Shown one piece after another: positions 1-32,000 of a stretch of DNA of 32,000 nucleotides. The notes below the pieces were generated by a model. That model did no database searches and had not been told where the DNA came from. It worked only from the letters and a program-made list of their open reading frames with translations. This stretch comes from Methanothermus fervidus DSM 2088 (GTDB lineage Archaea; Methanobacteriota; Methanobacteria; DSM-2088; Methanothermaceae): the NCBI GenBank assembly GCA_000166095.1, contig CP002278.1, forward strand, positions 300,001 to 332,000, written 5' to 3'. Positions within the stretch are counted from its first letter, which is position 1, and every line of letters starts with the position of its first letter. The translations under genes were made by a program, and so were the position numbers.

Positions 1-575
1 ACAATGGAAACACCAAAAATTTTTATTAAATCACCAGGTATGAATGGTAAAATACCCATTGCAAGTATATTCCAAATTGTGGGTTGGATGCCCTTGCTCA
101 TTTGCCAAAATGCTAAACCAATTGCACCTGGTACATAAATAAGTACAAAGTTAGCTATCAACATTAATATCAATATATGCTTAAATTTTCTTGCAGAAAT
201 ATATCTGTCAATGAAATGACCTATAAATAATGATGCAAGGATAAATCCAATTAAGTATCCTCCTGTTGCACCTAATAATACTGTAATACCTCCTTTTGCA
301 CCTGCAAACCATGAAATACCTGCTGCTCCTAAAATTACATAAAATAGTTGGCTAATACCTCCCCAATATCTACCAAGAATAACTCCAGACAATAAAACAG
401 CGAAAGTTTGTCCGGTTATAGGTACAGGAGTCCAAGGTAATGGTATGACAATTTGTGCCATAATGCCAGTCATGGCTGCAACTGCCAGTGACATAATAGT
501 CTTAACTACAACGCCTTGCGATGTCCTCCATTTAAAAAAGTTGTAACGTATTTCATAATATTTTTCTAAGTTCAT
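1..575 (-). CDS. bioY: BioY-family biotin transporter S-component (partial; 3' end lies beyond the window start)
   Basis: Not in the supplied track because it runs off the edge. Read by hand: ATG at 575 preceded by AAGGAGGTGA. Translation MNLEKYYEIRYNFFKWRTSQGVVVKTIMSLAVAAMTGIMAQIVIPLPWTPVPITGQTFAVLLSGVILGRYWGG... is multi-TM and carries the BioY-like PVPITxQTFxVLLxG signature. Confidence 0.75.
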   Translation of the reverse strand, partial: MNLEKYYEIRYNFFKWRTSQGVVVKTIMSLAVAAMTGIMAQIVIPLPWTPVPITGQTFAVLLSGVILGRYWGGISQLFYVILGAAGISWFAGAKGGITVLLGATGGYLIGFILASLFIGHFIDRYISARKFKHILILMLIANFVLIYVPGAIGLAFWQMSKGIQPTIWNILAMGILPFIPGDLIKIFGVSI

Positions 576-602
576 TTAGCTCACCTCCTTTTAAAACTTA
601 AA

Positions 603-1802
603 CTAAGTAAATAAAAATTCACAAGCCTCTATAACATGTTTTTTGTCTTCTTCAGCAGCTTTTCTAATTTTGACAGTAATATCATGGAATAGCTTGTTAA
701 TTATAGATCTTGTTAAATCATTAAAAATTTTTTCGGGATTATTAGAAGTTTCCAACATTTTTAAAGCTTTTTTAACTTCTTTATTTCTTATCTTCTCTGC
801 CTTAATTCTAATTTTTGATATGATTTCTTCAACCTCTTTATGTTTTAACATTTTTTCAAGAGATATCATTTCTTCCTCTATAATTTTCTCCGCCTTTTCT
901 GCTTCTTTTTCTCTTTTTTTACGATTTTTTTCAGCTATAACTCTAAGGCTATCTATGTCAAATACATTAACTCCAAGATCTTTTACTCCTTCCTCTACAT
1001 CTCTAGGATTTGCTATATCGATTATTATTACAGACTTCCGCCTTTCAGGAGGAATTTTTTTAATTCGTTCCCGAGTTATTACAGGGTGTGGAGCTCCTGT
1101 AGCACTTATGATTATGTCCACATCTTTTATTACATCTTTTAATTTTTCAAAACGTATAGCACGTCCTCCTAATTCTTTTGCTAATTTTACAGCCCTATCA
1201 TATGTCCTATTAGCAACTAAAATTGCTTCAAGATTTTTATCTGCCAATGATTTAGCAACCAATGTACCCATTTCTCCAGCTCCAACAACTAAAACTTTTT
1301 TATTTTCCAAACTTCCACATATAGATTCTGCTAACTCAACTGCTGCAGATCCTATAGATACAGATCCCTCACTAATTTTTGTTTTTTTCCTTACTACTTG
1401 TCCAACATGGATCGCCTTATTGAATATTAATTCCAAAAGGTCACCACATGTTCCATTATTTTGTGCTTGTAATTTAGCATCCTTTATTTGTCCCAAAATT
1501 TGTGTTTCACCTATTATCATTGATTCTAGGCCAGACGCTAATTTTAATAAATGCAATATTGCTTTTTTATTTTTTTCAATGATTACATCCATATTTTTAA
1601 AGATATTTTCATCAAAGTTATCAGTCACAATATAATATTCCACGCGATTACAAGTTTTTATGCTGACACATTCTTTTATTTTACCTGCTTTCCATAAAGA
1701 TTTAATGATTTTTGCCATCCTTGGAGCAGATTCCTCCAATGTTTTTACATCTGCCATCTTGTGGTCAACTCTAATGTTGATGATCATTGAAATTTTCCTC
1801 AC
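603..1802 (-). CDS. hemA: glutamyl-tRNA reductase
   Basis: 399-aa ORF with TCNRVEYY catalytic-Cys motif and Rossmann VLVVGAGEMG. The track start at 1802 is GTG and overlaps the upstream stop by 4 nt. ATG at 1787 (MIINIRVDHK) is an equally plausible start. Confidence 0.9.
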   Translation of the reverse strand: MRKISMIINIRVDHKMADVKTLEESAPRMAKIIKSLWKAGKIKECVSIKTCNRVEYYIVTDNFDENIFKNMDVIIEKNKKAILHLLKLASGLESMIIGETQILGQIKDAKLQAQNNGTCGDLLELIFNKAIHVGQVVRKKTKISEGSVSIGSAAVELAESICGSLENKKVLVVGAGEMGTLVAKSLADKNLEAILVANRTYDRAVKLAKELGGRAIRFEKLKDVIKDVDIIISATGAPHPVITRERIKKIPPERRKSVIIIDIANPRDVEEGVKDLGVNVFDIDSLRVIAEKNRKKREKEAEKAEKIIEEEMISLEKMLKHKEVEEIISKIRIKAEKIRNKEVKKALKMLETSNNPEKIFNDLTRSIINKLFHDITVKIRKAAEEDKKHVIEACEFLFT

Positions 1803-2398
1803 CTCTGCAATAATTTATCAACATAATTTTTGGCTTTTTCTAAGTTTCCATCTTTTAGATATTCTTTGATTTTTTTGTCATTAAATAGTTTGTATAATAT
1901 TTTTTTCCTTTCTCTATGGTCATTGAATAAATTTTTAATTTTTTTTCGTGCATAATTTTGTAGTTCAACATTTAAAACATCTTCTTCATTGATACAGGAT
2001 TTTATTTTTTCTTTTAAATATTTAGCCATTAGTGGACTTTTACCCTTAGTAAAAATAGAAATTTGAATATCATTAATAGAAAAAACCGAAGGAATCGCTA
2101 TATTACCTTTAATTAAGTCATCTGCACGATTTACTAATTTATTTTTAGCAAGTTTAGTGGCTTTTTCATTTAAATATTTATCAGGAGTTGCTACAATTAC
2201 AATGTCTGCCCATTTTATCCATTTTTCCATTTCATGAAGTGGTTTAGTATTAAAATTTCTTAAAGATTTATTACTACCTAGAATAACTTCTGCTCCAGCT
2301 TTAATAAATTTTTTTGCTCTCCTTCTTGCAACTTCTCCGGAGCCAAGTACAAATATTTTTTTTCCAGTTACATTTAAAAAAATAGGTATCCAAGCCAT
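1799..2398 (-). CDS. sirC: precorrin-2 dehydrogenase / sirohydrochlorin ferrochelatase (siroheme synthase N-terminal type)
   Basis: 199 aa. N-terminal NAD fold KKIFVLGSGEVARRRAKKFIKAGAEVIL, typical of CysG-N/SirC/Met8. Directly coupled to hemA. Confidence 0.75.
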   Translation of the reverse strand: MAWIPIFLNVTGKKIFVLGSGEVARRRAKKFIKAGAEVILGSNKSLRNFNTKPLHEMEKWIKWADIVIVATPDKYLNEKATKLAKNKLVNRADDLIKGNIAIPSVFSINDIQISIFTKGKSPLMAKYLKEKIKSCINEEDVLNVELQNYARKKIKNLFNDHRERKKILYKLFNDKKIKEYLKDGNLEKAKNYVDKLLQR

Positions 2399-2404
2399 TT
2401 TTAT

Positions 2405-2881
2405 CTATTTATTTAAATTTTTAAGCCTTAAAAGCTTCATTGCGGTTCTAATATCATAATCACAATCTTCTAAAGTCGATTTTGCTTCTTCAACTGATAC
2501 ATTAAAAGCTTCTGCTAATGCCTTTATTGTATCTTCTTCACTATATTTCGCCTTATTAGTAAGTTTTTCTGCCAGTTTTTTCTTTAACTCCATGTATTCA
2601 TCTACATCCATGTTTATTTTCCTTAGAACATGGTCTCTGATTGGACAAGGTTTCGATGGTTTACAACACCATACTAATGATCCAAAACATGTTTCTTTAC
2701 CTGCCCCTAACCTAGTATTTTTTGCAAATTCTTTTTTGATTTTAACATATTCCTCTGGTGTTAATTTTGCTTTTTTAAGTGCATCATGGATTGGACATGG
2801 TTTTATTGGAGGGCAACAAAAAGCTAAACCTCTGATATCTCCTCCTCTACAAATATGTGATGGTGCATCTTCCCAACCCAT
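2405..2881 (-). CDS. small Cys-rich protein of unknown function: duplicated CC-x4-PCPI-x-D module plus C-terminal UBA/NAC-like helical domain
   Basis: 158 aa with GGAGGGT SD 5 nt upstream of the ATG. Internal duplication: CRGG..FCCPPIKPCPIHD..EEYVKIKKEF versus CFGS..WCCKPSKPCPIRD..DEYMELKKKL. The C-terminus EEDTIKALAEAFNVSVEEAKSTLEDCDYDIRTAMKLL resembles the UBA domain of archaeal NAC. It may be one of the methanogen-specific marker families, which I cannot verify. Confidence 0.6.
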   Translation of the reverse strand: MGWEDAPSHICRGGDIRGLAFCCPPIKPCPIHDALKKAKLTPEEYVKIKKEFAKNTRLGAGKETCFGSLVWCCKPSKPCPIRDHVLRKINMDVDEYMELKKKLAEKLTNKAKYSEEDTIKALAEAFNVSVEEAKSTLEDCDYDIRTAMKLLRLKNLNK

Positions 2882-2893
2882 GTTTACCCTCCA

Positions 2894-4489
2894 TCATCCT
2901 TCCACAGACATTTTCTTTTTTTCTTCTGGAGTTAATTCTTCTACAATGTCTTCAGGGTCGCCGATTTTCAATATTTTTCCACCTCTCATCAACGCTGCCC
3001 TGTCACAAACTTCTAAAACAAAATCCATATCGTGAGATACTATAATATATGTCTGATCAAGTTCTTCTCGTGATTTAAGAATTGAATCACTAACCTGTAT
3101 TCTCGTAATTGGATCCATTGTACCTGTAGGTTCATCTAGAATTACAATTTTAGGTTCTTTTATTAATACCTGAGCTAAAGCAACTCTGTGTCTTTCACCA
3201 CCACTTAACTCATCTGGCATTTTATGTAGCAATTCTTTTGCTTTTTTTTCATTAAACCCTACTGCTTTAAGTACATATACAGCTTTCATCCTAGCAAATT
3301 CTGCAGGTAACTCAAGATTTATAGCATCAGTTAAATTTTCTAGTATTGTTCTATGAGGATATAAGCTGAATTCTTGATGTAATATACCAATATAAGGAAT
3401 AACTCTTCCTCTTTTTGTGGGCCCCTTTTCTTTCATATTTATCCATTCGTCACCTAAACGGATACAAACATCGCCATCGCTAGGATCTGTTAATCCTGCT
3501 ATCATTCGAGACAATGTTGTTTTTCCTGCACCACTTAATCCAACTATTCCAAATATTTCTCCCTCATAAACATCGAAAGATACACCATCAACAGCTTTGA
3601 CCATACCTCTTTCAATTGAATAATAATGTTTTTTAAGATTTCTTACTTTAATTATTGGATTAACAAATTCAACACGTTTTCTTTCTTTTAATTCTGGGAC
3701 ATGTTCAAGGAATTTACCCACAACCGTCTCAGGATCTCCTTCTTCAACAACTTCACCTTCATCTAACCATACAACATAATCAGGCAATTCTTTCATAACT
3801 TCTGGCCAGTGAGAAGTCACAACCATCGTAATATTTTTTTCTTTAACACCTTTAACAAGTGCTGAATGTACTAAATCGGCAGTTCTTGGATCTAATGTAC
3901 CAGTTGGTTCATCAGCTAAAAATAACATTGGATTCTTAGCTAATTGTCTAGCAAGAACAACTCTTTGCTTTTCACCACCACTTAAGTCTCTTGCTATATG
4001 TGTTATCCTGTGTGTTAATTGTACCATCTCCAATAATTCTATAGCTTTTGGAACACTTTTTTCATATTCTAGCTCATCAATTGCTTTAATCACATTGTCA
4101 ATTACAGGTTCATCTTCATATAAAGCAAAAGTTCTTTGTAGCATTATTGCAGTTCTTTTTCTAATAGCTGCAAATAATTTTCTATCACAATTCCAAAAAT
4201 CTACTTTTTTAAATTTAAATTTTCCACCACATAGACAATCTTTACCTTTATATGAGGGCGGTTCTACACGCATACACTTAGGACATATCGCTATATTATA
4301 TATAACACTGCCTTCTGTTGGTTTATAATCTCTCATCCCTCTTAGCATGTTTATTAATACTGATTTACCGGCTCCACTTTTTCCTAATATTCCAACAACT
4401 TTTCCTTCATCTATTTTTAAATTTAAATTTTTTAAAGCATATTTTCCGTTAAATGCCTTACTAACATTTTTTAATTCTATGAAGTTCAT
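2894..4489 (-). CDS. atwA: methyl-coenzyme M reductase system component A2 (double ABC ATPase)
   Basis: 531 aa. Two ABC cassettes (GKSGAGKS / LSGGEKQR / LFLADEPT and GLSGAGKTT / LSGGERHR / VILDEPT). Cys-rich insertion CPKC...CLCGG in cassette 1, as in AtwA. Confidence 0.9.
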
Positions 4490-4529
4490 GAAAAATCACC
4501 TTCATGAAAAGTATTATGTTTAGGTATAG

Positions 4530-5255
4530 TTAAATTTTTTTCAGGTCGAAATCAATTTTTCCACCAAGAGCTGCACGTGCTATGGATATACCATCTGCAC
4601 CACTTTTCAACATATTTCTAGCTGATTTGATGTCTCTTATGGAGTTGTTACCAATTAAAAATGCATTTTTTATGGCACTGCTAACTTTTTTTACAGAATT
4701 TAAATCTGCACAATCAGCGCCTGGCTTCATAGCATCAAAATGTATATAATCACAACCTATATCATCAAGTAATGATGCTACCTCTCTTTCATCGACCCCT
4801 GGAACATTAGCTCTAAATTTAACAGAAACAGGTTTATGTGCTTTTTTTACAACCTCTGTAACATATTCTTCTAAAAAATCCAAATCATAAAGTAATGCCT
4901 GCCCACAACCCAATTCTATTATTTCTTTTTGTCTACAGTGGGCATTTATTTCTATTATGTCAATACTTTTAATTTTAGATATTTTGATTATTGGATCAGG
5001 AGTCACAGAACGCAAATTCACTGAAACTAATACATTACTATAGTATTTTTTAATTTTTTCAGATTCTTTTTTTATAATATGAGGTAATTTTTGGGGCTCG
5101 ATGTCAAATTCAGGCCTTCCTCTTTTAATCATTTTTTTTCCAGCAGTAGCAGTGAGATTATCAGCGTTATAGCCTCCTAAAGTAACCATATCAAATCCAT
5201 ATGGTATCAATTTTAAACAAAAATCAGCATTTGTTATTCCAGCCATTGGTGCCAA
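4530..5255 (-). CDS. archaeal NifR3/Dus-like TIM-barrel (probable flavin-dependent) protein
   Basis: 241 aa. N-terminal (L)APMAGITN motif as in dihydrouridine-synthase/NifR3 enzymes. Track start 5255 is TTG, 4 nt after the gch3 stop; ATG at 5246 is an alternative. Confidence 0.55.
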   Translation of the reverse strand: MAPMAGITNADFCLKLIPYGFDMVTLGGYNADNLTATAGKKMIKRGRPEFDIEPQKLPHIIKKESEKIKKYYSNVLVSVNLRSVTPDPIIKISKIKSIDIIEINAHCRQKEIIELGCGQALLYDLDFLEEYVTEVVKKAHKPVSVKFRANVPGVDEREVASLLDDIGCDYIHFDAMKPGADCADLNSVKKVSSAIKNAFLIGNNSIRDIKSARNMLKSGADGISIARAALGGKIDFDLKKI

Positions 5256-5259
5256 GACT

Positions 5260-6024
5260 TCAATTTATCATCTCCTTCTCTTCAATCATGTGGACTAGAC
5301 TGGATGTATTACCTTCTCTTATTGCTTCTAGTGCTAAATCTGCAAGATTTGCAGCCTTATATGCTGTAGATGCTTTTCCCACACCTGCTTTTAATTCTAT
5401 ATTTAGTTCTTCATCAACAATTTTTAAAATTTTTAATAAAGCATTTGTTTTCACACCATTACATAAGGACATAAAGTTATCTCCACCAATAAAGAATATA
5501 AGCGCCCCTTTTTTGAAAAGTTCATCCATTAATATTTGATATACTTTATTAACAAAGAGAAATGTGTCATATGCAGATACCGTATCTGTCAATTTTTTAG
5601 TTATACCATTAATGTCAATATGAGCTATCTGTACAAATCCATTTTCAGCTATACTATCTACAGCTAAAATTTCTTTACGTTTTGGAGATTGTGCACTACC
5701 ATATTTTTGAAGGGCCTTTGTGGCATTGTATTGTGCATCATATGGCGTGTTTCCAGCCCCTATTCCCATACTTATTGTGATTGGATATCTATTCCCTATA
5801 GATTTTTGAATGTGTTTATGGTCTTCAATAGATATATTATTGCTAATTGCAAGCATGTTATCAAAACGTGTAAAAAAAACTAATCCTCCTCTTGCGGCGA
5901 ATTGTTGCTCAAGATCTGCATACAATTCTGCTTGTAATATTTGTAAATCGGATTCTGCTTTTGGAGAAGGAGTCACTGTCCAAGGACCATAATTATCTAT
6001 CTGTATCAAAGTCATCTGTATCAT
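5260..6024 (-). CDS. gch3: GTP cyclohydrolase III
   Basis: [20 protein letters not shown]-terminus is characteristic of archaeal GCH III. I prefer ATG 6024 (GGTGG SD 5 nt upstream) over the track's GTG at 6033. Overlaps the cofD 3' end by 32 nt. Confidence 0.85.
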
Positions 6025-6922
6025 ATATTCCACCTAACACTACTTTCGCCACTCTTACTTTGTCTTTAATATTTCTCATTAATATATTCGTCGTTTTAAC
6101 ATCTTTTATTATTTTTTCTACTTTTTTTAAATGAATATCTTTATTATCTAGTACAAATCTATCTAAAAAATCTTTATACATGAGACACACACCATAAGAT
6201 GTAGGTTCATATCCAATTGCCTTCATAAATTTAGCTGCAGGTCCACTAAAAGGTTTATTACCCAAAAATGGTGAAACTGCTGCAACATAAACTTTTTTTA
6301 ATGCTTTTTTTACACCTTTCATCGATATTATTGGTCCTATAGATGTAACCGGATTTGAGGGACCAATTACAACTATATCAGAATTTTCTATTGATTCTAT
6401 AACCTTAGGGGCAGGTTTAACATTTTTATAGGAAACATCAAGTACATTTGGTTTTGCATTTTTTTCTATTAAAAATTCGTGAAATTTCATCTCACCTTCA
6501 TCTGTTATTATCTTAATATTTGACTCTTGATTACTCATTGGTAAGACTTGTGCTTTAATACCAAGTATTTTTCTTTGTATGTCTACAGCCTTTGATAAGT
6601 CATATTTTTCCTTTAAAATTGTTTTTTGAATTTTAAAAGCTCTATCTTTATCTCCAATTTTAAGTAATTCTGGACAACCTAATTTTTTGAGATATTCATG
6701 AGTAACAAATGTGTCATCTCTTCTACCATACCATGTTTTTTCATTTACAATATCTGCAAGAGTATATAACACTGTATCTACATCTGGAGCAATGTACAAA
6801 CCTCTATAGTAAAAATTTTCAACTGTATTGACAATTATGGTTAAATCTTCTTCCTTTATTAATTTTTTTAATCCTTGGATTAACTTAGGCCCACCTGTTC
6901 CTCCAGATAATACTGTTATCAT
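5993..6922 (-). CDS. cofD: 2-phospho-L-lactate transferase (F420 biosynthesis)
   Basis: 309 aa. [19 protein letters not shown]-terminus typical of CofD. ATGA overlap with the cofE stop. Confidence 0.9.
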
Positions 6923-7674
6923 CTAAACACATCATATTCTTTTTTTCTTAATAAAAGTTTAGCGTTTCCATCGCCTTTAAGATGATCAAATTTATATCCA
7001 CGTACTATAACTACGGGTATTCCTTCATTTGCTTGCCCCATAACCATTGATGCTGCCGAAGCAATTTCATCTGCCACCGCAATTTTCGTTGTTTTTAATT
7101 TTCGGCCATAAAGATCTTTTTCACCCCTTCTGTCCCATAGTGGATTTATTCCTGCCACTCCAACTGCAACACCTATTCCTCCATCTCTAAATGGTCTCCC
7201 TTGTGTATCTGATATTATTACAGCTATATCTTTCCCAGTTTCTTTTTTTATTTTATTATAAATCGTTTTAGCACTTTTATCTGGATCTTTGGGAAGTGGT
7301 TTTGCAAAACCTTTTTTAACGTTGGACTCATCTACACCTGCATTTGCACATACAAAACCATGATGGGTTTCTGTAATTACAAAATCATGACCTATCTTTA
7401 CCAACTCTTCAGATTCTCTTAAAATAACTTCCACTAATTTAGGATCTTTATTTATCTTTCTTGCGAGTTTTTTAGCAAATTCACTACATTCAACTTTATT
7501 TAAATCTATTAAATTACCTTCTGCTTTAGACACAATTGTCTCAGCGACAACAATAATATCATTATTCTTTATTCCTACCTTTTCCTTTTCTGCACATTTT
7601 ATTATTAATTTACCTAAATCATCTCCTTTTTTAATCATTGGTAATTTAATACCTATTAGTTCAATTTTCTGCAT
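6919..7674 (-). CDS. cofE: F420-0:gamma-glutamyl ligase
   Basis: 251 aa. CofE-like [14 protein letters not shown] and [12 protein letters not shown] motifs. Adjacent to cofD. Confidence 0.9.
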
Positions 7675-8278
7675 TTAAGCACCTTGCATACATTTCCCAT
7701 TTTTCTTTTTTAAAAGCAGCTGCAGCAGTTACTGGATGTGTAAATTTCTTAAAAATACCTTTATTTAAAATAAAATCTACAGCTTCTTTAGCATTTTTTG
7801 CTTCAAATTTTACTTCTTTAGGTACATTATGCTTATACACTGCTATATAATATGATTTCATTGGTTTAATTTTTTCGATTCTTATGAAATCTTTTGTAAC
7901 AATTCCTATGTATCCTTTTTTATTATTTATTACACCTGCAATTCTTGGTGTATTATATTCATCTTTTTCATAATCAAAAACAAGAAGTGCTAAAGTCATT
8001 GCATCCTTCATGTTCATGCCTGATTCAATCTTTTCAGCTATAATATCTGTGTGTGATCCATTTGAAACAACTGCAACATCATCAACTATTCTTATACAAT
8101 TATAGGAAATATATGGATTTTTAAAAATTTCTTCTTCATGTCCTTCTTTAGGAACAATACTTATTTTATTTTTAAATATTTTTGCTACTCTATTTGGAAA
8201 GGATCTACTAGACACACGATATGCTACATAATATCCATTTTCATTGCTTCCAACAACTAAAAATCTTCCAACATACAA
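7661..8278 (-). CDS. purO: archaeal IMP cyclohydrolase
   Basis: 205 aa. MYVGRFLVVGSNENGYYVAYRVSSRSFPNR matches the PurO N-terminal signature. Its 3' end overlaps the cofE start by 14 nt. Confidence 0.85.
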   Translation of the reverse strand: MYVGRFLVVGSNENGYYVAYRVSSRSFPNRVAKIFKNKISIVPKEGHEEEIFKNPYISYNCIRIVDDVAVVSNGSHTDIIAEKIESGMNMKDAMTLALLVFDYEKDEYNTPRIAGVINNKKGYIGIVTKDFIRIEKIKPMKSYYIAVYKHNVPKEVKFEAKNAKEAVDFILNKGIFKKFTHPVTAAAAFKKEKWEMYARCLNAEN

Positions 8279-8331
8279 AAATACACACCTCCATTACTTA
8301 TTTATAATAATTAAAATTTAATATAAAAATC
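8279..8331. promoter_or_regulatory. divergent AT-rich promoter region (purO operon / ModE-like gene)
   Basis: 53-nt gap holding TATA-like TTATTTATAATAAT (8299-8312) and TTTAATATAAAAAT. There is no SD before ATG 8332, so the plus-strand gene may be leaderless. Positional inference only. Confidence 0.35.
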
Positions 8332-9021
8332 ATGATCAAGGGGATTTTGAGGTATCAATTACAAATTGAAGGTAAAGTTGTAACGATTGACGAAAGAAAA
8401 ATTAGATTACTCCGAGGTATTAAAAGATATGGTTCAATTAAAAAGGCATCGGAAAATTGTAGAATTCCATATAGGACAGCGTTAAAGTATATTAAATCTA
8501 TGGAAGATGAATTAGAGTCTAAGATAGTTATTACAAAAAGAGGTGGGCTTGGAGGAGGAGGGAAAACTAGATTAACAACTACTGGTGAGAGAATCTTACT
8601 TGAATATCAAAAATTGAATTATTTGATTAAAAAGCACAAACATGTAAATGAGTTGGAGGGTGTTGTAAAGAAGATAGATAAATCTAAGAGATTAATGATC
8701 ATTGGTGTCGATAACATTGAAATTGAAGTCCCTTTAGATCCTAAAGTAAAAGAGGGAGATGAAGTTATAGTTTTCATAGATCCTGAGGATATTTTTATAA
8801 CTTTAGATATACATAAATCAAGTGTTAGAAATATTATAAAAGCAAAAATAGTTGGTGTCAAAGTAAAAAATGGAATTGTAAGTTTAAAGTTGCTAGCTAA
8901 TAATCTACATTTCTTTGCAGATATAACTAAATATTCGTGGGATAAATTAAAGTTAGATTTAGAAGATGAGGTTTACATAGGATTTAAAGCTTTATCTACA
9001 GCTGTTATAAAGAAAATATAA
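8332..9021 (+). CDS. ModE-family molybdate/tungstate-responsive regulator (HTH + single TOBE/Mop domain)
   Basis: 229 aa. ModE N-terminal pattern RLLRGIKRYGSIKKASENCRIPYRTALKYIKSMEDEL...KRGGLGGGGKTRLTTTG. C-terminal TOBE-like SVRNIIKAKIVGVKVKNGIVSLKL...ADITKYSWDKLKL. Confidence 0.75.
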   Translation: MIKGILRYQLQIEGKVVTIDERKIRLLRGIKRYGSIKKASENCRIPYRTALKYIKSMEDELESKIVITKRGGLGGGGKTRLTTTGERILLEYQKLNYLIKKHKHVNELEGVVKKIDKSKRLMIIGVDNIEIEVPLDPKVKEGDEVIVFIDPEDIFITLDIHKSSVRNIIKAKIVGVKVKNGIVSLKLLANNLHFFADITKYSWDKLKLDLEDEVYIGFKALSTAVIKKI

Positions 9022-9033
9022 CGATTAAGTAGT

Positions 9034-9612
9034 TCAATCAAGTAATCCCTTAGTACTTTTAATCTTGTTATCCTCTAAAGTAAGTGCATCTGAAATTGCA
9101 ATTCCCAATGCTTTAAACAATGCTTCTGCTTTATGGTGATCATTTACACCCTCAACTTCACAATGTAAGGTGATTCCATAATTTTTTGCAAAACTATCTA
9201 AAAAATGAGGAATGTTTTCTGTTGAAACATCTCCAATTTTTTCTCTTTTAAAACTACCTTTTATTTTAAAAAATGCTCTTCCACTTATATCTACGGCAAC
9301 CATAGCTAATGAGTCGTCCATAGGTACAATAGCACTTGATATTCTTTTTATACCTTTCTTACTACCAGTACATTTTTTAAATGCTCTACCAAGTACGATT
9401 CCTATATCTTCAACTAAATGGTGATCATCAACATCTATGTCACCTTTAGAAGTTATTTCGATGTTAAAATTACCATATTTTGCAAATGTCTCTAATAAAT
9501 GATCAAGAAATCTTAAAGATGTATTTATTTTATATTTTCCATCGCCATCCAAATTTAATAATATTGATATTTTTGTTTCCAATGTTTCTCTCTCAATTTT
9601 ACATTTCCTCAT
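9034..9612 (-). CDS. hisB: imidazoleglycerol-phosphate dehydratase
   Basis: 192 aa. RETLETKISILLNLDG, FLDHLLETFAKYG and DVDDHHLVEDIGIVLG motifs. Confidence 0.9.
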   Translation of the reverse strand: MRKCKIERETLETKISILLNLDGDGKYKINTSLRFLDHLLETFAKYGNFNIEITSKGDIDVDDHHLVEDIGIVLGRAFKKCTGSKKGIKRISSAIVPMDDSLAMVAVDISGRAFFKIKGSFKREKIGDVSTENIPHFLDSFAKNYGITLHCEVEGVNDHHKAEALFKALGIAISDALTLEDNKIKSTKGLLD

Positions 9613-9618
9613 AGAAGA

Positions 9619-9798
9619 TCATCTTATTATTTTTATTGCTTGTGTGGGGCACCTGGTAGCACATATCATACATAGATGACAATATTCTAAATTTGTTGCT
9701 TTTGCTTTTTTATTAATTTTCCAAATTTTACCACCTTTTGGACATACCAGCCTACATACACCACAACTATTACATTTATCATTTACAATTATTTTCAT
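9619..9798 (-). CDS. small 2x[4Fe-4S] ferredoxin (59 aa; absent from the supplied ORF track)
   Basis: Hand translation: MKIIVNDKCNSCGVCRLVCPKGGKIWKINKKAKATNLEYCHLCMICATRCPTQAIKIIR*. Two CxxCxxCxxxCP motifs. ATG 9798 abuts the stop of the upstream gene (9799-9801). Its stop lies 6 nt before the hisB start. Confidence 0.7.
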   Translation of the reverse strand: MKIIVNDKCNSCGVCRLVCPKGGKIWKINKKAKATNLEYCHLCMICATRCPTQAIKIIR

Positions 9799-10812
9799 TT
9801 ATGTCCCGTTTTTAGTTTTTAATTTAATATATTCACCTATTGCTTCTCTTGTTGTGCCTACCACTGCTCTATATTTTTCTTTACCAATCATTTTCTCTAA
9901 TTTTCCTTTTACAACAATTTTTTCACCATTCTTTGCCTGGCCTGCATAAGTATGTGTAAATGAAACTACTTCATCAATGTTTGCACCAACATCAGGACCC
10001 TTTAAAACCTTCGTATTTTCAACTTTATATACGGCAGGTGTATCAAATGATGCTATATCATCGACAACTGTACATTCAAGCTTTATATCAGCAATTTGTT
10101 TATACTTTATTTCTTCCCATTTACCTTCTATTTCACTCCATTTCCTCGTTGCTAAGACATCAAATAAAGTTCCATCTATCAATCCTCTGTTATTTTTTCT
10201 TCTTTCATACCAGCAAAATTCTTTGAATGATAATGTATTATCTTTTATACGTTTTTTATACACTTTTTTCCAAGTCTTCAAATCTAAATCTCTCAAGCCA
10301 TGATTTTTATTTTTTATTTCTGCAAGTTTTTCTCTAACTATTTTATGATTTTTCAAGCCATAAATAACAAAATCAATATCAGATTTTTTTGGATCATAAA
10401 GTCCTGGTAATATAGAACCAGAGACTCCCATATATTTATATTGAAGTCCTACTTCATCATGAAAAATTTCTGCAAGTTTTATAACTTTTTGGAGCAATTC
10501 CACCTCAGGATTTTCGTTTAAAATTTTCTTTAGTTTTTCATTTGGTTGTAGTATTTTTTTAACCTTTCTTTTAGGAACTGATAACATTTTGATATTATTG
10601 TGATAATAAATGTACTCAGTATTTTCTAGAAGTTCGTAGGCTTCCTTTGAATTTACCTTTGAATATTTTTTGTTGTTTATTTGCCTATCACCATTAGGAT
10701 CTGGAACATATCTTAAAAATGCTATAAATCTATCTTTAGGATGTAAATAAGACACAGTTGCAAAAAAGAGGTCATCTTTCGTGTATATAAAATCACGTGG
10801 TCTAGATCTCAC
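9799..10812 (-). CDS. predicted Pol-beta-superfamily nucleotidyltransferase with C-terminal OB-like domain
   Basis: 337 aa. GTG start with GAAGGTGG SD. NTase signature G-S-x11-D-I-D (GVSGSILPGLYDPKKSDIDFVIYG). The specific function is not recognised. Confidence 0.5.
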   Translation of the reverse strand: MRSRPRDFIYTKDDLFFATVSYLHPKDRFIAFLRYVPDPNGDRQINNKKYSKVNSKEAYELLENTEYIYYHNNIKMLSVPKRKVKKILQPNEKLKKILNENPEVELLQKVIKLAEIFHDEVGLQYKYMGVSGSILPGLYDPKKSDIDFVIYGLKNHKIVREKLAEIKNKNHGLRDLDLKTWKKVYKKRIKDNTLSFKEFCWYERRKNNRGLIDGTLFDVLATRKWSEIEGKWEEIKYKQIADIKLECTVVDDIASFDTPAVYKVENTKVLKGPDVGANIDEVVSFTHTYAGQAKNGEKIVVKGKLEKMIGKEKYRAVVGTTREAIGEYIKLKTKNGT

Positions 10813-11098
10813 CTAACCACCTTCTTTAAGGAAAATTTTATTCGATAAAAATTGTAGAAACTAAAAATCTTATAACCTGTGAACCACCCCTATGGAGCTT
10901 CTATCATGGGGAAATTTTGTCAAAAACTATCTCTCTATAGGAAATAATTCTGAGTAGAGGTTTTTCTTTCAGACAGGTTATTAGACTATCTTTTCCCTTC
11001 GTTTTTATTTTACACATGTCTTCTGATATTCTGCATTTAACTCCTCGAATACTAGGTTTTTTAACTTTATATTAGAAGTGAAAGAATTTACCAAGACT

Positions 11099-11530
11099 TC
11101 ACTGATAAACTTTAAAAATAAGCTGTACTTCATCTTTGTCTATATAGGGTCTGTCAAATGAAATTTTTTTCCCAGTGATATCCATATAGAGCAGAGACAT
11201 CAGATGTACATAGGGACATATATATGGAGTTTTACCTTCTTTTAACATTTCCTGCAAAAATTCACTTAAATAAGGTTTTTTAACAATTAATATAACATTT
11301 TTGTCATTTTCTTTTATTTCAAAACTTTCTGCTAAGTTAAATTTTAAAAATAAATTTTTTAAGTCGCTGATATTCATTTTGTCTTGTATGTAACCATGCC
11401 TTTCAAGAAATTTCTTCATATGTTTTGCGACTGTCATGCCTACAGTTTTTCCACTTTCACCTAATAATTCATATAATGCAGAATTAATGCCATAAAATAG
11501 TGAATTAAGGAATACATGTCTTTTTTCCAT
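11099..11530 (-). CDS. small cytoplasmic protein, unknown function (weak V4R/BchJ-like ligand-binding resemblance)
   Basis: 143-aa ORF with no signal peptide. Its start overlaps the stop of the upstream small ORF (TAATG). The V4R-like call is a weak pattern impression only. Confidence 0.5.
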   Translation of the reverse strand: MEKRHVFLNSLFYGINSALYELLGESGKTVGMTVAKHMKKFLERHGYIQDKMNISDLKNLFLKFNLAESFEIKENDKNVILIVKKPYLSEFLQEMLKEGKTPYICPYVHLMSLLYMDITGKKISFDRPYIDKDEVQLIFKVYQ

Positions 11531-11830
11531 TATTTCACCTCTACTTTTATTCCGCCAATTTTGGGTGATAAGTAATTGTAGATTACTGCTGCCAATCCAG
11601 AAATTATGAATCCGACTATAAATCCAATTACAGGTGCACTGAGTATCCCAACAATCATTGCATTATAATTAATTGCATAAGGCATTGGCATCATTGACAG
11701 ATGTATAAAGAATAGAAGACCAAATAACAGTAATTATCAAATTTATTATAGCTGAAATACATGCGATTATTATTGCAAAAGGTATAACACGTATTTTTCT
11801 TATCTCTTTAACTTTCTTTTCTTCTTCCAT
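11530..11830 (-). pseudogene. small two-TM membrane protein gene split into two overlapping frames (53 + 54 codons); either a frameshifted gene or two mini-ORFs
   Basis: ORF A 11669-11830: MEEEKKVKEIRKIRVIPFAIIIACISAIINLIITVIWSSILYTSVNDANALCN*, with GGTGA SD. ORF B 11530-11694: MMPMPYAINYNAMIVGILSAPVIGFIVGFIISGLAAVIYNYLSPKIGGIKVEVK*. Different frames with a 26-nt overlap. Neither is in the track (below its size cut-off). Confidence 0.4.
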
Positions 11831-11898
11831 TTATTTCACCAAAATTTTTTAAAGGCTTTTTTGTTTAATTTTATATAAATAACTTTTCTTTTTAACTT

Positions 11899-11919
11899 TT
11901 TAAAATGAAAAATAAAAGA
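11899..11919 (-). terminator. oligo-T archaeal terminator candidate after the CobN-like gene
   Basis: The minus strand reads TCTTTTATTTTTCATTTTA directly after the TAG stop (11920-11922). Confidence 0.3.
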
Positions 11920-14900
11920 CTATTGCTCAGGCCTTCTCAATAGATATCCTACCGCCATCAATGCAATCAATATTATAACTCCGATTATTCCTGCAAATGG
12001 CACTGATGATGGACTTCCAATTCCTTTAGACACTGGTGTAATCTCATATGCTTTACCTGCTGCAGCACCTGTAATTCCTGCTTTACCTGTAGCACCTGAT
12101 TCTGATGAGGATTTACTTGCAGCTCCAGAAGCTTGAGCTGCTCCTCTTGCACCAACTTCACCACCAACTCTACCTGAAGGACCTGAAATTCCTGGTGAAA
12201 CTCCCCTTGTTGCTGCAGTTCCAATTCCTACTCTTCCTAATGCAGTTGGAGCTCCTAGTTGTGATGGTGCTCCTGGAATTGAAGGTTGTGGTGTAGTTGT
12301 TGGAATTCCAGGGACTGAAGGTTGTGGTGTTGTTGGAGCTCCTGGGATTGAAGGAGCAAATGCAGCATTTTTTGTTGCTATATATAGCTGAGATCTTACT
12401 GAATTTAATAGATTTGGATTTACATAGTTTAATGCCCATCTTATCATAGCTATATTTCCACAACTGCAATCACAGCATGCTGGTCCATATCTGGCTATTA
12501 GAGCTGCCCATCTATTTGCAATTAATCTAAGAGTTTCTGTAGATGGATGCCAGAAGCCTTTGTGGGCTGCTGTAAGTAATGTACCTATGATGCTTATCAT
12601 TGCATATGCTCTATTTCCAGTTGATAGCCATTGTGATACTCCAATGTTGTATTTGTCTTTCACATATACATCTACAATTTCATTCCACATCCAATCTTGG
12701 ACTAGGTGAGGCGTTGTTACTTGAGATAACCAAAGGTTTGAGACAAATTTACGGCTGAAGTATCTGCCAGTTGGATCTGTTTTCATCATTCCTGTTATCC
12801 ATGAAGGATTAAAGTAACGTGTTGCCATCTCTTTAACCATAAATTGTTGTAAATCAAATACCTTTGGGTTATTTCTGTTTGCATAACTTAAAACCATTAT
12901 TGTTGGTGGAGATTTATTTATTCTTTCTATTGCCATTGAAAGTCCGCCCCAATAATCAAAGAAATCATCATTGTCAAGAACTCCATAAAGGTTTGTGTTT
13001 CTACTTGTATATACTATTGACACTCCACTTAATGCTCTCTTAAATACTTCTGGATTGTTAACTCCCCATTTCGTGCTTGAGTAAATATTACTCATTCTAT
13101 TTATGTAAAAATCTGCGAGCTGTGTCCTATTACTCCATGTCCATGCCATTTCAACAGATTTTGATATACCAGCCCCATAATCATTTTCTGGTGGTGCAAA
13201 TATTCGAGATATTGCAAGTTCTCCAGCTTCTTCTGGAGTCATGTTAAGGGACAGGTAATATGCAAAATCTTTCACCCAGTGTTTTGCTATATAATTATCA
13301 TTTAATGATTCGGATCCTAATCCATAAAATCCTACAGGTGTCAATACATAATCTAGAGCTTTTTTTAGTTTTTCACCATATTTCTTTTTAAGTGTTTCAT
13401 TATTAAGTATTGTATAATATGCTGCTGCAAGAGCCAATCTAAATGCTTTATCTAATATTCCAACTTGTCTACTGTACAAATCTCTAAATAAACCGGTTGT
13501 AACTATAACTACGTCAATTCTTTTCTTTGGCCATCCTTCTGGCCTAACAAGATCTTTTAATTCTACAAGTCTTGGAATTTCTTTGACTTTAGCGCCTCCA
13601 ACACCAGCACTTGGAGAGCTTGACCATTCTGGCTTTGCTCCAATAAGATGAAGTACCATTGATATTAATGCTCCATCATCACGTGCAGTTTCTGTACAAA
13701 AAATTCCTACAGCTATCTTTTCGACTTTACTTGCTTCTTCAATAACTTTTCTTTTTTGATTGGGTTTAAGTTTTGTAAATTTCTTTTTATAGAGTTTTTC
13801 TGAAATTTTTTCTGCTAAACCTTCAAGTGTTTGCATTGCTAATATTTTACCATATTCAACAGCTTTTTTAGTTGGTATTTCTTCCGCCTGATTTTGGAAA
13901 AAGTTTCTTCCCGTTGGTAACACGTCTGGATTAACTACTGGATCATTTCCAGGCCCTGGTGGTATAAAACCACAATTTAACGCATTTAACAGTGCTTTTA
14001 TTTCATTTTCAATGCTTTCTTTTATTAGGTTTACATATTTCAATGCTTCTTCAAGAACTTTTTTTAATCCCTCTGTTGGGTTTGAAGTTAAATTATTTAC
14101 TGTTGATTCAAGACCATTTCTAATTAAATTTCTAACTACTTCAATACATTTTTTGTTTATTTCTTCTTTTTGTGTAAATGTAAGGTTGTTGTATTTTTTT
14201 CCACAAATAAGCATTGATATTTCATCTTGTAAAGTTGTTTCAACCTTAGGTGAAATTTCGATAGGTATTGAAAGTATTGAAGTAACTAACATTGCAATCT
14301 CATCATCTGTCCAATTTTTACCAATGGCATGTAAACCATAAGGATAAAGTGTATTTTGTAGGGATGTTAAATAATCTTCAATTGCATCTACAAATTCATC
14401 ATCCTTTAATTCATCCAATCTTTTTCCAATGTAAGCCTCAATTATTTTTGTAAAGTTATTATTCTTGATGACTTCTTTCATTTTAGCTATAATTTGTGGT
14501 TTTACCGATGGATCTGCACCATCGTATTGGCTTACTAAAGATGCTAGTTCTCCATAACCCCCATATAATTCAGTGAATGACATTGGAGGAGTTAAATGAT
14601 CTATCATAACTGCTGATCCTCTTCTTTTAGCTTGAATACCTTCTGCAAGTCCATCCACAATATAGTAGTAAATTTGTGGCGTGCTTCCAACAACAACTTT
14701 TGGAAAGTCATATGGTGCAAGCAATACTTCTTTTCCTGGTAGCCATTCATAAGTAGCGTGTCTTCCAAGATGTACCATTGCATGAGTGTTTTCTTGGAGA
14801 TATAAATATGCTGCAAGATATTGGTGTGGTGGAGCTACAACCATACTATGGTATAATTTGTTGATATCTCCTTCCCATCCACGTTGAGGTTCTGGACAAA

Positions 14901-16947
14901 CAAAAATGTTACCAAACCATATTCCAGGAATAACAAAATATTTTGTGCCATTTTTTTCTATTGTCATTACATTTCCTGGTGGTTCACCCCATCCACAAAT
15001 TCCTGGAACTTTAAGAGAAAGAAATCGTTTTTTATAATCCATAAATTCTTGATAATAACTTTCGTTTTGGGTTAAAAGATATTCTTTTAAAATATTTACT
15101 ATCTTATCTAGTAAAGGTAACACATCTTTGGTTCTATTTTCTGGTAACAATGATACTAACCCTTGGTACCATGAATCTAATCTATCAAACATTTCTTGTG
15201 TATAATTCAATTCTACAGCTTTTCTACATAATTCTCCAATATATCCTACAGGACCTTCAATAACTTGAAGTTTTGTAATATTATCTAATTTTGAGAACCA
15301 TTCTATATATTTATCAACTGGGTAAAGAATTGCACCATTTTCTACCAGCTTTTCAAGCTCTCCTGGTGCCCATGGCGCAATATTAATAGCTTTTTTCAAT
15401 ATCAAATCAAGCAATTCTGTTGTATTTGTAGGAATGTTTTCAACTTTATATCCATTTTCTTTAAGAATATGAAGTAGATTATAAATGCTTGTTATAGTGT
15501 TAAGATAACTTGACCCTATGTTGCTTTTACCTGGTGGATAATTGTAGTAGATTAAAGCAATTTTTTTCTCAGAGTTAGGCATTCTTTTTAAAAGTATCCA
15601 ATTTTTTATTGTGTCTGCTAAAAGCTCAATATTTTTGTCTATCACCTTGTAATCACTGAAAACTAAGCCTGTGATGGGATCTTTACTAGGAGGTGCAAGC
15701 GTTGCAACTATTGTTGGATTTATAATCCCTTGTGCCTCTGGAACTGCTATATGCCACCATTTGTCACCTGTAAGATACCTAATCCCTTGTGAACTAATTT
15801 CCCATTGTTCTGCACTTATATAATCAGAATGTATTGCTCTAAAAACAGGTACATTCAATATTTCAAAAAATTTAATTACGTCTGTAAAATTATCACCGCC
15901 TAAACCAAAGGCTGGCATGCTTATTATAGCATCAACATAAACCTTATACTTAGATGGGTTTGCAAAGAAACTTTCAACATTAGGAGCATCTGTAAATGAT
16001 TCTACCATAACTTTTAACTGATCTGGTGTAGCACCATATGCTACTACTGGTATGACATTTATATTCCGCTTTTCTAGTGCATCGATGAGTGCATAATAAG
16101 GTCCTAATTGTTGAGAACCTACATACATTGTACTTTCAATAATACCAACACATCCGATGGCACTTGTTTTAAAGTAATGTTGTGCATAAACTGTGAGATT
16201 ATCATACCATCCATAGCGGTATATACCATAAATTTTTTCACCAGAAGAAGTTTTAGCCCAGTCAGGTTCGTGCCATTCTACTGAAAATCCTAACCTATTC
16301 AATGCCCATAATATTTGTTCTTTGAGTGCCAAAACATTGTTTAAATCTTTATATAAAACAGCCCTATTGAAATCTTCAGGAGATTTTATAGATGAAAGGT
16401 AATTTTTAACATAATCGTATGATAAACCTCTTTTGGTGTTTTGATACAAGTTATATAATTCTTCGTCTGAAAAATTTTCTAAGAGATATTTTCCTTTGAT
16501 GTTTGAATATCTCATCAAATTAATATACCCTGGAGCAGGTTCAAGAATTAGAAATATTCCATCTTTTTTATTTGTTATTTGTTTATTTTTTGAAAATATT
16601 TCTTGTAAGCGCTTTGACACTGAGTCACTGATCCATTCTCCAATAAATATTTTAGAATTAGAAATCAAATTAACAAATTCATCGTCTTGGATTTTTTCGA
16701 TCTGAGAGCAACTCCTTACTTGAAATTGTACGTTGTTAGTTAGGGTAGTGTTATTTTTTATTAATTCATGTACAGCTTGGTTGGCTATTATAGCTCCTTG
16801 ATTATCACTTAAAATAACTACTGTAATTTTATCTCTACTTGAGTTATTAAAATCTGTTGTATTTAATGCATATACATGCGTAGAGTTAGCTGAAATAAAA
16901 ATTATAAAAGAGATAATAATTATTGACATGAATATAATATTTCGCAT
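11920..16947 (-). CDS. CobN/ChlH-family chelatase-like protein with signal peptide, Pro/Thr linker, Gly/Ala/Ser stalk and C-terminal membrane anchor (predicted cell-surface)
   Basis: 1675 aa. CobN hallmarks HATYEWLPGK, YPYGLHAIG, PPGPGNDPVVNPDVLPTGRNF, DNDDFFDYWGG. N-terminal MRNIIFMSIIIISFIIFISANSTHVYA. Many N-x-S/T sequons. C-terminus ...PFAGIIGVIILIALMAVGYLLRRPEQ. Confidence 0.85.
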   Translation of the reverse strand: MRNIIFMSIIIISFIIFISANSTHVYALNTTDFNNSSRDKITVVILSDNQGAIIANQAVHELIKNNTTLTNNVQFQVRSCSQIEKIQDDEFVNLISNSKIFIGEWISDSVSKRLQEIFSKNKQITNKKDGIFLILEPAPGYINLMRYSNIKGKYLLENFSDEELYNLYQNTKRGLSYDYVKNYLSSIKSPEDFNRAVLYKDLNNVLALKEQILWALNRLGFSVEWHEPDWAKTSSGEKIYGIYRYGWYDNLTVYAQHYFKTSAIGCVGIIESTMYVGSQQLGPYYALIDALEKRNINVIPVVAYGATPDQLKVMVESFTDAPNVESFFANPSKYKVYVDAIISMPAFGLGGDNFTDVIKFFEILNVPVFRAIHSDYISAEQWEISSQGIRYLTGDKWWHIAVPEAQGIINPTIVATLAPPSKDPITGLVFSDYKVIDKNIELLADTIKNWILLKRMPNSEKKIALIYYNYPPGKSNIGSSYLNTITSIYNLLHILKENGYKVENIPTNTTELLDLILKKAINIAPWAPGELEKLVENGAILYPVDKYIEWFSKLDNITKLQVIEGPVGYIGELCRKAVELNYTQEMFDRLDSWYQGLVSLLPENRTKDVLPLLDKIVNILKEYLLTQNESYYQEFMDYKKRFLSLKVPGICGWGEPPGNVMTIEKNGTKYFVIPGIWFGNIFVCPEPQRGWEGDINKLYHSMVVAPPHQYLAAYLYLQENTHAMVHLGRHATYEWLPGKEVLLAPYDFPKVVVGSTPQIYYYIVDGLAEGIQAKRRGSAVMIDHLTPPMSFTELYGGYGELASLVSQYDGADPSVKPQIIAKMKEVIKNNNFTKIIEAYIGKRLDELKDDEFVDAIEDYLTSLQNTLYPYGLHAIGKNWTDDEIAMLVTSILSIPIEISPKVETTLQDEISMLICGKKYNNLTFTQKEEINKKCIEVVRNLIRNGLESTVNNLTSNPTEGLKKVLEEALKYVNLIKESIENEIKALLNALNCGFIPPGPGNDPVVNPDVLPTGRNFFQNQAEEIPTKKAVEYGKILAMQTLEGLAEKISEKLYKKKFTKLKPNQKRKVIEEASKVEKIAVGIFCTETARDDGALISMVLHLIGAKPEWSSSPSAGVGGAKVKEIPRLVELKDLVRPEGWPKKRIDVVIVTTGLFRDLYSRQVGILDKAFRLALAAAYYTILNNETLKKKYGEKLKKALDYVLTPVGFYGLGSESLNDNYIAKHWVKDFAYYLSLNMTPEEAGELAISRIFAPPENDYGAGISKSVEMAWTWSNRTQLADFYINRMSNIYSSTKWGVNNPEVFKRALSGVSIVYTSRNTNLYGVLDNDDFFDYWGGLSMAIERINKSPPTIMVLSYANRNNPKVFDLQQFMVKEMATRYFNPSWITGMMKTDPTGRYFSRKFVSNLWLSQVTTPHLVQDWMWNEIVDVYVKDKYNIGVSQWLSTGNRAYAMISIIGTLLTAAHKGFWHPSTETLRLIANRWAALIARYGPACCDCSCGNIAMIRWALNYVNPNLLNSVRSQLYIATKNAAFAPSIPGAPTTPQPSVPGIPTTTPQPSIPGAPSQLGAPTALGRVGIGTAATRGVSPGISGPSGRVGGEVGARGAAQASGAASKSSSESGATGKAGITGAAAGKAYEITPVSKGIGSPSSVPFAGIIGVIILIALMAVGYLLRRPEQ
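12241..12357 (-). repeat. imperfect 33-36-nt tandem repeats encoding the PS(I/V)PG(A/I)PTT(T)PQ linker of the CobN-like protein
   Basis: Units 12266-12301 and 12302-12334, partial units 12248-12265 and 12335-12357. Locally GC-richer than the rest of the window. Confidence 0.7.
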
Positions 16948-16992
16948 ATAAATTTACTCTCCCAATTTTTTTGATTTAGTTATTATAGCCTA

Positions 16993-17040
16993 AAAAAATA
17001 AATTTTTCCCTAAAAAACAAAAAATTTAAAAAAATAAAAA
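16993..17040 (-). terminator. strong oligo-T terminator candidate after the 437-aa secreted protein gene
   Basis: The minus strand downstream of the stop (17045) reads TGATTCTTTTTTATTTTTTTAAATTTTTTGTTTTTT, four T6-T7 runs. Confidence 0.4.
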
Positions 17041-17044
17041 AGAA

Positions 17045-18358
17045 TCACCAAACATCAGCATATCCTTCTTCTTTCCCTGTATATCTAGCTATATACCTAA
17101 ATTCTCCCCTTGGAGCTATGTATTTACTTATCTCCCTCATCTGTGGATTCAATCCCTCAATTTCATATTTTATTCTTAGATTTAATGGAATTCTATATCT
17201 TGATGGATTTTTGACAATCATTGTTCCAGATACTGCATATTTAAATGGATATTTACCTAACTCTATTGTTTTTGTTTCATTTGGCTTTAGAGTTATTGTT
17301 AATTCTCTATAGCTGACTTTAGTTCCATTAACTGGATTTGTGTAGATTGAGATGTAATATTTTATGGTTATTGTTGATTTTCCTAAGTTTGTTAGGGTTA
17401 TTGTGAAGGTTTTGTTTCCAGAATATTTTGCTGATAATCCTGCAAGTATTATCTTATAAAATTTTCCTGTTCTATTATATGTTAATATGTTTTCACCAGT
17501 CTTATTGAAGTAGTTAGTTACGTCCCAGACATTGTATCCTGCATAATCAGCTGTAGTTTGGCCCCCAGGAAGTATAACATCATTGAATGTATACATTCCA
17601 TCTTGACTTGCAGCATGCACAACTGTAAGTGTAGCATTCTCTATTTTTTCTCTAATATTTGCTATAAATTTTGTTTTGCCTATGTAATTATTATCTTTAT
17701 AACTTACAACGTCATGTCCTAGATTGATCCAATATTCAGTAATGTTCGTGCTGTTTGGAATGTCATATGCAACAACAAGTGTTATTAATTTTATTCTGCC
17801 ATCACGAGATCCAGTGGTGTTTATTAGTGCAGTATTATATCCTGCTGTTGTAAGACTAGTTACATCATACCACATTAGATAATCACTTGTTACTCTCATT
17901 GTATGGTTGTTGACCATTAAGTAAGGATCATTGTCATGACCAGGGCCAAGAATTGCTGTATTATTGTTTCCAGCGGGTGGATAAGTGTAAGTTGTATTGA
18001 GGAATTGACTATCTAGCAATTTTCCATTGTAAGTTACATTAACATATGTTTCCTTAGCTTCTTGCATGTGTCCAGAATATACTAGAACATAAAGTGTTGC
18101 ATTTTTTACAATAGCATTTTCAGGCAATGGTTTAAATTTATAGTAAACATAGGCATTTCCTATACTTTGATTTGCACTTTCTGCATTCCCTGTGAACCCT
18201 AAATAACTGTCTATATAAAGCCCACCAGTCACCTTTCCATGTTTAACAGTTTCTAGTGGTTTGCCACCATAATAAGAGTCAGCATATGTCAACCCTGGTA
18301 ACATAAACAATGCAACCACTATGAGACCCAATATATAAATTTTCTTAATATTTTTCAC
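17045..18358 (-). CDS. secreted beta-rich protein (DUF3344-like body + C-terminal Ig/CARDB-like domain), probably glycosylated
   Basis: 437 aa. Signal peptide [26 protein letters not shown]. Many N-x-S/T sequons. [13 protein letters not shown]-type motif and repeated NATLYV / NATLTV segments resemble DUF3344 as I remember it. The tail [17 protein letters not shown] looks CARDB-like. Confidence 0.55.
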
Positions 18359-18452
18359 CTCCTTTATTTTAATTACAATTTTTTTATTTGTATTACTACA
18401 AAATTATTTTTTTGGTTTTGAAACAATAAAAAAATCAAAAAATGTAGGAAGT
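18359..18452. promoter_or_regulatory. divergent AT-rich promoter region
   Basis: 94-nt gap between divergent genes, made of A/T runs. No motif could be assigned confidently. Confidence 0.3.
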
Positions 18453-18458
18453 GTGGAA

Positions 18459-18722
18459 ATGCAAAAAAATTTGTTAATTGTGATATCAGGGGTTATGTTA
18501 TTAGGCATGTTTGTTAGTTTTATAATAATGTTTTTAGAGCCACAACAGATCCCAACAATAAAAATTGTTGAAAATAAAACCAATAATACATCTACATCTA
18601 TCCCACAATATCAACAAAATGATAAATACCAATCATATTATAAAGGTGGAGAAAACGATACATATATACCAAAATCAAAAGTGAATGTAGAATACAATTC
18701 TACTAATAAAACAGGAGGGTAA
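18459..18722 (+). CDS. small N-terminally anchored membrane protein with Asn/Gln-rich exposed tail
   Basis: ATG 18459 has a TAGGAAG SD 7 nt upstream; the track's GTG at 18453 is less likely. One TM segment (LLIVISGVMLLGMFVSFIIMFL). Sequons NKT, NNT, NDT, NST, NKT. Confidence 0.5.
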   Translation: MQKNLLIVISGVMLLGMFVSFIIMFLEPQQIPTIKIVENKTNNTSTSIPQYQQNDKYQSYYKGGENDTYIPKSKVNVEYNSTNKTGG

Positions 18723-18725
18723 TAT

Positions 18726-19400
18726 TTGACAAAATGTGCCAATAACAAAGAATTAGCTGAAAAAATCAAAAAAATTTTAGAATTAGAAAGATCTCCAGTT
18801 GCTATAAAGCTTGTTAAGAAAAAAGAAGATATACCTTCCGGTATAAAGAGCGTTGAAAAAGAAAAAAGACATTGTGAGATGGTTGAGGAAGCATCTAAAG
18901 GAGGAAAATTTTATGCCACCTGCGAATATCACTTATGTAAGGGAGGAGCAGGTGCAATTGGAATATGTGAAATGCCAAGTAAAGTAAAAAGTGGAGAGTT
19001 TTACCTAGAATTAGGAAGATTCTCAAGTTTTCCAGCCGCCAACAGATGTGTAAATACAATCCCAAAAATAAAAGAAAGATTTTATGCATCAGTGTATGCT
19101 CCCCTAGAAGAAGCAGATTTTGACCCTGATGTTGTAGTAATAATTTGCAAGCCAAATCAAGCAATGAAACTTGTGCAAGCATTAGTTTATAAATTAGGTG
19201 AAAGAGTAACATCAGACTTTTCTGGAATTCAGTCAGTATGTGCTGATGCAGTGGCAGGTCCATACACACGAGGAAAACCCAACTTTACATTAGGCTGTAG
19301 TGGATCTAGACAATACACAGGAATTAAAGATGAGGAAATTATCGTAGGTTTAAATGGCGAAAATCTCTGTTGTGTAGTTGAATCATTAGAATCCATTTGA
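18726..19400 (+). CDS. DUF169-family protein
   Basis: 224 aa. TTG start with GGAGGG SD 7 nt upstream. Pattern SPVAIKL...RHCEM...LCKGGAGAIG...PDVVVIICKPNQAMKL...SVCADAV...TLGCSGSR fits DUF169/COG2043 as I remember it. Confidence 0.65.
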   Translation: MTKCANNKELAEKIKKILELERSPVAIKLVKKKEDIPSGIKSVEKEKRHCEMVEEASKGGKFYATCEYHLCKGGAGAIGICEMPSKVKSGEFYLELGRFSSFPAANRCVNTIPKIKERFYASVYAPLEEADFDPDVVVIICKPNQAMKLVQALVYKLGERVTSDFSGIQSVCADAVAGPYTRGKPNFTLGCSGSRQYTGIKDEEIIVGLNGENLCCVVESLESI

Positions 19401-19404
19401 AACC

Positions 19405-20013
19405 ATGGCAACTAGGGAATTTATTGTAAGGATGAACGATACTACTACTAGTCCAAATTTTTCATTAAATAATCTTACAGGTGTTGGAAGGTTAGATTTA
19501 GCTTGTAGGGCTGTATCTTCAGCCCTATTTCTTTCTCATTCAATAAGAAAAAACTCTAAAATTTATGTCAACTTAAATGGTCCTCCTTCACCGCCAGTAA
19601 CAATATTATTTGATGCAAAAAATCTAAAAAGAGTATATCCTGATGAGAGGAACATTGCATCTCATATAAGAATTGCATTGAAAAAATTTGATAAAAAAGA
19701 AATTTTCACTGAAACAGAGCCTGGAATTTTCATTGCTAAAAAAAGTTTTGAAGAATTAATAAAAGAAAAAAATAAAAAAGCAGATATTTATTATTTATCA
19801 AAAGATGGCAAAGATATTAGAAAATTTAAATTTAATCTTGAAAAGGATCTTTGTTTTATTCTTGGAGACCATAAGGGAATTCCTAAAAAAACAGAAAAAT
19901 TTTTGGATGAATTAGGAATAAAAAAAATATCTGTTGGTGAAATAGAATACTTAGCATCACAAGTCATTACCATTGTGCATTATGAACTTGATAGACGTTT
20001 AGCAAGTAGGTAA
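19405..20013 (+). CDS. trmY: tRNA (pseudouridine54-N1)-methyltransferase
   Basis: 202 aa. REFIV...GRLDLACRAVSSALFLSHSIR...PPSPPVTILF...VYPDERNIASHI...ILGDHKGIP closely follows the TrmY (SPOUT, former DUF358) pattern. Confidence 0.85.
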   Translation: MATREFIVRMNDTTTSPNFSLNNLTGVGRLDLACRAVSSALFLSHSIRKNSKIYVNLNGPPSPPVTILFDAKNLKRVYPDERNIASHIRIALKKFDKKEIFTETEPGIFIAKKSFEELIKEKNKKADIYYLSKDGKDIRKFKFNLEKDLCFILGDHKGIPKKTEKFLDELGIKKISVGEIEYLASQVITIVHYELDRRLASR

Positions 20014-20597
20014 TCTTTATATGTATTTATATTTAACAGTTCAATTTCTTTTAGAGGAGGAATTGCATAAATTTTTACATTGTTATTGAGCATTTTTTTA
20101 AGAATTGGATTGATATTCCCAGGATATTGAGGTAAATATCTCAAAAGTAATTCCTTCCTAGCTACAAACGGCATGCCAAGTCCTTCCACATTTTCAACAT
20201 ATCCTTCTTTTCCTTTTCTACCTAATATCGACAATACGTCTTTTTTTATAGAAGTTTTTATTAAATTATTGAATGTTTCGCTGGTTACAAATGGTTGATC
20301 TCCTGCCACACACAAACAAATTTCATTGTTACATTCTTTGACACCAGATAATAGTGAATAAGACAATGGAACTTTATCAACCTTAACAATTTTTATATCA
20401 AGGTTTTTAATCAAATTAAAAATTTCTTTTTCTCTATATACAATGATACACTCATCAATTTTAGAGTTAAAAACATTGCTTAAAGTATGAAGCAATATTG
20501 GCTTGTTTCCAATTTTTAATAACAATTTATTTTTTGACACGTGTTTTTTCATTCGTTTACTTTGACCAGCTGCTGCAACTATTGCTGAAACTTTCAA
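19980..20597 (-). CDS. MobA/MocA-like nucleotidyltransferase (NTP_transf_3 type)
   Basis: 205 aa. N-terminal AAAGQSKRM...K.LL..G.P motif of MobA/MocA/IspD-like NTP transferases. 4 nt downstream of the VanW-like gene. Its 3' end overlaps the trmY 3' end by 34 nt. Confidence 0.6.
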   Translation of the reverse strand: MKVSAIVAAAGQSKRMKKHVSKNKLLLKIGNKPILLHTLSNVFNSKIDECIIVYREKEIFNLIKNLDIKIVKVDKVPLSYSLLSGVKECNNEICLCVAGDQPFVTSETFNNLIKTSIKKDVLSILGRKGKEGYVENVEGLGMPFVARKELLLRYLPQYPGNINPILKKMLNNNVKIYAIPPLKEIELLNINTYKDYLLAKRLSSS

Positions 20598-20601
20598 ATT
20601 A

Positions 20602-21783
20602 TCACTCCGGAATTAAATATATTATTTTAACATGTATTTCCATGCTAGGACCATGGCCTTCTGACCACATTATTATCTTTATTGGATATTTACCTGTATT
20701 TGTTATCTTAATATCTGTTGCAGGGTTTATACCATACTTAACTGCCGTATATTCCCAAGTCAATCCTGTAGGCAATGGAAATCCAATACTAGTTACGGCA
20801 TCTCTTAAAGCTCTTGCTGGTGGACAAGTACCATGAGAAGCTGTGCCTGTCGGTGCCTTTGGATCACTAGAAAGTTCAAAACCAACAGATTCTTTACCAG
20901 AGGATGCTGTACCTGGTGGTATTATTGTGTTATTCCATGCTTTAATAAAAGATCTTGCATTTAACTCTCTTTTTAAATCATTATATTCAGGATAAGATCC
21001 CAAATAATCAACTACGTGTATTGCAACTTTTTCCTTGTAATTATGCATGTAAACCATTATAGGAGAATAGCTTGGATAATTTTTCATGTATTCTTTCACA
21101 TTTTTACCAAAAAGTTTTTCAATCTCATTTGGAGGAACTTCGCGCCTATTATCATTAAAATAATTCAATGAATAATCTAAAGTTATATTTTCACCTTCAT
21201 ATGCATTCATATACCATTTTTTAATTTCTTGGACAGAAACATAATCATGAGGTACTGTATCATTATTTATATCTGAAAAACTAACAACTTTAACAATTCT
21301 ATTTTTTTCGACTATTGCTAAGGAATTTTTCGTCTTTACGCCATATGTATATGGAACTTTATAACCCCAAACAAAATTAGATGGAGAATCTACACAAATT
21401 TTACCATTTTTAATTTTTAATATACCAGGTCCTTCATAACCTACAGCTATTCCTCTTCTAGATATATGTTCTCCCAATACTTTCTCCATATTTGGTGTTA
21501 CTCCTGTTAAAATGGAAATCATGACTTCATCATATTGTCGTTCTTTAAAATCTTCTATTAAGTTTGTGGGATGAAGAATTAATGGTGCTTTCCATACTTT
21601 ATCTCTATTCACAACTTTCATTCCTGGAAGTATTGTATCTCCTGCATCAAAAGACGAAACTTCTTTTGGATTTTGGGAGGGACTACCTTTTTCTGCATAC
21701 AACCCAATAGGGGCTGTGATTATTGCTAATGCAAAAAATAAAATAATAAATTTATTTAATTTTTTCAATGATTTCACGCCCAT
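20602..21783 (-). CDS. exported protein with C-terminal VanW-like domain carrying a conserved-looking Cys (candidate cell-wall peptide transpeptidase)
   Basis: 393 aa. Signal peptide KFIILFFALAIITAPIGLYA. The C-terminal ~115 aa are NARSFIKAWNNTIIPPG...GTASHGTC(320)PPARALRDAV...GINPATDIKITNTGKYPIKIIMW...MEIHVKIIY. This parallels the VanW layout N..A..I.G.vl.PG...GGGxCQxSxTLYNA...G.DATv..DlKFkN...pilI. The ATG overlaps the upstream ligase gene by 32 nt. Confidence 0.5.
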   Translation of the reverse strand: MGVKSLKKLNKFIILFFALAIITAPIGLYAEKGSPSQNPKEVSSFDAGDTILPGMKVVNRDKVWKAPLILHPTNLIEDFKERQYDEVMISILTGVTPNMEKVLGEHISRRGIAVGYEGPGILKIKNGKICVDSPSNFVWGYKVPYTYGVKTKNSLAIVEKNRIVKVVSFSDINNDTVPHDYVSVQEIKKWYMNAYEGENITLDYSLNYFNDNRREVPPNEIEKLFGKNVKEYMKNYPSYSPIMVYMHNYKEKVAIHVVDYLGSYPEYNDLKRELNARSFIKAWNNTIIPPGTASSGKESVGFELSSDPKAPTGTASHGTCPPARALRDAVTSIGFPLPTGLTWEYTAVKYGINPATDIKITNTGKYPIKIIMWSEGHGPSMEIHVKIIYLIPE

Positions 21784-23230
21784 ATTTTACTCCTCCCTCT
21801 CCAATAATAAGTATGGTATCATTTTTATCTGCATAACTAAGGGCTTTCTTTATAGCTTCTTCTACTTGAAATTTACTTGCACCTAAAGTTCCTTTTTTAA
21901 ATTTTTTTTCTGTTGATTTTACATTTATTACGGTAGTATTTGTGTATTTTGATGCTTTTCTAGCAGAATATGATGCCGGTATCAATATATCTGCACTACT
22001 TAGAATTTTTGCAATTTTAATGTCTTCTTTGATTCCACTTTCAGATGATATTGTATTGACAACTATTAACCTGCCTTTTGGCTTTATTGTTTGAAGTATT
22101 GCCTTTACACCTGCAACATTGTGTGCATAATCAATTATTATCTCTGGTTTTTTATATATTTTTTCCATTCTTCCAGGAACTTTTTTAAATGTATTTAAAC
22201 CTTCAATTATTTTATCAAAATCAATTTTAAGAATAAATGCAGCTGCAGCAGCTGCTAAGGCATTGTATACATTAAATATACCACCATATTCTAATTTTAC
22301 AAGGCCTTCATTTGAATCAATGGATAAAATAAATTTTTTATTCTCCACATCTATAGCTTTAACTGTTGGTCTTGGTCTTTTAAACCCACATTCACACTCA
22401 TATTTTCCAAGATGTCCTAGAAATATTTCTTCGTATTTTAAATTTTTACCACAGAAAGGACAATCTCTATCCTCAAAAAAATGTTTTATTTTAATTTTTA
22501 AATTTTCAATCCCATAGTAGACTGTGTTGTCATTGCCAAAACTTGCGACTATTGGATCATCAGCATTTAAAACTAGTTTTTTTGCAACTTCCGTAATTTC
22601 TTTTTTACATTCAACATATTCTTGGAAAGAAATATTCTTTAAATGATCTCTTGATATATTTGTAATGACGCCAACAGTTACGTTGCTATTTTTTGCAGAT
22701 CTTTTTATTTCATTTTTTACTCCAAAGGTTCCTATTTCAACAACAGCAACGTCTCCAGGCAATCTTGCCTGTAATGGAGGTATAAACTCTGTATTACCTT
22801 GAATATTTAAATGATGTTCTGGCACCTCAAGCCCAGATATTTTAAGTATGTTTTTTAACATCTCCCTTGTTGTAGTTTTTCCATTTGTACCTGTAATACC
22901 AACTACTGGTTTTTTAACTTTATATTTTAAAATATCTTCTATTTTAATTAATTCTGCTTTTGGATTTTTATTTATTAAATTTAATACTTTTTTATTATTT
23001 GTTAAACTTGGTGCAATTGCTATAGCATCTGCTTTTTTTATTAAAGATAAATCGTGCCCACCTAAATCTAATTTTATACCTTCAGATTTAAATATATCTT
23101 TTAAATATGTATCTTTTCTAATATCTGACACTGTAACATCGTTACCTTTAGATTTTAAAATTCTTGCCATCAAACTACCTACTGTACCACAACCACCAAT
23201 TACAACTATCTTTTTATTTTTTAATTGCAT
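21752..23230 (-). CDS. Mur-ligase family protein (pseudomurein peptide ligase paralog) with MurT-like Cys4 zinc ribbon
   Basis: 492 aa. N-terminal Rossmann VVIGGCGTVG. P-loop GITGTNGKTTT, then VITNISRDHL, NALAAAAAA...VPGRME and DYAHN. Insertion C257PFC260GKNLKYEEIFLGHLGKYEC279EC281GFKRP (nt 22388-22462). Confidence 0.8.
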   Translation of the reverse strand: MQLKNKKIVVIGGCGTVGSLMARILKSKGNDVTVSDIRKDTYLKDIFKSEGIKLDLGGHDLSLIKKADAIAIAPSLTNNKKVLNLINKNPKAELIKIEDILKYKVKKPVVGITGTNGKTTTREMLKNILKISGLEVPEHHLNIQGNTEFIPPLQARLPGDVAVVEIGTFGVKNEIKRSAKNSNVTVGVITNISRDHLKNISFQEYVECKKEITEVAKKLVLNADDPIVASFGNDNTVYYGIENLKIKIKHFFEDRDCPFCGKNLKYEEIFLGHLGKYECECGFKRPRPTVKAIDVENKKFILSIDSNEGLVKLEYGGIFNVYNALAAAAAAFILKIDFDKIIEGLNTFKKVPGRMEKIYKKPEIIIDYAHNVAGVKAILQTIKPKGRLIVVNTISSESGIKEDIKIAKILSSADILIPASYSARKASKYTNTTVINVKSTEKKFKKGTLGASKFQVEEAIKKALSYADKNDTILIIGEGGVKYGREIIEKIK

Positions 23231-24746
23231 CTAATATGTCTCCTTTTACATTATCATAAGCATTGACAACGCCTGGACCTATATGTAGAATCAAATCTCC
23301 TTTTTTTGATAATTCGATAGCCTTTAGTATTGAATCACGTACATTAGATGTTATTATTGTTTTGCATTCTTTTGCTCCTCTAGCAACTTCTTCAGCAGCA
23401 TTCCAGTCTATTTCTCCAGTAGTTTCATTTTTAGCACTGCATATAAGTATATCAGCTTTTTTTGACAGAATTCTACCAATTCTAAATTTATCTCTAGTTG
23501 TGAGAGTATCTGGATTATCAAGACTTATAATAAGTCTACCTTTCACATCTAAGTTTCCAATGACTTTTTCCATACTTTCTGGATTGTGTGCAGCGTCCAT
23601 ATATATTTTAACACCATCAATTTCTCCTATTTTTTCAAATCTGCCTTTTATACCTTTGAAATTTTCTAATTTTTCTTTTATATATTTCATTTTAAGTCCT
23701 AAAGCCAAACCAACAGTAATAGTTGCAAGAGAATTTTCAATATTTACTATCCCTGGAATTTGCAACTTTATGTTTTTTTCAAAAGGTCCAACATATCTTC
23801 TTTTAAATTCTCCACATTTGCATAATAATTCACCACAATTTTCGCAAATGACTGTTGGTATCTCATTAACCACAGCTTTAAATTTGGATCCGTCTAATCC
23901 TTCCAAAACAATATCTTTTGCTGTTACATCAGGTTTAGGCTTCTTTCCATCAAAACTATAAACTTTTGATTTATATTTAATTTTTTGTGGCTTGCCTAAC
24001 CCATAAAATACAATTTCTTTGTTAACAGAATTTTTTAACTTATATATAATTGGATCGTCACTATTGAAGACCAAAAGACCATTTTTATGCACTAAATCCT
24101 TTACTAAAAAATTTCTTTTCACATAATCCCAATATCCATCAAATTCATCCAAATGGTCAGGTGTTAAATTTGTTAAAACACCTACAGATAACTCCAAACC
24201 TTTAACCATTCTTATAGTTCCATGAGGTAATTCAAAAACAGCAAATTCTTTATCTTTGTAATCCTGATTTACGACAATCTCTGCAAGACCTTCTATTACT
24301 AAAGAATCTTGAAGAGAAGAAAAGACAAGTGTTGAATATTTATCTTTTAACAGATAATATATCATGTTTGTGGTCGTTGTCTTTCCATCAGTGCCTGCAA
24401 CGCCAACCATAGGCATGTTGATAAATTTCCCTAAAATTTTGCCAATTTCCTCGGGAGTTATTATTTCTAGTCCTGATTTCTTAACAATTTTAACAATTTC
24501 AGAGTTTGTGGGTATACTTGGTGAAATAAATACTTTTTCAGCCCAATCCAAACTTTTAGGATTATGATGCCCAAATTCAAATTTTATGCCCATTTTTTTC
24601 ATTTTTTTTATTTTTTTCTTTGCCTTAGGTGGTAATTCCTCAAATTTTTTAATTTCACTGACCAATACTTCGTTACCTAAATAGTGTAAAAGCAATGCTG
24701 CAGGCCTACCAGCATTTCCTGCCCCAATAACAAGAATTTTTGACAT
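23214..24746 (-). CDS. Mur-ligase family protein (pseudomurein peptide ligase paralog) with Cys4 insertion
   Basis: 510 aa. VIGAGNAGRPAA, GVAGTDGKTTTT, VLTNLTPDHL, GIKGRFE, DAAHNP. Insertion C301ENC304GELLC309KC311GEFKR (nt 23814-23846). Overlaps the next ligase gene by 17 nt. Confidence 0.8.
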   Translation of the reverse strand: MSKILVIGAGNAGRPAALLLHYLGNEVLVSEIKKFEELPPKAKKKIKKMKKMGIKFEFGHHNPKSLDWAEKVFISPSIPTNSEIVKIVKKSGLEIITPEEIGKILGKFINMPMVGVAGTDGKTTTTNMIYYLLKDKYSTLVFSSLQDSLVIEGLAEIVVNQDYKDKEFAVFELPHGTIRMVKGLELSVGVLTNLTPDHLDEFDGYWDYVKRNFLVKDLVHKNGLLVFNSDDPIIYKLKNSVNKEIVFYGLGKPQKIKYKSKVYSFDGKKPKPDVTAKDIVLEGLDGSKFKAVVNEIPTVICENCGELLCKCGEFKRRYVGPFEKNIKLQIPGIVNIENSLATITVGLALGLKMKYIKEKLENFKGIKGRFEKIGEIDGVKIYMDAAHNPESMEKVIGNLDVKGRLIISLDNPDTLTTRDKFRIGRILSKKADILICSAKNETTGEIDWNAAEEVARGAKECKTIITSNVRDSILKAIELSKKGDLILHIGPGVVNAYDNVKGDILDAIKK

Positions 24747-24758
24747 TTCTTACCTCCG

Positions 24759-25994
24759 CTATTTTATGTTGAATATTGACATTGATTCTTCTAGAATTCT
24801 TTCTTCATAATCCTTTTTCTTTTCTCCAGGTTTCATTGGTTGCCTTAAAATTCTCAATAATTCCTTAGAAACACGAACTCCTATTTTATTTTTAAGCAAG
24901 GGATTTTTAATGTCGATGTTTTTTATCTTTTCTGAAAATATTTTTTCCTCTATTTTGTTAGCATCAGATGTTCTTACCTTTACCTTTGCCTGCTCTTTGC
25001 TCTTAAGATTATGGTAGTTAATCGCGACATAAATTGCACCATTGTTTAGAACATGTCTTTTGATTCCTTGAAAATCAATAGAGGAGACTTTACCATTCAA
25101 TTCTCCATAAACTTTAATTAATACAATTTTATTTTCAACATTTTTCTCATTTAATTTATTAATTATTTCAGTTCTAGCTTCTAAAGGAGACATATTATCA
25201 AAATTATTTAGCTTTATATATTCATACTCTGCTACATCTACATTTTTAAATTCATATTTTTTTACTTCATCATCAAATTCCACAATATAAAATCCTCTAT
25301 CTAAACCAGAAGCTGTTTTTTCTAAATCTTTAAATGAAGGTCCAAAAAGAGTTCCGGGATAAAATATCATCTCTTCTTCATCTATTATTTTCTCATGTAG
25401 ATGGCCACCAGCATAATAGTTAAAATTTCTTGGCAATGAACTCTTGGCAATGCCTTCAATCTCAGGTAAATCTTTTGGTATAAGTTCTTTTATTGCAGTG
25501 TGAAACATGAAAATTTTAAATCCTTTTTCTTTTTCTAAATATTCCATGTCTAAAAGCCTAAAATATTCCTTTTCTATAGATCTTTGCCTTGCGTTTATAC
25601 CACATATCTTAGCTCCAGTATTATCCTCTATAAATTCTAATTTTATTTTACCACAAGCTTTAGCATGGAAAACCTTTGTTATTAAGCCTGCACTCTCTAA
25701 AATATCAATCATTGAGGTATTAGTGGGACTGTAATCATGACTTCCATAAATAACATATATTGGGATCTCTTTGTCTCTAACATCTTTTAGTTTTTTTGTA
25801 GTTCTTTTTGCAGCTTCCATATTGGGTATGTTGGAATGAAACAAGTCACCACATATTATAATAAAATCAACTTTTGATTTTAAGGCCTCATCAATAGCAT
25901 TTTCAAAAGCTTTGATCTCCATTTCTTTCAATGTTGGATGTCTATGAGATCCAATATGAGCATCTGCAATATGTGCAAACTTATATGTAATAAT
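24759..25994 (-). CDS. mre11: DNA double-strand break repair nuclease Mre11 (5' boundary uncertain; no canonical start upstream of motif I)
   Basis: Phosphoesterase motifs: I FAHIADAHIG, II ICGDLFHS, III YGSHDY, IV FMFHTA, V AGGHLHEK. The track start (25931) is TTG and would delete motif I. In-frame codons upstream run TGA(26007-26009) GAA GGG GAT GGT ATT ATT ACA TAT AAG TTT GCA CAT..., so the candidate start is ATT at 25994 or 25991. Confidence 0.8.
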   Translation of the reverse strand: MITYKFAHIADAHIGSHRHPTLKEMEIKAFENAIDEALKSKVDFIIICGDLFHSNIPNMEAAKRTTKKLKDVRDKEIPIYVIYGSHDYSPTNTSMIDILESAGLITKVFHAKACGKIKLEFIEDNTGAKICGINARQRSIEKEYFRLLDMEYLEKEKGFKIFMFHTAIKELIPKDLPEIEGIAKSSLPRNFNYYAGGHLHEKIIDEEEMIFYPGTLFGPSFKDLEKTASGLDRGFYIVEFDDEVKKYEFKNVDVAEYEYIKLNNFDNMSPLEARTEIINKLNEKNVENKIVLIKVYGELNGKVSSIDFQGIKRHVLNNGAIYVAINYHNLKSKEQAKVKVRTSDANKIEEKIFSEKIKNIDIKNPLLKNKIGVRVSKELLRILRQPMKPGEKKKDYEERILEESMSIFNIK

Positions 25995-26009
25995 ACCATC
26001 CCCTTCTCA

Positions 26010-26088
26010 GATTTTTTAACAATAAATTTTTTATAAATCTTATTATAGATAATAGCTGTGGAAAAATATTATTTTTTGGGGATTTCAC
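26010..26088. promoter_or_regulatory. shared divergent promoter region of mre11 and rad50
   Basis: About 80 nt, AT-rich, with TATA-like TTTTTTATAAATC (26027-26039) and TTATTATAGATAAT. Both genes have a GGGGAT SD-like element just upstream of the start region. Confidence 0.4.
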
Positions 26089-28686
26089 ATGAAATTAAAA
26101 TCTTTAGAATTGAAAAACATTAGGAGCTATAAATATGAAAAATTAGAATTTAATGACGGAGTTACACTTTTTGAAGGAGATATTGGTAGTGGAAAATCAA
26201 CAATATTGTTAGCTATAGAATTTGCACTTTTTGGTTTAGGTAATTACACAGGTTCTGGATTATTACGTATTGAAAATGGTGTACATGTAAGAGAAGGTCA
26301 CGTTAAATTGGAATTTGAAAGCAATGGCAAACCATATATTGTATATCGAAGTTTAAAAAATGAAAATGGTAGAATAGGCCAAGATAAATGTTGGATTGTG
26401 GAAGATGGAAAAAAACAATTACTATCACCTACCGAATTAAAGAAGAAAATTTTAAAAATTTTAAATTTTAATGAACCTGTAAATCCAAGATCCAAAAGTG
26501 TAATATATAGATATGCTGTTTTTACACCACAAGAAGAAATGAAATCAATTTTAACAAAATCAGATGATGAACGTTTGAATACTATAAGGAAAGCTCTAAG
26601 ATTGGATGAATATAAAAATGCTAGAGATAACTGTAAGTTGTTAAAGAATTTATTGAATACACGCTACATTGAATATAAGTCAAAGGTAGAGGGGCTAGAT
26701 GAGCTTAAGAATAAATATAAGAAAAAAATGGAGGAGCTAAGCACAATAACATCCAAAATTAAAGAGTTGGAGAAAGATAGGGAAAAACTTAAGAATGAAG
26801 TTAAGGAGCTAGAGAAAAGGAAGGAGAAAATTGAGGAGAAGTATAGGGAGATTTTAAATCTGGAGGAGAAGATTCCAGAGATTGAGGAAAGAATGAGGGA
26901 AGAAAAAGAAAGATTGGAAAAAGTGAAAAAAGAGAAAAACAAGATTAAGAATTCCCTGGAAAAATTAAAAAGAGAGTTTGAAGCCAGTAAAGAAGAATTA
27001 AGCACAATAACATCCAAAATTAAAGAGTTGGAGAAAGATAGGGAAAAACTTAAGAATGAAGTTAAGGAGCTAGAGAAAAGGAAGGAGAAAATTGAGGAGA
27101 AGTATAGGGAGATCAAGTATAGGGAAAAAGAAATCCCAGAAATCAAGAAACAAATAACAGAGGAAAAAGAAAGAAAAGAATCGTTGATAAAAGAAAATAA
27201 AAATTTATCAGGAAAGCTGAAGGAGCAAAAACAAGAATATCAAAAGAAAAATGAAGAATTAAAAATAATTGAAGAAGAAATATCTGATCTAAGGGCAAGA
27301 ATACATGGAAAAATAATGGAAAAAAATTTAGAAGACATAGAAAAAGATCTAGAAAAGTTTGAAGAAGAACTAAACAAAAAAATTGGAAGGATAGAAAATA
27401 ATATCAAAAATATAAAATCTCTCAAGGAAAAGGGTGTATGTCCTACTTGTGAAAGGCCCATAGAAGAATATGAGGTAGATAATAAAGTAGAAAAATATTT
27501 AGAAGAGAAAAATAGAGTAAAAAATAAAATTGAGAAAGTTAGAGAAAAAATTGAAATGATTAGGAAATTAAAAGATAAAAATAGAAAATATAATGAAATA
27601 AAAAACGAATTAACGAGATTAAAAGAATACATAAACGAAAATGAGAAAAAATATGCAGAAAATGAAAAAGAAATTAAAAAAATTGATGTAAATATACATA
27701 AATTAAAAGAAAAACTGAAAAAAGAAAAAAAGAAGATTGCAGAAAAAGAGAAAGTAAAAGAAAAATTTGAAAAAATAAACAAAAAATACGAAAAGATAAG
27801 TAAAGATCTTGAAAATGTTAGTAATAAACTATCCAAATATGAGGAGCGTAAGGATAATCTCAAGGCTAATATCAGTAGAATAAAGAGCGATGAAAAAGAA
27901 AAAGAAAGTGATTTAAAAGAACGTAAAATCGAAATTGAAAATATTAAAAATAAAATTAACCAATTAAAACTAAGAAAAAGAAAAATAGAAAAGAAAATTA
28001 AAGAAAAACCAAAAGTAGAAGAAAAAGTTAAAAGAATCGAAAAAGAATTTGAAGAAAAAGAAGACATGCTTAAAAAAGTAGAGAAAGAATTGTCTTCATG
28101 TAAAAGCAGTGAAAGACATCTGAAAGAAAATATACGTGAAATTAAGGAGGAAATTAAGAAAAAAGAGGAATTCAAAGAATTAAGTGAAAAATATAAAGAA
28201 TACAAAGAATGGATTGAAGATTACTTCATGCCATCTATTGAAGAAATTGAAGAACATATACTTATGAACATATATGAAAACTTTAATGAGAAATTTAAAG
28301 AATGGTTTAACAAGCTCATTGATGATCCTGAGAAATCTGTAAGAATTAATGAGAAATTTAAACCTGTTGTAGAGCAAGATGGATACGAACAAGACATTGA
28401 ATATTTAAGTGGTGGAGAGAGGACAAGCGTTGCATTAGCATATCGTTTAGCTCTCAATAAGGTGGTTAGAGATTTCTCAGAAAGTGGTGACATCGATGTT
28501 TTGATTTTAGATGAACCTACAGATGGATTTAGTAGAGAACAGATAAACAAATTAAGAGATGTTTTAGATGATTTAGAATGTTCTCAGATTATACTGGTCT
28601 CACATGAAAGAGAACTTGAGGCATTAGCTGACTATGTGTACAGAGTAGAAAAATCTGCAGGCATTTCAGAGATCAAAGAAGGTTGA
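26089..28686 (+). CDS. rad50: DNA double-strand break repair ATPase Rad50
   Basis: 865 aa. Walker A GDIGSGKST, Q-loop FTPQEE. Long K/E coiled coil with CPTC zinc hook at about aa 450-453 (nt 27438-27449). Signature LSGGERTS, Walker B VLILDEPT, H-loop VSHE. Confidence 0.9.
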   Translation: MKLKSLELKNIRSYKYEKLEFNDGVTLFEGDIGSGKSTILLAIEFALFGLGNYTGSGLLRIENGVHVREGHVKLEFESNGKPYIVYRSLKNENGRIGQDKCWIVEDGKKQLLSPTELKKKILKILNFNEPVNPRSKSVIYRYAVFTPQEEMKSILTKSDDERLNTIRKALRLDEYKNARDNCKLLKNLLNTRYIEYKSKVEGLDELKNKYKKKMEELSTITSKIKELEKDREKLKNEVKELEKRKEKIEEKYREILNLEEKIPEIEERMREEKERLEKVKKEKNKIKNSLEKLKREFEASKEELSTITSKIKELEKDREKLKNEVKELEKRKEKIEEKYREIKYREKEIPEIKKQITEEKERKESLIKENKNLSGKLKEQKQEYQKKNEELKIIEEEISDLRARIHGKIMEKNLEDIEKDLEKFEEELNKKIGRIENNIKNIKSLKEKGVCPTCERPIEEYEVDNKVEKYLEEKNRVKNKIEKVREKIEMIRKLKDKNRKYNEIKNELTRLKEYINENEKKYAENEKEIKKIDVNIHKLKEKLKKEKKKIAEKEKVKEKFEKINKKYEKISKDLENVSNKLSKYEERKDNLKANISRIKSDEKEKESDLKERKIEIENIKNKINQLKLRKRKIEKKIKEKPKVEEKVKRIEKEFEEKEDMLKKVEKELSSCKSSERHLKENIREIKEEIKKKEEFKELSEKYKEYKEWIEDYFMPSIEEIEEHILMNIYENFNEKFKEWFNKLIDDPEKSVRINEKFKPVVEQDGYEQDIEYLSGGERTSVALAYRLALNKVVRDFSESGDIDVLILDEPTDGFSREQINKLRDVLDDLECSQIILVSHERELEALADYVYRVEKSAGISEIKEG
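26738..26852 (+). repeat. copy 1 of a perfect 115-nt intragenic direct repeat in the rad50 coiled coil
   Basis: Compared base by base with 26999-27113: identical. Offset 261 nt = 87 codons. Encodes LSTITSKIKELEKDREKLKNEVKELEKRKEKIEEKYREI. Confidence 0.95.
26999..27113 (+). repeat. copy 2 of the perfect 115-nt intragenic direct repeat in rad50
   Basis: Identical to 26738-26852. Confidence 0.95.
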
Positions 28687-28689
28687 TAC

Positions 28690-29910
28690 ATGGACACAAA
28701 AAAAGTTGCAGTTTTAGGTTTAGGAGTTGAAGGTAAGAATGCCATAAAATCCTTAAAAAAAAGAGGATATAGGATATATGCATCAGATAAAAATAGAATT
28801 GATTTTAAGGATGAGGAAGTAGAAGTAGATTTAGGTAAGCATGATATAAACAAGATACTATCCTGTGATTTTGTTGTTATTAGCCCAAGTATGTGGAATA
28901 CTAAATTAGCATCTTTAATTAAAAAGAAGAAAAAAGTTATTTGCGATGTATTTAATAAACACAAATCAATATATACAATAGGAGTCACTGGGACAAACGG
29001 TAAAACAACAACAAGTTTAATGATTTATGAAATTTTAAAAAATTCCAAAAAGAATGTTTTAATTGGTGGAAATGCTGGCGGAGGTTTTGAAGGATACACT
29101 GAACTTATATTAGAAGCCAATGAAGGAAATTATGAATATATGGTTATTGAGATATGCGACATGACTCTAGATTTTGTAGATGATTGTTTTGACTTGGATA
29201 TGGTTGTGGTTACTAATATAGGTGAAGATCACTTAAATTATCATAAAACTTTAGAAAATTTCAGAAGGAAGCTAAAGAAATTTTTAAAAAATAAAATTGC
29301 CATACTAAATTCTAAAGATCCTAATTTAGTGAAATTAGCTAAAGAACTCGATAATTACATATTTTATGATGAATATGATGTTCCACTTTTTGGTAGATTT
29401 AATAAGTTAAATGCTGGTGCTGCTGCTGCAGCAGCAAAATTTCTTGGCATTGATCCTAAAATCATATCTCATACATTAAAAAATTTTAAATTGCCAAAAG
29501 GGAGGTTAAAACACTATAATATTAATAACAAACATATAATAATTGGAAAAACTGATAACAAAACAGCTTTAGAGGCAGTATTAAATGAAATGAAATTTGA
29601 TGCAATGTTTATAGGTACTCCCAGACGAAATGAATATTGGAGATTCAAAATTCTTGATGTTGCATATAAAAGTTCACCAAAGTTGATAGTATTGTTTCCA
29701 GGACTAGAAGATACCGTGGATATGGCTAAGAAAAGACTTGAAAAGTTAGGATTCAAAAATGTAGTTACAGTTAAAACTATAGATGAGATTGTTAAAATGT
29801 TTGAATTTGTTTTAGAAAAATATGAAAAAATATTCATTGGAGGTAATGGACAGAAAAAAATAAATAAAATCCAGGATATTTTAGAGGCTAAATTTGTTCA
29901 ATATCAGTAG
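28690..29910 (+). CDS. Mur-ligase family protein (third pseudomurein-type paralog; no zinc ribbon, short C-terminal domain)
   Basis: 406 aa. VAVLGLGVEGKNA Rossmann, GVTGTNGKTTTS, VVTNIGEDHLNYH, NAGAAAAAAKFLGI...PKGRLK. Its ATG lies 3 nt after the rad50 stop. Confidence 0.8.
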   Translation: MDTKKVAVLGLGVEGKNAIKSLKKRGYRIYASDKNRIDFKDEEVEVDLGKHDINKILSCDFVVISPSMWNTKLASLIKKKKKVICDVFNKHKSIYTIGVTGTNGKTTTSLMIYEILKNSKKNVLIGGNAGGGFEGYTELILEANEGNYEYMVIEICDMTLDFVDDCFDLDMVVVTNIGEDHLNYHKTLENFRRKLKKFLKNKIAILNSKDPNLVKLAKELDNYIFYDEYDVPLFGRFNKLNAGAAAAAAKFLGIDPKIISHTLKNFKLPKGRLKHYNINNKHIIIGKTDNKTALEAVLNEMKFDAMFIGTPRRNEYWRFKILDVAYKSSPKLIVLFPGLEDTVDMAKKRLEKLGFKNVVTVKTIDEIVKMFEFVLEKYEKIFIGGNGQKKINKIQDILEAKFVQYQ

Positions 29911-29958
29911 TTGGGGGTTCATCATAAAATTCAGCACGTCCCTAGCTTCATCATCTTT
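29900..29958 (-). ncRNA. C/D box sRNA (2'-O-methylation guide), hand-detected
   Basis: The minus strand reads aaag-AUGAUGA(C, 29954-29948)-agcuagggacgug(13 nt)-CUGA(D', 29934-29931)-auuuu-AUGAUGA(C', 29925-29919)-acccccaacua(11 nt)-CUGA(D, 29907-29904)-uauu. Box order, spacer lengths and ~55-nt size fit archaeal C/D sRNAs. TATA-like TTTTAATAATAAAATA lies ~15-30 nt upstream. The 3' part overlaps the stop region of the opposite-strand ligase gene. Confidence 0.7.
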
Positions 29959-29998
29959 AATTATAATTTCTATTTTATTATTAAAATCTAATTTTGAG

Positions 29999-31093
29999 AT
30001 GGTAGAAATGAAATGCAAAATTTGTGGTGAAAGCCGTCCTTATATCTCAAAAGTTTTTGGTATATGTAAGGAATGTATTTTAGAAGGTGGAGAAGCTATT
30101 AAACATGTAAGAAAAATACATGGGGAAATAAGAAAAAAATTTAATTTACCTCCTGAGCCTCCTAAAGATGGAAATGTAAAATGTAATATATGTTCAAATA
30201 AATGTCGTATGAAGGAAAATGAAGTAGGATATTGTGGATTGAGGATGAATATTAGGGGAAAATTAAGATCTTTAGTTTCTGATGAAGAAGCTTTACTTTA
30301 CACATATTTAGATCCAATACCAACCAACTGTTGTGCAGCCTGGTTCTGTCCAGGTTGTACGGGACGTGGATACCCAAAGTATGCCTATAAAAATGGACCA
30401 GAATATGGATTTTATAATTTAGCTTCTTTCTTTTATGGCTGTAATTTTGATTGTGTATATTGCCAAAATATTTCACATAAAAATTTATGGAAAGCTCCAA
30501 AAATGACAATAGAAAAATTTGTTAATGAAGTTAAAAATGAAAAAATAACATGTATATGTTATTTTGGAGGATCTCCCGAACCCCAATTACCATTTGCAAT
30601 AAAAGCATCAAAAGAAGCCTTAAAACTTGGAAAGAAAATATTAAGAATTTGTTGGGAATGGAATGGATGTGGTAACGAAAAATTAGTCAAAAGAGCTGCA
30701 AAAATAGCAGGGGAAAGTGGTGGAATAATAAAATTTGACTTAAAATGCTTTGATGAAAATTTAAGCATAGCTTTAAGTGGAGTATCAAATAAGCAAGCAT
30801 ACAAAAATTTTAAAATGATAGGAGAAAAATTCTTTGATAGATATGATATTCCTGTTTTAACAGCGACAACGCTTCTTGTACCAGGATATGTAGATAAAGA
30901 TGAAGTTAGGAAAATTTCTAAATTTATAGCTGAAATAAATGATGAGATACCTTATCAATTATTAGTTTTTCATCCAGATTATATGATGATGGATCTTCCT
31001 ATAACTCCAAGGAAACAAGTGTATGAATGCTTTAACGAGGCTAAAAAATATTTAAAAAATGTGGACATTGGTAACATCCACCTTATAACTTAG
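29999..31093 (+). CDS. radical SAM enzyme, PflA / AmmeMemoRadiSam-like activase family, with N-terminal Cys-rich segment
   Basis: CX3CX2C motif GCNFDCVYCQN. Upstream Cys motifs CKICG...CKEC and CNICSNKC...GYCG. I prefer ATG 29999 (MVEMKCKICG) or 30008. The track's 29894 start overlaps the ligase gene and encodes a non-protein-like leader. Confidence 0.7.
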   Translation: MVEMKCKICGESRPYISKVFGICKECILEGGEAIKHVRKIHGEIRKKFNLPPEPPKDGNVKCNICSNKCRMKENEVGYCGLRMNIRGKLRSLVSDEEALLYTYLDPIPTNCCAAWFCPGCTGRGYPKYAYKNGPEYGFYNLASFFYGCNFDCVYCQNISHKNLWKAPKMTIEKFVNEVKNEKITCICYFGGSPEPQLPFAIKASKEALKLGKKILRICWEWNGCGNEKLVKRAAKIAGESGGIIKFDLKCFDENLSIALSGVSNKQAYKNFKMIGEKFFDRYDIPVLTATTLLVPGYVDKDEVRKISKFIAEINDEIPYQLLVFHPDYMMMDLPITPRKQVYECFNEAKKYLKNVDIGNIHLIT

Positions 31094-31101
31094 GAGGAGT
31101 A

Positions 31102-32000
31102 ATGTTGAAGAAGAAAAAAATTATAGCTTTAGCAGAAAAAGATTTTGAGAAAGCATGGAAATTAAGCAAAAAAACCTTAAAAGAACCACACCATGACTTA
31201 CAATATCCAAGATTATATTATAGATATGGGAAGTCTCACCCATTATATGATACAATATTTAAGCTTAGAGAAGCTTATTTAAAATTAGGGTTTGACGAAG
31301 TTGTAAACCCTGTTTTTATAAATGAGGATGAAGTTTATAAACAATTTGGGCCAGAAGCTCCTGCTATTTTAGATCGTTGTTTTTATTTAGCGGGGCTACC
31401 TAGGCCTGATATAGGAATTGAAAAAGATAAAATTAAAAAAATTAAAAATTTAAAAAGTGATGCTGATATCGGTAAATTAAAAGAAGTATTTAGAGAATAT
31501 AAGTTAGGAAATATTGCTGGTGACGACTTAGTATATGAAATTTCAAATGCTTTAGATGTTGATGACGAAACAGCATTGCGTATTTTGGAAATTTTTCCAG
31601 AAATTAAAAAATTGAAACCACAAGTAAGTGACGTAACATTACGTTCTCATATGACAGCTAGTTGGTTTGTAACACTTTCGAAAATTCATGATAAATATAG
31701 ATTACCAATAAAATTGTTTTCAATAGATAGATGTTTTAGACGAGAACAGAGGGAAGATGAAAGTCACCTTATGACATACTTTTCTGCATCCTGTGTTTTT
31801 GTCGATGAAGAAGTATCAATTGATGTTGGTAAAGCAGTAGCTGAGGGAATATTGAGATATTTTGGCTTTTCCAATTTTAAATTTATTCCAGATGAAAAAA
31901 GGTCCAAATATTATATACCTGATACACAGACAGAAGTTTATGCCTATCATCCAAAAATAAAGAAGTGGATAGAAGTAGCTACCTTTGGATTATATTCACC
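31102..32000 (+). CDS. sepS: O-phosphoseryl-tRNA(Cys) synthetase (partial; continues beyond the window end)
   Basis: Read by hand: AGGAGG SD, ATG 31102. Translation MLKKKKIIALAEKDFEKAWKLSKKTLKEPHHDLQYPRLYYRYGKSHPLYDTIFKLREAYLKLGFDEVVNPVFINEDEVYKQFGPEAPAILDRCFYLAGLPRPDIG... matches the SepRS N-terminal region (YKQFGPEA..LDRCFYLAGLPRPD). Confidence 0.85.
   Translation, partial: MLKKKKIIALAEKDFEKAWKLSKKTLKEPHHDLQYPRLYYRYGKSHPLYDTIFKLREAYLKLGFDEVVNPVFINEDEVYKQFGPEAPAILDRCFYLAGLPRPDIGIEKDKIKKIKNLKSDADIGKLKEVFREYKLGNIAGDDLVYEISNALDVDDETALRILEIFPEIKKLKPQVSDVTLRSHMTASWFVTLSKIHDKYRLPIKLFSIDRCFRREQREDESHLMTYFSASCVFVDEEVSIDVGKAVAEGILRYFGFSNFKFIPDEKRSKYYIPDTQTEVYAYHPKIKKWIEVATFGLYS

Follow-up and report, generated by a model that had tools for sequence, protein, structure and literature searches.

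The heat-loving methanogen Methanothermus fervidus encodes a predicted extracellular chelatase-type enzyme beside a secreted partner protein, and this enzyme probably scavenges nickel or cobalt. Chelatase-type enzymes move metal into or out of vitamin-B12- and chlorophyll-like rings. The candidate enzyme is a homolog of the class I chelatase large subunit (hereafter the CobN-like protein) and its partner carries a DUF3344 domain. As judged from sequence and from a structural model, its closest studied relative is HmuS of gut bacteria, which takes iron out of heme. By analogy with HmuS, we tentatively propose that the CobN-like protein, paired with the DUF3344 protein, is an ATP-independent extracellular metal-tetrapyrrole (de)chelatase that would serve Ni or Co scavenging from a putative substrate. 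The original prediction for this DNA had favored an ATP-independent extracellular role in handling metal or tetrapyrrole, and such a role is still the best reading.

Arrangement of the gene pair

Both genes are encoded on the minus strand of the window, which is the 32-kb stretch of M. fervidus DNA that was analyzed, with the DUF3344 protein gene upstream and the CobN-like gene 97 nt downstream of it (Table 1). The original prediction had both reading frames right, including their lengths and the gap between them, and profile searches uphold the family assignments that it made for the two products. The GTG start of the DUF3344 gene overlaps the Shine-Dalgarno-like sequence AGGAGGTG. Five sense-strand runs of T6-T7 directly follow the DUF3344 stop codon, compared with 0.44 runs per kb in coding sequence. 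The spacer may act as an archaeal terminator or promoter, and its oligo-T runs make separate transcripts for the two genes plausible. As had been remarked, AAA+ partners are missing locally: no ChlI/ChlD/CobS/CobT-type AAA+ chelatase subunit is encoded anywhere in the 32-kb window.

Table 1. Features of the gene pair and its downstream flank in the 32-kb window
Feature	Position	Strand	Description
CobN-like gene	11920..16947	-	1675 aa; predicted exported, tethered class I chelatase large-subunit homolog; PF02514 (CobN-Mg_chel) E=1.6e-242
N-terminal signal-like segment	16867..16947	-	residues 1-27; MRN, 17 hydrophobic residues, then ...THVYA before LN; from hydropathy
Active-site motif HLGRHATYEW	14743..14772	-	residues 726-735; H730 aligns with HmuS H538 and CobN H554
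Motif LAEGIQAKRR	14620..14649	-	residues 767-776; E769 aligns with ChlH E660, HmuS E577 and CobN E593
Domain V motif LDNDDFFDYWGG	12943..12978	-	residues 1324-1335; CobN-type
Cysteine cluster A-C-C-D-C-S-C-G-N	12454..12480	-	residues 1490-1498; C-terminal helical domain
Low-complexity tether	11998..12372	-	about residues 1526-1650, ~125 aa; Pro/Thr-rich repeats, then Gly/Ala/Ser-rich stretch
C-terminal TM helix and cytoplasmic tail RRPEQ	11923..11997	-	TM residues 1651-1670, ...VGYLL; from hydropathy
Intergenic spacer	16948..17044	-	97 nt; T6-T7 runs, A/T-rich stretch, then ribosome-binding site GGGAGAG ahead of the ATG of the CobN-like gene
DUF3344 protein gene	17045..18358	-	437 aa, predicted secreted; GTG start; PF11824 E=5e-69
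Signal peptide of DUF3344 protein	18281..18358	-	residues 1-26, ...LPGLTYA before DSYYGG; hydrophobic segment 7-25
DUF3344 domain	17429..18277	-	residues 28-310 (Pfam match 28-310); all-beta jelly-roll-type fold
C-terminal beta-sandwich domain of DUF3344 protein	17048..17419	-	residues 314-437; common to Methanothermus S-layer glycoprotein
Small single-TM ORFs, overlapping, different frames	11669..11830 and 11530..11694		~53 aa each; behind own TTTATATA box

Predicted export and membrane anchoring

Hydropathy analysis of the CobN-like protein yields two hydrophobic segments only, at residues 4-22 and 1652-1670, the second being followed by RRPEQ, and basic residues flank both segments on the cytoplasmic side. 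The topology, which is predicted from just two criteria, hydropathy and the positive-inside rule, would place the chelatase body outside the cell. Each element that had been described for this protein (signal-like N-terminus, Pro/Thr linker, Gly/Ala/Ser stalk, single C-terminal TM helix and RRPEQ tail) is present. The mature N-terminus aligns directly behind the CARDB domains of fused homologs, and in the tether region conservation falls to 0.07-0.35 and local GC reaches 0.40. N-glycosylation sequons, previously reported as abundant, are indeed enriched over composition-matched shuffles in both the CobN-like protein (23 vs 12.4 ± 3.2) and the DUF3344 protein (15 vs 5.5 ± 1.9). Counts for cytoplasmic neighbor proteins match the shuffle expectation.

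Signal and anchor are kept across the family. Specifically, a strict hydropathy filter detects the N-terminal hydrophobic segment in 91 of 120 homologs, and a C-terminal TM helix ending in GY(F/L)(R/K) is present in nearly all sampled homologs. We infer that export and membrane tethering characterize the family as a whole.

A secreted partner with a Methanothermus S-layer domain

The DUF3344 protein has one hydrophobic segment by hydropathy, at its N-terminus, and the junction between YA and D-x-Y-x-GG recurs in its homologs. It gives a full-length match to the DUF3344 surface proteins of methanogens and Methanoperedens (PF11824), which are likewise secreted and combined with Ig-like modules. 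Whereas the usual partners in those proteins are CARDB, PKD or beta-helix domains, the M. fervidus protein has the C-terminal domain of an S-layer glycoprotein instead. Of the original description as DUF3344-like plus Ig/CARDB-like, the first part stands, and the second holds only insofar as the domain is a beta-sandwich. Its residues 314-437 are identical at 122 of 124 positions (98%) to residues 470-593 of CSG_METSC, the S-layer glycoprotein of Methanothermus sociabilis. Two M. fervidus surface proteins end in segments with 76% and 73% identity to these residues. The C-terminal domain of the DUF3344 protein is presumably an envelope or S-layer attachment module. An AF2 model of the DUF3344 domain consists entirely of strands (pLDDT 82.9, pTM 0.76), and a fold search with it returned generic jelly-roll/Ig matches only, with no specific ligand clue. 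The literature describes no member of the DUF3344 family with a known function.

Some homologs join the two proteins directly. Of the protein clusters closest to the CobN-like protein, 37 of 120 have DUF3344, CARDB and CobN domains fused as one polypeptide, and residues 1-313 of the DUF3344 protein are collinear with the N-termini of these 37 fused proteins at up to 62% identity. A DUF3344 gene is found no more than 10 kb from the CobN-like gene in 60 of 79 related loci, and Methanothermobacter sp. K4 has the same split arrangement as the window. The co-occurrence that the original prediction had anticipated is conserved, and on these alignments and gene positions the link between CobN-like proteins and DUF3344 is very strong.

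Relationship to HmuS, CobN and ChlH

HmuS/BtuS of Bacteroidota, encoded in the hmuYRSTUV operon, is a membrane-anchored extracytoplasmic CobN homolog that acts as a heme dechelatase, and its location is experimentally supported (PMC12583661, PMC6460266). The earlier statement that exported CobN homologs have no characterized function therefore falls. HmuS (PDB 9d26) is the best PDB match to the CobN-like protein by sequence (E=1e-99) and also by fold, as a model of residues 326-1525 gives TM 0.73 to HmuS, 0.70 to CobN of CobNST (PDB 7c6o, 9uk9) and 0.62-0.65 to ChlH/BchH (PDB 4zhj). The two proteins have identical architecture, in which an N-terminal hydrophobic anchor or signal precedes a six-domain extracytoplasmic body, a C-terminal TM helix and a basic tail (TM 1436-1454, then RKRRK, in HmuS). 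They also have in common a C-terminal helical extension with no ChlH or CobN match, and neither system has an AAA+ partner.

The CobN-like protein also differs from HmuS. W105 and F347 stand in for M79 and H254, the heme ligands of site 1, W398 takes the place of Q299, and a Met-rich insertion is missing. In place of the HmuS-defining LSLDHxxEFMGG is the domain V motif listed in Table 1, where Asp substitutes for both H1209 and E1212. Cleft residues predicted to hold the propionates are exchanged for similar polar ones (S1067 to T, S1199 to T and Q1198 to N). A long Pro/Thr-Gly/Ser tether and the pairing or fusion with DUF3344 also set the archaeal protein apart, and its system has neither a HmuY hemophore nor a HmuR receptor because archaea have no outer membrane. 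Since the site-1 ligands and the Met-rich insertion are missing, the HmuS mechanism is not transferable wholesale.

By alignment, the His-Glu-Asp triad of the central cavity is retained as H730, E769 and D1327, the last corresponding to CobN D1100 and HmuS D1208; retention of the cavity residues was a point that the original prediction had left to a structure model. The triad is a Co2+ ligand in CobN (H554, E593 and D1100) and a cation ligand in HmuS, and two Co2+ ions bind the equivalent CobN site with no corrin present (10.64898/2026.07.21.739949). The neighboring CobN D1101 is also conserved, as D1328, which stands where HmuS has H1209. Domain III finds its best match in CobN (E=6e-35), and domain V has the CobN-type motif DxDD(Y/F)(Y/F), with Asp at the position where ChlH/BchH has His. 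The protein also keeps equivalents of ChlH E625 and E660 and of the HxGxH motif.

Conservation was assessed in 121 family members, whose sequences otherwise share 44-62% identity with the window protein. Residues G728, R729, H730, T732 and E734 of the first motif and E769, K774, R775 and R776 of the second are invariant, as are D1325, N, D, D, D1331, Y and W of domain V, whose two Gly are kept in 120-121 sequences. The invariant set includes the CobN Co2+-binding triad. Because G-R-H-A-T-x-E, E769, KRR and DNDD..DYW do not vary in 121 sequences, the pattern argues for an enzyme rather than a scaffold. The cysteine cluster is kept in 114-115 of the 121 homologs, with His for Cys in a few; matches to ChlH and CobN do not extend over this segment, and HmuS has just two of the cysteines.

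CobN belongs to the same Pfam family, but it is a cytoplasmic protein of the aerobic B12 pathway that operates together with CobS/CobT as AAA+ motor and adaptor, whereas export and tethering are predicted for the window protein and no CobS/CobT-like partner is encoded nearby. With each of the NCBIfam CobN and BchH equivalog models, the score of the window protein falls far short of the cutoff (e.g. 717 vs 1619 and 464 vs 822). ChlH/BchH belongs to the same superfamily and has a six-domain 'head-neck-body' fold, and both its sequence and its fold are further from the window protein than those of HmuS and CobN (484 on TIGR02025, cutoff 829). It is cytoplasmic or plastidic, requires ChlI/ChlD and ATP, and acts on protoporphyrin IX and Mg.

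Conserved genes behind the CobN-like gene in related loci

Genes for DUF2162, MotA/ExbB and DUF2149 proteins are found behind the CobN-like gene in 66-69 of the 79 related loci, and they come next after the 61%-identical Methanothermobacter ortholog. These usual partners of the family had not figured in the original prediction. In other Methanobacteriales, the MotA/ExbB protein encoded after the ortholog is homologous to HmuU (36% identity, E=1e-38) and the DUF2149 protein to HmuV, and by this analogy proton-motive-force coupling is implied in these relatives. DUF2162 occupies the operon position of HmuT, to which it has no detectable relation, and carries the invariant membrane motif A-P-C-P-C-C-F-G. 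The window itself has no DUF2162, no MotA/ExbB-DUF2149 pair (and in this respect differs from the HmuS system with its U and V genes) and no transporter, so that metal hand-off and energy coupling are not accounted for locally. Methanothermus is not represented among the best 120 DUF2162 matches.

Proposed function and its alternatives

We envision the DUF3344 and CobN-like proteins as two halves of one cell-envelope machine that is a single polypeptide in sister genera. One half would be the secreted DUF3344 beta-sandwich module, attached to the envelope via the domain that the S-layer glycoprotein uses and most likely serving in substrate capture or presentation at the cell surface. The other would be a catalytic subunit that faces outward and belongs to the class I chelatase superfamily, with HmuS as its closest counterpart in architecture and fold; a flexible tether of ~125 residues and one C-terminal TM helix would keep it at the membrane. 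Most likely this subunit works in the manner of HmuS: outside the cell it would bind a metal-tetrapyrrole, or metal plus tetrapyrrole, and, without using ATP, take out or exchange the metal. The released metal would then be passed on to an uptake system encoded elsewhere.

Nickel or cobalt seems more likely than iron. Among the hints are the CobN-type DxDD in domain V, rather than the His of HmuS and ChlH, and the conserved Cys4 cluster. In addition, plasmids of Methanoperedens encode extracellular DUF3344 proteins with CbiMNQO Ni/Co transporters on one side and NikR on the other (PMC9674854), and in M. marburgensis a CobN paralog increases about 300-fold when Ni alone is limiting (PMC12350162), although this paralog, CobN1, is smaller (143 kDa) and of uncertain orthology to the window protein.

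Several of these hints would also suit free-metal capture, in which no tetrapyrrole takes part and the CobN-like body, with or without DUF3344, is a high-affinity surface binder of Ni2+/Co2+ whose His-Glu-Asp site and Cys4 cluster concentrate metal for CbiMNQO-type or DUF2162-type transporters. The two Co2+ ions in corrin-free CobN, the conserved cysteines, the CPCC motif of DUF2162 and the DUF3344 genes adjoining Ni/Co transporters and NikR (PMC9674854) are consistent with this idea, and the authors of the nickel-limitation study termed CobN1 a 'possible metal-chelating protein' (PMC12350162). We consider it unlikely, however, as a six-domain body of ~1500 residues with a fully conserved tetrapyrrole-type cavity is much protein for ions alone, the HmuS propionate cleft retains polar character, and all characterized superfamily members act on a tetrapyrrole.

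Improbable, too, is a forward reaction that would (re-)metallate salvaged metal-free or mis-metallated corrinoid or F430-type macrocycles outside the cell before uptake. The CobN-type active site fits such cofactor salvage, which has been put forward for BtuS (Rodionov's hypothesis) and for haloarchaeal CobN (a 'late cobaltochelatase for salvage'), and the MotA/ExbB-type motor of relatives could do AAA+-like conformational work. Yet the window holds neither motor nor corrinoid transporter, metal-free corrinoids are rare in nature, and the sole characterized exported member works in the dechelation direction (PMC12583661).

Less probable still is a non-catalytic surface protein, adhesin-like or a structural S-layer-associated glycoprotein, that re-uses the chelatase fold. 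Family members are fused to or found among typical archaeal surface modules (DUF3344, CARDB, PKD and NosD/beta-helix), a fibrillar-adhesin screen flagged DUF3344 as a cluster of ambiguous function, and pseudomurein biosynthesis genes are nearby; but those genes are not conserved neighbors, and all catalytic-site residues are invariant while the linkers drift freely.

Finally, the database name 'cobaltochelatase subunit CobN', with its implication of a cytoplasmic, ATP-dependent role in cobalamin biosynthesis, is very improbable despite the CobN-type triad and DxDD motif and the HemA and SirC-like genes in the region, being contradicted by the equivalog scores, the conserved signal peptide, sequon enrichment, tether and TM anchor, the fusions to secreted surface domains, the absence of CobS/CobT or ChlI/ChlD from the window, the lack of association of archaeal 'CobN' genes with cob genes noted in the HmuS study, and the early, anaerobic CbiX route of cobalt insertion in Methanothermobacter (PMC3087415), the closest sequenced relatives, which therefore need no B12 CobN.

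Other genes in the window

The original prediction had pointed to two downstream genes. The small membrane protein gene is in fact two overlapping reading frames (Table 1), and the 143-aa 'V4R/BchJ-like' protein does not match V4R/BchJ at a threshold as loose as E<=10. Neither is conserved in the 79 related loci, where none of the downstream or divergent window neighbors is found beside CobN-like genes. Overall, the topology, the DUF3344 link and the absence of AAA+ subunits have held up, and the uncharacterized status and the description of the downstream genes have not. Pseudomurein biosynthesis genes lie near the CobN-like gene, and HemA and a SirC-like gene are located ~10 kb from it.

A predicted surface protein of the CobN family and its secreted DUF3344 partner

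The two open reading frames of the original prediction, one for a CobN-like protein and one for a secreted DUF3344 protein, are located exactly where they were proposed to lie (Table). Profile searches support both family assignments. The CobN-like protein matches PF02514 with 808 bits (gathering score 24.5; E=1.6e-242), and its partner matches PF11824 with 233 bits (cutoff 27.2; E=5e-69) across profile positions 1-274 of 275.

Table. Coordinates and properties of the features discussed. Positions refer to the window unless a related locus (L number) is named.
Feature	Location	Strand	Length	Remarks
CofD-CofE-PurO genes	5993-8278	-
Two single-TM ORFs	11530-11830	-	53 and 54 aa	26-nt overlap in different frames
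CobN-family protein gene	11920..16947	-	1675 aa	ORF and PF02514; 97 nt downstream of the DUF3344 gene
DUF3344 protein gene	17045..18358	-	437 aa	ORF and PF11824
C-terminal module of DUF3344 protein	17048-17419	-		residues 314-437
Start region of DUF3344 gene	18340-18370	-
Pseudomurein biosynthesis cluster, first part	19980-24746	-
Pseudomurein biosynthesis cluster, second part	28690-29910	+
DUF2162 gene	related loci		~235 aa	first of the downstream triad; polytopic, invariant A-P-C-P-C-C-F-G motif
MotA/ExbB-family gene	related loci		~214 aa	second gene of the triad
DUF2149 gene	related loci		~112 aa	third gene of the triad
Triad, examples	L011 15031-16731; L083 7159-8864
Second-clade CobN paralogs	L001 15035-19633; L002 6659-11314; L006 15041-19522; L069 11241-16241		~1500-1670 aa
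Apparently broken DUF3344-CobN gene	L065 8393-14701		895, 297, 137 and 821 aa	four consecutive ORFs

Hydropathy analysis reveals exactly two hydrophobic segments in the CobN-like protein, at residues 4-22 (following MRN) and 1652-1670 (followed by RRPEQ), and a single N-terminal segment in the DUF3344 protein. Because the basic flanks at both ends of the CobN-like protein lie on the same side, the positive-inside rule predicts that the intervening body of ~1600 residues is outside the cell. Furthermore, the CobN-like protein carries 23 N-glycosylation sequons versus 12.4+-3.2 in same-composition shuffles, and the DUF3344 protein carries 15 versus 5.5+-1.9; the counts in seven cytoplasmic neighbors are in line with the shuffle expectation. 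The body is joined to its C-terminal anchor by an unconserved tether (residues ~1526-1650) that is first Pro/Thr-rich and then Gly/Ala/Ser-rich. An N-terminal hydrophobic segment passes a strict filter in 91 of 120 homologs, and nearly all sampled homologs have a C-terminal transmembrane (TM) segment ending in GY(F/L)(R/K), with a cytoplasmic tail that is either short or ~20 residues long. Hydropathy, the positive-inside rule and sequon enrichment agree on the exported and anchored topology that had been predicted, and its signal and anchor recur among homologs.

Some related loci also encode a second clade of CobN paralogs with a canonical H(M/L)GTHGTLE(F/W) motif, an N-terminal signal-like segment and a C-terminal TM segment. 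Exported CobN-like proteins would therefore comprise at least two paralogous types in this order (Methanobacteriales), and export seems to be general among its CobN-like proteins, since these paralogs likewise have a signal and an anchor. Glycoproteomic data from Haloferax were considered as evidence of export and set aside, because the CobN match there is predicted to be cytosolic and has an adjacent ChlID gene, which places it in a different clade.

An archaeal clade of the HmuS/CobN/ChlH superfamily

An exact-sequence look-up found no record of the CobN-like protein. When it is used to search PDB sequences, the best match is the Bacteroides thetaiotaomicron heme dechelatase HmuS (E=1e-99), followed by the magnesium chelatase subunit ChlH (2e-82) and the cobaltochelatase subunit CobN (9e-81). 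An AF2 model spanning residues 326-1525 (pLDDT 79.9, pTM 0.80), the part that follows the head domain (residues ~28-325), gives TM-scores of 0.73 to HmuS, 0.70 to Mycobacterium tuberculosis CobN and 0.62-0.65 to ChlH. Over these residues, superposition recovers the six-domain head-neck-body fold with its cavity between domains III and V. The superfamily active-site residues are also in place, namely H730 (the HxGxH histidine), E769 (equivalent to ChlH E660) and K774-R776, all of which are invariant in 121 homologs. The original prediction had left it to a structure model to decide whether cavity residues are retained; the class I chelatase fold is recovered, with H730, E769, the KRR triplet and D1327 kept.

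HmuS is a membrane-bound protein with a single TM helix at each terminus that removes Fe(II) from heme without ATP (PMC12583661), and a periplasmic, membrane-anchored location was predicted for the related BtuS proteins already in 2018 (PMC6460266). Exported CobN homologs therefore have a characterized member, and the earlier statement that none has a characterized function is outdated. As encoded by its complete gene on a gut metagenome contig, HmuS has TM segments at residues 7-25 (after MKKKSK) and 1436-1454 (followed by RKRRK), which is the same two-anchor layout with basic flanks that is predicted for the CobN-like protein.

The likeness ends at the residues that define HmuS. Its site-1 heme ligands M79 and H254 (of the HGR motif) correspond to W105 and F347 in the CobN-like protein, the latter position being Tyr in most of the archaeal family, whereas R256 is replaced by Leu and Q299 by W398. 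HmuS has a Met-rich insertion (12 Met in 60 residues near position 780), whereas the CobN-like protein has at most six, with the peak in an unrelated region. Finally, LSLDHxxEFMGG of HmuS reads LDNDDFFDYWGG, such that H1209 becomes D1328 and E1212 becomes D1331; the Asp, Asn, Tyr and Trp positions of this archaeal motif are invariant in the family. Judged by these residues, the protein is not an HmuS.

The metal site resembles that of CobN instead. Domain III matches CobN best, and the domain V motif of CobN, LDSDDYYQFEGG, is of the same type as that of the archaeal protein. In a 2026 cryo-EM preprint, CobN binds two Co2+ ions at residues H554, E593 and D1100 (10.64898/2026.07.21.739949). In our alignments these residues correspond to H730, E769 and D1327 of the CobN-like protein, where the motif LDNDDFF supplies the DxDD signature. 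No variation is seen among 121 aligned family members in G-R-H-A-T-x-E, E769, KRR or D-N-D-D-..-D-Y-W, and 120-121 of them keep the two Gly residues after D-Y-W, while the linkers drift freely. A C-C-D-C-S-C cluster near residue 1491, only half of which is present in HmuS, is kept in ~95% of members, and some of the others have His instead. This conservation of active site and cysteines favors an enzyme, or a specific metal site, over a scaffold.

Assignment to CobN itself fares poorly. All NCBIfam CobN and BchH equivalog models match the protein far under their curated cutoffs, and even the best of them reaches only 717 of 1619 bits. The CobN models score 717.7 versus 1619 (NF004645), 463.7 versus 822 (TIGR02257) and 516.7 versus 1248 (NF004644), and the ChlH/BchH models 484.5 versus 829 (TIGR02025) and 446 versus 1300 (NF009140). 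Nor does the protein look like a cytoplasmic partner of CobS/CobT, given its signal-like N-terminus, C-terminal TM segment, sequon enrichment and fusions to secreted domains in relatives. As originally noted, neither ChlI/ChlD nor CobS/CobT-type AAA+ proteins are found within the 32-kb window. The database name "cobaltochelatase CobN" is almost certainly wrong for this widespread archaeal family. On the comparisons made here, the CobN-like protein is best described as a member of an uncharacterized archaeal clade of the HmuS/CobN/ChlH superfamily that combines a predicted HmuS architecture with a CobN-type metal site and is tied to DUF3344.

Fusion and pairing with DUF3344

The closest homologs of the CobN-like protein, from Methanothermobacter (59-62% identity) and Methanobacterium (~50%), are fusions of 2000-2125 aa with the domain order DUF3344, CARDB, CobN. 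Residues 1-313 of the DUF3344 protein in the window, signal peptide included, are collinear with residues 1-~310 of these fusions, and the alignment of the mature CobN-like protein begins just past their one or two CARDB domains. Thus, either the pair represents one protein split by fission or the fusions represent the pair joined into one chain; in the window, each half has its own signal peptide. A similar split occurs in Methanothermobacter sp. K4, where a DUF3344 gene is followed by a 149-nt gap and a CARDB-CobN gene. The co-occurrence expected from the original prediction is borne out more broadly, in that a DUF3344 segment is fused in 37 of the 120 best clusters and 60 of 79 related loci from species-representative genomes have a same-strand DUF3344 homolog no more than 10 kb away, many of the remainder being truncated contigs.

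In Methanobacterium ferruginis NBRC 105197, the fused DUF3344-CobN gene appears to be broken into four ORFs (L065 in the Table) and the triad described below is absent downstream. This gene is possibly a pseudogene in a complete genome.

The Methanothermus sociabilis S-layer glycoprotein (CSG_METSC) has a C-terminal domain, residues 470-593, to which the C-terminal module of the DUF3344 protein is identical at 122 of 124 positions (98%). The module also shares 73-76% identity with the C-terminal ends of two M. fervidus surface proteins named "polymorphic outer membrane proteins". The near-identical S-layer domain marks the source as a Methanothermus-like hyperthermophile. These matches indicate that the DUF3344 module is probably held in the envelope by the module that the S-layer protein uses, and this ~124-aa unit may be an envelope-anchoring domain of the genus. 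That paralogs differ so little in this unit suggests that genes for surface proteins have recently undergone domain shuffling or gene conversion. The AF2 model of the DUF3344 protein is all-beta (pLDDT 82.9) and retrieves only generic jelly-roll and Ig-like folds, which provide no clue to a ligand.

A DUF2162-MotA/ExbB-DUF2149 triad in related loci

Clustering of all ORFs from the 79 loci, which are from Methanobacteriaceae, shows that in 66-69 of them the CobN-like gene is directly followed by the same three genes (Table). The triad also accompanies the 61%-identical Methanothermobacter ortholog, which puts the CobN-like protein of the window in a triad-linked group. The bacterial hmu operon encodes HmuS, HmuT, HmuU (MotA/ExbB) and HmuV (DUF2149). 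HmuU is 36% identical to the archaeal MotA/ExbB-family protein (E=1e-38), and HmuV belongs to the same Pfam family as the archaeal DUF2149 protein. Equivalence of HmuT and DUF2162 was considered and rejected, as the two are unrelated by BLAST, Pfam and hhalign (probability 0.6%).

The archaea concerned have neither an outer membrane nor a TonB-dependent receptor, and the triad parallels bacterial hmuT-U-V despite this; hmuY and hmuR are absent from all archaeal loci examined. The window itself contains no copy of the triad by tblastn (all E>0.02) and no hmuT-U-V operon. Likewise, the triad is not found within 10 kb of the M. thermautotrophicus and sp. K4 orthologs, and Methanothermus does not appear among the best 120 matches listed for a Methanothermobacter DUF2162 query.

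Transcription signals and downstream reading frames

Five T6-T7 runs lie in the 97-nt spacer right after the DUF3344 stop codon, versus 0.44 per kb in coding sequence, and a ribosome-binding site precedes the ATG of the CobN-like gene. This spacer could plausibly terminate transcription while letting some of it read through, or harbor a second promoter. These counts of oligo-T runs and TATA-like boxes replaced a scan for sigma-70 promoters and hairpin terminators, whose 35 sites (41.9 expected) are not meaningful for an archaeon. An Rfam scan of the entire window found no riboswitches or other RNA families. The sole in-frame candidate for a start codon of the DUF3344 gene, a GTG, falls inside the Shine-Dalgarno-like sequence AAGGAGGTG, with no spacer between them.

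Downstream of the CobN-like gene, a well-matched archaeal TATA box, TTTATATA, lies 49 nt upstream of the first ATG of two small TM ORFs, and a 143-aa ORF follows them with overlapping stop and start codons. The two small ORFs may represent a single two-TM gene with a frameshift, or else an operon of small proteins, and no homologs of them were found in the 79 related loci. Their possible identity as a degenerate DUF2149/ExbD was discarded because the tblastn match is at chance level (E=1.3). The proposed V4R/BchJ-like nature of the 143-aa protein is not supported, as Pfam yields no match even at E<=10 and the linkage is not conserved. More generally, the downstream genes are not conserved neighbors in the 79 related loci, and their suggested membership in the module must be dropped.

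Possible function in metal acquisition

The export, DUF3344 partnership and ATP independence that were originally proposed hold up, with no AAA+ partner nearby and with signal, anchor and DUF3344 link conserved. We consider extracellular metal-tetrapyrrole (de)chelation for nickel or cobalt acquisition the most likely function, with moderate confidence. Methanogens have an unusually large need for nickel (F430, hydrogenases) and cobalt (corrinoids), and little is understood of how they supply themselves from environments that contain these metals at nanomolar levels. A soft metal would fit the CobN-type site, the Cys cluster and the CPCC motif of DUF2162, and support for nickel or cobalt in particular is indirect rather than decisive. 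In a study of Methanoperedens plasmids, extracellular DUF3344 proteins are encoded between CbiMNQO Ni/Co transporters and NikR regulators (PMC9674854). In M. marburgensis, CobN1 (143 kDa) rises ~300-fold together with NikR1 when nickel is limiting, a response not seen with limiting iron or substrate (PMC12350162). An attempt to link CobN1 to the CobN-like protein by orthology was set aside; CobN1 is a smaller paralog, and CobN1, CobN2 and CobN3 are paralogs of 143-164 kDa.

A more specific scenario, which we regard as tentative and rather unlikely in its entirety, is an archaeal counterpart of heme-iron piracy. The DUF3344 module would provide a capture step that feeds a surface-displayed, ATP-independent (de)chelatase, which would strip nickel or cobalt from F430-type or corrinoid macrocycles in the environment, or capture these metals as free ions, to meet the very large metal demand of methanogenesis. 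In relatives, the enzyme would be coupled to a MotA/ExbB-DUF2149 stator and the CPCC-motif membrane protein DUF2162. If true, then the HmuU/V-type motor would serve the chelatase itself, with proton-motive force doing what an AAA+ motor does for cytoplasmic chelatases. As there is no outer membrane in archaea, the link between chelatase, MotA/ExbB and DUF2149 bears on whether HmuTUV power the outer-membrane receptor or the dechelatase in Bacteroides, and the role of HmuTUV there would deserve a second look.

A literature search found no paper on the export, DUF3344 fusion or HmuU/V-type neighbors of this clade, and the 2025 HmuS study lists the archaeal homologs as unexplained (PMC12583661). 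Testable leads are the predicted export of the archaeal proteins, their CobN-type metal site, their fusion or pairing with DUF3344, and the HmuU/V-type proton-channel genes that adjoin them in most genomes. Methane mitigation could also make use of such a surface-exposed protein as a possible target, given its conservation across rumen and gut Methanobrevibacter.

Other features of the window

The window (~30% GC) also encodes HemA, a SirC-like protein, an ABC ATPase, CofD, CofE, PurO, HisB, a nucleotidyltransferase, DUF169, TrmY, Mre11/Rad50-like proteins and a radical SAM protein. HemA/SirC, the F420 genes and the pseudomurein genes were rejected as functional context, as none is kept beside CobN-like genes in related loci. 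The pseudomurein biosynthesis cluster includes three Mur-type ligases, PmurA (Mfer335 family; 515 bits versus a cutoff of 400) and PmurB (208 bits, under the equivalog cutoff of 260), and these genes assign the organism to the Methanobacteriales. The CofD-CofE-PurO order is that of M. marburgensis MTBMA_c14000-c14020, where one of the genes that follow, c14040, encodes an ExbB-like "biopolymer transport protein"; in the window this position is taken by a ModE/TOBE-like regulator. At ~26 kb, GC skew and AT skew both change sign abruptly (from about -0.2 to +0.4), at the point where gene orientation turns from the minus to the plus strand between the divergent Mre11-like and Rad50-like genes.

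Follow-up and report, generated by a model that had tools for sequence, protein, structure and literature searches.

PmurA of Methanothermus fervidus carries a remote VanW-like domain and is a candidate for the pseudomurein cross-linking enzyme

We analysed a window of 32,000 nt from the genome of Methanothermus fervidus DSM 2088, in which the genes lie in the order pMurD1-pMurC-PmurA-PmurB (Table 1). The product of Mfer_0335 was identical to ADP77138.1 of this strain (100% identity), the protein on which NCBIfam NF053640 ("Mfer335 family protein PmurA") was founded, and its residues 17-392 matched profile positions 2-378 of 378 with 514.7 bits against a cutoff of 400 (E 1.3e-154). The initial annotation of the locus was unaware of the existing name Mfer335/PmurA and of the published glutamate kinase guess. 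For the ligase directly upstream, the top NCBIfam family was pMurC (E 1.8e-155; 518 bits, below the 560 cutoff), for which a crystal structure has been published (PMC10117817). The next ligase had pMurD1 as its top match (E 1.9e-113), also under the cutoff. On the other side, PmurB, the enzymology of which has been published (PMC12996149), starts 4 nt past the PmurA stop. PmurA thus lies between pMurC and PmurB, within the Mur-ligase operon as initially annotated, and the ORF coordinates agree with the claimed 32-nt overlap with the upstream ligase gene. Translation of pMurC and PmurA is probably coupled, and the run GGAGAGGGAGGAG, which stops 6 nt ahead of the PmurA ATG, probably serves as the ribosome-binding site. 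Among 83 related loci, the order PmurA to PmurB was kept in 75, and a Mur-ligase match lay upstream in 46 of the 83.

Table 1. Features of the PmurA locus, with coordinates in the window
Feature	Coordinates	Strand	Basis
Mfer_0335 / PmurA CDS, 393 aa plus stop, ATG start	20602..21783	-	ORF list
Residues 1-30: Lys-rich N-terminus, then one hydrophobic segment (signal anchor or signal peptide)	21694..21783	-	Hydropathy, AF2 helix
Residues about 35-261: beta-rich, family-specific ectodomain, invariant D211 and R213 (F-x-D-x-R), conserved N174-D-T	21001..21681	-	Family conservation
Residues 262-393: divergent VanW-like domain	20605..21000	-	hhalign, Pfam VanW in relatives, secondary-structure order
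N284-N-T-I-I-P-P-G291 motif, paired with VanW LNGxxIxPGE	20911..20934	-	Column mapping
H317-G-T-C320-P-P-A-R324, invariant HGxCPxxR motif, proposed active site	20812..20835	-	Family conservation
D357-I-K-I-T-N362 strand, paired with VanW DLKFKN	20698..20715	-	Column mapping
Purine-rich Shine-Dalgarno-like run GGAGAGGGAGGAG, inside the pMurC 3' end	21790..21802	-	Upstream sequence
Overlap of pMurC 3' end and PmurA 5' end, 32 nt	21752..21783	-	ORF coordinates
pMurC (Mfer336), pseudomurein peptide ligase directly upstream	21752..23230	-	Pfam Mur_ligase_M and Mur_ligase_C
pMurD1-type Mur ligase, 17-nt overlap with pMurC	23214..24746	-	ORF list, Pfam, NCBIfam
PmurB (Mfer334), MobA-like nucleotidyltransferase	19980..20597	-	ORF list, Pfam, NCBIfam

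The PmurA family has been described as limited to, and always present in, pseudomurein methanogens (PMC10117817), which is the confinement expected of a pseudomurein enzyme in the initial annotation. GTDB held 191 species loci, and the 80 listed were all of the Methanobacteriales type. A Methanopyrus-like orthologue also exists (GC 62%), and in Methanopyrus-like genomes the PmurA gene lies away from the Mur ligases. An exhaustive HMMER profile search of 1.84 billion representatives returned 68 matches, none exceeding the length of the family's own proteins, and therefore offered no bridging sequences to VanW. The top match of the family HMMER profile among PDB sequences, YajQ, had an E value of 1.2 and was set aside as chance.

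The PmurA N-terminus opens with MGVKSLKKLNK, after which come 19 hydrophobic residues (Kyte-Doolittle 2.1-2.4), and the AF2 model placed one long helix over residues 3-33. One such segment, with no second, was found in 97% of full-length homologues, with a net charge of about +2 ahead of it and -1 behind it. The locus had initially been credited with a clear signal peptide. The hydrophobic segment was indeed present, but three features favour an uncleaved signal anchor: P-x-G-x-Y is conserved at its end, no AxA-type cleavage site is present, and the model has one long helix there. The N-terminus is thus more probably an anchor than a cleaved signal peptide. The remainder of the protein would be predicted to face outward whether the anchor is cleaved or not. 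Published predictions differ on this point: Subedi et al. predicted a membrane insertion domain for Mfer335 (PMC10117817), whereas Lupo et al. assigned neither a signal peptide nor a TM segment (count 0) to orthologous group OG0001147 (PMC11915815).

The middle domain was modelled with a pLDDT above 90 and had no match in Pfam, PDB or BFVD. When the N-terminal and middle part of PmurA was compared with the PG_binding_4 region that VanW proteins carry, hhalign found no similarity (Prob 0.2). A LolA-type reading of this domain was discarded, as the matches to NCBIfam LolA2 (E 0.045) and to Pfam LolA (4 of 113 members) were insignificant.

The C-terminal part had been called VanW-like by eye. Searched against Pfam, the M. 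fervidus protein matched no family whatever at E ≤ 1, VanW (PF04294) included, and hmmscan thus gave the assignment no backing from this protein itself. Across the family, PF04294 was the only recurrent weak Pfam match (18 of 113 members, with any other family in at most 4); three relatives spanned its positions 2-129 of 130 at E 0.0012-0.0019, and no member reached the gathering threshold of 27 bits (top member 18.8 bits, E 0.0012). We compared the full-length family by hhalign with 17 annotated VanW proteins from six phyla, which a consensus probe had located in tblastn and which were taken from annotated plasmids. The comparison gave Prob 70% and E 4e-5, rising to Prob 90.6% and E 1.3e-6 with the domain only, while 30 column shuffles peaked at 5.3% and the reversed control gave 0.1%. 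Two additional homologue searches intended to widen the VanW alignment returned almost exclusively Bacillus cereus-group sequences, and nothing was gained. The likeness seen by eye is therefore above chance in profile-profile comparison (E 4e-5 to 1e-6).

The two domains also agreed in their layout. In the AF2 models, PmurA and a Bacillus VanW protein followed the same order of strand-helix-strand-loop-helix (Cys first)-strand-strand-strand, and conserved positions coincided at N275/N255, P290/P270, G318/G307, C320/C309, L326/L315, P338/P340, G340/G342 and N362/N358 (PmurA/VanW). The hhalign alignment placed WNNTIIPPG opposite VanW LNGxxIxPGExFSF, a pairing absent from the initial annotation, in which P290 stands opposite a 94%-conserved VanW Pro and, further upstream, N275 opposite a 94%-conserved VanW Asn; W283, T286 and P289 are invariant in the PmurA family. 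As proposed earlier, DIKITN was paired with DLKFKN, its family-invariant N362 meeting the invariant VanW N358, and PIKII with the next VanW strand. The proposed equivalence of G.(D/P)AT with DATV was not reproduced, as the profile alignment instead paired VanW G.DATV with P338-x-G340...TAV. Foldseek comparison of the pLDDT-93 model with PDB and BFVD returned nothing at E ≤ 0.001, a null result that is uninformative on VanW because the PDB contains no VanW chain; the top rows, START/PYL proteins and an RNAP beta' insert, had TM below 0.25 and were rejected. The profile comparisons show that the bacterial VanW domain has a remote homologue in the C-terminal ~130 residues of PmurA.

This homology bears on the published proposal that PmurA is a cytoplasmic kinase or NTPase, which phosphorylates glutamate and thereby starts UDP-Glu synthesis upstream of PmurB. 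Subedi et al. named Mfer335 as one possible phosphoryl-transfer enzyme (PMC10117817), and the gene adjoins that of PmurB, an enzyme acting on Glu-phosphate/UDP-Glu (PMC12996149). ATP was broken down to ADP and AMP by recombinant M. ruminantium PMurA, but Glu-phosphate was not detected, and PMurB itself was reported to generate Pi-Glu (PMC12996149). Nucleotide-binding, kinase and NTPase families were absent from the M. fervidus protein in Pfam and NCBIfam and did not recur among its relatives, and a Walker A regular expression found no match in M. fervidus PmurA (8 of 120 relatives matched). Moreover, the anchor with its preceding positive charge predicts a location outside the cell, and the sole detectable homology is to an extracytoplasmic transpeptidase domain. 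We consider a glutamate kinase very unlikely; the PmurA-VanW link argues against this idea, which was the source of an inconclusive enzymology attempt (PMC12996149).

M. fervidus PmurA contains exactly two Cys residues, C130 and C320, and the codon of C320 (20824-20826) lies within ...TASHGTCPPARALRDAV..., both as initially annotated and in agreement with the ORF translation. The family median is one Cys per protein, and C320 is usually the sole one. Along with H317, P321 and R324, C320 was invariant in 113 sequences, and HGxCPxxR was found in 80 of 80 listed genome loci (191 GTDB species loci in all) and in every full-length representative covering the region, including the Methanopyrus-like one, being kept down to 28% overall identity. 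The hhalign alignment paired C320 with the VanW nucleophile column, the Cys of GGGxCQ, which bears out the match proposed by eye, and G318 with the third Gly; S316 and H317 replace the first two Gly, H317 standing at the middle Gly of the invariant VanW GGG, and Pro replaces Gln. In the AF2 model, C320 is the first residue of helix 320-332.

The VanW catalytic His was not retained, and the Asp did not appear to be conserved. The His is invariant in VanW and lies about 23 residues past the Cys (H332 in the Bacillus reference); the PmurA family has a 13-residue gap at this place, and its alignment shows no conserved His or Asp past C320. In M. fervidus, D357 stands opposite the VanW Asp of highest conservation (D353, 88%), but 66% of the family have Gly at this position, and the Asp of VanW DATV has no conserved counterpart; the triad Asp of VanW carries no residue number in the main text of PMC11348318. 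As judged from these alignment columns, the PmurA site is not the canonical VanW active site, and the VanW catalytic machinery cannot be transferred to PmurA because its His is deleted and the position of its best-conserved Asp is not kept. Catalytic roles for H317 and R324 are conjectural. Two other readings of the motif were discarded: a papain/transglutaminase-like Cys...His...Asp order, prompted by G-x-C...G-[FI]-P, on the lack of a conserved downstream His or Asp, and a PTP-like C-x5-R loop, given that the conserved Arg residues stand at +4 and +7 instead. YkuD (PF03734), with its H...SxGCxR motif, had no match in the M. fervidus protein or 113 relatives at E ≤ 10, sortase had no Pfam match in the protein or its relatives, and the transglutaminase core likewise had no Pfam match.

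With the VanW His and apparently also the Asp missing, PmurA might not be an enzyme at all: its ectodomain could bind pseudomurein or a lipid-linked precursor and act as scaffold or regulator of the synthases, the Cys being structural or ligand-binding. The large middle domain without a known catalytic signature would suit such a role, and four of seven tested VanW proteins from outside C. difficile had no LDT activity (PMC11348318). However, a single invariant Cys that opens a helix within H-G-x-C-P-x-x-R is typical of a nucleophile and not of a structural residue, and we regard a non-catalytic PmurA as quite unlikely.

VanW is the catalytic domain of Ldt4 and Ldt5, Cys-dependent L,D-transpeptidases (LDTs) of Clostridioides difficile (Bollinger et al. 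2024, PMC11348318), and performs a two-step Cys-dependent transpeptidation (PMC11348318). Pseudomurein archaea are not known to have homologues of PBPs, YkuD or other transpeptidases, and exported transglutaminases have been proposed as the cross-linking enzymes (PMC2812497, PMC10117817, PMC11915815), in accordance with the initial statement that the cross-linking enzyme is unassigned. We infer that PmurA works outside the membrane as a thiol acyl-transferase on pseudomurein stem peptides, and that it most likely cross-links them as a transpeptidase. That it is specifically a membrane-anchored VanW-like thiol enzyme that cross-links these peptides is a possibility to which we give slightly less than an even chance. 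More tentatively still, it may be the long-sought cross-linker in the form of a VanW-fold descendant with a rewired His(-3)/Cys/Arg(+4) site, performing L,L-transpeptidation with a Lys-Ala donor, release of Ala and a Glu amino acceptor.

In the proposed mechanism, PmurA would be bitopic, with a short Lys-rich cytoplasmic N-terminus, one anchor and a two-domain ectodomain beside the pseudomurein layer. On a pseudomurein stem peptide that is lipid-linked or nascent, C320 would attack the peptide bond ahead of the terminal residue, whereupon this residue (Ala) would leave and a C320 thioester acyl-enzyme would form. Transfer of the acyl group to the amino group of a neighbouring stem peptide would give the Lys-Glu cross-link, with transfer to water as a side reaction. 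The rewired site would comprise H317, three residues ahead of the Cys, together with two Arg of the Cys helix (R324 and R327) and possibly D211 and R213 of the middle domain; it would supply the general base, and its Arg residues would hold the L-peptide, which is rich in carboxylates. As PmurA would be co-transcribed, and probably translationally coupled, with pMurD1, pMurC and PmurB, its synthesis would be linked to that of the stem peptide, and the position of PmurA beside the pMur ligases may be likened to that of ftsI, which adjoins murE and murF in bacterial dcw clusters.

The same fold and thiol chemistry could also serve hydrolysis, with PmurA acting as a carboxypeptidase that trims the terminal Ala or as an endopeptidase opening cross-links to let the wall grow, and with the cross-link made by another enzyme, such as an exported transglutaminase. 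The C. difficile VanW LDTs are also carboxypeptidases, and their Cys-to-Ala mutants retain some of this activity (PMC11348318); loss of the VanW His, and apparently of the Asp, could mark a changed reaction, and transglutaminases are the cross-linking candidates already in print. On the other hand, a core, single and universally conserved gene in an operon for precursor synthesis suits biosynthesis better than remodelling. The acyl donor of transglutaminases is a Gln side-chain amide. Unlike this chemistry, pseudomurein cross-linking releases a terminal residue (PMC2812497), and a hydrolytic PmurA seems to us somewhat unlikely.

Another acceptor is conceivable as well, in which case PmurA would be a thiol acyl-transferase that links a surface protein or secondary polymer to pseudomurein, or helps to join the peptide to the carboxyl of talosaminuronic acid. 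VanW homology and the conserved Cys fit this equally well, and the joining of peptide to glycan, too, is a step to which no enzyme has been assigned (PMC2812497). LDT-family enzymes attach proteins to peptidoglycan (PMC12274547). The models would be YkuD enzymes, which attach Lpp, and sortases, which attach proteins. S-layers are known from only some pseudomurein methanogens, which would not suit a universally present PmurA. However, peptide-to-glycan joining has been described as intracellular (PMC2812497), against the predicted outside location of the domain, and we judge such an acceptor unlikely.

The PmurA-VanW link, remote and statistically supported, makes the cross-linking question testable on one small protein and one cysteine, and marks PmurA, on the strength of its sequence, as a testable candidate for the pseudomurein cross-linking enzyme. 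If PmurA is the cross-linking enzyme, the shared ancestry of murein and pseudomurein would reach past the cytoplasmic Mur/MraY steps to the final, extracellular cross-linking, and the VanW fold would be able to use another catalytic constellation and all-L peptides. A single, lineage-specific and surface-exposed Cys enzyme would also be a drug target against Methanobrevibacter in ruminants and the human gut.

Compared with the VanW LDTs (PF04294; Ldt4/Ldt5), PmurA shows profile-level homology across the whole domain, a Cys in the same column at the N-terminus of the equivalent helix, and the motifs N..NxxxA, xNxxIxPG, the P.G turn and xxKxxN. It also shares an N-terminal membrane anchor, an extracytoplasmic catalytic domain (predicted in PmurA) and a link to peptide-cross-linked glycan walls. 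PmurA differs in lying under the Pfam threshold, in its deleted His and non-conserved Asp, in having S-H-G-x-C-P for GGG-x-C-Q, and in carrying a 230-residue family-specific domain instead of PG_binding_4 or G5. Its host is archaeal. Where the VanW LDTs use an mDAP-D-Ala tetrapeptide, PmurA is presumed to act on a pseudomurein stem that is all-L and contains isopeptide bonds (L-Lys-L-Ala donor).

Within its own family (NF053640; Subedi et al. 2021, PMC10117817; Front Microbiol 2026, PMC12996149), the protein has the described operon place, flanked by a pMur ligase and PmurB, and shares the family's restriction to pseudomurein methanogens. Earlier papers describe it as uncharacterised or as a putative glutamate kinase/NTPase; no paper in the literature searched ties Mfer335/PmurA to VanW or to cross-linking. 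The transglutaminase-like proteins, namely the PeiW/PeiP endoisopeptidases and the exported transglutaminases, are likewise Cys enzymes that act or are proposed to act on extracellular pseudomurein peptides. Their genes lie outside the pMur clusters (PMC11915815), and PmurA lacks the conserved His and Asp downstream of the Cys that the papain-like Cys...His...Asp order needs. VanW and YkuD folds differ (PMC11348318). With YkuD LDTs and sortases, PmurA would share a thioester acyl-enzyme, release of a C-terminal residue and aminolysis by a second peptide, a likeness that is mechanistic only, with no sequence match. The set of His, Cys and Arg in PmurA resembles the His-Cys-Arg of sortases and the His...Cys-x-Arg of YkuD enzymes.

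The ORF encoding PmurA (Mfer_0335) lies within a pseudomurein peptide-ligase operon, in the tight same-strand order pMurD1, pMurC, PmurA, PmurB (see table). Its translation was 100% identical to ADP77138.1 of M. fervidus DSM 2088, and the NCBIfam model NF053640, "Mfer335 family protein PmurA", matched it end to end (514.7 bits; cutoff 400). PmurA is thus a named family without established function. What the initial annotation had observed here was confirmed: the ORF overlaps the upstream pMurC ORF by 32 nt, its product contains exactly two Cys residues (C130 and C320), and the C320 codon spans 20824-20826, within TASHGTCPPARALRDAV. Upstream of PmurA, a GGAGAGGGAGGAG run ends 6 nt ahead of the ATG.

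Features in and around the PmurA operon (window coordinates)
Feature	Position	Strand	Remarks
CobN/Mg-chelatase-like protein	11920-16947	-	1675 aa; downstream of DUF3344 gene, same strand
DUF3344 protein	17045-18358	-	N-terminal hydrophobic leader; Ig-like C-terminal region, weak Transglut_C match (E 0.004)
SPOUT-type putative RNA methyltransferase	19405-20013	+	converges on PmurB
PmurB (Mfer334), MobA-like nucleotidyltransferase	19980-20597	-	4-nt gap after PmurA
PmurA (Mfer_0335)	20602-21783	-	393 aa, ATG start
pMurC (Mfer336)	21752-23230	-	17-nt overlap with pMurD1
pMurD1-type Mur ligase	23214-24746	-	pMurD1 the best NCBIfam match, below its cutoff
Mre11-like phosphoesterase	24759-25931	-	divergent from Rad50-like gene
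Rad50-like SMC ATPase	26089-28686	+	divergent from Mre11-like gene
Third Mur ligase, probably pMurD2/Mfer340	28690-29910	+	406 aa; Mur_ligase_M and MurD-like N domains; 4 nt past Rad50-like gene
Radical-SAM gene	29894-31093	+	downstream of third Mur ligase, 17-nt overlap

The Mre11/Rad50-like pair interrupts the pseudomurein ligase cluster midway, dividing pMurD1, pMurC, PmurA and PmurB from the third Mur ligase. The Mre11-like gene may share a transcript with the wall genes, since it lies on the strand of pMurD1 and ends 13 nt ahead of it; a Mre11-like match was found directly upstream of PmurA in 4 of 83 related loci. The 3' ends of PmurB and the SPOUT-type gene overlap by 34 nt, leaving no space for a terminator.

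In an exhaustive search of 1.84 billion representatives with an HMMER profile, only 68 matches were obtained; many were short fragments, and in length none exceeded the family's own proteins. Scanning 185,579 GTDB species genomes yielded 191 PmurA loci, and the 80 listed were all of Methanobacteriales type. With the Methanopyrus-like orthologue described below, PmurA is restricted to pseudomurein methanogens, the distribution that the initial annotation had expected. Subedi et al. 2021, whose "Gene Cluster 1" centres on Mfer334 and Mfer335, likewise reported Mfer335-like sequences in all pseudomurein methanogens and in these only (PMC10117817). A MAG labelled 'Methanomicrobiales archaeon' (locus L018, protein P0025; GC 32%) carries a typical ligase-PmurA-PmurB locus; this probably reflects mislabelling or mis-binning of a Methanobacteriales genome and not the presence of pseudomurein genes beyond the expected orders. 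Among the 83 loci examined for gene order, PmurB followed PmurA in 75, and a Mur-ligase match lay upstream in 46. The most divergent orthologue (28% identity), on GC-62% Methanopyrus-like MAG contigs (L098-L100), keeps the sequence HGCCPPARALR; neither a Mur ligase nor PmurB adjoins it, and it is followed by a MoaA-like radical-SAM gene (4-nt overlap) and then alanyl-tRNA synthetase.

Conservation was assessed in 113 homologues with 37-52% identity. C320 was invariant, as were H317, P321, R324, N362, D211, R213, R272, N275, W283, T286, P289, P338 and G340, whereas C130 was not conserved. The HGxCPxxR motif was present in 80/80 genome loci (those listed of the 191) and in 11/11 full-length 50%-cluster representatives covering the region, including the most divergent one (28% identity). 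The median Cys count per family protein was 1; therefore the invariant Cys, at the nucleophile position, is usually the sole Cys. Two N-x-T sequons in the ectodomain, N174-D-T176 (21256-21264) and N284-N-T286 (20926-20934), were almost invariant (N174, 98%; T176, at least 90%; N284, 95%; T286, 100%), the second falling within a VanW-type NGxxIxPG motif. Their role may be N-glycosylation, in agreement with an extracellular location, or they may be just functional motifs.

The N-terminus of Mfer_0335 is Lys-rich, followed by one strongly hydrophobic 19-mer, and 97% of full-length members carry this segment with no second one. The segment is preceded by a net charge of about +2 and followed by one of -1, residues 3-33 form a single helix in the AlphaFold2 model, and the stretch ends with a conserved P-x-G-x-Y. 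The signal peptide proposed initially thus holds as a hydrophobic segment preceded by positive charge; there is no AxA-type cleavage site, and we read the segment as a putative N-in, C-out signal anchor, so that both ectodomains would lie outside the membrane. [quoted passage not shown] Lupo et al. 2025 treated the PmurA orthologous group, OG0001147, as an uncharacterised hypothetical protein with no SP and 0 TM (PMC11915815, Table 1), which conflicts with hydropathy and with Subedi et al.

The initial annotation had also claimed a VanW-like domain. hmmscan of Mfer_0335 against Pfam VanW (PF04294), its first proposed check, returned nothing at E <= 1, so the protein fails that test. Across the 113 relatives, VanW was the sole repeated Pfam family (18 members; best E 0.0012; profile positions 2-129 of 130 in three members), every other family occurring in at most 4. 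A consensus probe then retrieved genes annotated "VanW family protein" on plasmids, and 17 sequences were taken, from Bacillota, Actinomycetota, Deinococcota, Pseudomonadota and Rubrobacteria, including the Enterococcus VanW-B protein. Comparison of the Mfer335 family with this alignment by hhalign gave one match (Prob 70%, E 4e-5, 115 columns), pairing residues 253-378 of Mfer_0335 with the whole VanW domain; with both alignments trimmed to the domain, the match strengthened to Prob 90.6% and E 1.3e-6. A reversed VanW profile reached 0.1%, and 30 column-shuffled profiles at most 5.3%. The matched columns paired C320 with the VanW catalytic Cys, G318 with the third invariant Gly, N275 with a 94%-conserved Asn, P290 with the 94%-conserved Pro of PGExFSF, L326 with L315, P338 and G340 with the P.G turn, and N362 with the invariant Asn of DLKFKN. 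AlphaFold2 models of Mfer_0335 (pLDDT 93.1, pTM 0.85) and a Bacillus VanW (pLDDT 83.3) shared the order strand, helix, strand, long loop, Cys-first helix and three strands. These results indicate that PmurA is a remote VanW homologue that keeps the nucleophile and probably the fold. Three plasmid VanW proteins from Nocardia, Streptomyces and Rhodococcus (L087, L088 and L089) have Ser for the catalytic Cys (GGGISQ, GGGVSA) and keep the invariant His and Asn, which suggests that they form a subgroup with a Ser nucleophile or are inactive.

The published hypothesis makes PmurA a glutamate kinase. A phosphoryl-transfer role was raised as speculation only (PMC10117817), and a 2026 paper assumed glutamate phosphorylation, claimed a conserved NTPase domain in its section 3.1, and observed ATP breakdown by recombinant M. 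ruminantium PMurA (PMC12996149). [quoted passage not shown] In the accessible copy of that paper's Table S1 the Pfam entry of PMurA is blank, and both "NTPase domain" and "no SP, 0 TM" are at odds with the sequence.

Judged from sequence, the best-fitting reaction for PmurA would be the missing pseudomurein cross-linking step. Leahy et al. 2010 stated that cross-linking requires terminal-residue removal and a Glu-Lys linkage, and that PBP-like genes are absent (PMC2812497); the candidates of Lupo et al. are exported transglutaminases (PMC11915815). We infer an outside location, a thioester mechanism and a stem-peptide substrate: C320 would attack the bond preceding the terminal residue, releasing that residue, and the amino group of an adjacent peptide would then accept the acyl group. 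By the same chemistry, PmurA could alternatively be a carboxypeptidase or endopeptidase, or transfer the acyl group to another acceptor, and sequence analysis does not separate these from cross-linking; a scaffold role is also possible. Our literature search found no named pseudomurein transpeptidase and no pseudomurein-VanW link (the co-occurring terms came from papers that were, by title, general methanogen, archaeal or evolutionary ones, where 'vanw' may be an author surname), and as far as searched, the VanW relationship and candidate status of PmurA are unpublished. With a single protein and a single residue to examine, a decades-old question of archaeal wall assembly becomes directly testable.

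The proposed transpeptidase candidacy and VanW relationship stand, but the active site is not canonical VanW. Bollinger et al. 2024 showed VanW domains to act as L,D-transpeptidases in which a Cys is essential and a Cys-His-Asp triad is proposed (PMC11348318). In the hhalign alignment, the sole invariant VanW His sits in a 13-residue segment absent from the Mfer335 family, and at the column of the best-conserved VanW Asp, two thirds of the family carry Gly; the VanW model has one extra strand, leading to its catalytic His. PmurA proteins instead have an invariant His three residues before the Cys (-3), where VanW has the central Gly of GGG, and an invariant Pro directly after the Cys (+1); the Cys helix carries Arg at +4 and +7, and the middle domain an invariant F-x-D-x-R. 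This domain (residues ~35-261) had no detectable relative in Pfam, PDB sequences or Foldseek, and by hhalign is unlike the PG_binding_4 module of bacterial VanW proteins. The lack of a Pfam match, the missing His, the non-conserved Asp and the dissimilar middle domain thus place Mfer_0335 outside Pfam VanW in the strict sense. Ldt4 and Ldt5 have a transmembrane helix to which its putative anchor can be likened (PMC11348318).
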